In this document: positions 1 through 54,493 of the stretch, in pieces
Numbering within the stretch: position 1 is the first letter of the stretch
Layout: the number at the start of each line of letters is the position of its first letter
Origin: a virus
Taxonomy: Duplodnaviria > Caudoviricetes
Length of the DNA stretch: 54,493 nt
Virus record (IMG/VR): IMGVR_UViG_3300048996_000054
Span: 1-54,493 of that record
Strand: one strand, 5' to 3'
Program-made: the position numbers and the translations under genes
Notes under the pieces: model-generated
Told to the model about the DNA's origin: nothing
The model's input: only the letters and a program-made list of their open reading frames with translations
The model's database searches: none

Positions 1-323
1 GACAACCCGTACCGTCGAATCGCATAGAGCGAAGCCAATCCCCAGAGCAGTGGGCCGGCCATGTAGATCACGAGCACGTCGATCACAGCTAGATCTGAAA
101 TGCCTCGGGACAAACCAACGACCAAGTAGACGGTGGAGATGAACAGAGCGACCGCATACCAGGCGGCAAATTGACTACGGACAAATCGTCGCCCAATGGC
201 GACAACTCCAATGAGGGCAGCGAATATCAGCGCGCCTGCCGCGAACTCCTTGAAGGCGTTCGGGATCACCACGCAGAGGATCAGCAGCGCGCCATAGATG
301 AGCGTGGTTGTCAGGTGCAGCAC
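1..323 (-). CDS. N-terminal part of a polytopic membrane protein (probable Wzy/O-antigen polymerase-like), runs off the left end
   Basis: Hand translation from GTG at 323: MLHLTTTLIYGALLILCVVIPNAFKEFAAGALIFAALIGVVAIGRRFVRSQFAAWYAVALFISTVYLVVGL...YAIRRYGL. Open to base 1 with several TM helices; TATAAT at 339-334 just upstream. Not in the ORF track. Confidence 0.7.
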   Translation of the reverse strand, partial: MLHLTTTLIYGALLILCVVIPNAFKEFAAGALIFAALIGVVAIGRRFVRSQFAAWYAVALFISTVYLVVGLSRGISDLAVIDVLVIYMAGPLLWGLASLYAIRRYGL

Positions 324-360
324 GACCGGGCGAATTATAGACGTCCGCCCTCAGCCTCTA

Positions 361-660
361 TCAGATCAGGTACCAGGCGATCGCTATGGCCACTGCGGCG
401 GCTATCCAGCCCCACAGTGGAATCACTGTGCCGGCCTCATTCTGCGGGAGTACATAGCAGCCGTCGTTATTCGGCCAACGCCGTTTTATGCGGCCCAACT
501 CTTCCAGTTCCTGCACCTCGTGTTTCATCAACGGCTCGTAGCGGTCGTCAGGCAAGTCTGTCACGTAGAAGAGGCCGCTATGCTTGCCGTCTGCGGCGTA
601 AAGCTCGCGGAACGGCGACTCGGCCAACAGGTGCACAACGCGCTCTTGTTTCGGGCTCAT
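361..660 (-). CDS. hypothetical protein with C-terminal TM helix
   Basis: 99-aa ORF, GGAGG RBS, ends LWGWIAAAVAIAIAWYLI. Confidence 0.6.
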   Translation of the reverse strand: MSPKQERVVHLLAESPFRELYAADGKHSGLFYVTDLPDDRYEPLMKHEVQELEELGRIKRRWPNNDGCYVLPQNEAGTVIPLWGWIAAAVAIAIAWYLI

Positions 661-686
661 TCCAACCTCCTATGCTGTGATGAATT

Positions 687-905
687 TCACACCCGCTCAA
701 AGGTGCCCGACATATCGCTGGCCAGGAGCGTGACCTCTGCATCTTCCGGCTCCACGTCCAGGAAGCGCACCACGGCGTCACCGAGCTCGTAGGTGATGTC
801 GACCAGCTGCCCGGGCTGGCTGGGGTGATCGAAGTAGAGGTGCCGGCCAGCCCGCATGCCGGTGAAGCGCACGAGGGGAGGGAGCCAGGGCTTGTCGGTG
901 CTCAT
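687..905 (-). CDS. hypothetical protein
   Basis: 72-aa ORF in a tightly packed leftward gene run. Confidence 0.55.
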   Translation of the reverse strand: MSTDKPWLPPLVRFTGMRAGRHLYFDHPSQPGQLVDITYELGDAVVRFLDVEPEDAEVTLLASDMSGTFERV

Positions 906-920
906 GGCCGCGTTATACCG

Positions 921-1145
921 CTACGGTGGCTTCACGCTGTCCCGGCCGGCGGATTGGTAGCGGAAATGAGCGGCGGCGCGCTCCTCGTCCGTTTCGGGCA
1001 GCTCCCGGACCTCGCGCGTGCTCAATTCCGGGCGAGCGCCGGGATAGCTTGCGGCATCAGCGGCCGTCATGGGAAAGCGGGTCAGGTACGGGCGAGGGCG
1101 ACCGGGGGCCGTCACCCACCACTTGAAGTATTCGACTTGGCGCAT
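921..1145 (-). CDS. hypothetical phage protein
   Basis: MRQVEYFKWWVT...LSTREVRELPE, 74 aa; start reassigned to ATG 1145. Confidence 0.55.
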   Translation of the reverse strand: MRQVEYFKWWVTAPGRPRPYLTRFPMTAADAASYPGARPELSTREVRELPETDEERAAAHFRYQSAGRDSVKPP

Positions 1146-1158
1146 GCCCCATCTTCCA

Positions 1159-1359
1159 TCATTCCGCTCCTTGAGGGGCCGGAAGAAGGGCGGCAGCATC
1201 GTACTCTTGCTGCCATTTGGCCTGCACCTCCGGTCGGAGCTGATCGAACTTTGGCGCGAAGGTGTTCCCCTGCGCCATGTAGTCGTAGTAGCGCTCCACC
1301 GTGTCCAAGCCATATTCGCGGACGGCCTGCGCGCAAAAAGCGGAGTGTTTGTCACTCAT
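1159..1359 (-). CDS. hypothetical protein
   Basis: 66-aa ORF with AAGGAG RBS. Confidence 0.55.
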   Translation of the reverse strand: MSDKHSAFCAQAVREYGLDTVERYYDYMAQGNTFAPKFDQLRPEVQAKWQQEYDAAALLPAPQGAE

Positions 1360-1395
1360 GTTCCGTCACTCCTTGAGGGGCTAGGGCAGCAGCAG

Positions 1396-1689
1396 TCAAT
1401 ACAAACCTTCGCTGTACAGCTTGGGGCCATTCAGACCTTCGCCGCAGGCACGAGGGCGCGTGATCTGCTGGGCAGCAGTCGCAACGGTAAACGCTTCCTC
1501 GCGCGAAAGGTACACGCCGTGCTGATCGACAAAGCCCTGGTCCTCGTCGTGCCGGTGCGTGAACTTTGCGCCATCACGGCGGGCAGCAATCTGCTTGTGC
1601 ATGTCGGCGCTGTAATGCCGAACGCCTAGCAGCACATCGCCATCGGCCGCCCGAATTGCGGCGCAAACAATCCTTCGTTCCGTCATCAC
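1396..1689 (-). CDS. conserved phage hypothetical protein
   Basis: IVCAAIR...GVRH...QGFVDQHG.YLSREEAF.VA...LYSE pattern typical of a widespread small phage family. Confidence 0.7.
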   Translation of the reverse strand: MMTERRIVCAAIRAADGDVLLGVRHYSADMHKQIAARRDGAKFTHRHDEDQGFVDQHGVYLSREEAFTVATAAQQITRPRACGEGLNGPKLYSEGLY

Positions 1690-1762
1690 ATCTCCATTCC
1701 TCGGCGCTACACCGAGCTTTGCCGTTTCCGGCGATTCTCTCCGAGAGGCACTCGCGGAGACA

Positions 1763-2002
1763 TCAGGTGTGGGGGCGGGGCATCGCCACGTAAACGATGT
1801 CGCTCATGGACCGGGGCGGCTCTATTCCCCGCTCATGGCGCAGGCCGCTGTCGATGGCCTCCCGCAACGAGCGGACTAGGGCACCTGGGCGCAAGCCGAG
1901 CCCGGTGCGGCCGTGTTCGCTGCCATCGTGCAGGAGCAGCCCGCCCGGCTCGTTCGCCATGCGCTCCAGCCAGTCGATCCGTTCGGCGTCTGTGAACTGC
2001 AT
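1763..2002 (-). CDS. hypothetical phage early-type protein
   Basis: DAERIDWLE...LREAID motif; GGAGGTG RBS. Confidence 0.65.
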   Translation of the reverse strand: MQFTDAERIDWLERMANEPGGLLLHDGSEHGRTGLGLRPGALVRSLREAIDSGLRHERGIEPPRSMSDIVYVAMPRPHT

Positions 2003-2045
2003 TTCTCACCTCCAAAATTTTCCGCCGAACGCTCGGCGCGGCCAA

Positions 2046-2278
2046 TGGTAGAAAAGGTGGTACGGCTGACGTAACCTGCTGTCAGACAAGAAGTTGCCGC
2101 TCCCGCCCTCTCCGCCAGTAATTGTCCAAGAGCGTCCCGGTTTGTCCAAGTACATCCATCGGACAACCGGGACCGCCTCTCATAACCTTCGGTAATCGTC
2201 CTGTACAGTCCGTTCCTGTCCAGATCAAGCCAGCAGTCGCGCATGGTATCGGTCGTGGCACAGAGGCCGGAAATACCA
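2046..2278 (+). other. attP site (core about 2101-2117, tRNA-Ser-like 3' end)
   Basis: TCCCGCCCTCTCCGCCA at 2101-2117; TGGTA arm-type repeats at 2046, 2058, 2244 (TGGCA 2256, inverted TACCA 2274); phased GTCC repeats 2124-2220; directly upstream of int. Confidence 0.75.
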
Positions 2279-3432
2279 TGACCCTGACCGTCCGCGCGGT
2301 CGAAACCGCCAAGCCCAAGGACAAGCCCTACAAGCTCGCTGATGAGAAGGGGCTGTACCTTTATGTCTCCAAGGCAGGAGGCAAGAGCTGGCGCGCCAAC
2401 TTCCGGGAGGCAGGGAAGCAACAGACCCGGACCTATGGTCGCTATCCGTCCATGACCCTTGCCGACGCCCGCAAGGCTCACCAGGCGGCCAAGGAAGCGC
2501 CGGAAGCCGTGGCTGAACCCACAGGGCCCACCTTTGAGGCAGTCGCCAAGGAATGGCTGCTCACGCACCTGCCGGGTCTGTCCAACCCCAAGCACAAGAG
2601 CCAGGTTCAGGGGACGCTGGAAAACTACGCCTACAAGCAGCTCGGCCCCAGACCGATCAAGCAAATCGAGCGGGAGGAACTGGTCAAGGCGGTCAAGGCC
2701 ATCGGCGGCGGCAAGGTCGAAACCGCGCACCGGGTCGCCGGCCGAATCACAGCCGTCTTCAACTACGCGCAGGACGCTGGAATCCTGAAGATCCACCCGG
2801 CGCACAACCTCACCCGGGTACTGGAGGCACGCAAGGTCAAGAGGCCGATGGCGAGTGTCCAGCCGGAAGAGGCCGGCGAACTGCTGCGGGCGGTCCAAGG
2901 CTACACAGACACTGTGACTCGGCTCGGCCTGCTGCTGCTTGCTCACACCTTCGTCAGAGTGGGCGAGCTGCGACTGATGCGTTGGTCCGAACTGAAAGAG
3001 GGCGGGGCGGTCTGGGTCGTTCCAGAAGAACGCATGAAGCTCAGGCTCCCGCATGTCGTGCCGCTGTCCAAGCCCGCACAGACCATCCTGGCGACCCTGC
3101 GCGAGATGACGGACGCTGAGCTTGTGCTCGACTCCCCTGCCAACCCGGGACACCCGCTGTCCGAGAACACGCTGCTTTTCGCCCTGTACCGGTTGGGATA
3201 CAGAGGCAAGATGACAGCTCACGGATTCCGCGCGCTGGCGTCTACCGTTCTCAATGAGCAGTCCGGGTTCCCGCATGATGTGATCGAGCGTCAGCTAGCC
3301 CACAAGGAAACGGACGCAGTGCGGGCGGCATACAACCGCGCCGAGTACCTGCCGCAGCGCCGGGAACTCATGGCGTGGTGGTCGACATGGCTTGAAGGTG
3401 CCGCTGCAGGTCAGAAACCCGCCAGCGAGTAG
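2278..3432 (+). CDS. int: tyrosine integrase, P4-like, with N-terminal arm-binding domain
   Basis: AKPKDKPYKLADEKGLYL...GRYP arm domain; R.GEL, HGFR, LAH, YNRAEY catalytic motifs; start at ATG 2278. Confidence 0.95.
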   Translation: MTLTVRAVETAKPKDKPYKLADEKGLYLYVSKAGGKSWRANFREAGKQQTRTYGRYPSMTLADARKAHQAAKEAPEAVAEPTGPTFEAVAKEWLLTHLPGLSNPKHKSQVQGTLENYAYKQLGPRPIKQIEREELVKAVKAIGGGKVETAHRVAGRITAVFNYAQDAGILKIHPAHNLTRVLEARKVKRPMASVQPEEAGELLRAVQGYTDTVTRLGLLLLAHTFVRVGELRLMRWSELKEGGAVWVVPEERMKLRLPHVVPLSKPAQTILATLREMTDAELVLDSPANPGHPLSENTLLFALYRLGYRGKMTAHGFRALASTVLNEQSGFPHDVIERQLAHKETDAVRAAYNRAEYLPQRRELMAWWSTWLEGAAAGQKPASE

Positions 3433-3553
3433 CCCCGCCGATCTTCACAGGCTTGGGCAGTATCCCCTTCCTCACGTTCTCCCGGAAGGCTGAGCGTTTC
3501 AGCCCGAACAGCTCTGCTGCCTCAACGTCTTTCAGGGCTAGTTTCTCACTCAT
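3368..3553 (-). CDS. xis: AlpA-family excisionase / recombination directionality factor
   Basis: EAAELFGL.RS...GILPKPVKIGGATRWRVSDL winged-helix motif; convergent with int. Confidence 0.85.
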   Translation of the reverse strand: MSEKLALKDVEAAELFGLKRSAFRENVRKGILPKPVKIGGATRWRVSDLQRHLQAMSTTTP

Positions 3554-3675
3554 CGCGTTTCCTTCGGTGCTCGGAACTCAACCAAGGCAGATGAATTGCA
3601 GGAGGAGACGCCTAATACCAAGGAATGAATCCCTGTCAGGCGCTGTATCTCTTCTGCGGGAAGGGTGTCGGTCAT
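3550..3675 (-). CDS. 41-aa ORF, possible truncated excisionase remnant
   Basis: MTDTLPAEEIQRLTGIHSLV...KETR; ATGA-coupled to both neighbours. Confidence 0.35.
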   Translation of the reverse strand: MTDTLPAEEIQRLTGIHSLVLGVSSCNSSALVEFRAPKETR

Positions 3676-4274
3676 GCCTTACCGCCCGATTCAGCAGTAG
3701 GAGGGCGTACCCCTTCATGGCCGCTGTCGCTCAAGCCAGGGATGTGCACGTCGCCGCTGACCGTCAACAGCTTGCGTTGCGCGTCGGTCAGGTGGATTTT
3801 TTCGACCCTCGATCCGCTGTGCGCGTTGAATCGCGCCACCAGCTCGCGGGCCAGCAGTTCGTGCTCAGCGCGGGTCCGGTTCGAGTCATCGAAGCCCATC
3901 CAGCCGACGACTTCGTTCCCATCCGCGTCAAGGATGGCGGTGGTGTTGTTCGCGCTGAACACCTTGAGCGGGCCGCGCGGTAGTTTTGCCTTAGCCACGG
4001 CCACCCCCTTGCTGCTGGCTTCTTCCACCATTCCCGGGGCAGGGGCGCTCTCGGCCGCCATCGCGGCGTCGATGGCTTCCCCCACGTCACAGAACTCACC
4101 CACCTCGTCGGGGACCCGGCGCTCGACGCCGTGCACCTCCAGGATCACGCCGGACGGCACTTGATCGGTGTAGCACTCCCCGATGTAGGCATCCTTGGTG
4201 AGCCAGCGATAGCGTGCGGCGTCGCGTTGCAGTTTGGCCAACTTGTCGGCGGGGACGGTTACGGCGTTACTCAT
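3672..4274 (-). CDS. Ead/Ea22-like early protein
   Basis: RDAARYRWL...EAIDAAM motif; start ATG 4274. Confidence 0.6.
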   Translation of the reverse strand: MSNAVTVPADKLAKLQRDAARYRWLTKDAYIGECYTDQVPSGVILEVHGVERRVPDEVGEFCDVGEAIDAAMAAESAPAPGMVEEASSKGVAVAKAKLPRGPLKVFSANNTTAILDADGNEVVGWMGFDDSNRTRAEHELLARELVARFNAHSGSRVEKIHLTDAQRKLLTVSGDVHIPGLSDSGHEGVRPPTAESGGKA

Positions 4275-4869
4275 GCTGTTGTGCTCCATCAGGTCTTGCC
4301 GCACCCTCGGCGCTGGCCTCTCTCGCTTCTGTCGGCTCCTTGGGGTGGGTGGCGGCGAGCTCGGCCCTTGCCTTGTCGACCCACTCTTTGCGTGCCACCA
4401 TCGGCGCGTAGTGCCACGGCAGCGGGGTGGTGCCGCGATAAGTCGGGTGCTCCGCATACAGCATGCGAGCCCGGTCCACCACATCGGCATCCTCGTAGAT
4501 CGGCCGACATTGGCCGTCGCAATACTGCGTCATGATGCAGCGGCACTCGTCGTATCCGACCAGCTTCGGCTCTCTCGCTTCTACAGGGGGAGGTGCAGAG
4601 GTGGCGAGGGCGGCGAGCTTCGCGATGGATTCGGGCAAGGTGCGCCAGCCGTCACGTTGGACGCCTGCGGCTGCCAGCGCGTCCCACGCCTCGTTTACGG
4701 CCGCAGCCTCGGGGCTCTCGCCTTCGTAGAACAGGTGCTTTCCGGTCTCGCGGTCGTGCCACACGCCGTGATCCATGAAAAATCGGCCCTGGTCTGCCGG
4801 TACTGCGGCAGGCACCGTTCCTTCGTTGAGGGTGGTGGTGTCAGAAGCCATCGAATTCGGGGAGTGCAT
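4267..4869 (-). CDS. hypothetical protein
   Basis: 200-aa ORF, GGAGG RBS, overlaps neighbours. Confidence 0.55.
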   Translation of the reverse strand: MHSPNSMASDTTTLNEGTVPAAVPADQGRFFMDHGVWHDRETGKHLFYEGESPEAAAVNEAWDALAAAGVQRDGWRTLPESIAKLAALATSAPPPVEAREPKLVGYDECRCIMTQYCDGQCRPIYEDADVVDRARMLYAEHPTYRGTTPLPWHYAPMVARKEWVDKARAELAATHPKEPTEAREASAEGAARPDGAQQHE

Positions 4870-6277
4870 CGAATTCCTCCTTGCTCAGATAAACGTCCTC
4901 GGTGCGGTAGTCGTCGGGCCGCTCCGAATCGACCATGGCGGCAACGTCACCAGGAGGGACGACGCAGGTAGTGCCGTCATGGCTCACGCGCACGTAGCGC
5001 ACGCGAGGGCGTCCGAAGGCGTCGAACATCACGCCGCGCGGCGGGCACTTGATCGTCGGGTTCTCCCTCTCATTCGACGGGGAGGGGGAGGCGGCACCGG
5101 GAGGTGCAGGAAGCGGCATCCAGTGGGATGGCGTCCAGCTTGCCCCGAACAACTTCCAGCCTTCGTGGTGGTAGTGCTGTCCCATCTTGATCCGCCAGTC
5201 GCCGGGGCGGTCAAACTCGCACGCGACCAAAACGAACTCGCTGCGGTCACGCGCTGGCAAAGTGGGCGGCAGGCGGTCACTGCAGTTAATCCAATTCCCC
5301 ATTGCGCTGGATGCGGGCCACGGATCAACGAGCCCGACGATTCCCCGCATTGCGGTTGCTGCATCAATGCAACCGGGAGGCAGATAGCTATTCACGATCT
5401 CCAGCACGGCGAGCAAGCGCTCCTCGAACACGGGTTCGCTGGAGGCGGCAGACTCCCCTGTCTTTCCTGCATCGGTGAGCGGGCGATTCTTGGCTACAAC
5501 GGCGTCGACCTGTTCATCGGTCATGCCATGACAAGTGCACAGCTCAACAGCTTTGCCCTTGCGCCAGCACGCGCCGCCGGGCTTGTTGGTGTAGCGACAC
5601 GCACGCACTGCTCCAGCGCGGTTTTCTTCGCTGCCCTGTGCCTGGGGTGGGGTGGGGTGGATGCCAGTGGCGAGCAGGTTTTTGACGATTGCTGCCGCAG
5701 CAGGGATGTCGCTGTCTTCCAGTGCATCCAGCACCGCCTGCAAAGCACCGTAGCGCGCCATACCGGGGAGGTCTGCCACGATGCGCCGTTCAGGCTGTGC
5801 TGGGGTGGGTGCGCCCTGAGTGGCGGCGGCAGCAACCAAATCCGCTGCAGCGTGGCGGGCGTCACGGTGGCCCCGGCAGTAGTGGGTGTAGGCGTCGGTT
5901 CCGTCGTAAGGCTTGCACGGCAGGTTCATGATCTGCTGGCGCAATTCGTCCACGCTGGGTGCGGGCTGAGTGGCGGTGGCAAATAGCGGGACAGGGCTGC
6001 CGTTCGGTGGCAGTAGTGCGAAAGGAATGGCGTCGTAACTGTGGAACAGCGATCCGCAGCAAAGCCATGCCGCGGGCTCGCTCAGTTCTGCGCTTCCCTG
6101 ATCGGGGGTGGCGCGGCGATTCCATGCGGCAATGGCTTCGGCTTTCGTCTGACCTGCGGTAAACGGCTGGGCTTCGCACCCAGGGTTGTTGCAGTGGACG
6201 GAACGCTCGTTGAGTACCTCCGGCTCTCCGCCACAAAACGGGCAGGGATCGGGGGTGGCGCGGGGGGATTCGGTCAT
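4841..6277 (-). CDS. mosaic protein: Lar-like restriction-alleviation Zn domain plus DUF551-like domain
   Basis: PCPFCGG...C..C...EAIAAWNRR at the N-terminus; WINCSDRLP...PSHWMPLPAPP near the C-terminus; start ATG 6277. Confidence 0.7.
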   Translation of the reverse strand: MTESPRATPDPCPFCGGEPEVLNERSVHCNNPGCEAQPFTAGQTKAEAIAAWNRRATPDQGSAELSEPAAWLCCGSLFHSYDAIPFALLPPNGSPVPLFATATQPAPSVDELRQQIMNLPCKPYDGTDAYTHYCRGHRDARHAAADLVAAAATQGAPTPAQPERRIVADLPGMARYGALQAVLDALEDSDIPAAAAIVKNLLATGIHPTPPQAQGSEENRAGAVRACRYTNKPGGACWRKGKAVELCTCHGMTDEQVDAVVAKNRPLTDAGKTGESAASSEPVFEERLLAVLEIVNSYLPPGCIDAATAMRGIVGLVDPWPASSAMGNWINCSDRLPPTLPARDRSEFVLVACEFDRPGDWRIKMGQHYHHEGWKLFGASWTPSHWMPLPAPPGAASPSPSNERENPTIKCPPRGVMFDAFGRPRVRYVRVSHDGTTCVVPPGDVAAMVDSERPDDYRTEDVYLSKEEFDALPEFDGF

Positions 6278-7251
6278 GATGTTGCTCCAGGAAATCCGTC
6301 GTGCGTGACCCCATCGAGCAGGCGGCCGGCGACCTTCTTGCCGACGCGGCCGATGCACTGCTGGTCATCGATCACGCCGTCCAGGGAGTCCAAGTAACCG
6401 GGTCTGCCAACGTCGCGCCATTCGCCGTCGACGTGTTCGAGCGTCCGAAAGCGCGTTTGCTCCGGTGGATCGTCCACGTCAGAGTCGCTGAATTGCGACC
6501 AAGGGAGCCACTCGCCCCACTGCTTGAACAGGAACGGCACGCTGGCGGCGGCGCATTGATCGCGCAGGCTGCGGGCCCAGTCCGGGTGCATCGGCCTGGC
6601 GCCGGGACCGCTCTCTCCGCCGACGATGACCCAGTGAAGTTTCTTGACCAGCGGCCTTTCACCGAAGAGCGGGCCGCCCCCCATCGGGAGACGTATGTAC
6701 CGAGTGATCAAATCCACCGGTCCCAGCAGCGGCTCCATGCTCAGGAACCGCACGCGCGCCGGCGTCGCCAGCAGCTTCGGGATGTCGCGGTCGGCCTCTT
6801 CCTGGTTGACCACGGTGGCGCCCAGCCAGACGTTTGACGGGAGAGGCTTGTGCATGCAGCCGATGGCACCCATCGCCACCTGCGACATGGACCGCGCGTT
6901 GCCGATCCGCTTCGTCAACAGCAGCCAGTCGAGCTGCGGCGTCGCCTCGATGAGGCGGAACAGGTCCACACGCCACTCGGGCGGTACCTGGTTGTCGAAC
7001 ACATCGGCCAGCGAGGCGCAGAAGACCCGGAATCGTCGGCCTTCGCGCTCGGCCTGCGCGTTCCACTTCAGCGGCAGGCGCCAGTTCGCATCGGTGGTGC
7101 GCCGGCGCGGCGAGTCACCCCACTGCACCGTGCCGGATCGCTTCGCCCAGCCCTCGGCGTAGCAGTGGTCGCAGCCCGGGGACACCTTCGTGCAGCCGGT
7201 CCATGGGTTGAACGTGTGGTCCGTCCATTCAATCTTGCTGTTCTCAGCCAT
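6274..7251 (-). CDS. DUF5131 / phage Gp37-Gp68 radical-SAM-like protein
   Basis: SKIEWTDHTFNPWTGCTKVSPGCDHCYA, FLSMEPLLG, WVIVGGESG, FKQWG. Confidence 0.92.
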   Translation of the reverse strand: MAENSKIEWTDHTFNPWTGCTKVSPGCDHCYAEGWAKRSGTVQWGDSPRRRTTDANWRLPLKWNAQAEREGRRFRVFCASLADVFDNQVPPEWRVDLFRLIEATPQLDWLLLTKRIGNARSMSQVAMGAIGCMHKPLPSNVWLGATVVNQEEADRDIPKLLATPARVRFLSMEPLLGPVDLITRYIRLPMGGGPLFGERPLVKKLHWVIVGGESGPGARPMHPDWARSLRDQCAAASVPFLFKQWGEWLPWSQFSDSDVDDPPEQTRFRTLEHVDGEWRDVGRPGYLDSLDGVIDDQQCIGRVGKKVAGRLLDGVTHDGFPGATS

Positions 7252-7302
7252 GGGCCACCTCCGCCTGCAGCTGGTGCTGCGCCTCGATGTGGGAGGGCAT
7301 GT

Positions 7303-7614
7303 TCAGGCCTCTGCCTTCTGGCCGGCCGGCGCCGCCTCCGCCTCCGCCGCGTACTTCGTGAACGGCAGCGCCTTGATGTGCTGACCGAAGTAGCCGCCGA
7401 TGGACTCGGCGGCCTTGAAGGCCTCGAAGGTCGCCGGCTCCACCTGGTGGTAGTGGTAAATGGCGCCGGTGCCGCGGGTGAACGTCACGGCCAGTTCCTT
7501 GGTCGCCGGGTCGTAGCCGATGGCCTTCACCTGGCTGGAGTTGACGGCGAGCAGCTCGATCGGCGGGCGGGCTTCGTTGGCGAAGGCCTGGGGCGGGGTG
7601 TAGGTTTTGGGCAT
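7303..7614 (-). CDS. KTSC domain protein
   Basis: VNSSQVKAIGYDPATKELAVTF...YHYHQV...F.AAESIGGYF...IK. Confidence 0.9.
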   Translation of the reverse strand: MPKTYTPPQAFANEARPPIELLAVNSSQVKAIGYDPATKELAVTFTRGTGAIYHYHQVEPATFEAFKAAESIGGYFGQHIKALPFTKYAAEAEAAPAGQKAEA

Positions 7615-7628
7615 GGTGGGCTCCGGGG

Positions 7629-9560
7629 TTAGGCGGCTTTCGCCAGTTGGTCGCACACCACGGCCAAGTGGCTGATGGCGGCATGGAGAATTCGCGGCAG
7701 GTCGCCGTGGTGGTACAACTTGGCGGCGCCCTCGCGGCCGGCCGGCGGGAAGCCGAGGGTTTCCAGGCCGGCGGCGTCGATCTGGAACGGGGCGATATGG
7801 GCCTTGATCTGGCCGAGGGTCATAGTCGGAGGTCCGGCAGGCGCGGCCGGCGCCCGGGTGGGCATGGGGATGACGGCGGGGCCGGCGGCGGGCTTTGCGG
7901 CCTCCGCGGCATGGTGGACCGCCAGGTCGGCGATGATCCCGCTGGCGGCCTGCTCCATCGCGTCTAGCAGCTGCGGCGGCAGGTCGTCGGCCTCACGGGC
8001 GCCGCTGATCGCTTCCATGGCAGCGGAGCCGGCGGCATTCGCCTCGGCGCGGCGGCGCTGGATCTCCGCCTGGCGCTCCTGTTCGACCTGTGCCGCCGCC
8101 TGTTGACGCTGCGCCTGCTGGGCGGCCTCCCGCTGCCGGCGCTCCTCGGCTTCCCGCGCCTCCTGCTCGCGCTGCAGCTTGGCCTGCTCCTCGGCCCGGA
8201 TGCGGGCGCGCTCGCGTTCCGCCAGTTCGGCGGCCCGGCGTTCTTCGGCGGCGCGGTGCTCCGCGATCCGACCCTTTACCAGCTCGCGGACGTCGTCGGC
8301 CGGCTTGCTGATGAAGGCGAGCCGGTCGGCGAATAGGTGCTCATAGCCCTTGGCCTCGTCATCCAGGGCGGCCAGCGCCGCACGGATCTTGCGGGCGGAC
8401 TCGTCGGCCGCGATCTTGGCGTTGGCCAGCACCGTGTCCAGCGCGTCCTGCATGCTGGCGAAGCTGCGCTTGCTCTTGATGGCGCCGGCCCAGTCGGGGG
8501 TAGGGAGAACGATCCAAGGCCCGCCGGTGGCGACCTTGGACGCCTCGATGTGTTGCTCGTAGGCGCTGCGCGCCGCGGAGATCATGGCCGCCTTCTTGGC
8601 CTTGTCCTCGCGCTCGACGTCCTGCTCGAGTTTCAGGGCCGTCAGGCGCATGTCCTCGCACCAGGCGTCGATCATCCGGGCGGCCTCACCGACGGTGACG
8701 GTCTGCGCCAGCATGGCGTCTTTGGCCAGCCGGGCCTGCTGGATGTTGTCGCGCAGCAGCTTGGCCGACTCCTTGGCGTTGCTGAAGTCCTGGTCGGTCA
8801 CCAGCGCGATGGCTCGGACCTCCGCCAGCCTCTTCGCCAGCGCCTGGCCGTACTCCTGCATGTTGCTGGTGGTGATCTCGCCCTTGGCGTGGATCACCAG
8901 CGCCGGCAGCGCGAGCGTCACTTCGGCGGCGGGCCGCTCCTTGATGTCGGCCGGCGTGTAGACGGCGAGGTCGGCATCGAACTGGTCCCAGCCGGCGACG
9001 ACGCGCTCCATCCAGAGCAGGGCCTCCTCGCGGGTCACCTTGGCCCAGACCATGCGCTCCGGCGTGCCGTCGGAGACGACGAAGTACAGTTCTTCGGCGC
9101 CGGTGACCAGCAGGACCTGGGTGCACTGCGGCATGTGCTCGTCGGGCACCAAGCCGGCCGCCACCATTGCCGCGAGGTCCTCGGCCCACTGCTTGTGCTC
9201 GATGGCGATCCGGTCGTCCATGGTCAGGCCGTCGCAGCTGGCGGACAGATGGCCGCGCGACATGGTCACTGGGTAGAGGTCCTCGCCGATCAGCTTCTCG
9301 AGCAGCGGCCGGGCCTTGGCCTCAACCTCGTGGCCCTTGTCCAGCACGTTGCGCTGCAGCCATTCGCTGAATTCGCGCGCCAGGCCGGTGTGCTTCATGT
9401 GCAGCAGCTCGGTGCGCTTCATCTTTTTCGACAGGCCGAGGGCGGCTGCCGCCTCGCTGGCGCCGCGGTGCTGCAGCCGGAACTGGTGCCAGGCATCGGT
9501 GCCCTGAGCCAACTGGTGGGTGACCTTCGGCAGGGCGAGGATTTCGTCGAGGCGGCTCAC
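7629..9560 (-). CDS. YqaJ-like viral recombinase exonuclease with long coiled-coil C-terminus
   Basis: QGTDAWHQFR...ASEAAAALG, GHEVE..AR, SASCDGL, EHK; adjacent to RecT. Confidence 0.9.
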   Translation of the reverse strand: MSRLDEILALPKVTHQLAQGTDAWHQFRLQHRGASEAAAALGLSKKMKRTELLHMKHTGLAREFSEWLQRNVLDKGHEVEAKARPLLEKLIGEDLYPVTMSRGHLSASCDGLTMDDRIAIEHKQWAEDLAAMVAAGLVPDEHMPQCTQVLLVTGAEELYFVVSDGTPERMVWAKVTREEALLWMERVVAGWDQFDADLAVYTPADIKERPAAEVTLALPALVIHAKGEITTSNMQEYGQALAKRLAEVRAIALVTDQDFSNAKESAKLLRDNIQQARLAKDAMLAQTVTVGEAARMIDAWCEDMRLTALKLEQDVEREDKAKKAAMISAARSAYEQHIEASKVATGGPWIVLPTPDWAGAIKSKRSFASMQDALDTVLANAKIAADESARKIRAALAALDDEAKGYEHLFADRLAFISKPADDVRELVKGRIAEHRAAEERRAAELAERERARIRAEEQAKLQREQEAREAEERRQREAAQQAQRQQAAAQVEQERQAEIQRRRAEANAAGSAAMEAISGAREADDLPPQLLDAMEQAASGIIADLAVHHAAEAAKPAAGPAVIPMPTRAPAAPAGPPTMTLGQIKAHIAPFQIDAAGLETLGFPPAGREGAAKLYHHGDLPRILHAAISHLAVVCDQLAKAA

Positions 9561-10537
9561 GATGCAGCCCCTTGGCCGGAGGTACCCTTGATGGCCCAGC
9601 TCGCGATCTCCACCTTCTGCTCCTGCGTCAGCGTGTTCTTCGTCTCCGCCGTGGCGATAACGTCGTTCACGGTCTTGCCCCCGGCGATGGCCTTTTTCCA
9701 GCCTTCAGCCTTGTTGGCGAAGTCCTCGTCGGACAGTGCCGGAAGCCCGACCGCGCCCGCGCCGGTGGAGTCGTCGTCATTGCCAGCGCCGTCGTCGCTG
9801 GCGGACGGGTCCGGGGTCGCCACCCAGGTCTCGGCGTCGATCACCACGTTCTGGCCACGCTCCGCCGCGTTGGCTACGTCCATGGCGGCCGTGAGTTCGA
9901 TCGACTGGGGCATGTACTTCAGCACCTGGAGCAGCGGCACCTTGCGTGCGTACATTTCCCAGTTGTCGTAGCTGTAGTGACGCTTGCCGACCTTGTTGAA
10001 CTTGTCGCGGTGGTTGGCGATCTTGCGAATCGGCCAGACCTCGATCACCGGAACATCGTTTCCCTTGATGCGGCCGATCGCATACACGTGCGTCAGGTTC
10101 GCCGGGTTGTCGTCGCCGTTATCACCCGGCTTGTGCGTGACGAAGGGGCGATCGCCCAGCGCGTAGTCGAAGTCATCACCTTTGTAGACGGCGCCCGTCC
10201 AGACCGTGCAGCGGCCGGAGCGGTTGGCGAGATCCACAAGGCCTTTCCAACCGGGGACGAAGGTGCAGGTGCCCTTGTACGTGATCAGGTAGCCCTGGCC
10301 GTTGACGTTGGGCTCCAGCCCCAGCTGGCAGGCCGTGAGGATGGACGCGGCGATGCTGCGTTGGGAGCAGTTGCCCAGTTCGGGGTTGCTACTGAACACC
10401 GTCAGCGCCAAGCGCGTGATGCGGCCCGGCTTCATGAAGGTGGGGAGGGCCAGCGCCATCTGCGGCTCCAGCTTCTTCAACCAGCTGCCGAACTGGGTCG
10501 GGCTGTCGAAGTGCGCTACTTGTCGGTCGTTGCTCAT
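9557..10537 (-). CDS. recT: RecT-family single-strand annealing protein
   Basis: QLGLEPN..GQGYLI, GWKGLVDLANRSG, MYARKV..QVLKYMPQSIE. Confidence 0.92.
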   Translation of the reverse strand: MSNDRQVAHFDSPTQFGSWLKKLEPQMALALPTFMKPGRITRLALTVFSSNPELGNCSQRSIAASILTACQLGLEPNVNGQGYLITYKGTCTFVPGWKGLVDLANRSGRCTVWTGAVYKGDDFDYALGDRPFVTHKPGDNGDDNPANLTHVYAIGRIKGNDVPVIEVWPIRKIANHRDKFNKVGKRHYSYDNWEMYARKVPLLQVLKYMPQSIELTAAMDVANAAERGQNVVIDAETWVATPDPSASDDGAGNDDDSTGAGAVGLPALSDEDFANKAEGWKKAIAGGKTVNDVIATAETKNTLTQEQKVEIASWAIKGTSGQGAAS

Positions 10538-10545
10538 GGTTTCTT

Positions 10546-10851
10546 TCAGCGGAAGAAGGGAAGGGAGACCACCAGGGCGCGCAGGAGGGACTCGCGGCGG
10601 CTGAAGAACATCCGGCGATGCCGGCGATAGGCGGCGACAAAGTCGGTGTCCAGCACGCGGCAGACGACGGCCGCGATCAGGATGCGTAGCGCCATGGAAG
10701 CCAGCACCAGGGTGGAGCGGCGGCGCTGGCCCGGCGACAGCAGAACCGCCTGGATGATCTCGGCCTGCGATCCCAGGGGCTGCGGCGGCGGGGTCCAGGC
10801 TCCGCCGATGACGATGCCTGTCCGCGTGGTGACGATGCGGGCGCGATTCAT
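10546..10851 (-). CDS. hypothetical protein
   Basis: MNRARIVTTRTGIVIGGAW...; start ATG 10851. Confidence 0.55.
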   Translation of the reverse strand: MNRARIVTTRTGIVIGGAWTPPPQPLGSQAEIIQAVLLSPGQRRRSTLVLASMALRILIAAVVCRVLDTDFVAAYRRHRRMFFSRRESLLRALVVSLPFFR

Positions 10852-11018
10852 GCGAACCACCATCCGACGATGCCGGCCCAGACGGATACGACGAACACCA
10901 GGGCAGCGAAGCCGGCGGGGCTTTGCACGAACTTGGCTGACGCCGCCTTGCAGCACGTGCAGCTCTTGTAATTGCCAGTCGCCAGATAGGCGCGGTTGCA
11001 GCAGGTGGGGGAGGTCAT
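10848..11018 (-). CDS. small Cys-rich membrane protein (56 aa)
   Basis: Hand translation MTSPTCCNRAYLATGNYKSCTCCKAASAKFVQSPAGFAALVFVVSVWAGIVGWWFA; ATGA overlaps on both sides. Confidence 0.6.
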   Translation of the reverse strand: MTSPTCCNRAYLATGNYKSCTCCKAASAKFVQSPAGFAALVFVVSVWAGIVGWWFA

Positions 11019-11383
11019 GTGGCGCTCCCGGTAGCCTTGGCGATGGCGGCGCGGTAACGCTCGGCGTCGGCCGGCGTGATCTGGTCGAACCAGTGGGCCG
11101 CGTGCTTGAGCTCGCGCACCAGCTCGTTGATCACCTCATCGCGCTCGTCGAAGGGCGCCAACTCGTGCGCCGGGACGTGCTGCCGGTAAATGCGCAGCTC
11201 GTGATCGTCGGCGTTGATCGGCGGGATGACGAGGGCGTCGTCGAGGACGATGTCGGCGTGCAGCACGTCCTCCTCGATGCAGAGGCCGCGCACCACACCC
11301 GTGACGCGCTTGCCGTGGAAGTCGTGATGCCGAACGCGCTGGCCGATGCGCAGCGAGATTTCGACGCCGGCGGCCGCGCTCAT
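11015..11383 (-). CDS. hypothetical protein
   Basis: MSAAAGVEISLRIGQRVRH...AAIAKATG; ATGA-coupled. Confidence 0.6.
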   Translation of the reverse strand: MSAAAGVEISLRIGQRVRHHDFHGKRVTGVVRGLCIEEDVLHADIVLDDALVIPPINADDHELRIYRQHVPAHELAPFDERDEVINELVRELKHAAHWFDQITPADAERYRAAIAKATGSAT

Positions 11384-11724
11384 GACGGCACCCCACAGGT
11401 GCAGGCCCCGACGAAGCCGCGATGGCTCTCGCCGGTCGAGGTGCCGCCGCACAGGGTGCAACTGCGCTGGTAGTGCGCCGGCAGCTGCATCAGGCGCTTC
11501 TGCGCTTCGACGAATGCCTTGGGCCAGGTGGTCCCGGTTTGCGCCCGGGATGCCTTGATGCGATCGGCCAGGGCCTGCATCTCCGCGGCCAAGCCCATGA
11601 TGGTGGGCTCCGGCTCATCGTTCTGCGCTGCGAGGTGGTTACCCTTCGCTCGAATCTCGAAGGCACCACCGGGCCGCCCCGCCGCTACCTGCACTTGCCC
11701 CGTGGGCTTTGGTGAGGTGGTCAT
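11380..11724 (-). CDS. hypothetical protein with C-terminal Cys cluster
   Basis: MTTSPKPTGQVQVAA...CTLC...CTC; ATGA-coupled. Confidence 0.55.
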   Translation of the reverse strand: MTTSPKPTGQVQVAAGRPGGAFEIRAKGNHLAAQNDEPEPTIMGLAAEMQALADRIKASRAQTGTTWPKAFVEAQKRLMQLPAHYQRSCTLCGGTSTGESHRGFVGACTCGVPS

Positions 11725-11993
11725 GCGCGGGCTCCCGTGGCCCGTGCAGTCAAGCCGCGCCAGGCGCGAGGTTTCGGCGCGCCGTCGTAACGCCCCCGCA
11801 TAGCCTCGGTCTCTTGCGGATCGCTGCACCCGTAGTGCCACCGCGTTCCGTCCCAGAACTGGTACTCCTCGCGCACGCCGAAGTCCTTCTGGTAGACGCC
11901 AACGCGAACCGGCGCCACATCGGCTGGGAACCAACGGGTCAGCCGCGGCCGCCTGGTCTCCGCCGCTACCTGTACTTGCCTTGCCTGCTCCAT
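11721..11993 (-). CDS. first gene of the pL operon, hypothetical
   Basis: TRWFPADVAPVRVGVYQ...FWDGTRW...WRGL phage motif; GAGGAG RBS. Confidence 0.7.
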   Translation of the reverse strand: MEQARQVQVAAETRRPRLTRWFPADVAPVRVGVYQKDFGVREEYQFWDGTRWHYGCSDPQETEAMRGRYDGAPKPRAWRGLTARATGARA

Positions 11994-12030
11994 CTTTCAG
12001 CTCCTCGCCGTGTTTGGTGGCGTGGAGTGA

Positions 12031-12073
12031 AGTATGGACAAACATGTCCATGGCAGCAAGACATATTTGTCTA
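12031..12073 (-). promoter_or_regulatory. pL promoter with two operators (OL)
   Basis: Minus strand TTGCTG-17-CATACT; palindromes TGGACA-AACA-TGTCCA (12035-12050) and AAGACA-TATT-TGTCTA (12058-12073). Confidence 0.8.
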
Positions 12074-12219
12074 TTTCCGACTAATGGTAGTGGGTACTCG
12101 AAACAGGTGTGAACGGTCGGTTTCGACGGACAGGTGGCAGAGGTGTGGAAAGCCTCTCGCTGACGCCTCGCCCGAATGGATGAGGCAGACCTAAGTGGTG
12201 CGGGTAGTCCCTAAGTTTG

Positions 12220-12307
12220 ACGTCCGCATTCCGCAAGCCGCTTTACTGATGAGTAGTGCCGATTTGCGGAATACGGACGTTTTGGACCGTCCGAATTCCT
12301 GACGGTC
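12220..12307. promoter_or_regulatory. second operator set upstream of the XRE gene
   Basis: 17-bp inverted repeat 12220-12236 / 12264-12280 (1 mismatch) plus a third GTCCGnATTCC copy near 12288. Confidence 0.55.
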
Positions 12308-12375
12308 TTCATCGTCGTATGACAATCCAGTGCCACCATCTGACCCAGCAAACAACGAAGTTATGAAGGTCAGTA

Positions 12376-12705
12376 GTGAGTCAAGAGGAATTCAGCCAGA
12401 TCGGTGAACGGCTGAGACAGGCCAGAAAGAGAGCAGGGGTAACGCAGGAGCAAGCGGCGGCAGAGGTTAAAGTGGCCCGCAGCACGATCAGCAACTGGGA
12501 AGCGGGCCGAAACCTGCCTTGCCTATTGCAATTTCGGCAGCTCACCAATCTCTACGCAGCGTCCCCGGCCCGGATCTTGAACGGCCGGTCAATCGTGGAG
12601 CTCACCAGGCACGAACGAGTGCAGATCCTCGAAGCGACCCGCTCCCTGGATGAGAGCCTGATGCGCAGGGTTGACCTGCTACTGCAGATGCTCGATCCGG
12701 CGTAG
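12376..12705 (+). CDS. XRE-family HTH transcriptional regulator
   Basis: IGERLRQARKRAGVTQEQAA..V.V.RSTISNWEAGRNLP. Confidence 0.9.
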   Translation: MSQEEFSQIGERLRQARKRAGVTQEQAAAEVKVARSTISNWEAGRNLPCLLQFRQLTNLYAASPARILNGRSIVELTRHERVQILEATRSLDESLMRRVDLLLQMLDPA

Positions 12706-12972
12706 CTTCCTGTACTCCCTCACATCCACCAGCGTCTTGAACCGGTGGTCGTCCTTGGACAGCCAGTGCATGTTCTGCCTGGTGTCCGGCCCGCCAGCGC
12801 ATAGCGGCACGATGTGATCGACCTCCCAACCTGGGCAGGAGCCGCGGCGTAGGCTGGTGGCAGGGCAGGGGTTCTCTCGGATAAAAGCGCGGCGCTCGGC
12901 GGCTGACCGTGGCGTTTGGCCAGCCACCGAATGCGCCATCAAAGCAAGCAGGATCGCCGCAAGTGCCTGCAC
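12679..12972 (-). CDS. HNH endonuclease with N-terminal signal peptide
   Basis: MQALAAILLALMAHSVAG leader; PCPAT...CPGWEVDHIVPLCAGGPD...NM.WL...H..KT. Confidence 0.8.
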   Translation of the reverse strand: MQALAAILLALMAHSVAGQTPRSAAERRAFIRENPCPATSLRRGSCPGWEVDHIVPLCAGGPDTRQNMHWLSKDDHRFKTLVDVREYRKLRRIEHLQ

Positions 12973-12976
12973 GGCG

Positions 12977-13147
12977 CTATGGTGACTTGAGCCAGGCTAT
13001 CAAGTGCGCGAGTACGTAGGCAGGCCAGTAGAGCACTCTCTCCGCTGTCCAGAAAACCAAATCCTCTTCGCGGCGCTGGTGTCGACACAGCCATGCGACT
13101 GCACCTCCAATCGCCATGTACGCGGCCCATGCGATGACGGCATCCAT
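12977..13147 (-). CDS. small two-TM membrane protein (56 aa)
   Basis: Hand translation MDAVIAWAAYMAIGGAVAWLCRHQRREEDLVFWTAERVLYWPAYVLAHLIAWLKSP; AGGGG RBS; fills the gap between cI and the HNH gene. Confidence 0.6.
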   Translation of the reverse strand: MDAVIAWAAYMAIGGAVAWLCRHQRREEDLVFWTAERVLYWPAYVLAHLIAWLKSP

Positions 13148-13159
13148 GCTCGGCCCCTG

Positions 13160-13501
13160 TTAGTGGTGAACCGCCTCTAGGACCTCGAGTGGCCGCCTGA
13201 TCGGCTTCTCGTTCGGCTGTAGCCCAGGGATGAGGATCTGCCAAGGCTCCAGGTCGAAGAACTTGGCGATCAGCTCTATCGCGTCCAGCTGCGGCGCGAC
13301 CTCCCGGTCGAGATAGCGGCGGATGCTCTTACTGGAAATCCCGGCCTTCCAGCCGGGCAACTTGACCAGGCTCTCCGGCGACATCCCCTTCTCGTGGGCA
13401 TCCATCAGCCGCCGAAGGTTCTCGGCGAACTCCTTGACCGACTGGCTCGCGCGAGCGCGTTCTTCCGCTGGCGTCAGGCTGCTACTTGGCTGCTTCCCCA
13501 T
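13160..13501 (-). CDS. cI: CI-like repressor (HTH only)
   Basis: FAENLRRLM...AGISSKSIRRYL...PQLDAIELIAKFFDLEPWQIL; divergent from cro across the operator cluster. Confidence 0.75.
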   Translation of the reverse strand: MGKQPSSSLTPAEERARASQSVKEFAENLRRLMDAHEKGMSPESLVKLPGWKAGISSKSIRRYLDREVAPQLDAIELIAKFFDLEPWQILIPGLQPNEKPIRRPLEVLEAVHH

Positions 13502-13523
13502 CCCTGAATCATCGCCCAAGGCG

Positions 13524-13603
13524 TTGACATATTTGCCCAAAGAGAGATGGTTGGCATTCATGGACACATTTGTCTTGTAGAAATGGACATATACGTCTAT
13601 GCT
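13524..13603 (+). promoter_or_regulatory. OR operators and pR promoter
   Basis: TTGACA-TATT-TGCCCA (13524), TGGACA-CATT-TGTCTT (13561), TGGACA-TATA-CGTCTA (13584); TTGTAG-17-TATGCT at 13575-13603. Confidence 0.8.
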
Positions 13604-13609
13604 TGCCGT

Positions 13610-13819
13610 ATGAGCGATCAACCCGACCTTCTCGGCGATGTCGTCCGCGAGCTGAACAACCGGCAAGGCGACCTCGTGACAGTGGCCCGTGAGACCGGCA
13701 TCCCCTACGACACGGTGCTGCGGATCAAGCGACAGGAGAACGACCCCGGCTACTCCAAGGTCGCGGCACTGCATCGCTACCTGTTCGCAGGGACCCGCGA
13801 AGAACAGAAAGCCGCCTGA
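13610..13819 (+). CDS. cro: Cro-like HTH regulator
   Basis: VARETGIPYDTVLRIK...DPGYSKVAALHRY; 69 aa from ATG 13610. Confidence 0.8.
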   Translation: MSDQPDLLGDVVRELNNRQGDLVTVARETGIPYDTVLRIKRQENDPGYSKVAALHRYLFAGTREEQKAA

Positions 13820-13849
13820 CCCCATAACGACATCCCACCCGGAGACAAC

Positions 13850-14167
13850 ATGCCTGAAGGAACACCCACCGGCGAGCCGATGCTTTCGCGGCCGTTGCAG
13901 ATCGGCCCATTCGGCACGATGCACGCGGAGCTGAAGTGCGCGATCGACCAGCAGACGCTGGAGTCCTTTGACCGCAAGGCCCACGCGGCCGGCGTCACCC
14001 GCTCGGATGTGTTGCGCAATCTCGCGTACCTGTTCGTGCATGGAAAGTCGTTCGACGTCTTGATGGCTGAGGCGGCCAATCGTCGTATGCGGCTGCTCCT
14101 GGGGGAAGGGCTTGAACTGGCCCAGGAAATCCAGGCGCTGCAGGTGCGCGGCGAGGTGCAGGCATGA
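13850..14167 (+). CDS. CII-position regulator (ribbon-helix-helix-like)
   Basis: LK..ID......FDRKAHAAGVTRSDVLRNL; follows cro. Confidence 0.55.
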   Translation: MPEGTPTGEPMLSRPLQIGPFGTMHAELKCAIDQQTLESFDRKAHAAGVTRSDVLRNLAYLFVHGKSFDVLMAEAANRRMRLLLGEGLELAQEIQALQVRGEVQA

Positions 14168-14376
14168 CCAGCAAGCAGAAGATCGCCATCGGCCCTCTGT
14201 CGACCAAGGCCCGCGGCAGCCACTACCAGCCCTCGAGGGCCGACTTCACGGGCTACCAAGTGCCGGTGTGCAACGCCTCGAGCAAGGCTCCGCTGGTGAT
14301 GGGGCAGGGCTGGGCATCAGCTCCGCGGCCTGGATCGCTGGACTACAAGCGGCATCCGTCGAAGGGCGGCTGCTAG
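14164..14376 (+). CDS. hypothetical protein
   Basis: 70 aa, RPGSLDYKRHPS motif, ATGA-coupled. Confidence 0.55.
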   Translation: MTSKQKIAIGPLSTKARGSHYQPSRADFTGYQVPVCNASSKAPLVMGQGWASAPRPGSLDYKRHPSKGGC

Positions 14377-14537
14377 GCCATGACCAACCAAGAGCCCGCC
14401 CTCTCCGAGCCTGCCAGCGCTCAGCAGGCGGACTGCCTCCACTCCAATTTCTCAGCAGCAGAACCTGTCAAGGGCCAGACGGTGCCGACGGCTGATGTCG
14501 GAGAACACAGACACAGCCATTGGAAAGGCTATGCCGG

Positions 14538-15344
14538 GTGAGCTTCGACGCGATCAGGTGGGCTCTAGACCAGCCTGTCACCCCTGCGATGACCAAATTT
14601 CTGTTGGTCACCATGGCTGACTGCGTCAACGCCGAAGCAGGAGACATGACCTGTTGGCCGTCGTACGCGCGCCTGGCGAAGCGCACCGGAATGAATACCA
14701 AGACGGTCGAGGCCAGCGTGTCTCGGCTCAAGGAAATCGGATACCTCGTTGACACCGGACGGCGCGCAGGAGACACCGGCAAGGTTGTCGTCTACCGCCT
14801 CAATGACCCCAAGACTGGGTGCATTAAGCCAGGACCTCAGACCCCGAACGCGAACGGCACGCGGCCGCAGAACGACCCCGAAAGTGGTGGCGTTACCCCC
14901 GAAGGTAATCCCCCCAAATCTGACGTTAATCCCCCCAAATTAGGCGGCCAATCCCCCCAAAAAGTGGAGGAAACGACCCCAAAACAGGGTGACGTAATCA
15001 GTAAGGGAACCAAGAAGAGAACCAGGAAAGAACCAGGAAGTGGAGCGGCTGTCGCCGTCATTCCGGGGGTTCCTGCCGTCCTTCTTTCGGACTGGCTGGT
15101 GGTTCGCAAGGACAAGCGCGCCGGCACGTTGACGCAGACCGCCGTCGACGGATTGCTGCGCGAAGCGACGAAGGCAGGGCTCACGCCGGAAGAGGCCGTT
15201 CGCCTGTGCATCGAGAAGAACTGGATCAGCCTGAACGCTGGCTGGGGTGGCGTGACGGCCAGCCCGCTGGTCAAGAGCAAGCACGCCGGGTTCTCCGGCA
15301 AGAACTACCGCGAAGGAGTTTCCGATGACGGATCGTTCCATTGA
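14538..15344 (+). CDS. replication initiator (O-like, N-terminal winged HTH)
   Basis: MSFDAIRWA...KFLLV.MAD...CWPSYARLA..TGM..KTV; internal iterons; upstream of a DnaC-like gene. Confidence 0.85.
   Translation: MSFDAIRWALDQPVTPAMTKFLLVTMADCVNAEAGDMTCWPSYARLAKRTGMNTKTVEASVSRLKEIGYLVDTGRRAGDTGKVVVYRLNDPKTGCIKPGPQTPNANGTRPQNDPESGGVTPEGNPPKSDVNPPKLGGQSPQKVEETTPKQGDVISKGTKKRTRKEPGSGAAVAVIPGVPAVLLSDWLVVRKDKRAGTLTQTAVDGLLREATKAGLTPEEAVRLCIEKNWISLNAGWGGVTASPLVKSKHAGFSGKNYREGVSDDGSFH
14801..14990 (+). repeat. replication origin iterons
   Basis: AATCCCCCCAAA x3 and AA(C/T)GACCCC(G/A)A x3 inside the O-like gene. Confidence 0.7.
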
Positions 15345-16161
15345 AAAGCTCGGCGAGCAGGCGGACACCGTCGCCACCGCCCTGTCTGCAGTTCTTGAGC
15401 CGCTGGGCAGCCGGCAGCAGTCGTGTGACAAGCACGGGGAGTACACCTCCAACGGCACGAAGCTGTCGCGCGGTCGGGAAATCTGGACCCGCTGCCCCGG
15501 CTGCCGCTCCGACTATGACGCCGCGGAGCAGCAGGCGCGCGAACTGCGCGCTGCGGAACAAGCCCGAGCCGACATGGAAGCGAAGTTGGAGCAGGTCGCC
15601 ATCCCGGCCCGCTTCGTTGGCCGCACTCTGGACAACTTCAACGCCGACACCGAGCAGCAAAGCTACGCGCTGACGGTAGCCAGGGACTACGCCGAGAACT
15701 TCAGCCAGTACGCGAAGCGAGGCGAAGGCCTCATCCTGTCTGGGCTGCCTGGCACCGGCAAGAGCCACCTCGCCGCGGCCGTCCTGCAGGCGCTGCTGCC
15801 CCGTCGCGTGGGGATGTACGTCACCTGCATGGGGATCATCCGCAGCGTGCGCGGCACTTGGCGTAAGGATTCGGAGCGCAGCGAGTCCGACGTGCTGCAC
15901 ATCCTGCGCACCGTGCCGCTGCTGGTGGTTGACGAGATCGGAGTGCAGTACGGCACCGATGGCGAGCAGACCATCCTGTTCGATGTGCTGGACGGCCGCT
16001 ACCGCGAGATGCAGCCGACCATCCTGCTGACCAATCAGGACCGGGCCGGCCTGAAGACCTTCATTGGCGAGCGCGCTTATGACCGGTTGACGGAAACCTC
16101 GCGCTGGATTCCCTTCGATTGGCCTAGCTACCGGCTGCAGGCCCGCAAGGAAGCGGCGTGA
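15325..16161 (+). CDS. DnaC/IstB-like helicase loader ATPase
   Basis: CDKHG...CPGC Zn site; GLPGTGKSHLA Walker A; LLVVDEIG Walker B; DRL. Confidence 0.92.
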   Translation: MTDRSIEKLGEQADTVATALSAVLEPLGSRQQSCDKHGEYTSNGTKLSRGREIWTRCPGCRSDYDAAEQQARELRAAEQARADMEAKLEQVAIPARFVGRTLDNFNADTEQQSYALTVARDYAENFSQYAKRGEGLILSGLPGTGKSHLAAAVLQALLPRRVGMYVTCMGIIRSVRGTWRKDSERSESDVLHILRTVPLLVVDEIGVQYGTDGEQTILFDVLDGRYREMQPTILLTNQDRAGLKTFIGERAYDRLTETSRWIPFDWPSYRLQARKEAA

Positions 16162-16355
16162 ACGCGCTCCCCCACCGCCAGACCCTGCCGGAATCGGTGC
16201 GCGCGGCGATGTGCGTGCTGGACCGGGCTTCCGAGGGGCAGGCGATTCCGACGCGGGACATCGAGCGGGCGCTGCGCGTCACAGGCGACGTCGGTTGGCG
16301 GCATGAAATGCACGAGCCGGTGCTGCTGGTGGATCCGTTCCCGGTGGAGCACTGA
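16158..16355 (+). CDS. hypothetical protein
   Basis: GTGA-coupled; ALRVTGD motif. Confidence 0.5.
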   Translation: MNALPHRQTLPESVRAAMCVLDRASEGQAIPTRDIERALRVTGDVGWRHEMHEPVLLVDPFPVEH

Positions 16356-16359
16356 GCCT

Positions 16360-16560
16360 ATGCTGCCGCCCACCGTCGCCCGCTGCCCCGGCGAGATGTA
16401 CGTCCCGCCGACCATGGAATTCGCCTGCCTGCCGGACGAGTGCATGGGCTGCGCGCGGCGCATGGAGGGCATCCGCGACTACATGAGCGGGGCTGCTGTG
16501 GAGTGGATGACGCCAGCCGGCAAGACGCCTTGCCCTGACCGCCTGGAGCCGAAGAAATGA
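16360..16560 (+). CDS. small Cys-rich hypothetical protein
   Basis: VARCPG...C..C.R...CP pattern. Confidence 0.55.
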   Translation: MLPPTVARCPGEMYVPPTMEFACLPDECMGCARRMEGIRDYMSGAAVEWMTPAGKTPCPDRLEPKK

Positions 16561-16838
16561 GGCGCGCTGCCAAGGTCGACGCAACCCACGACGCCATCGT
16601 GACGGCGCTGCGGGCGGCTGGTGCCAGCGTGCAGAGCCTGGCGCCGGTAGGCAAGGGCTGCCCCGACGCCTTGGTGGGCTACCGCGGCATCACCTACACC
16701 ATCGAGTTCAAGGCGGGGCGGACATCCAAGACGGTGAAGGCGGCACAGGACAAGTGGCATTCGGAATGGCGCGGCCAGCCGGTGGCGATCGCCTTCACCC
16801 CTGATGACGCGCTGCGCGCAATCGGAGCACTCGCATGA
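16557..16838 (+). CDS. PD-(D/E)XK nuclease (VRR-NUC / resolvase-like)
   Basis: KVDATH..IV.ALR..GASV...GKGCPDALVGYRG...IEFK...Q..WH..WRG. Confidence 0.8.
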   Translation: MRRAAKVDATHDAIVTALRAAGASVQSLAPVGKGCPDALVGYRGITYTIEFKAGRTSKTVKAAQDKWHSEWRGQPVAIAFTPDDALRAIGALA

Positions 16839-17107
16839 ACCCATGGAACCTGACCGCGCGCGAGGCCGAAGTGATGGCCCGCATGGTGGCCTGTGGCGGC
16901 GTTCAGAAGATCGTCGCCTCAGACCTCGGCCTGTCGGTGAAGACCGTCGACACCTACGTCGGCAGGGCCACCGAGAAGATCGGGTCGCGCACGCGCACGG
17001 CGGCGTTGCTCGAGTGGGACCGCAAGACGCGGCCGTCGTCGCAGCGTTCTGTTGAGCCGTGCATGCACTGCGCCGGCCTGGGCTTCGTGCAGCGGAGCGC
17101 GGCGTGA
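16835..17107 (+). CDS. LuxR/GerE-type HTH regulator
   Basis: LTAREAEVM...KIVASDLGLSVKTVDTY...KIG.RTR. Confidence 0.85.
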   Translation: MNPWNLTAREAEVMARMVACGGVQKIVASDLGLSVKTVDTYVGRATEKIGSRTRTAALLEWDRKTRPSSQRSVEPCMHCAGLGFVQRSAA

Positions 17108-17286
17108 ATTGCGCTCGCTGCAATCGAAAACTGCGCAACCCGGTGCTGCTGTCCGGGGTGCCGTTCGGCTCCACCTGTGCGCAAGCAGTGGCCGGTGCGC
17201 GGGCAAAGCGTAAGCGCAAGGCCGTCGAGTCCCACCACGTTGCCGCCGATCCCCGGCAGCTGCGCCTGGCACTGGAGGTGGCCTGA
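17104..17286 (+). CDS. small Zn-finger protein (DUF6011-like)
   Basis: CARCNRKL...FGSTCA...DPRQLRL. Confidence 0.6.
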   Translation: MNCARCNRKLRNPVLLSGVPFGSTCAQAVAGARAKRKRKAVESHHVAADPRQLRLALEVA

Positions 17287-17507
17287 TGGACAGAAGCTTG
17301 GCGCCCTTCATTGCAGTGGTGACCGTCCATGCGCTGGCTGCAGTCCGTGGTGACCCCGTGTCGATCATCACTCTCGCTGCTCTCGTCGGCTTGCCGCTGG
17401 GATACGGCATCTGTTGGTGCTGGGACTGCTTCGACAAGATGGCCGATGCCTGCATTGAAGGACAGGACCTGTTCTCCTATTCGTATGCCCCGGAGGTGTG
17501 GAGGTGA
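17286..17507 (+). CDS. small membrane protein
   Basis: Two hydrophobic segments; TGATG coupling. Confidence 0.45.
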   Translation: MDRSLAPFIAVVTVHALAAVRGDPVSIITLAALVGLPLGYGICWCWDCFDKMADACIEGQDLFSYSYAPEVWR

Positions 17508-18046
17508 GCGAGACCACCCTTACCGTAATCCTGCTCCACCCGGATGACGCACCCGGGCAAGCCCGATCTGTCATGGCCGCCCAGGTGCTGCCCGCCTGCG
17601 ATGCGAAGTTCAAGCGCGGCGTGCGGCGCGTGAAGGTGACGGTGGAAGACGTCGAGGACGACCGCACCGAGCAGCAGCACAAGTACTACTGGGCGGTGGT
17701 GCTGCAGGACGTGGCGGACCATGTTGTCGTCGGCGGCCAGCGGTACACGAAGGACGCCTGGCACGAATACGGCAAGCGGGAATTCCTGCCACGCAAGACG
17801 AAGAATGTGAAGGTCGCAGGCCGCCGCCGGCCGGTGGTGACGACGGTGATCGCCAGCACGACCGAGCAGAGCGTGCGCCGGATGGGCGAGTACCTGGAGA
17901 AGTGGATCGCCTTTGCCGCGGAGCACGGCGTCACCGTGTCCGAGCCGCTCCCGCCGCACTTGCGACCCCAGCGCCGCGCGCGCAAGGCGGAGACCGTCGA
18001 CGCCGAGACCGGCGAGATCCTGAACCGGGAAGAGGTTCCAGCTTGA
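17504..18046 (+). CDS. ninB: NinB-like recombination protein
   Basis: RTEQQH.YYWAVVLQDVA...AWHEY.K..FL...STT..SV..M.EYLE...AFAAEHGV. Confidence 0.8.
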   Translation: MSETTLTVILLHPDDAPGQARSVMAAQVLPACDAKFKRGVRRVKVTVEDVEDDRTEQQHKYYWAVVLQDVADHVVVGGQRYTKDAWHEYGKREFLPRKTKNVKVAGRRRPVVTTVIASTTEQSVRRMGEYLEKWIAFAAEHGVTVSEPLPPHLRPQRRARKAETVDAETGEILNREEVPA

Positions 18047-18297
18047 GCAACATCCATATCAGCTACACGCGGTATTCGCAGACCTGTTGCACCGTCAACG
18101 ACTGTCCGACTTGTGAGCGGCCTCGCCGCATGCTGGCGCAGTTCCAGGAGTGGTACGGGTGGACTGTGACCTGCACCGGCTGCGGCGAACGCTGGCAAGA
18201 CGGCGAGCACGGTGGCCGCGAGTTTCGCCCGCGCTGGAGGCAGGAAAGCATTCGCCGAGCGCGAGCGGTGCTCGCCAGCATCGGAGTGCCGGCATGA
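18043..18297 (+). CDS. Zn-ribbon hypothetical protein
   Basis: TTG start; CPTC...EWYG..VTCTGCGERWQDGE. Confidence 0.6.
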   Translation: MSNIHISYTRYSQTCCTVNDCPTCERPRRMLAQFQEWYGWTVTCTGCGERWQDGEHGGREFRPRWRQESIRRARAVLASIGVPA

Positions 18298-18388
18298 AGC
18301 GCACGCTGATTTGCCTCGCAGTGCTTGCCGTGTGCGGCCGGGCGAGCCGACAGCCCATGGTGCAGTTGTTCGGCAAGAGGTTCGCCGA

Positions 18389-18577
18389 ATGAGCCACACC
18401 CAGCACCACGAAGGTGTGCGCTGCCAGTGCGGCCACTTCCCCGGACGCCACCGGTGGGGCGACAACGCCTGTCCGAACCCACGCTGGCGCGCCGGCAACG
18501 GACAGCCTCAGTGGCTCCAGAACACCTACCAGCCATTCACCCGCGGCGCGGCAGCGCTTTCTGCCGCACAACGATAG
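18389..18577 (+). CDS. hypothetical protein
   Basis: RCQCGH...H...ACP motif. Confidence 0.45.
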   Translation: MSHTQHHEGVRCQCGHFPGRHRWGDNACPNPRWRAGNGQPQWLQNTYQPFTRGAAALSAAQR

Positions 18578-18584
18578 GAGAACC

Positions 18585-19052
18585 ATGGAACTGCCAACCA
18601 TCACGGCATCCAGCTACGTCAGTAGTACGGCAGACCCGAGATTGCTTATGGGCCATGCCGGGGTGCACCAACCGATGGGCATTGCCCAAGCAGCATTAGC
18701 CGACGCATTCCAGCGGAAGCACGACCCGATCCAAGCCATTCTTAACCAAGCACAGAAGGAATTTGCAACCATGAGCACCGCCCGCATCGTCAAAGTCTTC
18801 ATCGCCGACCCCAACGAAAACCTGCCGCTGGACAAGCGCGTCCTGTACGCCGGCGACGAAAAGCTGACCGACCTTACCGACCAGGAACTGTTCTTCGATG
18901 TGCCGATGGCCGAACTGCTGGCCAAGCACAACGCCCTGCGCGCCACCACAATCGACAAGAAGCAGGAAGCAAAGTCCGGCCGCGACGTATTCCTGGAGCC
19001 GGCGCGCATCCGTGACTTGAAGATGGTCGTCGTCACCGTGGCGCAGTTCTAG
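18585..19052 (+). CDS. conserved hypothetical protein
   Basis: AGGAG RBS; RIVKVFIADP...TDLTDQELFF...LEPARIRDLKMVVV. Confidence 0.7.
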   Translation: MELPTITASSYVSSTADPRLLMGHAGVHQPMGIAQAALADAFQRKHDPIQAILNQAQKEFATMSTARIVKVFIADPNENLPLDKRVLYAGDEKLTDLTDQELFFDVPMAELLAKHNALRATTIDKKQEAKSGRDVFLEPARIRDLKMVVVTVAQF

Positions 19053-19058
19053 GCAGCC

Positions 19059-19562
19059 ATGTTCGGCCGCTCCACCACCGACCACCGCGAGCGCCGGGAA
19101 GCCGAGCGCGCGCGCAACCTCGCCGTGCTGCTGGCCGGCGGGGCAGGCCTGCACCGTGGCACCTATGCCGGCGGCACTTCGGGTGAGGTGGTGGAGAAGA
19201 CAGAGGCCTACCGCGACCCGGTGCTGCTGGAGATGGCACGCGGCCGGCCCTGCTTGCTGCTGGTGCCGGCGGCCTGCAGCCAGCGGGTGGACACCGTGGT
19301 CGCTGCGCACTCCAACCTGCCGGAGCACGGCAAGGCCATGAGCCGCAAGGCCGACGATTGCTACAGCGCGTGGGGCTGCTTCGCCTGCCATACGTGGCTG
19401 GACCAGAGCAACGCCGCGGCGTCCCAGAAGCTGGGCGTCTTCATGGCCGCCCACGCCCGGCAGGTGCTGGCCTGGCGCCTGATTGAGATGGACCCGAACG
19501 AGCCCGAGCGCTTCCGCCGCGCCGCGGGCCGAGCCCTTGAACGCCTGAACGCCACGCTATGA
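19059..19562 (+). CDS. DUF1364 (YbcO-like) nuclease-domain protein
   Basis: ARGRPCLL.VP..C...TVVAAHSN...GK.M..KADD...AWGCFACH..LD. Confidence 0.85.
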   Translation: MFGRSTTDHRERREAERARNLAVLLAGGAGLHRGTYAGGTSGEVVEKTEAYRDPVLLEMARGRPCLLLVPAACSQRVDTVVAAHSNLPEHGKAMSRKADDCYSAWGCFACHTWLDQSNAAASQKLGVFMAAHARQVLAWRLIEMDPNEPERFRRAAGRALERLNATL

Positions 19563-20029
19563 CCCGCAAGTCCACCCGCCGCAAGTACCGGCCCGGCATG
19601 CACCCGCTGGACGCCATCACCGCCAGCCAGCCCTTCCCGGAGGCGGAGCTGACCCGCATCCTGATCAAGGTGCAGGACGCCTTCATGCAGCTGCGCAAGG
19701 GAAGCACTGATCCGGACATCTTCGACCGGCTGGCGGCCGTCCTGAACGTCGGTCTGGTCCGCGCCGAGAGCATTGGCCAGCCGGCAGTAGAGGTGTTTCA
19801 GGCCGGTCAGCGAGCCCTGATGGAGTGCGACGCCATCTTCGGCCGCCACCGCAAGTTCGGATTCACCGGGCCCGGCCTGCTAGCCATGCAGGAGGCCGTC
19901 GACCTCTACGAGCAGATCCTGCGCCTGTCGACCCCGCTGCAGATGGCCAAGGCGCAGGAGGAGTGCATGCGCCGGGTGATGGCGGGGCACTTCGAACAAG
20001 CGCCGGCAGCAACGGCCGCCGCGGCCTGA
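19559..20029 (+). CDS. hypothetical protein (paralog A)
   Basis: Shares VRAESIG.PAVEVF.AGQ.AL with the next gene. Confidence 0.7.
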   Translation: MTRKSTRRKYRPGMHPLDAITASQPFPEAELTRILIKVQDAFMQLRKGSTDPDIFDRLAAVLNVGLVRAESIGQPAVEVFQAGQRALMECDAIFGRHRKFGFTGPGLLAMQEAVDLYEQILRLSTPLQMAKAQEECMRRVMAGHFEQAPAATAAAA

Positions 20030-20045
20030 CAACAACAAGGAACCC

Positions 20046-20456
20046 ATGAACGCCGTCACCAACAGCTACAGCGCCGCCGAGCGCAATTCCATCATGACCG
20101 CGGTGGCGCAGTCCTTCATCGCCCTGCGCGACGGAAGCAACCGCATCGGGGACTTCAACACCTTGGCGGCGGCCTTCAACATCGCCATCGTCCGGGCCGA
20201 GTCGATCGGCGAGCCGGCGGTGGAAGTCTTCCGGGCCGGCCAGCAGGCGCTGCTGCGCGCCGACCAGACCTATGACGCCATGAAGGTGTACTGGTTCTCG
20301 CAGAGCGACATGGTGGACCTGGCCAAGGGCGTGCAGGGCTACTCGGAACTGCTGGCCATGAGCACGGAGCCGCAGATGAAGGCGGCCATCGCGGAAGCCG
20401 AGCGCCGGCTGCAGGAAGGCATCCACGCACGGCTGCCGGGGCAAGCCACGCACTGA
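20046..20456 (+). CDS. hypothetical protein (paralog B)
   Basis: Paralog of 19559-20029; AAGGA RBS. Confidence 0.7.
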   Translation: MNAVTNSYSAAERNSIMTAVAQSFIALRDGSNRIGDFNTLAAAFNIAIVRAESIGEPAVEVFRAGQQALLRADQTYDAMKVYWFSQSDMVDLAKGVQGYSELLAMSTEPQMKAAIAEAERRLQEGIHARLPGQATH

Positions 20457-20476
20457 ACACAACGAAGGAGTAGGGC

Positions 20477-20995
20477 ATGGACATGGCAGTAAGCGGCGGG
20501 GGCTACGTGGAGCGTTACGTCAGCGGCGCCAACTCCTCGGACCTTTCGGTGCGAAGCGAGGGCAGGGCGGACGACGTCGAGGCGATCGTGGCGGTGGCCT
20601 GGAACCGCAGCCGCATCGGGGCCGCTCTTCTGCGCCTGCATAGCGAGTGGGACGGCGCGGCTCGCCGCGGCATGAAGCTGGAGCAAGCCTTCCGGCAGCT
20701 CCGATCGCTGGCTGACGTCAAGACCGCGATGGTCACCTGGGCGCATCAGGATCGGCGGCCGGAGCCGGACGAACTGGTGGCCGCGGTGCTGGCCTGGTGG
20801 CTGGACAAGACCTGCAAGGTCTGCAACGGCACGCAGTGGGTGACCCGACCGAACCGGCCCAAGCAACCCTGCACTGGCTGCCATGGGACCGGAGAGGCAC
20901 GCATTCCCTACGGGGTGGACGGCCGGGCCCAGCTGGCTTACATGGAGTCCTGCCTGTACCGGGCCAGGGCGAGCATCAAGGCGCGCGCGCGATGA
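20477..20995 (+). CDS. Q-like late antiterminator / activator
   Basis: WWLDKTCKVCNGT...CTGCHGTG Zn finger; late nin-region position upstream of the late promoter. Confidence 0.7.
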   Translation: MDMAVSGGGYVERYVSGANSSDLSVRSEGRADDVEAIVAVAWNRSRIGAALLRLHSEWDGAARRGMKLEQAFRQLRSLADVKTAMVTWAHQDRRPEPDELVAAVLAWWLDKTCKVCNGTQWVTRPNRPKQPCTGCHGTGEARIPYGVDGRAQLAYMESCLYRARASIKARAR

Positions 20996-21417
20996 AGTGG
21001 CTCGATCGAAACATGGTGCATGGCCCGCACCTTTTCCTTGCCACCAGCGAGGCGTCGTTCAAGCGCGCCATGCGTGGCCTGGGGGTCGCGCGGGAGAAGT
21101 GGCCAACGTGGCAAGGAGACGACGCCATCGCCCGCGTGCATTCGTTCATGCACAAAAATGGCAGCTTGGCGTGCGTGGTGAGCTTCCGGCCGCCGCAAGT
21201 GTTCGATGGCATCGACGTTGCCTGCACCCTGGTCCATGAAGCGGTGCACGTGTTCCAGCAGTGGTGCGCTCATTACGAGGAGCGCGCGCCGTCGCGGGAG
21301 TTCGAGGCCTATTCGATCGACGGCATTGCGGAGCGGCTGATGCGCATCTGGGTGGAGGAGGAGAGGAAAGCCTACCGGGATCGCATGAAACGGGAACTTG
21401 CCAAGGCGGAAGGGTAG
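20992..21417 (+). CDS. HExxH metallopeptidase-like hypothetical protein
   Basis: LVHEAVHVFQ...SREFEAY. Confidence 0.65.
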   Translation: MKWLDRNMVHGPHLFLATSEASFKRAMRGLGVAREKWPTWQGDDAIARVHSFMHKNGSLACVVSFRPPQVFDGIDVACTLVHEAVHVFQQWCAHYEERAPSREFEAYSIDGIAERLMRIWVEEERKAYRDRMKRELAKAEG

Positions 21418-21426
21418 GATGGCACG

Positions 21427-21696
21427 ATGAACGAATCAGGCGTACGCCAACAACTCACCGAAGCCGAGCGGAAGGCCTTGGGCGGCCAGCTGCGGCCCGG
21501 GGACTTCGGAGTTCCGGAGCAGCACGCTCGGGCAGCTCAGGACTATGCCGCACGGCTGGTCGCGGAGGAGCGCGAGCGCTGCGCCAAGCTGTGCGACGAG
21601 GTCGTAACCGAAACCGTGGCGCGGCTCGGGTATGGCGACGAGTGCTCAGTCGTGGCAAGCAACTTGGCCGCTGCTATCCGCAAGGGTACGCCATGA
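21427..21696 (+). CDS. hypothetical phage protein
   Basis: EERERCAKLC...AAAIR motif. Confidence 0.65.
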   Translation: MNESGVRQQLTEAERKALGGQLRPGDFGVPEQHARAAQDYAARLVAEERERCAKLCDEVVTETVARLGYGDECSVVASNLAAAIRKGTP

Positions 21697-22097
21697 AGGT
21701 ATCAGACCTCACCGGCGCGCAGCTGGACTACTGGGTGGCGAAGGCGCAGGGATGGATCAAGACCCGCAGCCAGTACGACGACAAGCCCCTGCTCTGGGAC
21801 ACCGGCGGCGGGTTCTACCGGATAGAGGGAGTCGCCGGAGCGGAAGGCGACGAGCGCTGGCGACCGTCGACATGGTGGGGGCACGGCGGCCCGATCATCG
21901 AGCGGGAGCAGATCGCGATCTATCACGACTACGAGCATTGGCTGGCGGTGATGCCAGGGGCAATCAGCTACCCTGGTGACGTTGACCACGACGACGTGAC
22001 TGCGGTATTCGACGGGCATGGGGGCCCCACGCCCCTGATCGCTGCCATGCGTGCTTTCGTGGCTTCCAAGTTCGGGGAGGAGGTGCCAGATGTCTGA
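21693..22097 (+). CDS. ninX: NinX / DUF2591 family protein
   Basis: LTGAQLDYWVAKA...PST.W..GGPIIERE.I...GPTPLIAAMRAFVASK.G.EV. Confidence 0.88.
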   Translation: MKVSDLTGAQLDYWVAKAQGWIKTRSQYDDKPLLWDTGGGFYRIEGVAGAEGDERWRPSTWWGHGGPIIEREQIAIYHDYEHWLAVMPGAISYPGDVDHDDVTAVFDGHGGPTPLIAAMRAFVASKFGEEVPDV

Positions 22098-22419
22098 AAG
22101 ATTCCATCCCATCAACGACCTGCGGGAGCACGCGCCGCCCCAACGCGGGCCGGTAACGGAAGTGCGGCGCGGCAACATCGTGGTGGGTCACCTGAACTTC
22201 CTGGTGGACCCGGCCGCCCGCTACGTGCGGCTGCCGCTGATGACGCATAGCGACAGCGATCCGCTGAATGACGCGCCGCTCGCGTATGCCGACATGCTCC
22301 TGGACCTGCCGATGCGGTGGTGGCGCGACCTGGACACGAGGCGCGAGGAACGGTTCGCTGACGCCTCAGATGTGCCGGATGCGACATTGCGATTGGCCGC
22401 TGGATTCAAGCCAATATAA
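22090..22419 (+). CDS. hypothetical protein
   Basis: 109 aa from ATG 22090, GGAGG RBS. Confidence 0.55.
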   Translation: MSERFHPINDLREHAPPQRGPVTEVRRGNIVVGHLNFLVDPAARYVRLPLMTHSDSDPLNDAPLAYADMLLDLPMRWWRDLDTRREERFADASDVPDATLRLAAGFKPI

Positions 22420-22433
22420 GAAGCAAGTAATAC

Positions 22434-22462
22434 TTGCAACCTCATCCAGAAGGTAGGACAAT
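22434..22462 (+). promoter_or_regulatory. late promoter copy A (pR'-like)
   Basis: TTGCAA-17-GACAAT. Confidence 0.65.
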
Positions 22463-22486
22463 TCCCGCAGCCTGTACTGGGTGACC

Positions 22487-22565
22487 GCCTCAACGCGAGG
22501 CAGACAATCCGAACAGCGGCGCTTTCAACGCAGCGCCGAAGACCTGAAGGCAAAGCCGCCTTCGC
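22487..22565 (+). ncRNA. three-hairpin structured leader, copy A
   Basis: Stems GCCTC/GAGGC, CGGCGCT/AGCGCCG, GAAGGC/GCCTTC; same architecture as 48864-48946. Confidence 0.55.
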
Positions 22566-22573
22566 AAGATACC

Positions 22574-22602
22574 AAGCCCGCCACTGTGCGGGCTTTCGTT
22601 TG
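22574..22602 (+). terminator. intrinsic terminator (tR'-like)
   Basis: AAGCCCGC-cactgt-GCGGGCTT followed by TCGTTTG. Confidence 0.75.
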
Positions 22603-23015
22603 TCTCCTCGGGGAATCCATCCTCGATTGGCCGGCCCCGCGCCGGCCCTCTTTCTTCAGCGCAATCAGGATGCTCGCTGCGAGCAGCAGCGAATCCCGTG
22701 CGAAATCAAAGACTTAGGTGCTTAAGCGCTATTCGCGAACAGCACCTCCCCCGCTTGGGCGCCGCCCACTCCTGATGTCATAGGCCCCACCGCTCGAGCA
22801 GCACAGGGCGCCACCTAGACCCAGGGCGAGCGCCCAGCTTCTCCACGCGACGGCAGGCCCGCAAGCCTTGGCGGGAGGCAGGACCGGCTCCAACCCGGTG
22901 CCCGCCGCCTTTCAGCGCCGCCCGGCTCGGCGTCCCAAGCGCATAGACGGCCCAGCAGGCGCGCAGCCCGCAAGGGTCAGCCTGGAATGCGCGCCCCCTC
23001 CGGGGAAGGAACCCC

Positions 23016-23711
23016 ATGGCAACAACCCCCGACAAGAAGAAGCGCCCGGACTGGGCTGCCATCCAGCGCGACTACCGCACCGGCAAGTTCACCTTCCGGG
23101 AGCTGGAAGACAAGCATGGTGTCGGCTACGCCTCTATCAACCGCAAGGCCAAGGCCGAAGCCTGGCAAAAGGACCTGAGCCAAGTGGTGCGGGAAGCCAC
23201 CGAGGCTGCCGTCATCCGCGATGCCGTGCTGCAACAAGGCGCCGCAACAGGAACCGCAACAGCAACAGAACCGCAACAACAGAATGACCCCGACGTCGTG
23301 GCCGTGATGGCGGCGGTGGAACTGAATAAGGAAGTCCTGCTGCGACACCGCCGGGACATCCGGGATGCGCGGGACCTGACCATGACGATGCTCGGCGAGC
23401 TGAAGGTCGTGGGCGAAAACCCGGACTCGCTGGAGATCATGTTCGAACACATGACCTCGGAGATGAAGCCCGAGGAGCTGATGAATGCCACGCGCGCCTA
23501 CAACGCGCTGGTGAAGCTGCCTGGTCGCATCGGCTCGGTGCACAAGCTGGCCGACACCCTCGCCAAGCTCCAACCCCTGGAGCGCAAGGCCTTCGCCCTG
23601 GACAACGGGGCCGACGACACACCCCCACCCGAAGGCAGCCAGGCGGACAACGAGACCGCCCGCCGCATCGCTTTCATCCTCGAAAAGGGCCTGCGGGCTC
23701 AGAAGGGCTGA
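23016..23711 (+). CDS. terminase small subunit (putative)
   Basis: DWAAIQRDYRTG....REL...HGV....INRKAK.EAWQKD N-terminal HTH; ERKAFALD; first late gene. Confidence 0.7.
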   Translation: MATTPDKKKRPDWAAIQRDYRTGKFTFRELEDKHGVGYASINRKAKAEAWQKDLSQVVREATEAAVIRDAVLQQGAATGTATATEPQQQNDPDVVAVMAAVELNKEVLLRHRRDIRDARDLTMTMLGELKVVGENPDSLEIMFEHMTSEMKPEELMNATRAYNALVKLPGRIGSVHKLADTLAKLQPLERKAFALDNGADDTPPPEGSQADNETARRIAFILEKGLRAQKG

Positions 23712-23714
23712 CCC

Positions 23715-24062
23715 ATGGGAACTCTTTCCTCCATCAACCCCGGCCGCTTGAACAACGAGCAGCTGGTCGGCCAGGCTGATTTCATCGATGCCCGCGTGCT
23801 GGCGGCCAGCACTGCTGAAACCTTCCAGGCGCCGCCCAACGCCAAGTTCGTGCGCATCGCCGGTGATGGGGCGTTCTTCCTGAAGATCGCCACCTCTTCC
23901 ACTGCGGCGACTGTTCCTGCTGCCGATGTGACCGATGGCACGGCCTCCGAGTGCTGCCCCAACGGGGACGCTGTGTGGCGGATCTTGCCCGGCGACCAGC
24001 CCTATATCAGCGTGATCGCCACGGCAACTCGGATCGTGACGCTCTCGTACTACCGCAACTGA
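23715..24062 (+). CDS. hypothetical virion-type beta protein
   Basis: 115 aa, Ala/Thr-rich, strong codon bias. Confidence 0.65.
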   Translation: MGTLSSINPGRLNNEQLVGQADFIDARVLAASTAETFQAPPNAKFVRIAGDGAFFLKIATSSTAATVPAADVTDGTASECCPNGDAVWRILPGDQPYISVIATATRIVTLSYYRN

Positions 24063-24129
24063 ATCCCTCACCGCCCGGGCCAATGGGCGGGTCTCCACCA
24101 GCAACAGCAACAAGCAGGAGTAAAGCAGC

Positions 24130-24651
24130 ATGGACATTCGCAAATCCCTTCACGGCCGAGACCTGGGCATCGGCCCGACCGGCGAACTGGTCATCAACAA
24201 GGACACGGGCGAGCAGTCCGTCCTTGGCTTGTCGGCCAACAAGATCATCACCAGCGCGCAGGTGCTGGCGCTGTTCACCACGGCCATCGCGGTGATCCCG
24301 ACGCCCGGTGCTGGCCTCATCGCTGTGCCGCGGCTGGCGCAGGTCTACAAGCCCGCGGGCACCGCCTACGCCGTCGGTGCTGGCTCCGACCTGGTGCTGA
24401 AGTACACCAATGCGGCCGGCGCGCAGTGCTCCTCGGTCATCGAGACGGTGGGATTCCTGGACCAGGCCACTGCGCAGAACCGCTTTGTCGGCATGCCCGG
24501 TGCCACCGGCGCGACCGCGGCGGACGTGAACGGCGTGGCTGACGCTGCGGTGGTGTTGCACTGCCTGAGTGCCAACCCCACGACCGGTACCTCGCTGCTG
24601 TCCGTGCGGGTCTGGTACGACATCATCACCAGCACGCTGCCGATCGTCTGA
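24130..24651 (+). CDS. hypothetical virion-type protein (decoration-like)
   Basis: ITSAQVLAL.TT...IP.PGAG; AGGAG RBS. Confidence 0.65.
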   Translation: MDIRKSLHGRDLGIGPTGELVINKDTGEQSVLGLSANKIITSAQVLALFTTAIAVIPTPGAGLIAVPRLAQVYKPAGTAYAVGAGSDLVLKYTNAAGAQCSSVIETVGFLDQATAQNRFVGMPGATGATAADVNGVADAAVVLHCLSANPTTGTSLLSVRVWYDIITSTLPIV

Positions 24652-26207
24652 TGTCGCAGCTGGCCGAGATCCTTTCCGCGCTGTCCGCCCTCCCGGAGAA
24701 AGACCGGGAGGCGGTGGTGCGCGAAGCGATGGAGGCCACGAAGGACCTCAAGTGGGTGCCGAACCCCGGCCCGCAGACCGAGTGCTACTACTGCGAGGCC
24801 GAGGAAATCCTGTTCGGTGGCGAGCCGGGCGGCGGCAAGAGCCAGGTGGGCATCGGCCTGTCCCTGAACGAGCACGAGCGCTCGCTGCTGCTGCGCCGCA
24901 CGAACAAGGAAGCCGGCAAGTTCGTGGGAGAGGTCGAGCTGGTGCTCGGCACCCGCGACGGCTACAACGGCCAGAAGGACTGGTGGAAGCTGCCAGGCAA
25001 GCACCTGGACTTCGGCGGCGTGCAGCACGAGGACGACAAGCAGAAGTACAAGGGCGACCCGCACGACCTGATCTTCTTCGACGAGCTGACCGACTTCACC
25101 GAGTCGCAGTACATGTTTATCCGGCAGTGGAACCGCTCCACGACGCCGGGTCAGCGCTGCCGCACGGTGGGAAGCTCCAACGGTCCGACCAGCACCAATG
25201 GCCTGTGGGTGATCACCCGCTGGGCCGCCTGGCTGGACCCCAAGCACCCGAACCCGGCCAAGTCCGGCGAGATCCGCTGGTACCTGGTGGGCGACGACGG
25301 CAAGGAGATCGAGGTCGACGGGCCCGGCCCATACCCGGTACTGGGCCGGCAGGTGAAAGCGTCCTCGCGCACCTTCATCCGGTCCAAGCTGGAAGACAAC
25401 CCAGACCTGGCCGCCACCGACTACGGCTCGCGGCTGATGAACCAGTCGGAGAAGAACCGCAAGGCGTACGCGCTGGGCGACTTCGGCTCGATGCTGGAGG
25501 ACCACCCCTACCAAGCCATCCCGACCGAATGGGTGGTGCAGGCGCAGGAGCGCTGGACCAAGCTGCCGCCCTTCGGCGTGCCGATGTGCTCGCTGGGTGT
25601 CGACGTCGCGCAGGGCGGCAATGACGAGAGTGTGGTTGTCGAGCGCCACGATGCGTGGTTCTCCGAGCCCTTCAAGAAGCCCGGCAAGGAAACGCCCGAC
25701 GGCCCCTCCATCGCCGGCATGGTGACCTCGCGCCGCCGCGACGGTGCAAAACCCATCGTCGACGTCGGCGGCGGTTGGGGCGCGGAAGCCTACGGGCACC
25801 TGATCGGCAACGGCATCGAGGCCGAGGCGTACATGGGCATCAAGGCCACCCGCCTGCGCACCCTGGACAACTTGCACCCCTTCGTGAACGTGCGCAGCGC
25901 GGCCATCTGGAAGATGCGCGAGCTGCTCGACCCGAGCCAAGCCGGCGGCAGCCCTTGCGCCTTGCCTCCGAGCCGGATGCTGCTGGCGGACCTGACCGCT
26001 CCCATCTTCGAGATCACGCCCCGCGGCATTGCGGTGGAGTCCAAGGAAGACGTCTGCGCGCGGCTGGGCCGAAGCACCGACGAGGGCGACGCCACCGTGA
26101 TGGCGAACTGGGGTGGCGCGCGCATGGCCAGCCACTACCAGCAATGGAAAAAGCAAATGGCGCCCCCGCGCGTCGTCTTGAGCCGCCCGTCGGCACGGAG
26201 GAAGTAA
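24651..26207 (+). CDS. terL: terminase large subunit
   Basis: PNPGPQ, GGEPGGGKS Walker A, IFFDE Walker B, LGVDVAQGG.D nuclease motif, RS.DEGDA. Confidence 0.93.
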   Translation: MSQLAEILSALSALPEKDREAVVREAMEATKDLKWVPNPGPQTECYYCEAEEILFGGEPGGGKSQVGIGLSLNEHERSLLLRRTNKEAGKFVGEVELVLGTRDGYNGQKDWWKLPGKHLDFGGVQHEDDKQKYKGDPHDLIFFDELTDFTESQYMFIRQWNRSTTPGQRCRTVGSSNGPTSTNGLWVITRWAAWLDPKHPNPAKSGEIRWYLVGDDGKEIEVDGPGPYPVLGRQVKASSRTFIRSKLEDNPDLAATDYGSRLMNQSEKNRKAYALGDFGSMLEDHPYQAIPTEWVVQAQERWTKLPPFGVPMCSLGVDVAQGGNDESVVVERHDAWFSEPFKKPGKETPDGPSIAGMVTSRRRDGAKPIVDVGGGWGAEAYGHLIGNGIEAEAYMGIKATRLRTLDNLHPFVNVRSAAIWKMRELLDPSQAGGSPCALPPSRMLLADLTAPIFEITPRGIAVESKEDVCARLGRSTDEGDATVMANWGGARMASHYQQWKKQMAPPRVVLSRPSARRK

Positions 26208-26413
26208 TGGGCTCGCTATTCAGTTCGACTGCATCGAAGGTCACCGGCCTGCCTGGCATCGGCGGCAAGGGCGGAGGCGGCGAACCGGCCAAGGCCAAGG
26301 TTTTGCCGGTGCTGCTGAACACCTCGGAGCTTCGCGCCAAGCAGCGCCAGGCCGGCATGGCCAACACCATCGTGAGCGACACCCTCGGCGGCTCCAGTGA
26401 CGCAGTGGTCTGA
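26207..26413 (+). CDS. small virion protein (T7 gp7.3-like position)
   Basis: MGSLFS...QRQAGMANTIVSD; TAATG-coupled to terL. Confidence 0.55.
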   Translation: MGSLFSSTASKVTGLPGIGGKGGGGEPAKAKVLPVLLNTSELRAKQRQAGMANTIVSDTLGGSSDAVV

Positions 26414-26426
26414 ACAGGAGAACACC

Positions 26427-26606
26427 ATGAGCGGACTCTTCGGCAAAACGCCCACTCCTCCCCCCATCGCCCCTCCGGCGGTGATGCCTGTCATCGGTGA
26501 CGAAGCCGTGGCCAAGGCAAAGAAGAACGCCATCGCCAGCGCACAGCAGCGTGGCGGGCGCGCAAGCACGATCCTGACCGACGCCACCGACGACAAGCTG
26601 GGCTGA
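26427..26606 (+). CDS. small virion protein preceding the portal
   Basis: MSGLFGKTPTPPP...QRGGRASTILTD..KLG. Confidence 0.7.
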   Translation: MSGLFGKTPTPPPIAPPAVMPVIGDEAVAKAKKNAIASAQQRGGRASTILTDATDDKLG

Positions 26607-26610
26607 CCGA

Positions 26611-28260
26611 ATGAGCGACGTCAAAAAGCTGGTCGACCGCGCGAATGCCCTGCTTGGCAAGAGGTTCGACCTCCTGCAGCTGTGGCAGACCATCGCGGAT
26701 AACTTCTACGTCGAGCGCGCCACCTTCACGGTCACGCGCGAGATGGGTGCGGAGTTCGCCGACCACCTGATGACGTCCTACCCGCTCATGGTCCGCCGTG
26801 ACTTGGGCAACCAGTTCTCCGGCATGCTGCGGCCGACTTCGAAGGACTGGTTCAAGATGTCCACCGAGCGGGCGCAGACGGACCTGCAGGCCCGCGCCTG
26901 GCTGGAGTACGCGACCGGCGTGCAGAAGCGCGCCATGTACGACCGGAAGGCCCGGTTCGTGCGCGCCACCAAGGAAGGTGACCACGACTTCGCCGCCTTT
27001 GGGCAGTGCGTGATCAGCGTGGAGAAGTACCAGCCGCCAGACATCGGCCGCCAAGCCTTTCCGCCCCACCTGCTGTATCGCTGCTGGCACCTGCGCGATT
27101 GTGCCTGGGCCGAGGACGTGACTGGTGAGGTGAACACCTTCGTGCGCAAGTGGAAGCCGTCGCTGATGGTGCTGAATCAGAAGTTCCCCGGCAAGCTGAG
27201 CCCCAAGCGGATGCAGCAGCTGGAGAAGGACCCGCTGATGGAGGTGGAATGCCTGCACATTGTGGTGCCGGCCGACACCTACGACTGCATGGACGGCAAG
27301 AAGTACCGCACCCGGTACGTGAGCGTCTACGTCGACATCGACGAGCAGACGGCCCTGGAAGAAGTCGGCCAGCGCTCCATGATGTACGTGGTACCGCGGT
27401 GGCAGACGGTGAGCGACAGCCAATACGCCTACAGCCCGGCCACTGTCTGCGCGCTGCCCGACGCCCGGCTGCTGCAGGCCATGACGCTGACCCTACTGGA
27501 GGCCGGCGAGAAGGCGGTGAACCCGCCGATGGTCGGCGTGCAGACCGCGCTGCGCTCGGACCTGAACCTCTTCGCCGGTGGCTTCACCGCGGTGGACGCG
27601 GCGTACGACGAGCGGCTGGGCGAGGTGCTGAGGCCCCTGACCAGCGACAAGTCGGGGCTTCCCTACGGCATCGAGGTCCGTGACGACATCAAAGCGAGCC
27701 TGATGGACGCCTTCTTCCTGAACAAGCTGAATCTGCCGCCGGTCGACACGGCCAAGATGACGGCCTACGAGGTGAGCCAGCGCGTCTCGGAGTACATCCG
27801 CCAGGCGCTGCCGCTGTTCGAACCGCTCGAGTCCGACTACAACGGGGCCCTCTGCGAGCGCACCTTCGACATCCTGATGCAGGACGGCGCCTTCGGGCCG
27901 GTCGACACCATCCCGGAAGCGCTGAGCGAGGAGGAGGTCACCTTCCGCTTCGAGTCCCCGCTGCAAGAAGCTGTGGAGCGCCAGAAAGCCACCATCTTCA
28001 TGGAAGGCCAGGGCCTGGTGGCGCAGGCGGTGCAGGTCGACCAGACCGCCGTCTCCGTGATCAACGCGCCCAAGGCTCTGCGCGAGGCACTGCTCGGTAT
28101 CGGCATGTCGCCGGCCAACATCCGCAGCGAGGAAGAGATCGACGAGATCGTGGCCGCAGAGGAGCAGAAGGCACAAGCCGCCCAGCTGCTGCAAGGCATG
28201 CAGGCCGCCGCCGACGTGGCGAAGACGGCCGGTGAAGCAGCGGGGGCCTTCCAGGTATGA
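26611..28260 (+). CDS. portal / head-tail connector (T7 gp8-like, BPP-1 type)
   Basis: 549 aa; WF, YVVPRW......YAYSPA..ALPD...LQ, MTAYEV. Confidence 0.92.
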   Translation: MSDVKKLVDRANALLGKRFDLLQLWQTIADNFYVERATFTVTREMGAEFADHLMTSYPLMVRRDLGNQFSGMLRPTSKDWFKMSTERAQTDLQARAWLEYATGVQKRAMYDRKARFVRATKEGDHDFAAFGQCVISVEKYQPPDIGRQAFPPHLLYRCWHLRDCAWAEDVTGEVNTFVRKWKPSLMVLNQKFPGKLSPKRMQQLEKDPLMEVECLHIVVPADTYDCMDGKKYRTRYVSVYVDIDEQTALEEVGQRSMMYVVPRWQTVSDSQYAYSPATVCALPDARLLQAMTLTLLEAGEKAVNPPMVGVQTALRSDLNLFAGGFTAVDAAYDERLGEVLRPLTSDKSGLPYGIEVRDDIKASLMDAFFLNKLNLPPVDTAKMTAYEVSQRVSEYIRQALPLFEPLESDYNGALCERTFDILMQDGAFGPVDTIPEALSEEEVTFRFESPLQEAVERQKATIFMEGQGLVAQAVQVDQTAVSVINAPKALREALLGIGMSPANIRSEEEIDEIVAAEEQKAQAAQLLQGMQAAADVAKTAGEAAGAFQV

Positions 28261-28571
28261 CCGCTCCCCAGATCCGCGAGCGCTGGCTGCCGGCCGAGTG
28301 GGAGGTGCCCGATGCAGCCGCCCTGCAGGCGCTCGCCCGCGGCGATGCCACCCCGGACCAGCAGCTGCGCGCGCTCAAGTGGGTGATCGAGGCCGCCGCT
28401 GGCACCTACGAGCACACCTTCGTGCCCGGCGCGAGCGACCAGAGCACCTACCTGGAGGGCCGCCGCTCGGTGGGCCTGCAGATGGTGAAGCTGCTCAAGG
28501 TGAGCCTGCCCGCTCTGAAGCAGGCGGCCGAGGCGAAGAAGAACCAACCCGCGCGCAAGCGCAACACCTGA
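28257..28571 (+). CDS. Bbp19-like protein
   Basis: STYLEGRRSVGLQ motif between portal and scaffold. Confidence 0.7.
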   Translation: MTAPQIRERWLPAEWEVPDAAALQALARGDATPDQQLRALKWVIEAAAGTYEHTFVPGASDQSTYLEGRRSVGLQMVKLLKVSLPALKQAAEAKKNQPARKRNT

Positions 28572-28581
28572 AGGAAACCTC

Positions 28582-29604
28582 ATGTTCAAGCGCAATCCAC
28601 TGCTGATGGTCGACGATCCTGGTGCTGCTGGTGGCGGTGCTGCTGCCGCCGCTGGAGGGGCTGGCGCTGGCGCCGGCGCTGGTGGTCAAACGGGTGCTTC
28701 CGCTGGTGCTGCGGACGCCGGGGCCAAGGCTGGCGCGGCTTCCGGCGCCGCCGATGCTGGTGGGCAAGGCGCTGCTGCCGCCGGCGCCGAGGGTGGTGCA
28801 GGTGCTGCCGCCAAGGAACCGCCGAAAGCCGACTGGGCCGAGGACTGGCGCACCAAGCTGGCCGGCGAGAAGCCCGACAAGCAGCTCGAGCGCATGGCCT
28901 CTCCCAAGGACGTCTACAACTCATGGAAGGCGCTGCAGTCCAAGCTGTCCAGCGGCGAACTCAAGTCGACCCTGCCCAAGGACGCCAAGCCAGAGGACGT
29001 GGCCAAGTGGCGCACCGAGAACGGCATCCCGGAGAAGCACACCGACTACAAGATGCCCGATGGCGTGGTGGTGGGGGACGCCGACAAGCCGCTGATCGAC
29101 CTGTTCCTGCAGGACATGCACGGCAAGAACGCCTCGCCGGAGATGGTGCAGACCGCGGTGGCCAGCTACTACAAGATCCAGGAGCAGCAGGCCGCCGCCA
29201 TCGCCGAGGCCGACGTCTCGCACAAAGACGAGATGGAGAACACGCTGCGCGCCGAGTGGGGCGCGGAGTACCGCGGCAACGTCAACGCCATCACCTCCAT
29301 GCTGTCGACGGCGCCAGGCGGCATCAAGGACAAGATCCTCAGCGCCCGCATGGCCGACGGCCGGGCGATCATGAACGACCCGGACGTCCTGCGCTGGTTC
29401 GCCACCACCTCGCGCGAGCTCAACCCGGTGGCGACCGTCGTCCCTTCCGGCGGCGACCAGATGGGCGCCATCACCGACGAACTTGCCGGCATCGAGAAGC
29501 TTATGGGCAACCGCTCCAGTGAGTACTGGAAGGGCCCGAAGGCCGACGCGATGCAGGCCCGATACCGCACCCTGGTCGCCGCGCGCGACCGGAAGACCAA
29601 ATGA
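28582..29604 (+). CDS. capsid scaffolding protein
   Basis: Gly/Ala-rich N-terminus, GIPEK..DY, LRAEWG..Y, YWKG; immediately upstream of the capsid gene. Confidence 0.8.
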   Translation: MFKRNPLLMVDDPGAAGGGAAAAAGGAGAGAGAGGQTGASAGAADAGAKAGAASGAADAGGQGAAAAGAEGGAGAAAKEPPKADWAEDWRTKLAGEKPDKQLERMASPKDVYNSWKALQSKLSSGELKSTLPKDAKPEDVAKWRTENGIPEKHTDYKMPDGVVVGDADKPLIDLFLQDMHGKNASPEMVQTAVASYYKIQEQQAAAIAEADVSHKDEMENTLRAEWGAEYRGNVNAITSMLSTAPGGIKDKILSARMADGRAIMNDPDVLRWFATTSRELNPVATVVPSGGDQMGAITDELAGIEKLMGNRSSEYWKGPKADAMQARYRTLVAARDRKTK

Positions 29605-29644
29605 CCCAGCTCCAAGTCCCGAACGCAACCCGGGCACGCCTCAC

Positions 29645-29765
29645 GAGGCCGGACAACCGCGCAAGCGCCCCGGCTGGTGGAGGTGGTTCGCTGACGACAG
29701 CGCCCCGCCAAGGAGCGCGCCGGCCCCGCAAGGGCAACCCGGCGCCCCTGACGCGGGCAACCGCC
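29645..29765 (+). promoter_or_regulatory. structured capsid-gene leader with GCAA-tetraloop / CAACC elements
   Basis: GCCGG-ACAAC-CGC-GCAA-GCG-CC-CCGGC and GCGCCGG-C-CCC-GCAA-GGG-CAAC-CCGGCGC hairpins. Confidence 0.5.
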
Positions 29766-29805
29766 GCCTCAGCTTGCACCTTCGCAACTACCCAAGGAGT
29801 TCAGC

Positions 29806-30654
29806 ATGGCTGACACCGCATTCCAGACGCAATACCGTCAAGAGTTCATCCAGGGCTTCGAACAGCACCAGTCGCTTCTGCGCGGCACGGTGACCACCGA
29901 GGCCGTCATCAAGGGCAACACCGCCGTGTTCCTCGTCGCCGATTCGGGCGCCGCCACCGCGGTCACCCGCGGCGTGAACGGCCTCATCCCGGCGCGCGCG
30001 GACAACATGACGCAGAACAGCTGCACGCTGTCCGAGTGGCACGACCTGGTGCGCAAGACCGGGTTCAACATCTTCGCCAGCCAGGGCGACCAGCGCGGCA
30101 TCATGCAGATGACCACGCAGGCTGTGATCAACCGCAAGATCGACAGCCAGATCATCACCGAGCTGAACACGGCCACCAACGACACCGGCGCCACGAAAAC
30201 GGCGTCGATCAACCTGGTCACGCGCGGCCAGGTGATCCTGGGCAACAACGGCGTGCCGTGGGACAACTGGATCACGCTGCTGTGCACGCCGGCCTTCCTG
30301 GGCTACCTGCGTCAGGCGCCGGAGTTCAGCCGCGCGTCGTACGTGAACAGCAAGCCGTTCGAGTCGGGCCCGGACTGGCGCGACACGCCGGTGTCCTACC
30401 GCTGGGACAACATGCTGATCGTCGTACACCCCAACCTGCCCGGCGTCGGCACCTCCGCCGAGAAGTGCTTCATGTACCACAAGAACGCCATCGGCCATGC
30501 CGCTGACGTCAAGGGCATGGAGACCCCGGTGGGCTACGACGAGGAGCAAGCCTACTCGTTCGCCCGCGCGTCCATGAACATGGGCGCCAAGCTGCTGCAG
30601 AACAGCGGCGTGGTCGTTTTCAATCACGACGGCAGCGCATTTTCGGCTGAGTAA
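29806..30654 (+). CDS. major capsid protein
   Basis: AFQTQYRQEFIQGFEQ.QS.LR, AVINRKID..II; strong codon bias; AAGGAG RBS. Confidence 0.9.
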   Translation: MADTAFQTQYRQEFIQGFEQHQSLLRGTVTTEAVIKGNTAVFLVADSGAATAVTRGVNGLIPARADNMTQNSCTLSEWHDLVRKTGFNIFASQGDQRGIMQMTTQAVINRKIDSQIITELNTATNDTGATKTASINLVTRGQVILGNNGVPWDNWITLLCTPAFLGYLRQAPEFSRASYVNSKPFESGPDWRDTPVSYRWDNMLIVVHPNLPGVGTSAEKCFMYHKNAIGHAADVKGMETPVGYDEEQAYSFARASMNMGAKLLQNSGVVVFNHDGSAFSAE

Positions 30655-30660
30655 TCCGGC

Positions 30661-31260
30661 ATGAACGTGCTGTCCATCTCCCAAGCCAAAGCCGAAGGGC
30701 TCACCCGGTATTTCACCGGGAAGCCTTGCGGCAAAGGCCATGTCTCCGAGCGCATGGTGTCGAACAAGTGCTGCGTGACTTGCCTTCGGGCAAAGCGCAA
30801 GGTACAGCGCCAGGCCAACCCGGAGCGGGAGGCGGCAGTGCGCCGTGCATGGGTTGCCTCGAATCCCGAGCACCACAAAGCCCTCAAGGCTGCATGGAAC
30901 AAGGCCGATCCCGAAGGTCAGGCCAAGCGTTCACGCGCTTGGTACCTCCGCAACAAGGAACAGGCCGACACCGCATCCAAGCGGTGGGTCGAGGAAAACC
31001 GTGGTCGTGCAAACGCGAGGGTCGTCCGGTATCACGCCGAACGACTCCAGCGGACGCCGGCCTGGGCTGACATCGGCCTGATCGACGACATCTACTCGCT
31101 CGCCTCGGTCCTTCGGGTCCATGGCGGTGTGCAGGTGGACGTCGACCATGAAGTCCCACTGCGGGGCCGCAAGGTGAGCGGGCTGCACACGCACCACAAC
31201 CTACGTCTTCTCGACTCGACGCAAAACAAGTCGAAGAGCAACCATTTCAACGTTTCATAG
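30661..31260 (+). CDS. free-standing HNH (homing) endonuclease
   Basis: YFTGKPC..GH..ER......CVTC; RTPAWAD; VDHEVPLRG..VSGLH...NL.......N.SKSN. Confidence 0.85.
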   Translation: MNVLSISQAKAEGLTRYFTGKPCGKGHVSERMVSNKCCVTCLRAKRKVQRQANPEREAAVRRAWVASNPEHHKALKAAWNKADPEGQAKRSRAWYLRNKEQADTASKRWVEENRGRANARVVRYHAERLQRTPAWADIGLIDDIYSLASVLRVHGGVQVDVDHEVPLRGRKVSGLHTHHNLRLLDSTQNKSKSNHFNVS

Positions 31261-31269
31261 GAGCCACAC

Positions 31270-31527
31270 ATGGCCTATTCCACCGCAACCCCGCCCAACA
31301 AGCTGATGGACGCCGTCGGCGGCAACGGCGCGATCTGGAGCTACCGCTCCACGGACGCTGTCGCCACCGTGCGCGGCGCGAACTACATCACCAACGCCGT
31401 CGACCTCGGCATGAAGACCGGCGACATCGTCTTCAGCGCCGAGACCGACCAGGCGCCGGTGCTGGGCTCGGTCAGCGTCGTGGGCGCCGTCGCCGCTGCG
31501 GGCGCCACGCTGTACGCGCTGACCTGA
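31270..31527 (+). CDS. small capsid-associated protein
   Basis: WSYRSTDA.ATV...NY.TNA..LGMK.GD; AGGAG RBS. Confidence 0.7.
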   Translation: MAYSTATPPNKLMDAVGGNGAIWSYRSTDAVATVRGANYITNAVDLGMKTGDIVFSAETDQAPVLGSVSVVGAVAAAGATLYALT

Positions 31528-31536
31528 TCTGCGCAG

Positions 31537-31562
31537 GGGAGGGCCTTCGGGCCTTCCCATTC
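31537..31562 (+). terminator. UUCG hairpin / probable terminator after the head genes
   Basis: GGGAGGGCC-TTCG-GGCCTTCCC, weak U tail. Confidence 0.55.
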
Positions 31563-31585
31563 CCTCCACCTCACAAGGAACCCTC

Positions 31586-32041
31586 ATGGAAGTCATCGAG
31601 AAGAAGGCCACGCACCGCAAGCTCACCGCCCCGCGGTTCAAGAACGCCGAGTTCGAGCGTACCGTCTGGCAAGCCTCCATCGAGGCTGGCGTGCCGTTCG
31701 AAGAAGTGCAGAAGCCCGAGTTCTGGGGCCACGTGGCCGAGAGCCTGAAGCCACTCGCGCGCATCGAGGTCATCGCCGAGGACCTGAGCTACTTCGCCGA
31801 GCTGATCGTGATCGACTGCGACCGCCTCTGGGCCAAGACCGCGGTGCTGCGCTTCGTGGAACTGGATGGCCAAGCCGCGCCGCCCACGCTTCCGGCCGAC
31901 TATCGCGTCGAATACAAGGGACCGACCAAGAAGCACGTCGTCATCCGCGAGTCGGACAACACGATCGTGCAGGAAGGCATCGCCACCAAAGCCGAGGCCA
32001 ATACCTGGGTCGGCGAGCACGTGAAGACCCTGGCGCGCTGA
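31586..32041 (+). CDS. hypothetical protein
   Basis: 151 aa, strong codon bias, RBS. Confidence 0.7.
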   Translation: MEVIEKKATHRKLTAPRFKNAEFERTVWQASIEAGVPFEEVQKPEFWGHVAESLKPLARIEVIAEDLSYFAELIVIDCDRLWAKTAVLRFVELDGQAAPPTLPADYRVEYKGPTKKHVVIRESDNTIVQEGIATKAEANTWVGEHVKTLAR

Positions 32042-32042
32042 C

Positions 32043-32318
32043 ATGGCCACGATCCCGACCATCGCTGACGTGCTCGACGGCTTGGTTGCCGGGCGGTACA
32101 CGCGCGCGCAGGCGCTGGTCTGGATCGACCTGCTGATTGGCGAGGCCTGCGACGCCTCCTGTGACCGGGACGCCGCGGCGCGCGCAGCAATGCAGACCCT
32201 ACTGGCCGACCGAAAGTTTGTGCAGGACGCCATCAACGCCAGGCAGAACCCGATGGATGCGGTCGCCTGCGAAGCCTACCGGGCCGCCGATTCGATGAAA
32301 AAAGCGAGGAGCGCATGA
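32043..32318 (+). CDS. hypothetical protein
   Basis: RD..AA.AMQ.LL...AY..AD.M.KAR phage motif. Confidence 0.55.
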   Translation: MATIPTIADVLDGLVAGRYTRAQALVWIDLLIGEACDASCDRDAAARAAMQTLLADRKFVQDAINARQNPMDAVACEAYRAADSMKKARSA

Positions 32319-32956
32319 CCACCACCAGCCGCCTGACCCTCTACAACGGCGCCCTGCGTGAACTGGGTGAGCGTCAGCTGGCCTCCATCACGGAGAACCG
32401 GGAGTCCCGCCGCATGCTCGACGCGGCTTGGGACGACAACGCCGTGCAGCGTGCGCTCGAGGCCGGCCAGTGGCTCTTTGCCTGCCGCTCCATGCAGTAC
32501 GACTACAGCCCTTCGGTGGAGCCGCCCTTCGGTTTCCAGCGGGCCTTCAACAAGCCGGACGACTTCGTGCGGACCCTGGCCATCTGCTCGGACGCCTACT
32601 TTCGGACCCCCCTCACGGCCCGGCAGGTGTCCGACGAGGCCGGCTACTGGTTCTCCGACCTGGACACCATCTACGTGAAGTACGTGTCCAACGCTGCGGA
32701 ATACGGCGGCGCCATGGCTCGCTGGCCGCAGTCGTTCGTCAAGTACCTCGAGGCCCTGCTGGCGCGCGACATCGCCATGCCCCTGAAGCAGAACCGCCAG
32801 GCCATGCTCGACATGGAGCAGCTGATGGAAAAGCGGCTCACCGAGGCCAAGTCGCAAAACGCGATGGCCGACGGCTCCAAGCAGCTGCCGGTGGGTAGCT
32901 GGGTCGGAGCGCGCTTCGGCGGCCTCTGGGGCAGCCGCAACAGGAACGGCCAGTGA
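32315..32956 (+). CDS. tail tubular protein A (adaptor, T7 gp11-like)
   Basis: LYNGALRELGE..LAS, W.FA, F.KP.DFVR, F...LEA.LA..IA. Confidence 0.85.
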   Translation: MTTTSRLTLYNGALRELGERQLASITENRESRRMLDAAWDDNAVQRALEAGQWLFACRSMQYDYSPSVEPPFGFQRAFNKPDDFVRTLAICSDAYFRTPLTARQVSDEAGYWFSDLDTIYVKYVSNAAEYGGAMARWPQSFVKYLEALLARDIAMPLKQNRQAMLDMEQLMEKRLTEAKSQNAMADGSKQLPVGSWVGARFGGLWGSRNRNGQ

Positions 32957-35601
32957 AGGGCGAGCAGCAGATCCTCGCCTTCAACCGGGGGCTGATCTCC
33001 CGGCTGGCGATGGCCCGCACGGACCTGAAGCGCTATCCCATGAGTGCGCAGGAGCAGACCAACTACATGCCCCGGGTTCTGGGCAGCGCCATGCTGCGAC
33101 CTGGCATGGGGTATCTGGGCACCACCCGCAGCAACACCCGCGCCAAGATGCTGGACTTCATCTTCGCATCAGATGACACCGCGGTGCTGGAGCTCACCGA
33201 CTCCAACCTGCGCATCTGGGTGAACGACGCGCTGGTGACCCGGCAGGCTGTGACTGCGGTCTTCGCCAATGGCACCTTCGACGCCAACCTGGCCGGCTGG
33301 ACCGACATCGACCAGACCACGCAGACCATCTCGCAGTGGGTGGCCGGTGGATACATGGGCCTGTCCGGGTACGGCGACAGCTACGCCGGTCGGCGCCAGG
33401 CCGTCACCATCAACGAAGTGAACACGGTGCATGGCCTTCGGGTCGTGGTCGCCCGCGGAGAGGTCGAAGTGCTGGTTGGCGCTACGCCCGGCGGCGATGA
33501 CTACTTCCACGTCACGCTGGGGGTCGGCACCCACTCGCTGGCCTTCACCCCCACTGGCAACATCACCGTCGACATCCGTTCGTTCACCGAGTACGAGTCG
33601 CTGGTCGACTCGGTGAGCTTCGACGTGGCCGGTGTGCTGACACTGCCGACTCCATGGACCGAGGCGCTGCTGCAATACGTGCGCAAGGACCAGTCGGGCG
33701 ACGTGCTGTTCGTCTCTTGCACGGGGCTGCAGCAGCGCAGGATCGAGCGGCGCGGCGTCACCTCCTGGTCGATCGTCCTGTACGAGACCGAGAACGGGCC
33801 GTTTCGGGTGATCAACACCACCCCGGTCACGATCAGCAACACGCTCATCCGCGGCACCACCGCACTGACGGCATCGCAGCCTACCTTCAAGCTGGCGCAC
33901 GTGGGCGCCCTGTTTCGCCTGAAGTCCAACGGCCAGGACGTCGAGCGCGTGTTCGAGGCGCTGAACGAAGTGGGCGACCAGATCGTGGTAACCGGCGTGG
34001 GCGATACCCGTGAGTTCACGGTCACCATCAGCGGAGCTTTTGTCGCCACCATCACCTTGCAGCGCAGCGTAGGGGACACGGGAGTCTGGGAAGACACCGC
34101 CACCACCTATACCGCGCCTGGCACAGCCACCTTCAACGACACGCTGGACAACCAGATCATCGCCTACCGCCTGAAGTGCACCGCCTACACCAGCGGCACC
34201 AGCGACGGGCAACTGAGCTACCAGTACGGCTCCATCACCGGCGTGGTCCGCATCATCACGGTGACCAACTCGCTGGTCGCTACGGCTTCCGTGCTGAAGA
34301 CGCTGGGCAGCCTGACCGGCTCCACCACCGACTGGAACGAGGGCTGCTGGTCCGACTATCGTGGCTGGCCGTCTGCCGTGGCGCTGGACGAAGGGCGCCT
34401 GTGGTGGGCCGGCAAGGACAAGTGGTACGGCAGCGTCACCGATGACTTCCACAACTTCGACCCGGACTACGAAGGCGATGCGGCTCCCATCATCCGGTCG
34501 ATCGGATCTGGCCCGGTGGACGTCATCAACTGGCTGCTGCCCCTGCAACGCCTGCTGGCCGGCACCGACGGGTCGGTGGTCATGGGGCGCTCCAACTCCT
34601 TCGACGAGCCGCTGACCAACAGCAACTTCAACCCGAAGATCCCGCTCACGCAGGGTTCCGCGCGCATCCAGGCGCTGAAGATAGACAACACCGGGGTCTA
34701 TGTGCAGCGCGGCGGCCGGCGCATGCTGTCCATCTCGCCTTCGGCTGATGGCACCTCCAGCTACGCGGCAGAAGACCTCACGCAGCTGGTGCCCGAGGTG
34801 ACCACCACCGGGGTAGTTGCGTTCGCCATCCAGCGGCAGCCAGACACCCGCATCCATTGCGTGCTCGCTGACGGGACCGTCGCGGTGATGGTCTACGACA
34901 AGACCGAAGATGTGAAGTGCTGGATCGAAGTCGAGACGACCGGCGCCTCCGGGCTCGTGGAAGACGTGCTGGTGATGCCCGGCACTGGCGGCGAGGACGC
35001 TGTCTATTACGTGGTGAACCGCACCATCGGCGGGACGACCAAGCGCTACTTCGAACGCTGGGCGCGTGAGGACGAGTCGATCGGCGGCACGGTCAGCAAG
35101 CTGGCCGACTCCTTCGTCACCTACGACGGATCGAACCTGTCCCACCTCGAGGGTGAGGAGGTGATCGGCTGGTACAACGGCGTCGCGCTCGACCCGGTGA
35201 CCGTCAGCGGCGGGGCGGCATCTGGCATGCCGGTCGGCGCGATCGTGGGCCTGACCTACCGCGCCAGGTTCAAGAGCACGAAGCTGGCCTACGTCACCCA
35301 GCCCGGCGAGTCGGGCATGCCTTCGCGCAAGCGCCTGAACGCGCTGGCCCTGGTGCTGGCCGACACCCACCCGCAGGGTGTCCGCTACGGCCGGGACTTC
35401 GTGACCATGGACGACCTGCCGCTGCAGGAGGCCTATCAGGACGTCGACCCGGACGCGGTGTGGGAGGCCTACAACTACGAGGCGTTTTCCTTGCCAGGCG
35501 AGTGGGGCGTGGACGAGCGCCTGTGCCTGGAATCGAACGCACCCTATCCCTGCACGCTGCTGGCGGCGATCCCAGTCCTTGCTTCCAACAGCACGACATG
35601 A
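32953..35601 (+). CDS. tail tubular protein B (nozzle, T7 gp12-like)
   Basis: FNRG.IS...ARTDL..Y, G....RPG, QSGDVLF, GWPSAV...EGRLWWAG, YVQRGG, VGLTY. Confidence 0.88.
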   Translation: MKGEQQILAFNRGLISRLAMARTDLKRYPMSAQEQTNYMPRVLGSAMLRPGMGYLGTTRSNTRAKMLDFIFASDDTAVLELTDSNLRIWVNDALVTRQAVTAVFANGTFDANLAGWTDIDQTTQTISQWVAGGYMGLSGYGDSYAGRRQAVTINEVNTVHGLRVVVARGEVEVLVGATPGGDDYFHVTLGVGTHSLAFTPTGNITVDIRSFTEYESLVDSVSFDVAGVLTLPTPWTEALLQYVRKDQSGDVLFVSCTGLQQRRIERRGVTSWSIVLYETENGPFRVINTTPVTISNTLIRGTTALTASQPTFKLAHVGALFRLKSNGQDVERVFEALNEVGDQIVVTGVGDTREFTVTISGAFVATITLQRSVGDTGVWEDTATTYTAPGTATFNDTLDNQIIAYRLKCTAYTSGTSDGQLSYQYGSITGVVRIITVTNSLVATASVLKTLGSLTGSTTDWNEGCWSDYRGWPSAVALDEGRLWWAGKDKWYGSVTDDFHNFDPDYEGDAAPIIRSIGSGPVDVINWLLPLQRLLAGTDGSVVMGRSNSFDEPLTNSNFNPKIPLTQGSARIQALKIDNTGVYVQRGGRRMLSISPSADGTSSYAAEDLTQLVPEVTTTGVVAFAIQRQPDTRIHCVLADGTVAVMVYDKTEDVKCWIEVETTGASGLVEDVLVMPGTGGEDAVYYVVNRTIGGTTKRYFERWAREDESIGGTVSKLADSFVTYDGSNLSHLEGEEVIGWYNGVALDPVTVSGGAASGMPVGAIVGLTYRARFKSTKLAYVTQPGESGMPSRKRLNALALVLADTHPQGVRYGRDFVTMDDLPLQEAYQDVDPDAVWEAYNYEAFSLPGEWGVDERLCLESNAPYPCTLLAAIPVLASNSTT

Positions 35602-35954
35602 TCATCCGCCCGCTCACGATCGAAGACCTGCGCCAGTGGTGGGGTGACGTCGAACTTCAGCGCACCGTCCGTGGCTTCGCGGTGCTCGATGGCGACGAGG
35701 TCAAAGGCGTGGCAGGGCTCATGTACCTGCACAGCTCCATCGTGGCCTTCGCGGAGATGGGGGAGGACGGGCAGAAGCACCCGCTGACCATCATGCGCGT
35801 GGCGCGCGCGATGAAGGCGCTGATGCGCGGCATCGTGGCGCCGATCTTCGCGGTGGCAGACGAGCAATACCCGAATTCCGCAGGGTTCCTCAAGCACTGC
35901 GGGTTCGAGCAGGTGGTCGGTCGACAGTACGTATTCAAGAACGGAAGGGGGTAA
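35598..35954 (+). CDS. GNAT-like protein (T7 gp13 position)
   Basis: IIRPLT.EDL...N..FLKHCGF; follows the nozzle gene. Confidence 0.65.
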   Translation: MIIRPLTIEDLRQWWGDVELQRTVRGFAVLDGDEVKGVAGLMYLHSSIVAFAEMGEDGQKHPLTIMRVARAMKALMRGIVAPIFAVADEQYPNSAGFLKHCGFEQVVGRQYVFKNGRG

Positions 35955-35957
35955 GCA

Positions 35958-36455
35958 ATGGCAGTCGCTCCCATAATGCTCATGATGATGGCCAGCGCAG
36001 CGGTCACCATCATCGGCCAGCAGCAGGCCGCGAAGGCGGAACAGGTCGGGCTGGACTACCAAGCCAAGCAGATGGAGGTCAAGGCCGGCCAGGACCGCGC
36101 GACCGCGCAGCGCCAGGGCATGGAGGAGCATCGCCAAGCCCGGCTTGCCAACTCCCGCGTGCAGGCGCTGGCAGGCGGAGGCGGCGCGGACGAGAGCGTG
36201 ATGAACCTCACGGCCAACATCGCGGGCGAAGGGGAATACAACGCGCTGACGTCACTGTACGAGGGTGAGCAGAGTGCGCTCGGCCGCGAGATGCAGGGCG
36301 CAGGCCTTCGCATGGAGGGCAAGGCCAAGCGCACCGCGGCGAACTGGAAGTCGGCCAGCACCGTGATGAGCACCGCATCGTCCATGTTCGGCAGCTACGG
36401 CAGCGGGGGCTTTGGAGCTTCTGCTGGCGGTGGCGCATTCGGAAAGGGCGGCTGA
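35958..36455 (+). CDS. internal virion / ejection protein (gp14-like)
   Basis: Hydrophobic N-terminus, Ala/Gln-rich helix, Gly-rich tail. Confidence 0.7.
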   Translation: MAVAPIMLMMMASAAVTIIGQQQAAKAEQVGLDYQAKQMEVKAGQDRATAQRQGMEEHRQARLANSRVQALAGGGGADESVMNLTANIAGEGEYNALTSLYEGEQSALGREMQGAGLRMEGKAKRTAANWKSASTVMSTASSMFGSYGSGGFGASAGGGAFGKGG

Positions 36456-38587
36456 TGGCCACCATGCCGCAACTCGGCGCCCGCCGGACGCCCAAGGACA
36501 CCCGGCAGATTGCCACGGTGGACCTGTCGGCGGAAGGCCGCGCCATCGAAGGCTTCGGCAACACCGCGCTGAAGATCTCCGAGGACCTGATGAAGCAGCA
36601 GCAGCAGGAGGCCGACGCCGCTTCCGTGTTCGCTGCCCGCCGCAAGCTCGACGACTGGGAACGCTCCAACCTGTACGACTCGCAGAACGGCGCCGTGGCC
36701 AAGCTTGGGCGCGACTCCTTCGATCTGCCGACCACCATTCCCAAGTCTTTCGACGAGTTCGCCGGAAAGCTGGGCGATGGCATCACCTCGCCGCGGGCGC
36801 GCAATGCGGTGCAGGAGATGATCACCAGCCGGCGAGACCAGGCGCTGAACTTCGTGGACCGCCACACCTTCCAGCAGCGGCAGGTGTTCGAAGAGGGGCA
36901 GTTCAAGGCGGACATCGATTCCAGCCTGAACCGGGCGGCGTTGCTGATGGACGCGGGCGACAGCGCCACGTCGGCGGCCGAGGTGAAGCTGGCACAGACG
37001 CGCGCGGTGGGGTTCCTGAAGGCGCGCGGCAAGTCGGAAGAAGAGATTGCGGCGGCCACCCGCGACATCTCGAGCAAGGCCGCCATCAGCACGATCAACA
37101 TGCTGCTGGACAAGGACAAGCCCACCGAGGCAGAGAAGTACCTGCGGGAGAACGCCGGCAGCATGAAGACCGAGGACATGCTGCGTGCACAGGCTGCGGT
37201 CGGCAAGGCGGTCGATGCGCGGCAGGGCCTGGTGGTGGCGCAGACGGTGGTGGACAAGGTGCTCAAGCCCGCGGTGGCGCCTACCGACTTCGGACGCCTG
37301 CATGCCCTGGCCGGCGAGCCGGCGCCGGAGCGCCTGACCGAACTGGTGAAGATGGCGGAGTCCGGCGGCAAGCGGTACGCCAAGGACGGCGTGATCCTCA
37401 CCAGCACCAAGGGCGCCAAGGGCGAGATGCAGGTGCTCGACTCGACGAACAAGGACCCGGGCTACGGCGTGGTGCCGGCGCGCGACAACAGCCCGGACGA
37501 GCGCGCGCGCGTGGGGCGCGACTACCTGCAGGCGATGGTGCGCGAGTTCAAGGGTGACGTGCCGAAGGCCCTGGCCGCCTATAACGCTGGTCCCGGGCGG
37601 GTGCAGGACGCCATCAAGGCCGGCGGCGACAACTGGCTGGAGAAGTTGCCGGACGAGACCAAGGCCTACGTGGCGAAGATCACCAAGCAGTTCGGCGAGG
37701 GCGCCGGTGCGCCGACGCTGCCGACGCTGCAGTCGCTGCACGAGCAGGTGCGCAAAACCATCCCGCCCGACCAGCCGCAGCGCCGCAAGATCGCACTGGA
37801 CGAGGTCACCCGCCAGTACGAGGAAACGCTCAAGGCCAAGAAGCAGGGCGAGGACGAAAACATCGCCCGCGGCTACCAGTGGCTGGACCAGAACGGTGGG
37901 CGCTTCAGCCAGATGCCGGCGAACCTGCGCGCCAACATCCCAGCCAAGGACTACGACAACATGCGCAACTACGGGGTGCGCGTGGCCAAGGGCGACGACA
38001 TCACCGACCCGGTGGTGTTCCAGAAGATGGCGACGGACGACAAGTGGCTGGCCGGCCTGACGGATGCGCAGTTCTACATGCACAGCCGGCAGCTGTCGCA
38101 GTCCGACCAGCAGCAGATGGCGCTGCGCCGCGGCAAGCTCCTGAACAAGGACATCCCGGCCGGCCAGAAGCCCACGGACCTCGACGCCAACGGCGTGAAC
38201 GCCATCTTGAACAACCGCCTGCAGCAAATCGGCCTGGACCCGACCCCGAAGGACTCCAGTTCGGAAGCGCAGCGCGTGGGCGCCATCCGCAAATTCGTCT
38301 GGGATGGGGTGCTGCAGGCGCAGCAGGCCGCCGGCAAGAAGTTCAATGACGCCGAGATGAGCACGCAGATCGACAAGATGTTCGCCACCAACGTCACGTT
38401 TCAGAAGACCTTCCTGGGCTTCGCCACAGGCTCTAAGGAGTCCATGCGGCTGCTCGGTATGTCGGTGGGCGACATCCCGGGCGACGTCAAGACGGCGCTG
38501 GAGAAGGACTTCGTCGCCAACGGCATCAGCAAGCCGACCGACGCGGACTTGCTGGGCGCGTACTTCCAGCTGAGGGCCCGCAAGTGA
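36455..38587 (+). CDS. internal virion protein with lytic transglycosylase (SLT) domain
   Basis: AESGG...S.KGAKGEMQV...T; ALAAYNAGPGRV; ETKAYV. Confidence 0.88.
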   Translation: MATMPQLGARRTPKDTRQIATVDLSAEGRAIEGFGNTALKISEDLMKQQQQEADAASVFAARRKLDDWERSNLYDSQNGAVAKLGRDSFDLPTTIPKSFDEFAGKLGDGITSPRARNAVQEMITSRRDQALNFVDRHTFQQRQVFEEGQFKADIDSSLNRAALLMDAGDSATSAAEVKLAQTRAVGFLKARGKSEEEIAAATRDISSKAAISTINMLLDKDKPTEAEKYLRENAGSMKTEDMLRAQAAVGKAVDARQGLVVAQTVVDKVLKPAVAPTDFGRLHALAGEPAPERLTELVKMAESGGKRYAKDGVILTSTKGAKGEMQVLDSTNKDPGYGVVPARDNSPDERARVGRDYLQAMVREFKGDVPKALAAYNAGPGRVQDAIKAGGDNWLEKLPDETKAYVAKITKQFGEGAGAPTLPTLQSLHEQVRKTIPPDQPQRRKIALDEVTRQYEETLKAKKQGEDENIARGYQWLDQNGGRFSQMPANLRANIPAKDYDNMRNYGVRVAKGDDITDPVVFQKMATDDKWLAGLTDAQFYMHSRQLSQSDQQQMALRRGKLLNKDIPAGQKPTDLDANGVNAILNNRLQQIGLDPTPKDSSSEAQRVGAIRKFVWDGVLQAQQAAGKKFNDAEMSTQIDKMFATNVTFQKTFLGFATGSKESMRLLGMSVGDIPGDVKTALEKDFVANGISKPTDADLLGAYFQLRARK

Positions 38588-40473
38588 ACGAGGAACTGGA
38601 CACCTCCGCCGCGGTTGCCAGCTACCTGGGCGCGCGTAAGCCCGAGCAGGTGCTGCACACCAGCCTCACGCTGGCCGGCGCGGCCAACCCGGACGCAGAG
38701 GCGGAGTTTCAGCGCCTGTCCAAGGCCGCCGGCCTGCCGATCGACAGCGTGCGCGACAACGCGCCAGCCGTGAAGCAGCGCCTGGCCATGCCGGACACCG
38801 CAGACCTGGCCGCCAAGTTCCCGAGCACGACCCAGTACCTGTCCAACATCGAGAACGCGCGGATTGCGCACGACGACGTCGGGAGCCTGATCGCCATCGA
38901 GAAGGGCATTCGGTCCTTCATGAACGGCGGCGGCATGAAGAAGGAAGCGGGGCAGGCCCTCAGCTTCCTGGGCGAAGGCGTCAAGCAGATCGGTCTTGGG
39001 GCGACGGTAGGCCTGGGCGCTGGCATGTTCGACCTCGCGGCCGTCCCGATGGACATCCTCTCGACGGCGACCAGGGGCATGCTGCCGCAGGACATCCCGG
39101 GCATGCTGGCGGCCGACTACCGCGAGCGGGCCAAGCGCGCGCGCGCGGCGATGGACGAGGTGTCCCACAAGCCGGAAGGCAACGTCGCCAAGGGCTTCCA
39201 ATCCGGCTTCCGTTCGGCCGGTCAGAACCTTGCCCTGCTGCCTCTGGGCATCGCCGCCGGCACCGAAGCCATGCTGGCCGGAATGGTGGGCATGGTCGGT
39301 TCGCAGGCCTATGGCGATGCACGCGAGAAGGGCATGGCCCCGCTGGGCGCACTTACCTACGCCATCCCGCAGTCGGTCTTCGAATACGCCTTCGAAAAGC
39401 TACCCGCCAGCCGCTTGCTGGAGGACATCGCCAAGCACTCCAGCTTGGGCACCATCGTCGCTCGGCAGCTCGGGCCGGAAGTGCTGGGCGAGCAGGCCAC
39501 CACGGTGCTCCAGGACCTGAACGAGTGGGTGCGGCTGAACCCTCAGAAGACTGCACGCGAGTTCCTGGAGGAGCGACCTGGTGCTGCGATGCAGACGCTG
39601 GTGGCAACGCTGGTCGGGGTGGGCGTGCAGGGTGGCGCCGTGCGGGGTGTGCAGAAGGTCCTGGGCGGCGCTGCCGAACGCGAGGCCAGCGCCCAGCGCG
39701 CCGAAGCCTCTGCCACCCGCGCGCAGGAGTTCGCCGGCCTGGTGGAGCAGTCCAAGCTGCGCGAGCGCGATCCGCAGGCCTTCAAGCAGTTCGTCGACCA
39801 GGTTGCTGAGTCCGGCGACGCGCCGACCGAGTTCTTCATCGACGCCGAGCAGCTGGCCAACAGCCTGAACCAGTCGGCCATCTCGCTTGAGGAGTTGCGC
39901 GCGGTGGCGCCTCAGGTGGCCGCGCAACTCGAGGCTGCCCAGCACGTTCCGGGCGCCGACATCCGGGTGCCGGTGGCGGAGTTCGCCGCGGTGCCGTCAG
40001 ACATCACCACCACCCTGGTCGATCACCTGCGAGAAGCGCCGGACGCCATGAGCCGTTCCGAGGCGCAGGCCTTCATCAAGGAGCAGGGCGACCGGATCAA
40101 GCAGGACGTGGAATCCGCGCTGGGCGACGAGACGAAGCGGGCGGCGACCAAGGCGGCCACGGATGCCGTGCGCCAGCACTTCGAGGACCAGCTGAACGCC
40201 GTGGGCAAGTTCCGCCCCGAGGTGAACAAGGCCTACGCCACCCTGATGGGCAGCTTCTACGGCACGCAGGCGGAGCGCGCTGGCATGACGGCCGATGAGT
40301 TCCTGCAGCGCTACCAGCTGAAGGTGGCCAAGAAGGACGGCGCCGGTTCGCAGCGGCTGGAGCAGGCCGCTCCTCCAGCCAAGCCTGACCCGCAAAAGCA
40401 GCGGGCCATGATCGACCTGCGCAAGCGCCACAAGGTGCTGGAGTCGCTGCGCACCTGCCTGGGGGCCGCATGA
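38584..40473 (+). CDS. large ejection protein, N-terminal part
   Basis: 629 aa; Gly/Ala-rich hydrophobic core, SKLRERDPQAF motif; ends LRKRHKVLESLRTCLGAA. Confidence 0.75.
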   Translation: MNEELDTSAAVASYLGARKPEQVLHTSLTLAGAANPDAEAEFQRLSKAAGLPIDSVRDNAPAVKQRLAMPDTADLAAKFPSTTQYLSNIENARIAHDDVGSLIAIEKGIRSFMNGGGMKKEAGQALSFLGEGVKQIGLGATVGLGAGMFDLAAVPMDILSTATRGMLPQDIPGMLAADYRERAKRARAAMDEVSHKPEGNVAKGFQSGFRSAGQNLALLPLGIAAGTEAMLAGMVGMVGSQAYGDAREKGMAPLGALTYAIPQSVFEYAFEKLPASRLLEDIAKHSSLGTIVARQLGPEVLGEQATTVLQDLNEWVRLNPQKTAREFLEERPGAAMQTLVATLVGVGVQGGAVRGVQKVLGGAAEREASAQRAEASATRAQEFAGLVEQSKLRERDPQAFKQFVDQVAESGDAPTEFFIDAEQLANSLNQSAISLEELRAVAPQVAAQLEAAQHVPGADIRVPVAEFAAVPSDITTTLVDHLREAPDAMSRSEAQAFIKEQGDRIKQDVESALGDETKRAATKAATDAVRQHFEDQLNAVGKFRPEVNKAYATLMGSFYGTQAERAGMTADEFLQRYQLKVAKKDGAGSQRLEQAAPPAKPDPQKQRAMIDLRKRHKVLESLRTCLGAA

Positions 40474-40796
40474 CACTGGAAGAACAGGTAACCGCGCTGC
40501 GCATGCAGGTCGACGAGATCGGCCAGCAATACGCCGAGGTGCTCGAGCGTATGGAGCAGATGCAGGCCGCCATGGCCGAGCAATTCCAGCAGGCACTGAC
40601 CGCCATGCGGGCGCAGCCGGGGCCGCAGGTCACGGTCACGCCGGAATTCAACGTGCCGCAGGCGATGGCGCCGGTGGTGCAGGTCGCCGCACCGGTGATC
40701 GAGATGCCGGACAACAAGGGCGCCACATGGGAGATCGCCATGCCAGGATTCAATGGTGGCCCGCCCCGGGTGGCATTCGTGAAGCGGACGAACTGA
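40470..40796 (+). CDS. coiled-coil plus Pro/Val-rich protein (possible fibre adaptor)
   Basis: Heptad N-terminus; PQVTVTPEFNVP..APVVQVAAPV. Confidence 0.65.
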   Translation: MTLEEQVTALRMQVDEIGQQYAEVLERMEQMQAAMAEQFQQALTAMRAQPGPQVTVTPEFNVPQAMAPVVQVAAPVIEMPDNKGATWEIAMPGFNGGPPRVAFVKRTN

Positions 40797-40797
40797 G

Positions 40798-43700
40798 ATG
40801 GCAACCATCACCAGCGCGGCCAGCGGCCTGGCCAGTGCAACCGGAACTTGGGTTGGCGGTGTCGTGCCTGTCGAAGGAGACCGCGTCATCATCGCCGCCG
40901 GTCACACAGTCACCATCGACGGAACGTTCACCTGGGGCGATGACACGGTAGGAACGAACGGCGGCAACCCGGCTGCGGCCGGCGGAGTCTGCGCCATCAA
41001 CATCATCGGCACGCTCAAGGCGTCGCGCACGGTCAACTCGTCCCTTACGGTGAAGGGCGGCATCCTCACCGGCTACGCCACCCAGGGCATGGACTACGGC
41101 ACCGAGGCCGACCCGATCCCAGACGGCATCACCGCGGAACTGGTGCTGAACAAGGCCACTACGCCTGCAGTGCGACTTGCGCTGGTGCAGCGGGTCGGCG
41201 CATCTGGCGCGGGCAACTACATACTGTGGACCTTCTGTGGCGCGGACGTGCGCACGCGCGGCGTCACGCTCGCCGCCGACGCCGCCGCCGGGGCCACCAG
41301 CCTGACCCTCACCAGCAGCTCGCATGGATGGAAGGTGGGCGACACCATCATCCTGCCCAACACCACGGACGCGAGTGCCGTCGATCAGTGCGAGGAACGG
41401 GTACTCACCAGTGTCGCGGGCGCGACGATCGGCTGGACCACTGGACTAACCTACGCTCACAAGGCCGGCGCGCCAGCGGTGAACCTCACGAACAACGTGG
41501 TTGTGCGCTCGTTCAATGAGGTGGCCAACCAAACCGCTCGGTTGGATTTCGCTTACCCCAACAGCGGGGGCAACAACGCCACCCTGGGTGTCAGGCTGAT
41601 TGCGTCGAACGCCACGTTCAAGAATTTGGGAGGCACGAGCGCCAACGCCGGGCCGTTCTTTAGCTCTGGTGGCGCCACCTCGGCGTTCACCCAAGAGGCA
41701 CGCTTCAACAAGTGCGTGTTCTACAACAGCGTGCAGGCCAACGCGGTGTTCGCATTCGCCGCCCCAGTGCCGATCCAGTACACCGACTGCGCATTGGTCG
41801 GCCCGACTGCCAGCACATTCCAGTGGGGTGCAGGTGTCACCGTCACCATTCAGGGTGGGTATCACTTCGCTGGAGTGCTACTCACTTCCGGCACCGCCGG
41901 ATGCAGCGGCGACAGCCTGTTCGTGTGCATGCGCAACCCGAACGGCCCAACGGCGTCGGGTGCTGCTGGCATGACGATCACCAACAGCACGTTCTGCGGG
42001 CGCGCAACTGAGTTCGGCCAGCGCAGTCTGAGTTCGGAACAGAACACCGTTCTCAACAACTGCGACCTTGGCTCGACGTTCGGGTGGTCCAGAGGCTCGG
42101 CCACCGACAATTTCTACCGCTTCGGCGCGGACACCGCATTCCAGCAATGCAAGCACACGCTGACCGACTGCTTGGTGCATTCGGCCCTCAGCACGCCATA
42201 CTCCGTCGAGTCCACCATCGCCATGCAAGGCGATGGCTTCGCGCTGACATTCATCAACAAAAATCGGGACGTCACAGCCCAGGAGATTTACACCCGGCGC
42301 GCAGCCTTCAAGCGCGACAACAGCGTGCGCACCCGCAGCAACGCGGCCATCAGCATCAAGCCCTACGCGGTTAGTGTCCCGGCCACACGAACGCTAAGCA
42401 TTGCCTGCCCCGCAGGCCAGAGCATCACGGTTGTGGGCTACGTGCGCGTCGACTCGTCCTTCTACAACGGTGGGTCGTGGACGCCGCCGACTGTGAGCCT
42501 TTCCGGCCTGACCGCGGTCACGCAGACGTTCACGGCCAGCGCCGCCGCCAATGGCGCGTGGGAAAAGTACACGCTGACCATCACCAACGGCACTGCCAAT
42601 GACGGCAACTTCACCCTGACTTACACAGCGACGGCAGCAGCAGTGACCACAGGCACGGCCTACTTCGACGGCGTGCCGGACTCGCCATTCGTCACGGCCT
42701 GCCGCCACTACGGCTTCACCTTCGATGAGGCCAACCCGGTGCGCGCGGTGAACCCGTACACCGTGGTGGCCGAAGCGACTGCCGCGGCCTACACGGGGGC
42801 GACCTTCAACACAGGCACCAAGCGCTTGACGTTCGGCGCCGGCACCATCGACACGTTCGCCAAGCTCTACGACTACTCGCAGGCATGGGGCGTGACGGCG
42901 ATCAGCGGAGCCACCTACACCACCATGCCGTGGACCCGCGCAGGCGGTCTGCTGTCCCTCTCCACCGGCTGGACAGTGGTGGACCCGGCCATCACCGGCA
43001 TGACCTGGGGCGGAGGCATCATCGAGTTCAACAGCATCGGCGCGAAGGGCGGCAGCTACGACGCCTGCACCATCAACTTCAAGGCGGCCGGCGCCTTCAA
43101 CATGGCCGACGCCATCCTCACCAGCTCGGTGAACCTGGTGAACACCTCCGGCGGCGCGGTCACGGTGCAGTTGTCTGCCGATGCCAGCTACACCAACACC
43201 GGCCCGAACATCACCGTGGTACTGCCGCAGGTGACCCAGAGCGTGACCATCTCCGGAGTGGTCGTGGGCTCGCGCGTGCAGGTGTACGACCTGACCAACA
43301 GCGTCGAACTGCTGAACACGGTGGCCGTGGCAACGACAGTCGACTGGACGGATTCGGTGGCAGCGACGGCCGACCGCGACATCCGGGTCCGCATTGCCTA
43401 TGCTTCCGGCCCCACCGGCTACGAGTTTCTGGAGGCCGAGGTCGGTACCTGTGGCACGACTGACACGACTGCCGCGGTGACCTATCTCGCCAGCCAGCAG
43501 GCCGATGCGGTCTACAACACCAACGCCATCGACGGTTCCACAGTGACCGGCATCACCATCGACGATTCCACCGACCGGGTGAGCATCAACATCGGCGGTG
43601 GCAGCGTGACCTGGCCGCAGATCTACGCCTATCAGTGCCACTGGAACCAGACCGAGGATGGCATCCGAGACGATGCGGCGATCATCACGGCGCCCGACAC

Positions 43701-44034
43701 GGCCAACTACCTGCTGGTCGGTTTCAAGGTCAAGAACACCAGCGCCACCCCGCTGACGATCACCGGCGGGTACGGACGCGATGCCACGACCGGCACCGTG
43801 CTGGACGTGATGGACACCACCGGAGGCTTCATCTTCCCGGCGCCGGATCACGTGGTTCCGTTCTCGGTCGGCTCCGGTCTGACGGCAGGTGAGCAGGCGC
43901 AACTCGCCACCGCCGCCACGGTCGCCGGCCTGCTGTCGTTCACCGGTGGTGCTGTGGACGCGAACATAGCGATGGTCAAGGGTCAGGAGGTCGGCGGCAG
44001 CGGCACCAGCGACGACCCGTGGGGACCTGGCTGA
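40798..44034 (+). CDS. 1078-aa G8 / beta-helix / CBM-like fibre or adhesin
   Basis: TWVGGVVP..GD.VIIAAGHTVTID (G8-like); GWKVGDTIIL...EER....V.G..I.....LTYAH; WEKYTLT...YFDG; ends GSGTSDDPWGP. Confidence 0.7.
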   Translation: MATITSAASGLASATGTWVGGVVPVEGDRVIIAAGHTVTIDGTFTWGDDTVGTNGGNPAAAGGVCAINIIGTLKASRTVNSSLTVKGGILTGYATQGMDYGTEADPIPDGITAELVLNKATTPAVRLALVQRVGASGAGNYILWTFCGADVRTRGVTLAADAAAGATSLTLTSSSHGWKVGDTIILPNTTDASAVDQCEERVLTSVAGATIGWTTGLTYAHKAGAPAVNLTNNVVVRSFNEVANQTARLDFAYPNSGGNNATLGVRLIASNATFKNLGGTSANAGPFFSSGGATSAFTQEARFNKCVFYNSVQANAVFAFAAPVPIQYTDCALVGPTASTFQWGAGVTVTIQGGYHFAGVLLTSGTAGCSGDSLFVCMRNPNGPTASGAAGMTITNSTFCGRATEFGQRSLSSEQNTVLNNCDLGSTFGWSRGSATDNFYRFGADTAFQQCKHTLTDCLVHSALSTPYSVESTIAMQGDGFALTFINKNRDVTAQEIYTRRAAFKRDNSVRTRSNAAISIKPYAVSVPATRTLSIACPAGQSITVVGYVRVDSSFYNGGSWTPPTVSLSGLTAVTQTFTASAAANGAWEKYTLTITNGTANDGNFTLTYTATAAAVTTGTAYFDGVPDSPFVTACRHYGFTFDEANPVRAVNPYTVVAEATAAAYTGATFNTGTKRLTFGAGTIDTFAKLYDYSQAWGVTAISGATYTTMPWTRAGGLLSLSTGWTVVDPAITGMTWGGGIIEFNSIGAKGGSYDACTINFKAAGAFNMADAILTSSVNLVNTSGGAVTVQLSADASYTNTGPNITVVLPQVTQSVTISGVVVGSRVQVYDLTNSVELLNTVAVATTVDWTDSVAATADRDIRVRIAYASGPTGYEFLEAEVGTCGTTDTTAAVTYLASQQADAVYNTNAIDGSTVTGITIDDSTDRVSINIGGGSVTWPQIYAYQCHWNQTEDGIRDDAAIITAPDTANYLLVGFKVKNTSATPLTITGGYGRDATTGTVLDVMDTTGGFIFPAPDHVVPFSVGSGLTAGEQAQLATAATVAGLLSFTGGAVDANIAMVKGQEVGGSGTSDDPWGPG

Positions 44035-44225
44035 TGGCATCGGCCTGGGGTCAGGCGTGGGGTGCGGCCTGGGGCTCCAGCTGGGGCTCCGTCGCCACAG
44101 AAGACTCCGACGACGACATTACGTGGAGCTGGGCGCGCAAGCGGCGCGAGCACGAAGAAGCCGACGAGGAACTGCTGACGCTGGCCGTGGGCCTGCTCAT
44201 ATCCGGGGAATTTGAATGTCACTGA
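44034..44225 (+). CDS. small Trp-Gly repeat protein
   Basis: MASAWGQAWGAAWGSSWG...EEADEELL; TGATG-coupled. Confidence 0.65.
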   Translation: MASAWGQAWGAAWGSSWGSVATEDSDDDITWSWARKRREHEEADEELLTLAVGLLISGEFECH

Positions 44226-47200
44226 TCAGCTGTCTGCGCAAAGCCAAGAGCGTCATCCACGCCGAGGACAAGGCGGCCATCCTTGCGCTGGCGACGGAGT
44301 TCCGTGGCAAAGGGGAGAACGCCAGCGGCGCCGCGCAAAAGGCCATCGAGCAGCACATGGCCGCGGTGCAGGCCCAGCTGGAGGACGCGGAATCCTCGCT
44401 CCTGCCGGGCCTGCAGAAGACCATCGCCGCGCAGGCTGTCGAAGCGCTCACCCGCGCCGGCCTGGGCAACCTGAAGCTGGTGGAATCGGTCGACCAGCTC
44501 CCGGAGTCCGCGCAGCGCAAGATCAAGTCCGAGGGCCAAGCCGGCACGCGCGGCATGTACGACCCGGAGACGGACACCACGTACCTGGTGCGGCAGAACA
44601 TCGCCAGCCTGGATGAAGCCTTCTGGGTGGGCCTGCATGAGGCCTTTCACCGAGGACTGCGCAAGACCGTAGGGGCGGAGGTGGAGCCGCTGCTGCAAGC
44701 CATCCACGACGGCAACCCGCGCGTGCAGGCGCTGGCGGCGCGGTACATGGAGCAGCAGAACATCCCGCTGGCCGAAGCCATCGAGGAAGTGCTGGCGGAC
44801 ATGGCGGGGCAGGGCGAGGTGGGGAACCTCAAGGGCTGGGACCAGCTGCTCGCCTTCCTGAAGGACGCAATCACCAAGCTCGCCGCCGCCGCTGGGGTGA
44901 AGCTGGAAGTCACCGACCAGATGGTGACGGACCTGGTGGCTGGAATGCGCCGGGCTGGAATGCAGGACCATTCCGGTGACGTCACCAACATGGTCAGCCA
45001 AGGTCCCAAGGGCACCCTCTCCTTCGGCAACGACATCACCGCCGTCCCTTCGATCATCGCCCTGATGGAAGGCGCCGACCTGTCGACCTTTTTGCACGAG
45101 GGCGGGCATTTCTTCCTCGAGGTGCAGGCCGACCTTGCCGCCCGAATCCAGCGCCGCACCTTCAACGAGCAGTACACCGGTGAGCCGGTCAGCGACTCCG
45201 AGCGCCAGATCGTCAAGGACATGGAGGCCATCCTCGGCTGGTTTGGCATCACCGGCACGCCGGAGCAATCGGCTCTGGACACCTGGGCCAGCATGACGCT
45301 GGAGGAAAAGCGCGAGCATCACGAGAAGTGGGCCCGGGGCTTCGAGCGCTACGCCATGGAAGGCAAGGCGCCGAGCCAGGACCTGCAGGGCCTGTTCTCC
45401 AAGTTCCGCGCGTGGCTGGTGTCGGTCTACAAGGCGCTGGCCGGGCTGAACGTCGAACTGACCCCGGAAGTGCGGCAGGTGATGGACCGCATGCTCGCCA
45501 GCGACGAAGCCATTGCCGAAGCGCAGATGGCCCGGAACATGGGCCCGCTGTTCGAGAGCCCGGAAGCGGCCGGCATGACGCCGGTGCAGTACCAGGAGTA
45601 CCAGGCGCTGGGCGAGCGGCAGACGGCCGAGGCCGCGGCGGAACTGGACGCCCGGCTGCTCAAGGACATGAAGTGGCTGTCCAAGGCGCGCGACAGGGCG
45701 ATGAAGGCCAAGCAGGAGGAGGCGGAGGATCTGCGCCGCGAGGTGCGGATGGAGGTCACCACCGATGTGATGGCGCGGCCGGTCTACCGAGCCTGGGCGT
45801 TTCTGACCAGCAAGGCCGAATACTTCGTCGAGCCTGGCCTTCAAATGGCCGAGACGGTCGACGCCACCCGGCAATCGGGCAAGCTGCGCACCAGCTACCT
45901 GAAGGAAAGCCACCCCGAGCAGTGGAAGACTCTGTCCGAGCGCCGCATGACCAGCGAGGAGCGGGGCCTGGACCCGGACTACGTGGCCGACGTGATCGGC
46001 TTCAGCTCCGGCGACGAGATGGTGCAGGCGCTGGCTTCCGCGCCAGCGCCGAAGCAGCTCATCGAGGAGATGGTCGATCAGCAGATGCTGGAGCGCTACG
46101 GCGACATCACCAGCGACGAGGCCCTGCAGCGCGCGGCCGACGAGGCGGTGCACAACGAGGTCCGCGCCCGGGTGGTTGCCACGGAACTGAAGGCGCTGGA
46201 GAAGGCGGGCAAGGTGCGGACGGGCCCGCGCAGCACGGTCGACGCCATGGCACGGGCGGCCAAGGAATACGCCTACCAGGTGATCGCCGGCCAGCGCGTG
46301 CGCGATCTTCGCCCGAGCCAGTATTCGGCGGCGCAGGCGCGCTCGGCCCGGCTCGCGCAGCAGGCACTGGGCAAGAGCACCGAAGAAGCGGCGATGCACA
46401 AGCGCAACGAGCTGATCAACGGCTACGCGGCCAAGGCTGCCTACGACGCGCAGGAAGAGGTCCGGTCGCTGCAGAAGTACATGCGCAAGTTCGACAAGCG
46501 CATAGACGGCATCGACCCCGGGTACCAGGACCAGATCGAGCAGCTGCTGGAGGGTTACGACTTCAAGCCAGCCAGCCTGAAGGCGATCGACAAGCGCAAG
46601 GCGTTTGCCGAGTGGTACGCCGAGCACAAGAACGACGACAACCCGCCGGTGGTGCCGCAGGAACTGATCGACGGCATGGGCCGCAAGTCGTTCAAGAACA
46701 TGACGGTGGAGGAATTGCGGGGCCTGCGCGACACCGTCAAGCAGATCGAGCACCAGGGCCGGCTGAAGAAGAAGCTGCTGCTTGCGCGCGATGCCAGGGA
46801 CTTCGAAGCCATCGCCAAGGAGATCGCCGCCTCCATCGTGGAGCACGGAGGCGAAGCGCGCGAGGTGAAGCTGGAGGGCGAGAACGCGGTGGTGGACTGG
46901 TTCGCCGGGGTTGCAGCCTCGCATCGCAAGCTGGCCAGCCTGTTCCGCCAGATGGACGGCAACAAGGACGCCGGGCCTCTATGGGAGCACATCGGCCGGG
47001 CCATGAACGAGCGCGGCACCATGGAAGACGTGATGGTGGAGCGCGCCACCATGCAGCTGCGCGAGCTCTACGCACCTCTGCTGAAGATGCGCGGCGGCAT
47101 CTCCGGGTTCCGCTCCAAGGTCTTTATCCCCGAGATCAACGCCAGCCTCACGCGCGGCGGCCGACTGGCGGTGGCGCTGAACTGGGGCAATGAGGCGAAC

Positions 47201-48820
47201 CGCCAGCGCGTGATGGACGGCGACAAATGGTCCGTCGGCCAGGTGCAGGCGATCCTGAAGACGCTCTCGCGCCAGGAGCTCGACTTCGTCAACAAGGTGT
47301 GGGAGTTCCTCGACTCCTACTGGCCGGAGGTGGCCGCCAAGGAAAAGCGCCTGACCGGCGTGGAGCCTGAGAAGGTCGAAGCGGTCCCGTTCAATCTCTC
47401 CCTGCCCGACGGCACCGAGGTGGCGATGCGCGGCGGCTACTACCCGCTGAAGTACGACACCGACCGCAGCGACCGGGCCGAGCAGCAGGAAGCCGCGCAG
47501 GCAGCCAAGGAGATGATGCAGGGCGTCTTCACCAAGGCCACCACCCGCCGCGGCCATACCAAGGAACGGCTGGAGGATGTCAAGCGCGCGGTGCGCAAAG
47601 ACCTGAACGTGATAACCCAACACGTGACGCAGGTGGTGCACGACCTGACCTGGCACGAGTGGCTGATCGACACCAACAAGCTGCTGGACGACGACGGCAT
47701 CAAGGAGGCCATCCGCGCGCACTACGGCCCCAAGGTCCTGAAGACCATCCGCGACGACGTCCTGGGCATCGCCACGGCCGACGTCGTGCCGCAGACGGAC
47801 ATCGACAAGGCGCTGCTGATGCTGCGATCCAACGTGAGCCGCGCGACCATGGGCGCGTCCCTGACGACCGCCTTCCTGCAGCCGTTCGGCCTCACGCAAT
47901 CCATCGTTCGCATCGGCGGCCGGCACGTGCTGCGCGGTATGGCGCGGTGGGGAGGCGACGCGGCCAGGATGGAAAGCACCCTGTCCTGGATTCACGAACG
48001 CTCGGACTTCATGCGCCTTCGGGCCAAGACCTTCAATCGGGAACTGCGGGAGATCCAAGGCTCCGTGGCCGGCAAGTCAGCCACCATGCGGGTGGTCGAC
48101 GCAGGCCTCTTCGTGATGATGCAGAAGATGCAGATGGTGGCGGACGTGCCGACCTGGCTGGGCCAGTACGAGAAGTCGCAGGCGGAAGGGCTGGACGAGG
48201 CCGCCTCCGTCGCCATGGCCGACCGGGCGGTGCTCGAGGCCCAGGGCGGCGGCCAGACCAAGGACCTGGCAGAAGTGCAGCGCAAGCACCCCATGCTGAC
48301 CCAGTTCTATTCGTACTTCAGCACTACCCTGAACCTCGCCGCGGAAAGCACGGCGGCCACCAACTTCAAGCAGCCGGCCGCGGTGGCCGGCTGGCTGGGC
48401 GACATGGCGCTGCTGATGGTGGTGCCGGCCATCCTGCCGTCCCTCATCCTGTTTTCGTTGCGGGGCGGGGACGGCGATGACGACAAAGGCCTGTTGCGCC
48501 GGATGCTGGAGTGGCAGGTGAGCTACCTCCTGGGCACCGTGGTCTTGGCGCGCGAACTGTCCGGCGCGGTCTCCGGCTTCGACTATGCCGGCCCGCCGGT
48601 GGGCCGCCTGGCGACCGACATCACGAAGGCTGGCAAGCAGACCGCGCAGGGCGAAGTCGACGAGCCGCTGGTGCTGGCGTACATCAACCTGTTGGGGTCA
48701 GGCCTCGGCATCCCCACGGTACAGGCCCTGCGCTCCTACAAGGGCTGGAAGGCCTGGAGCGAGGGCAAGGAAGGGGCTGGGCCGCAATCCGTCTTGTTCG
48801 GGCCGCCCCCCAAGGATTAA
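44216..48820 (+). CDS. large polyvalent ejection protein, C-terminal part, with two zincin-like metallopeptidase motifs
   Basis: 1534 aa; RGMYDP...LHEAFH...EEVLA and ADLSTFLHEGGH...HEKWARGFERY; GGYYPLKYD; hydrophobic C-terminal region. Confidence 0.8.
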   Translation: MSLISCLRKAKSVIHAEDKAAILALATEFRGKGENASGAAQKAIEQHMAAVQAQLEDAESSLLPGLQKTIAAQAVEALTRAGLGNLKLVESVDQLPESAQRKIKSEGQAGTRGMYDPETDTTYLVRQNIASLDEAFWVGLHEAFHRGLRKTVGAEVEPLLQAIHDGNPRVQALAARYMEQQNIPLAEAIEEVLADMAGQGEVGNLKGWDQLLAFLKDAITKLAAAAGVKLEVTDQMVTDLVAGMRRAGMQDHSGDVTNMVSQGPKGTLSFGNDITAVPSIIALMEGADLSTFLHEGGHFFLEVQADLAARIQRRTFNEQYTGEPVSDSERQIVKDMEAILGWFGITGTPEQSALDTWASMTLEEKREHHEKWARGFERYAMEGKAPSQDLQGLFSKFRAWLVSVYKALAGLNVELTPEVRQVMDRMLASDEAIAEAQMARNMGPLFESPEAAGMTPVQYQEYQALGERQTAEAAAELDARLLKDMKWLSKARDRAMKAKQEEAEDLRREVRMEVTTDVMARPVYRAWAFLTSKAEYFVEPGLQMAETVDATRQSGKLRTSYLKESHPEQWKTLSERRMTSEERGLDPDYVADVIGFSSGDEMVQALASAPAPKQLIEEMVDQQMLERYGDITSDEALQRAADEAVHNEVRARVVATELKALEKAGKVRTGPRSTVDAMARAAKEYAYQVIAGQRVRDLRPSQYSAAQARSARLAQQALGKSTEEAAMHKRNELINGYAAKAAYDAQEEVRSLQKYMRKFDKRIDGIDPGYQDQIEQLLEGYDFKPASLKAIDKRKAFAEWYAEHKNDDNPPVVPQELIDGMGRKSFKNMTVEELRGLRDTVKQIEHQGRLKKKLLLARDARDFEAIAKEIAASIVEHGGEAREVKLEGENAVVDWFAGVAASHRKLASLFRQMDGNKDAGPLWEHIGRAMNERGTMEDVMVERATMQLRELYAPLLKMRGGISGFRSKVFIPEINASLTRGGRLAVALNWGNEANRQRVMDGDKWSVGQVQAILKTLSRQELDFVNKVWEFLDSYWPEVAAKEKRLTGVEPEKVEAVPFNLSLPDGTEVAMRGGYYPLKYDTDRSDRAEQQEAAQAAKEMMQGVFTKATTRRGHTKERLEDVKRAVRKDLNVITQHVTQVVHDLTWHEWLIDTNKLLDDDGIKEAIRAHYGPKVLKTIRDDVLGIATADVVPQTDIDKALLMLRSNVSRATMGASLTTAFLQPFGLTQSIVRIGGRHVLRGMARWGGDAARMESTLSWIHERSDFMRLRAKTFNRELREIQGSVAGKSATMRVVDAGLFVMMQKMQMVADVPTWLGQYEKSQAEGLDEAASVAMADRAVLEAQGGGQTKDLAEVQRKHPMLTQFYSYFSTTLNLAAESTAATNFKQPAAVAGWLGDMALLMVVPAILPSLILFSLRGGDGDDDKGLLRRMLEWQVSYLLGTVVLARELSGAVSGFDYAGPPVGRLATDITKAGKQTAQGEVDEPLVLAYINLLGSGLGIPTVQALRSYKGWKAWSEGKEGAGPQSVLFGPPPKD

Positions 48821-48828
48821 CCCCGACC

Positions 48829-48857
48829 TTGCACACCTGAGCCATAACCCGGAAAAT
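48829..48857 (+). promoter_or_regulatory. late promoter copy B
   Basis: TTGCAC-17-GAAAAT; spacer resembles that of copy A. Confidence 0.6.
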
Positions 48858-48863
48858 GACACC

Positions 48864-48946
48864 TGCCCGCGCAAGGGCACATGAACAACTCGGAACGCGC
48901 CGCTTGAAACACAGCGGCGAAGAACTTAGGGGATAGCCGTCCCCGC
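48864..48946 (+). ncRNA. three-hairpin structured leader, copy B
   Basis: Stems TGCCC/GGGCA, CGCCGCT/AGCGGCG, GGGGAT/GTCCCC. Confidence 0.55.
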
Positions 48947-48949
48947 TCG

Positions 48950-48980
48950 AAACCCGCCTAGTGCGGGTTTTGTCGTTTCT
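48950..48980 (+). terminator. intrinsic terminator
   Basis: AAACCCGC-ctagt-GCGGGTTT-TGTCGTTTCT. Confidence 0.8.
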
Positions 48981-49082
48981 GGCTTGGGATAGGCTGGCCG
49001 GCCGACAAGGGGTGAACGCACCGCCCTTTCCCAGAGTCTTCGTGCGGCCTTGCGCCACTCGGCGCGTGTAAAGGCAAACCCC

Positions 49083-49517
49083 ATGTTGGAAATTCTTCTG
49101 GACCCAGAGGACGCGCACCTGTGGCCGCTTCCTTGGTACATCAACGGCGGCTACATCCGGCGCACCTACTACGACCAAGACGGTAGTCACCGCCACGAGT
49201 TTTTGCATCGCGCGGTTCTTTCCGTGCCGGTAGGCCACGTTATCGACCACATCAACGGCAACACGTTGGACAACAGGCGCTGCAACTTGCGCGTGTGCAC
49301 TCCGGGCGAAAACGCAAAGAACCGCGGTCCGTACAAGAACAACACAACCCGGTTCAAAGGCGTTTGTTACGTGGCGAGGCTGGGAAAGTTCCGGGCTTCT
49401 ATTGGATGCGACGGCATCAAGCATCGCCTTGGGTGGTTCGACACCGCGGAAGCAGCTGCTGCTGCCTACAACAAAGCTGCGCTCGACCTTCACGGCGAGT
49501 TTGCGCGCTTGAACTGA
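49083..49517 (+). CDS. HNH-AP2 homing endonuclease
   Basis: LHR.V....IDHINGNTLDNRRCNLR.CT..EN..N; FKGV...F.ASI...LG.FDTAE.AA.AYN.AA..LHGEFA. Confidence 0.92.
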   Translation: MLEILLDPEDAHLWPLPWYINGGYIRRTYYDQDGSHRHEFLHRAVLSVPVGHVIDHINGNTLDNRRCNLRVCTPGENAKNRGPYKNNTTRFKGVCYVARLGKFRASIGCDGIKHRLGWFDTAEAAAAAYNKAALDLHGEFARLN

Positions 49518-49555
49518 ATTTTTAGTTTCTGCGCCTTGCGCGCCAGGAGCAGCCT

Positions 49556-51694
49556 ATGCCTGCAACCGCTACTGACCGGCTCTACGGGTTAACCACTAGT
49601 ACAGCAATAAAACCCCCATGCTTGGTCGCCACCACCGCCAACATCGCTTTGACCGGTCTCCAGACCATCGACGGCGTGGTGCTGGCGGCCAACGACCGGG
49701 TGCTGGTGAAGAACCAGACCAACACCACAACGAACGGCATCTACGAGGCCAACACCTCCGGGTGGAGCCGCGCGCCTGACTTCGATGGGGTGCGCGACGC
49801 GGTGAGCGGCACGCTGGTGATCGTGCGTAACGGCACTGACAACGGTAACACCGTCTGGGAACTGACCACGGCCAACCCGGTGGCGATCGGCACGGACGCG
49901 CTCACCTTCACCAAGGCGCTGCTGGACGACACGGCCACTGCTGTCTTCATCCAAAACGGGACCGGCGCAGTCGAACAAACCGCTCAGGACAAGCTGCGCG
50001 ACTGGGGCACGGCGGAGGGGTACGGCGCACTGGGCGACGGCGCGACCGACGACACTGCCGCCATCATCAAGTGCCTTAACGCCAAGGGCGCCTGCTACCT
50101 GATCCCCGGCAAGACCTACGTTTGCGACAACGTAATCCTTCCCGCCGGGGCCTGCATCTTCAGCGTGGGACGAGCCGCCACCCTCAAGCAGAAGTTCGCG
50201 GTCGCCAGCACTGGCATGCTGTACGCAAACAGCGGCTCGGCCAGCGCCACGCTCGACAACATCAGCATCTTCGGCGTCACGCTGGAGGGTCAGGTTGCGA
50301 CTCAGGGATTCGCCGAGTTCGTGCACCTGATTTCGGTCAACGGCGTGCGCAACTTCAGGCTCGATGACTGCCTGCTCAAGGGGTTCCGTGGCGACGCGCT
50401 CTACCTGGGCTCTGGCATCGTCGCGGGAGATGAGCGGCACAACTACAACGTGCGCGTCACGCGCACCGACTTCGATGGCGTGAACAACGACAACCGCAAC
50501 GCGGTTAGCGTGATTGACGTTGACGGTCTGACCATCAAAGGCTGTGGTTTCAAGAACTGCACGCGCCCGAACATGCCGGGCCCCATTGACCTGGAACCGG
50601 ACGCCCTGCCGTTCCATGTGATCCGAAACGTCCGCATCGCCAACAACACAGGTGACAACATCGGCGGCAACGTGGGATTCGTTTCAGTGCTGGTGCCGGC
50701 GGCAGTCACTGCCGCTCCAAGGAACATCCGTGTTCTCAACAACACGCTCACCAATTACGTCGGCACCGGCGCATTCTTCACCTTCACCGCGAACCGCGCC
50801 CCCACGGCAACCAGCGAAAACAACGATGTTCAGGTGATCGGAAACCACGGCAAGACGGGCGGCCTGCCTCTGCAGATCTTTGACGGCAAGGGCATCGTCA
50901 CCCGAGACAACACATGGGAAGATTTCACCGCTTCGACCTTGATCGGCTACACGGGAGCGGCGCAGAAGGTCCTCGACCTGGAGGTGGACGACACCTACAT
51001 TCGCTGCGGCTCCAATAGTGGCAGCGGAGTGGTGGTGTATCAACTGGATCACGCCAAGATCAAAGGCAAGTTGGTCGATTGCGGAAAAGGAGTGGCAGGC
51101 AGCGCCAATGGCATCGACTTCAACACCGGAACCTCGTCGTACATCGACATTGAGGAGTTGGAGATTTCCTCGCCGACTGGCAAGACGCTGGTGGGCATCC
51201 AGAAAGAGGCCGGGCACACGTTCGCAGCTTCCACCAACAGGTATGTAAACAACAACCTGAATGGTCTCAGCAACGCTTTCCAGGCCGACTACTCCGACGA
51301 GCTGGAAACTGCGTGGCTACCTATCGTCACGGGGTCATCTTCGGCCGGCGCAGGTGTCTACACCGCCGGCCAGTACGGCCGGCTTCGGCGCATGGGCAAG
51401 AAAGCGAGCATTCGGGGCAAGGTGCAGGTGAGTGCCGGCCATACCGGCACCGGCATGATCCAAATTCCGCTCCCAATTGCCGCCAAGGCAGCCAGCAACA
51501 ACGAGGAGACGCCTGTTTCCCTGCTGGTCACTGGAGTGGCGACGACCGGCGGCCATGTAGGTCTCATCAACCCTGCGGTCGGGTCGACAGGGGCAATCCG
51601 CTGCTACTACACAGGCACTGGGACCATGGGGCAGACAGCGATCCCTGCCGGCGCGTTCACCGTCTACTTCAGTGCCGAGTACGAGACCGCCTAA
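49556..51694 (+). CDS. tailspike / polysaccharide depolymerase (beta-helix)
   Basis: ATTANIALTGLQTIDGV...DRVLVKNQT...NGIY...WSRAPD N-terminal domain; YGALGDGATDDTAAI pectate-lyase-like start; IDLEPD. Confidence 0.85.
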   Translation: MPATATDRLYGLTTSTAIKPPCLVATTANIALTGLQTIDGVVLAANDRVLVKNQTNTTTNGIYEANTSGWSRAPDFDGVRDAVSGTLVIVRNGTDNGNTVWELTTANPVAIGTDALTFTKALLDDTATAVFIQNGTGAVEQTAQDKLRDWGTAEGYGALGDGATDDTAAIIKCLNAKGACYLIPGKTYVCDNVILPAGACIFSVGRAATLKQKFAVASTGMLYANSGSASATLDNISIFGVTLEGQVATQGFAEFVHLISVNGVRNFRLDDCLLKGFRGDALYLGSGIVAGDERHNYNVRVTRTDFDGVNNDNRNAVSVIDVDGLTIKGCGFKNCTRPNMPGPIDLEPDALPFHVIRNVRIANNTGDNIGGNVGFVSVLVPAAVTAAPRNIRVLNNTLTNYVGTGAFFTFTANRAPTATSENNDVQVIGNHGKTGGLPLQIFDGKGIVTRDNTWEDFTASTLIGYTGAAQKVLDLEVDDTYIRCGSNSGSGVVVYQLDHAKIKGKLVDCGKGVAGSANGIDFNTGTSSYIDIEELEISSPTGKTLVGIQKEAGHTFAASTNRYVNNNLNGLSNAFQADYSDELETAWLPIVTGSSSAGAGVYTAGQYGRLRRMGKKASIRGKVQVSAGHTGTGMIQIPLPIAAKAASNNEETPVSLLVTGVATTGGHVGLINPAVGSTGAIRCYYTGTGTMGQTAIPAGAFTVYFSAEYETA

Positions 51695-51806
51695 CCGCAG
51701 GACGCACGAAAGGACCACACCCGTGACATCGGATGCTTGGCTAGGGTTGATTTTGAAAGACAGTGCCGCGCGCTCCGCTGCGGAAGACCCACCACTGGAG
51801 AGCGTG

Positions 51807-52031
51807 ATGGACGAACGACGACATGCCGCAAGGCACGGTGACGATGAGAACCGCTATTTGAGCGACGGGGACGTGAAGGCCATAGCGCTGGAACTGAAGG
51901 CGGCGTTCCTGAAGGACTTCTACATGGACCTTGGCAAGGGGACGTGGGCTGTGCTGTGGCGCGGCGCCGCCGCCGTGCTCGGCGTCATCGCCGCTTACGG
52001 GCAACTCAAAAGCTGGGGGGTGCTCAAGTGA
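51807..52031 (+). CDS. small membrane protein (holin/antiholin candidate)
   Basis: LSDGDVKAIA..L...F..DLGKG.W plus C-terminal TM. Confidence 0.55.
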   Translation: MDERRHAARHGDDENRYLSDGDVKAIALELKAAFLKDFYMDLGKGTWAVLWRGAAAVLGVIAAYGQLKSWGVLK

Positions 52032-52519
52032 TTCTCACCACCCTCCTGTCCCTCGGGTCCGGCCTCGGCTCCTTCCTGGCTGGTTCCGTCTTCCGAATGA
52101 TCTGGGGCGAGGTCTCCAGCTGGATGACCAAGAAGCTGGAGCACAAACAGGAGATCGAGCGGCTCGCGCAGCAGGAATCCTTTGCCGCGGCGCAGCACGC
52201 GCGCAACCTTGAGGCCGTCAAGCAGCAGGCCGATCTGCAGGTGCAGGTGATCCGGGTGCAGGGCGAGCAGGCGCTGGAGCTGCTGGACGCGCAGACCTTC
52301 GGCGAGGGCGTGAAGGCCACCGCCCTGATCACCGGCATCCGCATCATCGACGGCTGGAACGCCGCCATTCGCCCTGGTGTTGCCACGTGGGCGGTGGTGA
52401 TGCTGACGCTGGAGGCGTTCGCCTGGATCGGTGGCCTGAGCGCCGGCACGAAGGAAGTCATCTTCGCCGCTCTGGGCCTGTACCTGGCCGACCGCGCACT
52501 GGCGCGCCGGGGGAAGTAG
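52028..52519 (+). CDS. holin-like membrane protein
   Basis: N-terminal hydrophobic helix, coiled coil, AAIRPGVA plus 2 TM, basic tail; directly upstream of the lysozyme. Confidence 0.65.
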   Translation: MILTTLLSLGSGLGSFLAGSVFRMIWGEVSSWMTKKLEHKQEIERLAQQESFAAAQHARNLEAVKQQADLQVQVIRVQGEQALELLDAQTFGEGVKATALITGIRIIDGWNAAIRPGVATWAVVMLTLEAFAWIGGLSAGTKEVIFAALGLYLADRALARRGK

Positions 52520-52520
52520 C

Positions 52521-52961
52521 GTGGAGCTCCTCGACCTGGTGCTGGCGCTATGCCGCGCATTCGAGGGCTTCTACAGCCACCCGTACCTGTGCCCGGCCGG
52601 CGTTCCCACGATCGGCTACGGCGCGACCTTCTACGAGGACGGCCGCGCCGTCACGCTCAAGGATCAGCCGATCGATAAGGTTCGGGCCGAGCAGCTCCTG
52701 CGCTGGCACGTGCAGCAGCGGTTCCTGCCGGCCGCGCGCCGGCTGTGCCCTGGTGCGGACACCCCGGGCCGCCTGGCCGGCCTCATTGACTTCGCTTTCA
52801 ATCTGGGCGAGGGCAATCTGCGCGCCAGCACGCTGCGGCGCAAGGTGAACGCGGCCGAGTGGGAAGAGGTTCCCGCCCAGCACCTGCGCTGGAACCGCGC
52901 TGGCGGCCGGGTGCTCCGCGGCCTGACCCGCCGCTGTCAAGCACGCGCAGACCTGGTGTAG
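52521..52961 (+). CDS. endolysin, GH24 lysozyme
   Basis: FEG...PYLCPAGVPTIGYG, FAFNLG.G....STL..K.N, GL.RR. Confidence 0.93.
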   Translation: MELLDLVLALCRAFEGFYSHPYLCPAGVPTIGYGATFYEDGRAVTLKDQPIDKVRAEQLLRWHVQQRFLPAARRLCPGADTPGRLAGLIDFAFNLGEGNLRASTLRRKVNAAEWEEVPAQHLRWNRAGGRVLRGLTRRCQARADLV

Positions 52962-52964
52962 GCC

Positions 52965-53141
52965 ATGCCCGCCGCCCTCCTGCCCACCCAGCAACTCGTC
53001 GAGCGGCTTGGGCGTGAGGAGCAGCAGCTCAGGAAGCTCGGCCTGCACGCCCAAGCCGCCGGCATCCGCACCGCCATCACCGTCTTGCTGCGCATGGCCG
53101 ATGAGCCGGCGCAGCAGCAGTCCCTTGATCCATCAACCTGA
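52965..53141 (+). CDS. hypothetical protein (58 aa)
   Basis: Hand translation MPAALLPTQQLVERLGREEQQLRKLGLHAQAAGIRTAITVLLRMADE... Confidence 0.45.
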   Translation: MPAALLPTQQLVERLGREEQQLRKLGLHAQAAGIRTAITVLLRMADEPAQQQSLDPST

Positions 53142-53151
53142 AGGAGTCGCC

Positions 53152-53475
53152 ATGCGTGCTGCCATCATCGCCATCGTCTTTGCCGTTTCAGCACTCGTGA
53201 GCTGGGCCGCGCGAGCCGACCTGATGGTCAAGAGCCAGGAGTCGGGCATCGAGCTGCGCCTGCTGGACGCACCGTGCACCCATGCCCAGACGCTGGCCGG
53301 CATCAAGGAAGAATGGCGCCCCAAGTTCCGCAACGCGCGCATCATGGACGGCAGAGGAACGATCCTGCACTACGGCTGCTGGGTGGAGCACGACGCGGAG
53401 ATCGCCTTCATCATGTTCGATGACGGCAGCAGCACCGGCATGAGCTTGGCGAGCTTCCGCGACTCGTCGATCTAA
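53152..53475 (+). CDS. exported protein with Sec signal peptide
   Basis: MRAAIIAIVFAVSALVSWAARA-D; LLDAPC...GCW; AAGGAG RBS. Confidence 0.7.
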   Translation: MRAAIIAIVFAVSALVSWAARADLMVKSQESGIELRLLDAPCTHAQTLAGIKEEWRPKFRNARIMDGRGTILHYGCWVEHDAEIAFIMFDDGSSTGMSLASFRDSSI

Positions 53476-53582
53476 GAAAGCCGGCCGCACGATGGCGGCC
53501 GGAAGTGTCGCGGCCCACAGGGGGAGAACGTCGGGCCGGTGGTGATTATCCGCAGGTCAGCGCGGCTTGGTGGTGATGAAGA

Positions 53583-54493
53583 TCACGTCGCCAATCTGCG
53601 GTTTGACCAAACCGCGTGCGTAGCAGCCGCGGTATTGCGTCTCGCCTCATCCAAAAAGTACACCACGGGAAGTACATACATCCACTGGAACACGATCGCC
53701 TCTATGTACGGGTTCGTGTTGCTGGCGAAGAAGGCGCAGACAAACCCGCCGTACATGAACCGCTCATGGATCGACAACTGCCCGCGCAGGAGCGGGCGCC
53801 ACCCACGATACAGGGCGAGGACGAACGGGATCGCATAAATGATGGCGCCGATGACGCCGACGCGAAAGACGCTCGCAATCCAAACCATCTCGTAGCGCCA
53901 TGGGGTGAGTTCGTTCACGTAATACCGAACCCCCATTCCGTGCCCTGCGCCCGTGGCCATCGTCTCGCTGACACCCTCAAGCAATGCCATGAACTGAGTC
54001 GACCGCTCCTCGCCGCCGCCGGTACTCAGCTTCTCCAACGTGTTTTCGAGCGGGAGCATGATGTCTATCCCGTACATCTCATTGAGCGCCCAGCCTACTA
54101 GAGATACCACGAGAACGACACCGATACCGCGGACAAACAGTCGACCGACCGCCCTGCCGGCCTGCTTACTTGTGATTCCGTGCAGCGCCCCCAGGAGCGC
54201 GCCGATTGGCACAGCCAGCATGAGGCCGCTGCGCGCAGATGTTAGTGCTACGGCAACGCAGCACCCGATCAGGACCCATCGGACGATTGCGTTCGGGATC
54301 ACCTGCGGAGCAGCAACTAGCCCGCCGAGGATGAAGATGAGCGAGCCGTACACGTACATGCGCGCCCCAACATAACCGTACTCGATGTGGACGTTCGGGT
54401 CGTCAATCATGAACTTGACGGCTTCCTGTCCCCATCGTTCATAGGCCCAGAAATAGAACGCCACCCCAAGGCAGCCCAGCGCGGCACCAACGC
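53583..54493 (-). CDS. C-terminal part of a Wzy/O-antigen polymerase-like polytopic membrane protein (5' truncated)
   Basis: Open to the window end; many TMs; LTSARS, ER..Q, GAGHG, RYE......F.VG.IG, TNPY motifs typical of the Wzy_C/O-antigen ligase clan. Confidence 0.75.
   Translation of the reverse strand, partial: VGAALGCLGVAFYFWAYERWGQEAVKFMIDDPNVHIEYGYVGARMYVYGSLIFILGGLVAAPQVIPNAIVRWVLIGCCVAVALTSARSGLMLAVPIGALLGALHGITSKQAGRAVGRLFVRGIGVVLVVSLVGWALNEMYGIDIMLPLENTLEKLSTGGGEERSTQFMALLEGVSETMATGAGHGMGVRYYVNELTPWRYEMVWIASVFRVGVIGAIIYAIPFVLALYRGWRPLLRGQLSIHERFMYGGFVCAFFASNTNPYIEAIVFQWMYVLPVVYFLDEARRNTAAATHAVWSNRRLAT

Follow-up and report, generated by a model that had tools for sequence, protein, structure and literature searches.

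Duplicated modules of promoter, structured leader and terminator in a tailed-phage genome, and their linkage to a zinc-ribbon protein gene

A genome record of a soil virus of the Caudoviricetes (IMGVR_UViG_3300048996_000054; 54,493 nt, the whole of which is referred to hereafter as the window) carries, in two separate places, a compact module composed of a predicted promoter, three hairpins and an intrinsic terminator. This duplication raises the question of what the modules control, and whether their signal resides in the DNA or in the folded leader RNA. The first-pass annotation of the window had proposed either a Q-type control system combined with a structured RNA or a short constitutive RNA made in lysogens, and both remain the leading readings after the analysis described herein.

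Anatomy and genomic setting of the two modules

As summarized in Table 1, every element that had been listed for the shared architecture of the modules starting at 22434 and 48829 was confirmed on reading of the sequence. Their cores aligned with a mean column identity of 81% over 101 columns, and hairpin 1 displayed in both an 8-nt loop of the form T..AAC.C with AAGA directly on its 3′ side. The 5′ hairpins of the two modules were not homologous to each other; that of module A was not conserved in other modules, and a GCCC-GCGCAA-GGGC hairpin as in module B recurred in both modules of a related phage record, G001. A compensatory reading of the differing hairpin-2 stems did not survive alignment, in which the two stems lay 2 nt out of register and thus did not constitute a clean compensatory case. 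The predicted folding energies were -52.7 kcal/mol for module A (z -2.58; 5 of 200 shuffles folded equally well) and -51.3 kcal/mol for module B (z -3.53; none of 200).

Table 1. Coordinates of the two modules, the linked protein gene and the adjoining late genes in the window
Feature	Position	Strand	Composition and basis
Zinc-ribbon protein gene	20477-20995	+	172 aa, CxxC-x15-CxxC; candidate antiterminator, partner of the leader cassette
Module A, whole	22434-22605	+	Promoter, 5′ hairpin, hairpin 1, hairpin 2, intrinsic terminator
Module A promoter	22434-22439 (-35); 22457-22462 (-10)	+	TTGCAA, 17-nt spacer, GACAAT; read from sequence
Module A 5′ hairpin	22487-22501	+	GCCTC-AACGC-GAGGC, 5 bp; sequence and folding
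Module A linker	22504-22514	+	ACAATCCGAAC; read from sequence
Module A hairpin 1	22517-22538	+	CGGCGCT-TTCAACGC-AGCGCCG, 7-bp stem, 8-nt loop; sequence, folding, covariation
Module A hairpin 2	22546-22563	+	GAAGGC-AAAGCC-GCCTTC; sequence, folding, RNAalifold (5 sequences)
Module A intrinsic terminator	22574-22605	+	AAGCCCGC-CACTGT-GCGGGCTT + TCGTTTGTCT; hairpin 22574-22595, then T-tract; flagged by scan
Second hairpin-plus-terminator unit	22601-22655	+	Begins UGUCUCCUC; resembles Rfam RF02278 below threshold
Small terminase; large terminase	23016-23711; 24651-26207	+	First genes under module A (23016-26207); PHROG phrog_1206, E 1.3e-37
Module B, whole	48829-48979	+	Promoter, 5′ hairpin, hairpin 1, hairpin 2, intrinsic terminator
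Module B promoter	48829-48834 (-35); 48852-48857 (-10)	+	TTGCAC, 17-nt spacer, GAAAAT; read from sequence
Module B 5′ hairpin	48864-48879	+	TGCCC-GCGCAA-GGGCA; sequence and folding
Module B hairpin 1	48898-48919	+	CGCCGCT-TGAAACAC-AGCGGCG, 7-bp stem; sequence, folding, covariation
Module B hairpin 2	48929-48944	+	GGGGAT-AGCC-GTCCCC; sequence, folding, RNAalifold
Module B intrinsic terminator	48948-48979	+	Hairpin 48948-48972, TCGTTTC tail; flagged by scan
HNH endonuclease	49050-49517	+	Under module B (49050-52961); PHROG match
Tail fibre or spike	49556-51694	+	Under module B; PHROG match
Endolysin	52521-52961	+	Under module B; PHROG match

Both predicted promoters were of the sigma-70 type and weak, each matching 8 of 12 consensus positions, and because 9 were needed, the consensus promoter scan flagged neither of them; both terminators were flagged. 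The hexamer pattern TTGC..-17-.A.AAT also precedes related leaders. The spacers contained a shared motif (CCTCATCCAGAA in module A and CCTGAGCCATAA in module B), and exact matches to CCT(C/G)A(T/G)CCA(G/T)AA occurred in the window only within its two promoters. In G001, CTGTAACAG was found just twice in the 40 kb covered, both times in a promoter spacer, with its position relative to the hexamers differing by 6 bp between the two promoters.

Module A lies between YbcO-/NinX-type genes and the terminase genes; module B is flanked on one side by the gene for a large tail protein of 1534 aa and on the other by the genes for the HNH endonuclease, the tail fibre and the endolysin. Both stand at typical late-gene control sites. 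Module A is followed by the second hairpin-plus-terminator unit, within which the consensus scan placed a terminator at 22629-22647. This unit scored 25.7 bits against RF02278, a toxic small RNA of Betaproteobacteria with a gathering score of 50, and is thus not a member of that family; a similar element follows module A of G001 (L006:3000-3060) at 29.4 bits, likewise below 50.

Distribution and structural conservation of the leader

The same two modules were present at the same two places in G001 (identical to locus L006), whose TerL is about 60% identical to that of the window phage, a recurrence beyond what chance would give. The hairpin was also found in two further IMG/VR lineages, L166/L167 and L248, where L166 and L248 combine hairpin 1 with features of a larger leader type described below, and a 6929-bp soil-metagenome contig carried the protein gene together with module A at 7 differences in 119 nt. 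The contigs of X3 and X4 yielded just short pieces of low likeness. Among 42 loci with TerL relatives, the module was present only in L006, and a search of viral contigs for TerS relatives found none. DNA searches of GenBank phages gave no match to positions 20400-24700, and solely terminator-like pieces (22-35% coverage) to the 116-nt core.

A complete pattern scan of viral contigs returned 45 stretches, the true members of which were G001 (two copies) and L054/L060, the latter duplicating the records L167/L166; the remainder were chance matches or an unrelated TACGCTTTAAACGCAGCGTGA element, and none of the three searched records with the TACGCTTTAAACGCAGCGTGA hairpin encoded a zinc-ribbon relative. 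Another scan gave a single match inside a gene, attributable to chance, and a further one gave at least 115 stretches. Scanning with the close protein subfamily returned nothing from metagenomes beyond a metagenome copy of the G001 contig and no match from genomes, and the sequencing-run search listed no RNA run as carrying the module.

The selection on RNA structure that had been claimed from modules A and B could not rest on two copies, which are insufficient for covariation, and was upheld for hairpin 1 by the comparison of six distinct sequences of the window type, a set with register shifts in hairpin 2. In this comparison, 95.2% of the cells in hairpin 1 were paired and 3 of 7 pairs had changed on both sides; the covariation score was reached by none of 500 shuffles, a test that sequences may pass through relatedness alone, even if unstructured, and amounted to 0.457 as against at most 0.143 in controls with slid partners. 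The inner CGCT/AGCG pairs and the loop T..AAC.C were conserved, the latter across phages whose proteins are 37-55% identical, and the outer pairs covaried. The two copies of each genome agreed in the outer stem of hairpin 1 and in the bases on its 3′ side, which are AAGA for the window and TCGAC for G001. A likeness of the loop to boxA (GCUCUUUAAC) would require a 1-nt gap and was set aside.

A much larger set of leaders behaved in the same manner. In this large type, represented by 34 distinct sequences, 93.3% of the cells were paired, 15 of 26 pairs had changed on both sides, none of 500 shuffles reached the covariation score, and this score was 0.505 as against at most 0.12 with slid partners. 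Selection on the structure of the leader RNA is thus supported. The covariance model built for the large type (R1) includes a GCUG-loop helix and a long-range helix; it matched module B at 19 bits (48868-48978) and module A at 11.7 bits, in both cases over the terminator part only, with which the terminator of module A aligns, and the 5′ half was not recognised. The window type is a separate leader variant that shares its 3′ part and its genomic position with the large type. A second R1 match in the record G007 was discarded as merely a terminator after a gene.

Against Rfam 15, the window gave no match at gathering thresholds and 14 related loci yielded tRNAs only. The best sub-threshold match for both leader types was isrK (RF01394), with 22.2 bits for module B and 15.1 bits for the large-type leader L171 against a gathering score of 50, and it spanned mostly a hairpin and the terminator.

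A zinc-ribbon protein gene linked to the leader

The protein encoded at 20477-20995, which the first-pass annotation had singled out, proved to be the conserved partner gene of the leader cassette. The R1 leader was located just downstream of a gene for a relative of this protein in 35 of 40 viral loci, with scores of at least 54 bits (E no higher than 2.3e-12), and among 14 further loci with a protein relative, 12 gave a leader match of at least 29 bits. In bacterial genomes, 8 of 10 distinct places with a protein relative had a leader match, and HNH, TerS and TerL genes followed the leader in both of the loci checked. In G001, the relative (55.6% identical over 133 aa) adjoins module A on its upstream side; in the window, the two are 1.4 kb apart, with NinX-type genes in between. 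The position of the gene upstream of a late promoter, a terminator and a late operon is that of a Q antiterminator gene. The family comprises 1433 cluster representatives at 50% identity, and occurs in prophages of Variovorax, Acidovorax and Gallionellaceae (Betaproteobacteria). Leaders of the large type are carried by the Variovorax and Acidovorax strains that correspond to loci L224, L217 and L218.

The 172-aa protein (P0001) belongs to no Pfam, PHROG or NCBIfam family, its Pfam search giving only a weak match to DnaJ_CXXCXGXG, so that protein and leader are both absent from the family databases consulted (Pfam, PHROGs, NCBIfam, Rfam). None of 61 protein relatives matched the Q families PF03589, PF06530 or PF06323 at E 0.01, and PF03589 gave a weak match in 1 of 36 relatives (E 0.1). 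The zinc ribbon, alone of the parts of the protein, aligned with lambda Q, in the zinc ribbon of the latter (hhalign E 7.4e-4, probability 25.7%), and a profile search of the PDB listed 7ubm, 7ubj and 4mo1 at E 0.01-0.02; the zinc finger of UvrA outscored lambda Q in this search, and the resemblance to Q may therefore be that of a generic zinc ribbon. Neighbours in the ESM Atlas were without names, and the best row with PF03589 in its cluster had TM scores of 0.29/0.44.

The Q-binding element of lambda and phage 21 is placed between -35 and -10 (PMC6606751). A Q-type DNA site of this kind, as had been proposed for the spacer, is suggested by the genome-specific motifs of the window phage and G001 only; in the large leader type, the spacer did not follow the protein, the identities of the two being uncorrelated over 325 pairs (rho 0.02). 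Moreover, locus L197 has kept the protein and the leader with a different promoter. The lack of spacer-protein tracking and the replaced promoter of L197 thus make a poor fit to a binding site between -35 and -10. When loci with proteins of 42-53% identity were compared, the initial 45 nt of the large-type transcript showed 89-96% identity.

Late antitermination and the competing readings

Q proteins, known as three families from enterobacterial phages, provide the textbook case of antitermination in late genes; to our knowledge, each of these families uses a cis signal in the DNA, with the leader RNA as a by-product. The arrangement found here recalls that of the lambdoid Q systems (Q-lambda, Q21 and Q82) in several respects: the placement of the regulator-type gene last among the nin-type early-right genes, the order in which this gene is succeeded by a promoter, a 100-200-nt leader, an intrinsic terminator and a late operon, the CxxCxGxG...CxxCxGxG zinc ribbon as in the arm of Q-lambda, and, suggestively, the spacer motifs of the window phage and G001. 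It departs from them in that the protein falls outside the three Q families by sequence, the leader is a conserved and covarying structured RNA, the large-type spacer does not follow the protein, and two cassettes instead of one stand in a single genome. In addition, no -10-like pause element (TAnnnT) was seen by eye within about 30 nt of the -10 hexamer in the four modules of the window phage and G001, the start sites of which are only predicted.

The observations comprise the anatomy of the modules, their conservation and covariation, their setting among the genes and the linkage between leader and protein; from these we infer promoter activity, termination, an antiterminator and its binding target as follows. 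The weak sigma-70-type promoter would fire and RNA polymerase would make a folded leader of about 110-135 nt, stopping at the intrinsic terminator when the phage factor is lacking, with the second terminator as a further stop after module A. The zinc-ribbon protein would render these polymerases resistant to termination, so that read-through starting at module A would reach the genes for terminase, head and tail, and read-through starting at module B those for the HNH protein, the tail fibre and lysis. Leaders that end at the terminator may accumulate as small RNAs, and the conserved hairpins, chiefly hairpin 1 with its fixed loop, could be part of the loading site or serve a function of the short RNA itself. 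On balance, we consider it probable, with restrained confidence, that the modules are two copies of a late antitermination cassette of the lambda pR′-tR′ type which also yields short terminated RNAs.

A more specific version, which we put forward tentatively and regard as doubtful, is that the protein represents a fourth class of Q-like late antiterminator, loaded via the structured initial transcribed region or leader RNA rather than via spacer DNA, with the window phage and G001 using two such loading sites for two late transcription units. Such an RNA-loaded protein would be a hybrid between Q, with its promoter-proximal loading and late genes, and N/nut or put, with their RNA signal. The modules share with HK022 put and lambda N/nut two dispersed copies of a hairpin RNA between promoter and terminators, with conserved loops and variable stems; unlike those, they precede late genes and are immediately followed by a terminator, and their linked protein is a zinc-ribbon protein, whereas N is arginine-rich and put needs no protein. 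AlpA of Pseudomonas aeruginosa is reported to load at a promoter element and to bypass an intrinsic terminator (PMC9371919). The scheme proposed here is similar to AlpA in having a small phage-type regulator that would load at the promoter and let polymerase pass a downstream terminator, a likeness by description; the abstract on AlpA mentions no structured leader.

The protein might recognise the nascent leader RNA and travel with polymerase through terminators as N does from boxB, the modules corresponding to nutL and nutR but serving late genes; hairpin 1 of the window phage would be read in this way, as would the GCUG-loop hairpin of large-type leaders. The fixed loop and inner stem of hairpin 1 with its covarying outer stem form the pattern of a hairpin read as RNA, to which the near-identity of the first 45 bases beside a free spacer, the leader retained by L197 under a changed promoter, and the outer stem and 3′ flank shared within each genome can be added. 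However, a leader so much more conserved than the protein would rather be expected to have a target in the host than in a phage protein that evolves fast, its conserved bases are equally readable as DNA, and gene conversion can produce likeness within a genome; we hold this mode of action to be unlikely. The same near-invariant 45 nt across diverged phages would fit a conserved host target and thus a leader that binds RNA polymerase on its own and suppresses termination, with the zinc-ribbon protein in another role; HK022 putL and putR are likewise two hairpin RNAs downstream of promoters and upstream of terminators. Yet a constitutive antiterminator RNA with a terminator right behind it would give no control, and the tight linkage to the protein gene would be left unexplained, which makes this explanation very improbable. 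The least probable is that recombination at a mosaic joint produced a second copy of an ordinary promoter and terminator, the hairpins being without function. Phage genomes are indeed mosaic, the HNH gene follows module B as it follows the large-type leaders, consistent with a copied block, and kin sequences may beat shuffles without structure; nevertheless, the compensatory changes far above the slid-partner controls in both leader types, the loop kept across diverged proteins and the two-copy layout kept in G001 all speak against mere punctuation.

The modules might instead be mainly genes of small RNAs acting in trans in lysogens, with read-through control secondary or absent. StxS of Stx phages (PMC7547250) and IsrK of Gifsy-1 (PMC4825925) are short RNAs, the former a pR′-tR′ RNA from a promoter just downstream of the Q gene and the latter from a promoter downstream of antQ; both promoters also give a long read-through transcript, and both cases show that such RNAs can regulate. 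Each module here has a promoter and a terminator between which a stable RNA, folded and with a hairpin at its 5′ end, is predicted, and would resemble StxS and IsrK in giving a short terminated RNA near a Q-type gene; structural selection is expected for a small RNA, and isrK is the best sub-threshold match of both leader types. That match nevertheless lies far under the gathering score and is confined mostly to a hairpin plus the terminator, neither a target nor a seed region was found, and the strict linkage to the zinc-ribbon gene and the start of the late operon is not needed for such RNAs. The leaders also differ from StxS and IsrK in lying outside the isrK family, in the host class (Betaproteobacteria) and in their two copies. 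A primary role in trans thus seems to us rather unlikely, even though it is compatible with the late antitermination cassettes that we favour. As to novelty, which the first-pass annotation had suggested, the leaders match no Rfam family at threshold, but the concept is not new: lambda pR′-tR′, StxS and IsrK are described cases in which a promoter and terminator immediately behind a Q gene give rise to a short RNA.

These results indicate a large family of unnamed proteins and, coupled to it, a leader RNA that is under structural selection and absent from Rfam. If the protein is an antiterminator, it would constitute a new family and offer a direct test of whether an RNA element can replace the DNA to which Q binds; if the leaders function as small RNAs, betaproteobacterial prophages would have a new class of such RNAs. 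The layout in two copies, moreover, is a natural experiment on one system serving two separate late operons.

Architecture and gene context of the two modules

As summarized in the table below, reading of both stretches bore out the anatomy that the first-pass annotation had claimed for modules A and B of the window, a complete IMG/VR virus record of 54,493 bp. Their cores showed 81% mean column identity upon alignment, and both were more stable than shuffled sequences (z -2.58 for module A and -3.53 for module B). Both terminators were flagged by the consensus scan, as was a further one at 22629-22647; the promoters, each matching 8 of 12 consensus positions, were not flagged. Two points of that annotation did not stand: with a 2-nt offset between the hairpin-2 stems of A and B, these are not a clean swap, and the 5' hairpins, regarded earlier as a common element, turned out to be unrelated.

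Features of the two modules and neighboring genes in the window
Feature	Coordinates	Description	Basis
Module A promoter	22434-22462	TTGCAA, 17 nt, GACAAT	sequence reading
Module A 5' hairpin	22487-22501	5-bp	sequence reading
Module A linker		ACAATCCGAAC, between 5' hairpin and hairpin 1	
Module A hairpin 1	22517-22538	CGGCGCT-TTCAACGC-AGCGCCG, then AAGA	
Module A hairpin 2	22546-22563		sequence reading
Module A intrinsic terminator	22574-22595	followed by T-tract	sequence reading, consensus scan
Module B promoter	48829-48857	TTGCAC, 17 nt, GAAAAT	sequence reading
Module B 5' hairpin	48864-48879	TGCCC-GCGCAA-GGGCA	
Module B hairpin 1	48898-48919	CGCCGCT-TGAAACAC-AGCGGCG, then AAGA	
Module B hairpin 2	48929-48944		sequence reading
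Module B terminator	48948-48972		sequence reading, consensus scan
YbcO/HNH-type gene	19059-19562	upstream of module A	
Paralogous gene pair	19559-20029 and 20046-20456	adjacent, function unknown, both phrog_20828; just upstream of zinc-ribbon gene	
Zinc-ribbon gene	20477-20995	172 aa; upstream of module A	
NinX-type gene	21261-22097	upstream of module A	
Small terminase	23016-23711	downstream of module A	
Large terminase	24651-26207	downstream of module A	
Tail protein	44216-48820	1534 aa; upstream of module B	

Module B starts 9 nt past the stop codon of the tail protein gene and is followed by HNH endonuclease, tail fibre or spike, and endolysin genes. The gene neighbors of modules A and B thus place each of them at the head of a late-gene block. 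In large-type cassettes, whose leaders lie next to relatives of the zinc-ribbon protein, an HNH endonuclease gene follows the leader (L189:3976-4323; L172:3806-4156). The HNH gene of the window (49050-49517) stands behind module B instead of module A, a hint that module B and this gene are a displaced copy of an ancestral leader-HNH block.

Directly 3' of the module A terminator, a second unit was observed in both the window (22601-22655) and the related phage G001 (L006:3000-3060). It begins with UGUCUCCUC, has a GC-rich terminator hairpin, and carries another CCUC-bearing stretch (AUCCUC in the window, CAUCCCUC in G001). Its scores against the Betaproteobacteria toxic small RNA (Rfam RF02278), 25.7 bits in the window and 29.4 bits in G001, were below the gathering score of 50. 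The unit could serve as a tandem terminator, or encode another small RNA to which read-through would lead. Elsewhere in the window, a third near-match to the motif shared by the two promoter spacers (CCTCATCCAAAA, one mismatch; 53634-53656) lies 4 nt behind TTGCGT, and is probably due to chance since no -10-like hexamer follows and it sits inside a minus-strand reading frame. At 28724-28817, ARAGORN called a peculiar 94-nt 'tRNA-???' whose anticodon has two bases; it falls in a long reading frame on the plus strand (28582-29604) and is probably spurious.

Relatives of the modules and hairpin 1

Nothing similar to the modules at the DNA level was found among GenBank phages, and only one of 42 loci with a TerL relative, L006 of G001 (TerL approximately 60% identical), carried the module. 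G001 has two modules at positions matching those in the window, with the promoters TTGCGC-17-CACAAT and TTGCAC-17-GACAAT. Both contain the hairpin GCCC-GCGCAA-GGGC, like module B of the window, and their hairpin 1 reads AGGACGCT-TTCAACGC-AGCGTCCT in one module and AGGGCGCT-TTTAACGC-AGCGCCCT in the other. A complete IMG/VR pattern scan together with protein-guided searches added two more hairpin-1 lineages, L166/L167 (CGCGCT-TTGAACGC-AGCGTG) and L248 (CCGCGCT-TTGAACGC-ATCGCGG, one mismatch), and on a 6929-bp contig from another soil metagenome the zinc-ribbon gene is accompanied by module A (7 differences over 119 nt). Within the module A leader of G001, between hairpin 2 and the terminator, lies a reading frame that encodes a lipoprotein-type signal (MKTVIAATMLAAAALTGC...; L006:2556-2888) and looks like a moron under the late promoter.

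Across six distinct sequences, 95.2% of the hairpin-1 cells were paired; three pairs were invariant, three had changed on both sides, and one departed only by a single unpaired cell. The covariation score was reached by none of 500 shuffles, although six sequences are a small sample and kin sequences can outscore shuffles without any structure. The real structure scored 0.457 as compared with at most 0.143 for slid-partner controls, and RNAalifold predicted hairpins 1 and 2 unaided from five longer sequences. Despite the small and related sample, a real hairpin is the best reading in view of the slid controls and the fixed loop. The two modules of each genome share the hairpin-1 outer stem and 3' flank (AAGA in the window, TCGAC in G001), a likeness that a phage-specific reader or gene conversion could equally explain.

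A near-identical 21-nt hairpin, TACGCT-TTAAACGC-AGCGTG(A), with the core and loop type of hairpin 1, also occurs intergenically in unrelated large phage contigs (L052, L104, L109, L136, L148, L160, L228), twice per locus in L052, L104 and L136, and shortly upstream of strong TTGAC.-type promoters in L148, L160 and L228. None of the three such records searched encodes the zinc-ribbon protein.

The zinc-ribbon protein and the wider leader family

In a tblastx comparison with G001, the conserved gene immediately 5' of module A proved to be the zinc-ribbon gene (55.6% identity over 133 aa). It is separated from the promoter by approximately 340 nt in G001 versus 1.4 kb of inserted NinX-type genes in the window; the phrog_20828 gene has one copy at the matching place in G001 as against two in the window. 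Four cysteines of the protein are invariant (CxxC-x15-CxxC in P0001, the window protein). Pfam, PHROG and NCBIfam provided no family beyond generic zinc-ribbon motifs, and every source naming the protein calls it hypothetical. As a profile search of 1.84 billion representatives returned 1433 relatives at E 0.001 or better (244 at E 1e-30 or better), this is a large unnamed family. Hosts named for the genome loci were Variovorax, Acidovorax, a Gallionellaceae MAG and a Betaproteobacteria MAG, and 3 of 401 sampled genomes of the host order encode the protein. With hhalign, the zinc ribbon matched lambda Q residues 116-169 (E 7.4e-4, probability 25.7%); against the Q-lambda structures 7ubm, 7ubj and 4mo1 the profile gave E 0.01-0.02, with a UvrA zinc finger scoring better, and PF03589 occurred in about a tenth of the members of a few ESM Atlas neighbor clusters. 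In these comparisons, the zinc ribbon is the sole link of the protein to a known regulator.

In loci with relatives of the protein, a TTGC..-17-.A.AAT promoter lies at or just past the stop codon, followed by a 140-170 nt leader and an intrinsic terminator built as in the window (AAGCCCGCC...GCGGGCTTT.TCGTTTCTG); HNH, small terminase and large terminase genes stand behind the terminator in both loci checked. R1, a covariance model built from 13 large-type leaders, matched 35 of 40 viral loci (54 to 125 bits), 8 of 10 distinct genome places, and all 14 further loci at E 0.01 or better (12 at 29 bits or more). Over 34 distinct sequences, in an alignment fitted to the model and hence biased toward the structure, 93.3% of cells were paired and 15 of 26 pairs had changed on both sides, including 9 of 13 in the first helix with its conserved GCUG loop; the covariation score was reached by 0 of 500 shuffles. 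Rfam 15 has no family for the large-type leader or the window modules, isrK being the best sub-threshold match for both types.

Against the window modules R1 scored 19 and 11.7 bits, through the terminator part only. By eye, GGGGAUAGCCGUCCCCGCUCGAA with its terminator can be equated with CGAUAGCCGAACUCGCCCUGAA and terminator in the other leader types, hairpin 1 occupies the position of their variable hairpin after GAACG, and L166 and L248 combine hairpin 1 with large-type features. We therefore regarded the leader types as one putative superfamily of which the window type is a diverged member, a homology grounded in position and partial alignment and not in a significant model score.

A third leader variant, starting TGCC(A/C)..CCGATGGCA.TGGCA, was observed behind short (approximately 166-aa) protein forms (L214:960-1200, L233, L236, L237, L240, L241, L246). 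It scored 29-46 bits with R1 in six IMG/VR loci and only 16.9 bits in the L214 form, and links the leader types into a continuum. In several related phages, tRNA genes lie directly behind the leader (L166:4343-4493, L181:3847-3920, L182:3787-3860).

Candidate signal and proposed mode of action

According to PMC6606751 and PMC9388147, known Q proteins depend on two elements: one for binding, located between -35 and -10, and a pause element resembling a -10 hexamer within the transcribed region. In favor of such a spacer site, CTGTAACAG is common to both G001 promoters and found nowhere else in the 40 kb of G001 examined, and CCT(C/G)A(T/G)CCA(G/T)AA is common to both window promoters, a circular test as the pattern was derived from them. 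Against it, the G001 motif is offset by 6 bp between its two promoters relative to the hexamers, and protein and spacer identity were uncorrelated (rho 0.02; 325 pairs, 26 large-type loci). Moreover, loci whose proteins share only 42-53% identity are 89-96% identical over the first 45 transcribed bases, and L197 has a different promoter despite 95-96% protein and 91-97% leader identity. In the four modules of the window and G001, inspection of the initial 30 transcribed bases showed no TAnnnT element. The untracked spacer, the near-fixed first 45 bases and the replaced L197 promoter point to the start of the transcribed region as the conserved signal of the family, whether read as DNA or RNA.

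The modules follow the logic of lambda Q/pR'/tR' in gene order, in the succession of promoter, leader and terminator, in having late genes behind them, and in their link with a small zinc-ribbon protein. On these grounds we lean toward late antitermination cassettes, in which the 20477-20995 protein would serve both modules and the terminated leaders would be freed as small RNAs. Precedents are StxS (PMC7547250), a terminated small RNA from such a cassette, and IsrK (PMC4825925), located just downstream of antQ. The gene order is seen in this host group too: in a Variovorax phage described in PMC9658991, an HNH gene comes after a Q-like gene of another kind.

A nut-like version of the system in which the protein reads RNA is unlikely, as is a role of the modules mainly as trans-acting small RNAs, the type of product that isrK and StxS exemplify. 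A put-like RNA acting alone, which would leave the linked protein unexplained, seems improbable; functionless punctuation, set against the paired changes in hairpin 1 and the large-type leader, is about equally improbable.

The concept of a late-antitermination cassette is already known. Full-text literature searches turned up no description of the zinc-ribbon family, weak evidence of absence since the family and its motifs were not searched by name and subscription journals lie outside the coverage. What is new is that the zinc-ribbon family is unnamed and by sequence outside the three Q families, that selection acts on the structured leader RNA, which is absent from Rfam, and that the cassette occurs twice in this phage lineage, heading two late-gene blocks.

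Follow-up and report, generated by a model that had tools for sequence, protein, structure and literature searches.

A Bbp10-type virion protein gene divided at its cargo site by a tailspike cassette in a BPP-1-like podophage

The window, i.e. the whole stretch of 54,493 nucleotides that was analysed, is a complete 54.5-kb podophage genome, BPP-1-like. In its structural module, a 710-aa SLT gene in the position of bbp11 in BPP-1 lies directly 5' of a 629-aa gene (P0001, the N-half), whose start it overlaps. A 1534-aa gene (P0002, the C-half) follows further downstream, with three more genes in between (Table 1). The first-pass annotation had read this layout as an ejection protein split in two around three tightly coupled genes, and had given ...SQRLEQAAPPAKPDPQKQRAMIDLRKRHKVLESLRTCLGAA as the end of the 629-aa protein and MSLISCLRKAK as the beginning of the 1534-aa protein. 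Both termini were confirmed, and all five genes, which lie on the + strand, are indeed linked by stop codons that overlap the following starts (GCATGA at 40470, TGAGATG at 40795, TGATG at 44032 and ATGTCACTGA at 44216-44225). The phage also retains a normal tail-fibre gene at 49556-51694.

Table 1. Features at the split locus, with positions in the window
Feature	Position	Strand	Basis
Internal virion protein, 710 aa, SLT transglycosylase domain, Bbp11-like	36455..38587	+	Pfam SLT E 4.5e-12; phrog_10475 E 2.3e-83
N-half, whole gene, 629 aa (P0001)	38584..40473	+	
N-half body, aa 1-594, LPD22 at aa 27-114	38584..40365	+	PF18834; phrog_9880; P0024 70%; Bbp10 37%
Tail, 35 extra residues AAPPAK...IDLRKRHKVLESLRTCLGAA and stop	40366..40473	+	Without counterpart in unsplit relatives
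Cassette gene 1, 108 aa: helical at the N-terminus, Pro/Val-rich in the middle, small domain at the C-terminus	40470..40796	+	
Cassette gene 2, 1078 aa (P0004), tailspike/depolymerase-like beta-helix (predicted), conserved C-terminal ...GSGTSDDPWGPG	40798..44034	+	AF2 and Foldseek
Cassette gene 3, 63 aa from ATG 44034; ORF opens at GTG 44019 (68 aa)	44034..44225	+	
C-half, whole gene, 1534 aa (P0002)	44216..48820	+	
Head, first ~70 residues of the C-half, MSLISCLRKAK...	44216..44425	+	Not in unsplit relatives
Variable cargo domain, aa 71-257 of the C-half, contains ...LHEAFHRG...	44426..44986	+	Present in unsplit P0024, residues 602-780
Conserved C-terminal body, aa 258-1534, begins ...GTLSFGNDITAVPSIIALMEGADLSTFLHEGGH	44987..48820	+	phrog_9880 939-2215; Bbp10 716-2047

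Judged by sequence comparison, the 629-aa and 1534-aa genes are a split member of the Bbp10-type LPD22 family (phrog_9880), the two halves of one giant internal (ejected) 'polyvalent' virion protein, in line with the split that had been proposed. The family is one of the LPD22-bearing polyvalent proteins treated by Iyer et al. (2017, PMC5512222). On the 2231 positions of phrog_9880, P0001 matches 262-673 and P0002 matches 939-2215 (E 0), collinear and without overlap. The N-half is 37% identical to residues 28-615 of BPP-1 Bbp10 and the C-half 42% identical to residues 716-2047, and LPD22 (Pfam PF18834) is found in residues 27-114 of P0001 with an E-value of 5.7e-21 (score 75 bits, cutoff 28.6). 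As in Bbp10, the gene follows that of the SLT internal virion protein and precedes the tail fibre, and a variable cargo site separates the N-terminal LPD22 from a C-terminal body of ~1270 aa. Matches to this body were retrieved from 51 phage records by tblastn. In contrast to the window, where the single polypeptide of the family is replaced by two genes 3.7 kb apart with three genes between them, Bbp10 and nearly all of its relatives are one chain, which measures ~2000-2600 aa in BPP-1 (a Bordetella phage), in Caulobacter phages and in 115 of the 119 closest database relatives. Homologues had been expected to run continuously across the break point, and single ORFs do so in BPP-1 Bbp10 (2052 aa) and Caulobacter BL94 gp037c, each of them one CDS. 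LPD22 is in the same chain in 115 of the 119 best database relatives, and the gene is unsplit at nine of ten viral loci of relatives. One relative, P0122 (1416 aa), has neither LPD22 nor the head.

The limits of the insertion follow from an empty-site comparison with the unsplit relative P0024. Residues 1-594 of P0001 align with residues 1-594 of P0024 at 70% identity and without a gap, and the alignment picks up again at residue 71 of P0002, corresponding to residue 602 of P0024. This places the inserted block at about nt 40366-44425, i.e. ~4.06 kb. An insertion had thus been recognised correctly in the first-pass annotation; its size of about 4.6 kb (40360-44990) did not hold, and the 3' edge lies near 44425 instead of 44990, since residues 71-257 of the C-half are ordinary cargo that is also present in unsplit P0024. 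The break falls within the variable cargo site of the Bbp10-type protein, as had been suggested. In order, the block supplies the 35-aa tail and its stop, then the three genes coupled in translation, and finally the start codon that opens the 70-aa head. No flanking DNA repeats and no mobility gene (Pfam, PHROG) were found for the block 40366-44425, and searches of Pfam and PHROGs assigned none of the three inserted proteins to a nuclease family. The only HNH gene close by, at 49050-49517, is outside the block.

Tail and head have no counterpart in P0024, Bbp10 or L004, and neither motif was found in the unsplit members of a 142-protein set. Since they are missing from a 70%-identical unsplit protein and recur with similar cassettes, the claim that the block itself brings a stop, a start and Cys-containing ends is upheld. 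The tail follows the consensus ..LRKRxSVLxSLxxCLG*, with the core LRKRxxVLxSLxxC[LM] and one to four residues beyond the Cys, and an ending of this type closes 10 of 17 other short N-halves. The head consensus is MSLTxCLKKAG..., with the Cys at residue 6 in the window. The Cys of each module is kept in all 10 tails and all 23 heads. A profile built from the 23 heads retrieved 534 protein clusters at E<=0.001; among the best 150 of these, the match begins at residue 1-5 in 148 and the Cys stands at residue 6 or 7 in 144. Eight of the best 150 head proteins, as well as one piece at locus L073, carry head and tail on the same protein.

The large middle gene of the cassette, which had been described as part of a fibre cassette, encodes a protein predicted to fold like a phage tailspike depolymerase. 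Its AF2 model (mean pLDDT 86.5) gave 39 Foldseek matches in the PDB at E<=0.001, with phage tailspike depolymerases on top (best E 8.3e-10). These include K64-1 S2-4 (9k4a, Klebsiella), phi297 gp61 (4ru5, Pseudomonas) and LKA1 gp49 (4ru4), with E-values of 8e-10 to 1e-7 and probability 1.0, at ~10% identity and low whole-chain TM-scores. P0004 itself matched no Pfam or PHROG family; some of its 100 relatives carry PF10162 (G8) or PF13229 (Beta_helix) in precomputed annotation. Different from these tailspikes, P0004 has no recognisable N-terminal virion-anchor or adaptor domain, has a conserved C-terminal ...G.GT..DPWGP, is always followed by an AWG-repeat gene, and is encoded within the reading unit of another gene.

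Both small cassette genes are tied to the conserved ends. A homologue of the 108-aa protein begins at or beside the tail stop in all nine loci examined; the protein matched no Pfam or PHROG family, and an Atlas search gave leads only. In the 63-aa protein, AWGxxWG repeats at the N-terminus are followed by an acidic stretch, and the C-terminus is a hydrophobic helix ...LLTLAVGLLISGEFECH. The repeat family comes after a protein ending in ...DP[WF][GN]P in 24 of 24 distinct cases, and a similar hydrophobic C-terminus (...GALE/GALD-like) lies just before the head at 22 of 23 heads, as judged by eye. AWG proteins are also found far from polyvalent genes.

When the C-terminal and N-terminal Cys ends were surveyed for co-occurrence, a check proposed with the original description, tail and head were found together in 12 loci, with 13 junctions in all and cassettes of 0.55-7.4 kb between the two ends. 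These cassettes sit in two unrelated polyvalent protein classes, the Bbp10-type and an InPase/ART/MuF_C/LPD38 type (different Pfam classes), and the spike or fibre genes between the conserved ends differ from locus to locus. The second junction of L073 keeps tail and head around two small unrelated genes and no spike, and at L069 no tail was found within 10 kb upstream of the head. Tail and head form, with the two small proteins beside them, a conserved set that is portable. The split is more than chance: both halves are collinear on phrog_9880, and the motifs of the two ends turn up again in numerous unrelated contigs. By sequence comparison, the split arrangement is gained and lost between near-identical phages: split P0044 and unsplit P0397 are 95% identical over 1284 aa. 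In a FastTree tree of 66 of ~123 rows (those matching an anchor pattern) of this gene, which is known to be mosaic, the four split rows require four changes, each being sister to unsplit rows with starred support.

The gene has been cut at its cargo site by a portable cassette of ~4.06 kb, and we propose that tail and head re-associate non-covalently; to this reading as a whole we assign a probability of roughly 0.6. Tail and head would each be a piece of a single small helical domain that is interrupted within a loop. Once translated, they would find each other without a covalent bond, and both halves would enter the virion and leave it as a unit, like the unsplit protein. Less in keeping with this reading are P0122, the head at L069 with no tail nearby, and a block that has neither flanking repeats nor a mobility gene. 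A hint of such a single domain comes from P0322, a natural single-chain protein in which tail, a 4-residue linker and head follow each other. A 100-aa stretch of it is predicted to form four helices (mean pLDDT 89, pTM 0.76), in a singleton record from one 15-kb contig that could be a sequencing or gene-calling artefact. Its tail helix scores ~90 without alignment rows over that part, a lone helix with high pLDDT being weak evidence. Re-association would bring the Cys pair close together, and outside the cell the pair could be stapled by a disulfide (or a metal); the usual Zn site needs more than the two Cys of a tail-head pair. A disulfide between tail and head could form only after release, because the cytoplasm in which the phage grows is reducing. 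The conserved ends may also serve as homology arms for swapping spike genes in the slot.

The conserved ends of both small cassette proteins directly adjoin tail and head, so the partners of tail and head may be the cassette proteins and not each other. The tail would then bind the 108-aa protein at its N-terminal helical region, the head would bind the hydrophobic C-terminal helix of the AWG-repeat protein, and the split protein would mount the extra spike as an anchoring hub. This we consider unlikely. It is consistent with the constant neighbourhood of the two small genes described above, and with a spike that lacks a recognisable N-terminal anchor and is conserved at the C-terminus beside the AWG protein. 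However, going by T7-like cores, polyvalent proteins at such a gene position are expected within the capsid, distant from the spikes, the spike-free second junction of L073 still has tail and head, and AWG proteins are not confined to the surroundings of polyvalent genes. Somewhat less likely again is that the halves act separately, the conserved ends being recombination linkers and translational-coupling sequences for spike swaps. Overlapping stop and start codons, variable cassette contents between conserved ends and the exchange of split and unsplit forms at 95% identity all agree with this, as does the proposal that metallopeptidase domains cut polyvalent proteins into separate units, made by Iyer et al. 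(2017, PMC5512222). Yet conservation is at the protein level (Cys, hydrophobic pattern), while codons and stop/start geometry vary (4-nt and 10-nt overlaps, gaps); the two 18-nt SLxxCL-encoding stretches of the window agree at just 11 of 18 bases. The head, a module of 55-60 residues that is predicted to be folded, also exceeds the needs of a coupling signal.

Covalent rejoining to one chain, by split-intein-like protein splicing or by read-through or frameshifting, is highly improbable. A Cys on both sides of the break might suggest it, and Dassa et al. (2009, PMC2677866) describe 'fractured genes', in which a split intein has a free-standing endonuclease gene between its two parts. As in these, whole genes interrupt a coding region here, and conserved modules with a junction Cys stand at the new protein ends. 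A split intein was nevertheless rejected: with one to four residues beyond the tail Cys and five before the head Cys, the ends are far too short for intein halves, no Hint-fold fragment and no Pfam intein or Hint family was matched in either half, no His-Asn precedes the head Cys, and ligation is not expected. Moreover, the halves are ~3.7 kb apart, with three real genes in three frames between them. Least credence goes to an artefact of assembly (a chimera) or to a broken gene in decay. The record is metagenome-derived, but the layout is shared by 11 other independent loci, the five frames are open with a high third-position GC (0.84-0.90 in the three large ones), and the end modules are conserved across the whole family.

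No published description of a split flanked by tail and head was found in the literature. The closest precedent is the nrdA-a / mobE / nrdA-b arrangement of Aeromonas phage Aeh1 (Crona et al. 2010, PMC3045599), where inserted DNA has broken up an essential gene. New C- and N-terminal tails, which unsplit homologues lack, arose there with the insertion and are needed to assemble the active protein, with splicing of neither RNA nor protein. Similarly, the window's gene is interrupted by inserted DNA when compared to unsplit homologues (the empty site of P0024), and its new C- and N-terminal extensions are likewise missing in these. In Aeh1, a homing endonuclease forms the insert and the tails occur just once, whereas the window has a virion tailspike cassette without nuclease. 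Its ends belong to a conserved family that is used repeatedly, with 534 clusters, several junctions within a single protein and, on both sides of the break, an invariant Cys.

A further-reaching version, which we regard as doubtful, makes tail and head a portable, Cys-tipped split-domain connector that serves phages as a general socket. Any gene block placed in the connector loop could then sit inside the gene of an essential giant protein, with the connector re-forming after translation. Together with the flanking cassette-protein ends, this connector would make up a single helical hub of several chains, by which the spike is also tied to the ejection protein. Its Cys disulfide would form in the released virion, and reduction on entry would set the halves free in the cytoplasm of the host.

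The window is an entire virus record (54,493 bases, rated complete), with the gene order of a BPP-1/T7-like podophage near the split gene. Five plus-strand genes, encoding P0001, P0003, P0004, P0005 and P0002, are joined by overlapping stops and starts. In the stretch holding the HNH gene, GC is about 0.58–0.61, compared to 0.65–0.69 around it. After the major head protein gene, a 199-aa ORF (30661-31260, +) matches PHROGs that are either of endonuclease VII type or unknown (phrog_1035, E 1e-11), and it may be another selfish nuclease within the structural module.

Features of the window around the split polyvalent-protein gene
Feature	Position	Strand	Remarks
Terminase, portal/adaptor, major head protein			upstream structural genes
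Tail tubular proteins	32315-32956 and 32953-35601
Small internal virion protein	35958-36455
710-aa protein	36455-38587		SLT transglycosylase domain
P0001	38584-40473	+	629 aa, N-half
P0003	40470-40796	+	108 aa, cassette
P0004	40798-44034	+	1078 aa, cassette
P0005	44034-44225	+	63 aa counted from ATG, cassette
P0002	44216-48820	+	1534 aa, C-half
HNH endonuclease gene	49050-49517	+	phrog_99, E 3.5e-39; between C-half and tail-fibre gene
Tail-fibre gene	49556-51694		downstream of HNH gene

Judged from sequence comparison, P0001 and P0002 are the halves of one Bbp10-type giant polyvalent protein. The Pfam domain LPD22 is present in P0001, and both halves match the same 2231-position profile, phrog_9880 (P0001 at 262-673, P0002 at 939-2215). 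In BPP-1, bbp10 is a single CDS of 2052 aa, with the SLT gene bbp11 on one side and the fibre gene bbp9 on the other. Its residues 28-615 align to P0001 9-601 and its residues 716-2047 to P0002 209-1529. The counterpart in Caulobacter phage BL94 is a single 6.1-kb CDS. When P0002 is compared with the database, 115 of its 119 best relatives (lengths 1436-2677 aa) have LPD22 in the same chain. The first-pass annotation had described homologues running continuously through both halves, and these three sets are such single ORFs; its variable site likewise corresponds to the domains (ART-PolyVal, GNAT, LPD37) that fill the space between the conserved bodies in relatives. The gene is unsplit in nine of the ten viral loci fetched with relatives. 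Cultured phages gave no match to the region or the junction by megablast and blastn, and a tblastn search of a phage collection (50,697 records) with both halves retrieved only unsplit genes and no phage with this split layout. By eye, P0002 holds two HExxH-type motifs, LHEAFH (around 141-146) and LHEGGH (around 293-298). A similar G..(F/Y)DP...L stretch comes ahead of both, and Pfam finds nothing there; from their sequence, the two regions look like related metallopeptidase-like modules.

The limits of the inserted block were set by the closest unsplit relative, P0024 (2520 aa). P0001 1-594 aligns to it without gaps at 70% identity, up to ...QRLEQ, and six residues further P0024 aligns again, now with P0002 from residue 71 (AAQAVE...). 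Therefore, three pieces of the window are extra: a 35-residue C-terminal stretch in P0001 (the tail), the cassette genes for P0003, P0004 and P0005, and residues 1-70 of P0002 (the head). Together this block covers nt 40366-44425, approximately 4.06 kb. The end sequences given for both halves in the first-pass annotation are exact. Since P0002 71-257 is ordinary cargo that P0024 also carries, its 3' limit of the block (44990) lies about 560 nt too far downstream. No flanking DNA repeats or target-site duplication were found at the block, where the matches were short, of low identity and of the sort usual in GC-rich DNA, and no mobility gene lies within it. Among the 119 best relatives of P0002, the four chains without LPD22 are P0044, P0060, P0100 and P0122. 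The first two start with a close relative of the first 55 residues of P0002 and P0100 is a fragment. P0122 (1416 aa), a relative of the C-half, has neither LPD22 nor the head, and roughly its first 170 aa form an unrelated domain; this relative may represent a different split or a mis-called start.

The middle cassette protein, P0004, has no Pfam or PHROGs family and no sequence relative in the PDB. Its predicted fold (mean pLDDT 86.5, with 50 relatives as alignment) matches phage tailspike depolymerases in the PDB using Foldseek (best E 8.3e-10, 39 matches at E<=0.001), and Pfam G8 or Beta_helix is found in some of its relatives. For P0004, in the three-gene block originally described as a fibre cassette, ‘tailspike’ fits better than ‘fibre’ according to these model matches. 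As a normal fibre gene is kept downstream, the spike is an addition. The C-terminus of P0004 (...G.GT..DPWGP), followed by an AWG-repeat gene, belongs to a widespread pair for which no family name was found: for all 24 distinct AWG-repeat proteins examined in viral contigs, the upstream gene encodes a fibre- or spike-like protein ending in ...G.GT..DP[WF][GN]P. Most of these 24 pairs are located away from polyvalent genes, and several adjoin head-tail connector-like genes. The pair occurs in viral contigs L014-L061, e.g., L027 4345-5222; its small second protein, whose gene follows immediately, starts with MASAWGxxWGxxWGxxWG.

In all nine loci examined, the start of a homologue of the 108-aa protein P0003 coincides with the tail stop or adjoins it; for this family, Pfam returned sub-threshold noise only. 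PHROGs gave nothing for 14 cassette proteins from other loci, and ESM Atlas searches with P0003 and P0004 reached scores of at most 0.80, which are leads only. At the other edge of the cassette, an acidic-then-hydrophobic helix, recognised by eye, ends the gene abutting the head at 22 of 23 heads, the exception being the second junction of locus L073. The cysteine in the ...ECH end of P0005 was considered as a conserved third partner and rejected, because its codon shares bases with the start codon (ATG) of the gene that follows (GAATGTCACTGA) and other loci end in ...GELE or ...GALDE.

The arrangement is real and conserved. The search with P0001 also gave 17 other short LPD22 proteins. Ten of them end in the tail motif LRKRxxVLxxLxxC[LM] plus one to four residues, some with an ART domain ahead of it; the remaining seven have different endings and may be fragments. 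The full layout recurs in locus L013: the N-half with its tail is followed by a helical protein of 92 aa, a fibre of 519 aa (C-terminus ...GTGTEADPWVPA), an AWG-repeat protein and finally a C-half whose N-terminus reads MSLTKCVRKAG. In viral and metagenome contigs, scans with head alignments located the head at the N-terminus of further giant proteins; the alignment for the metagenome scan misses window-type heads (MSLIS...) by design. The genome-contig scan gave a single, spurious match (11 residues, then a stop). The survey of end co-occurrence proposed at the outset found tail and head together, with a spacing of 0.55-7.4 kb, at 13 junctions from 12 loci (the window, L013, L063, L064, L065, L068, L073 with two junctions, L074, L075, L076, L078 and L082), with L069 as an exception that has no tail in its 10 kb upstream of the head. 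Most host proteins at these loci are of a different polyvalent class (InPase, ResIII, ART-PolyVal, MuF_C, LPD37, LPD38). In L073, head and tail sit at opposite ends of a 404-aa middle piece (10001-11215) that contains an HESLGH motif. At the second junction of this locus, only two genes, of 57 aa and 128 aa, come before the head MSLSKCLSVAG (11765 onward).

One cysteine is invariant in 10/10 aligned tails and in 23/23 aligned heads. Searching 1.84 billion representatives with the 23-head profile yielded 534 proteins at E<=0.001, 205 of them at E<=1e-10. Among the best 150 of the 534, the match starts at residue 1-5 in 148, the cysteine is at position 6 or 7 in 144, and eight also end with the tail. 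Polyvalent-protein domains are present in 21 of the 22 long head matches scanned. Neither motif is internal in the unsplit relatives examined, and both modules are absent from Pfam and PHROGs. In L068, an ORF (5402-6118, +) whose N-terminus looks GIY-YIG-like by eye separates two further pieces of one giant protein, the preceding one ending in ...GVLEVVCD; here the gene may be split in a second way.

Sequence comparisons indicate that gains and losses of the split are recent and repeated. The split P0044 and the unsplit P0397 share 95% identity over 1284 residues, with an ART-type sequence in P0397 at the place of the P0044 head. A FastTree phylogeny was made from a 450-residue block of the 66 rows matching the anchor pattern, out of approximately 123 candidates, the remainder being left out. 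Each of its four split rows is sister to unsplit rows with starred support, and four changes are therefore needed on the tree. Because the gene is a mosaic, this is read as exchange at the cargo site and not as a count of insertions.

The data show that an inserted block divides the gene and supplies conserved ends, which move together with such cassettes. From sequence and model evidence, we infer that these ends rejoin the halves: tail and head would be two parts of one small helical domain, and their re-association would allow both halves to be packaged and ejected together. This mechanism is plausible, with indirect support: the ends are specific to splits, co-occur, and are conserved as protein sequence even though codons and the geometry of the overlaps differ. 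P0322, a singleton, is a natural single chain of tail, four residues and head. A 100-residue stretch of it is predicted to form four helices (mean pLDDT 89, pTM 0.76), in a fold whose alignment rows covered the head part only; Foldseek found no PDB match to this model at E<=0.001. A live alternative is that the ends chiefly bind neighbouring cassette proteins, which is compatible with tail-head pairing. A split intein was rejected, its defining features not being found here. Within the rejoining mechanism, a disulfide or metal staple between the tail and head cysteines is speculation.

To our knowledge, neutralisation of gene fragmentation without introns or inteins has been experimentally documented so far in one phage enzyme, Aeh1 NrdA. 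The nearest precedent is this nrdA gene, split by mobE, for which PMC3045599 describes tails that arose with the insertion as essential for assembly. The main text of Iyer et al. 2017 (PMC5512222) defines LPD22 and LPD38 and does not contain ‘split’, ‘tail fiber’, ‘adjacent genes’ or ‘BPP-1’. No description of this arrangement was found in the literature on LPD22 and on split polyvalent proteins with tail fibers, and it is apparently undescribed. If the ends rejoin the halves, they would form a widespread natural protein connector (hundreds of clusters) that offsets the splitting of genes with neither introns nor inteins. Such short helical pairs, which would self-assemble and might carry a redox staple, would be of practical interest as protein-engineering tags, and annotators would gain a rule to recognise split polyvalent proteins. 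For the phages themselves, it would explain how host-range genes such as tailspikes are carried and swapped inside an essential, co-expressed gene.
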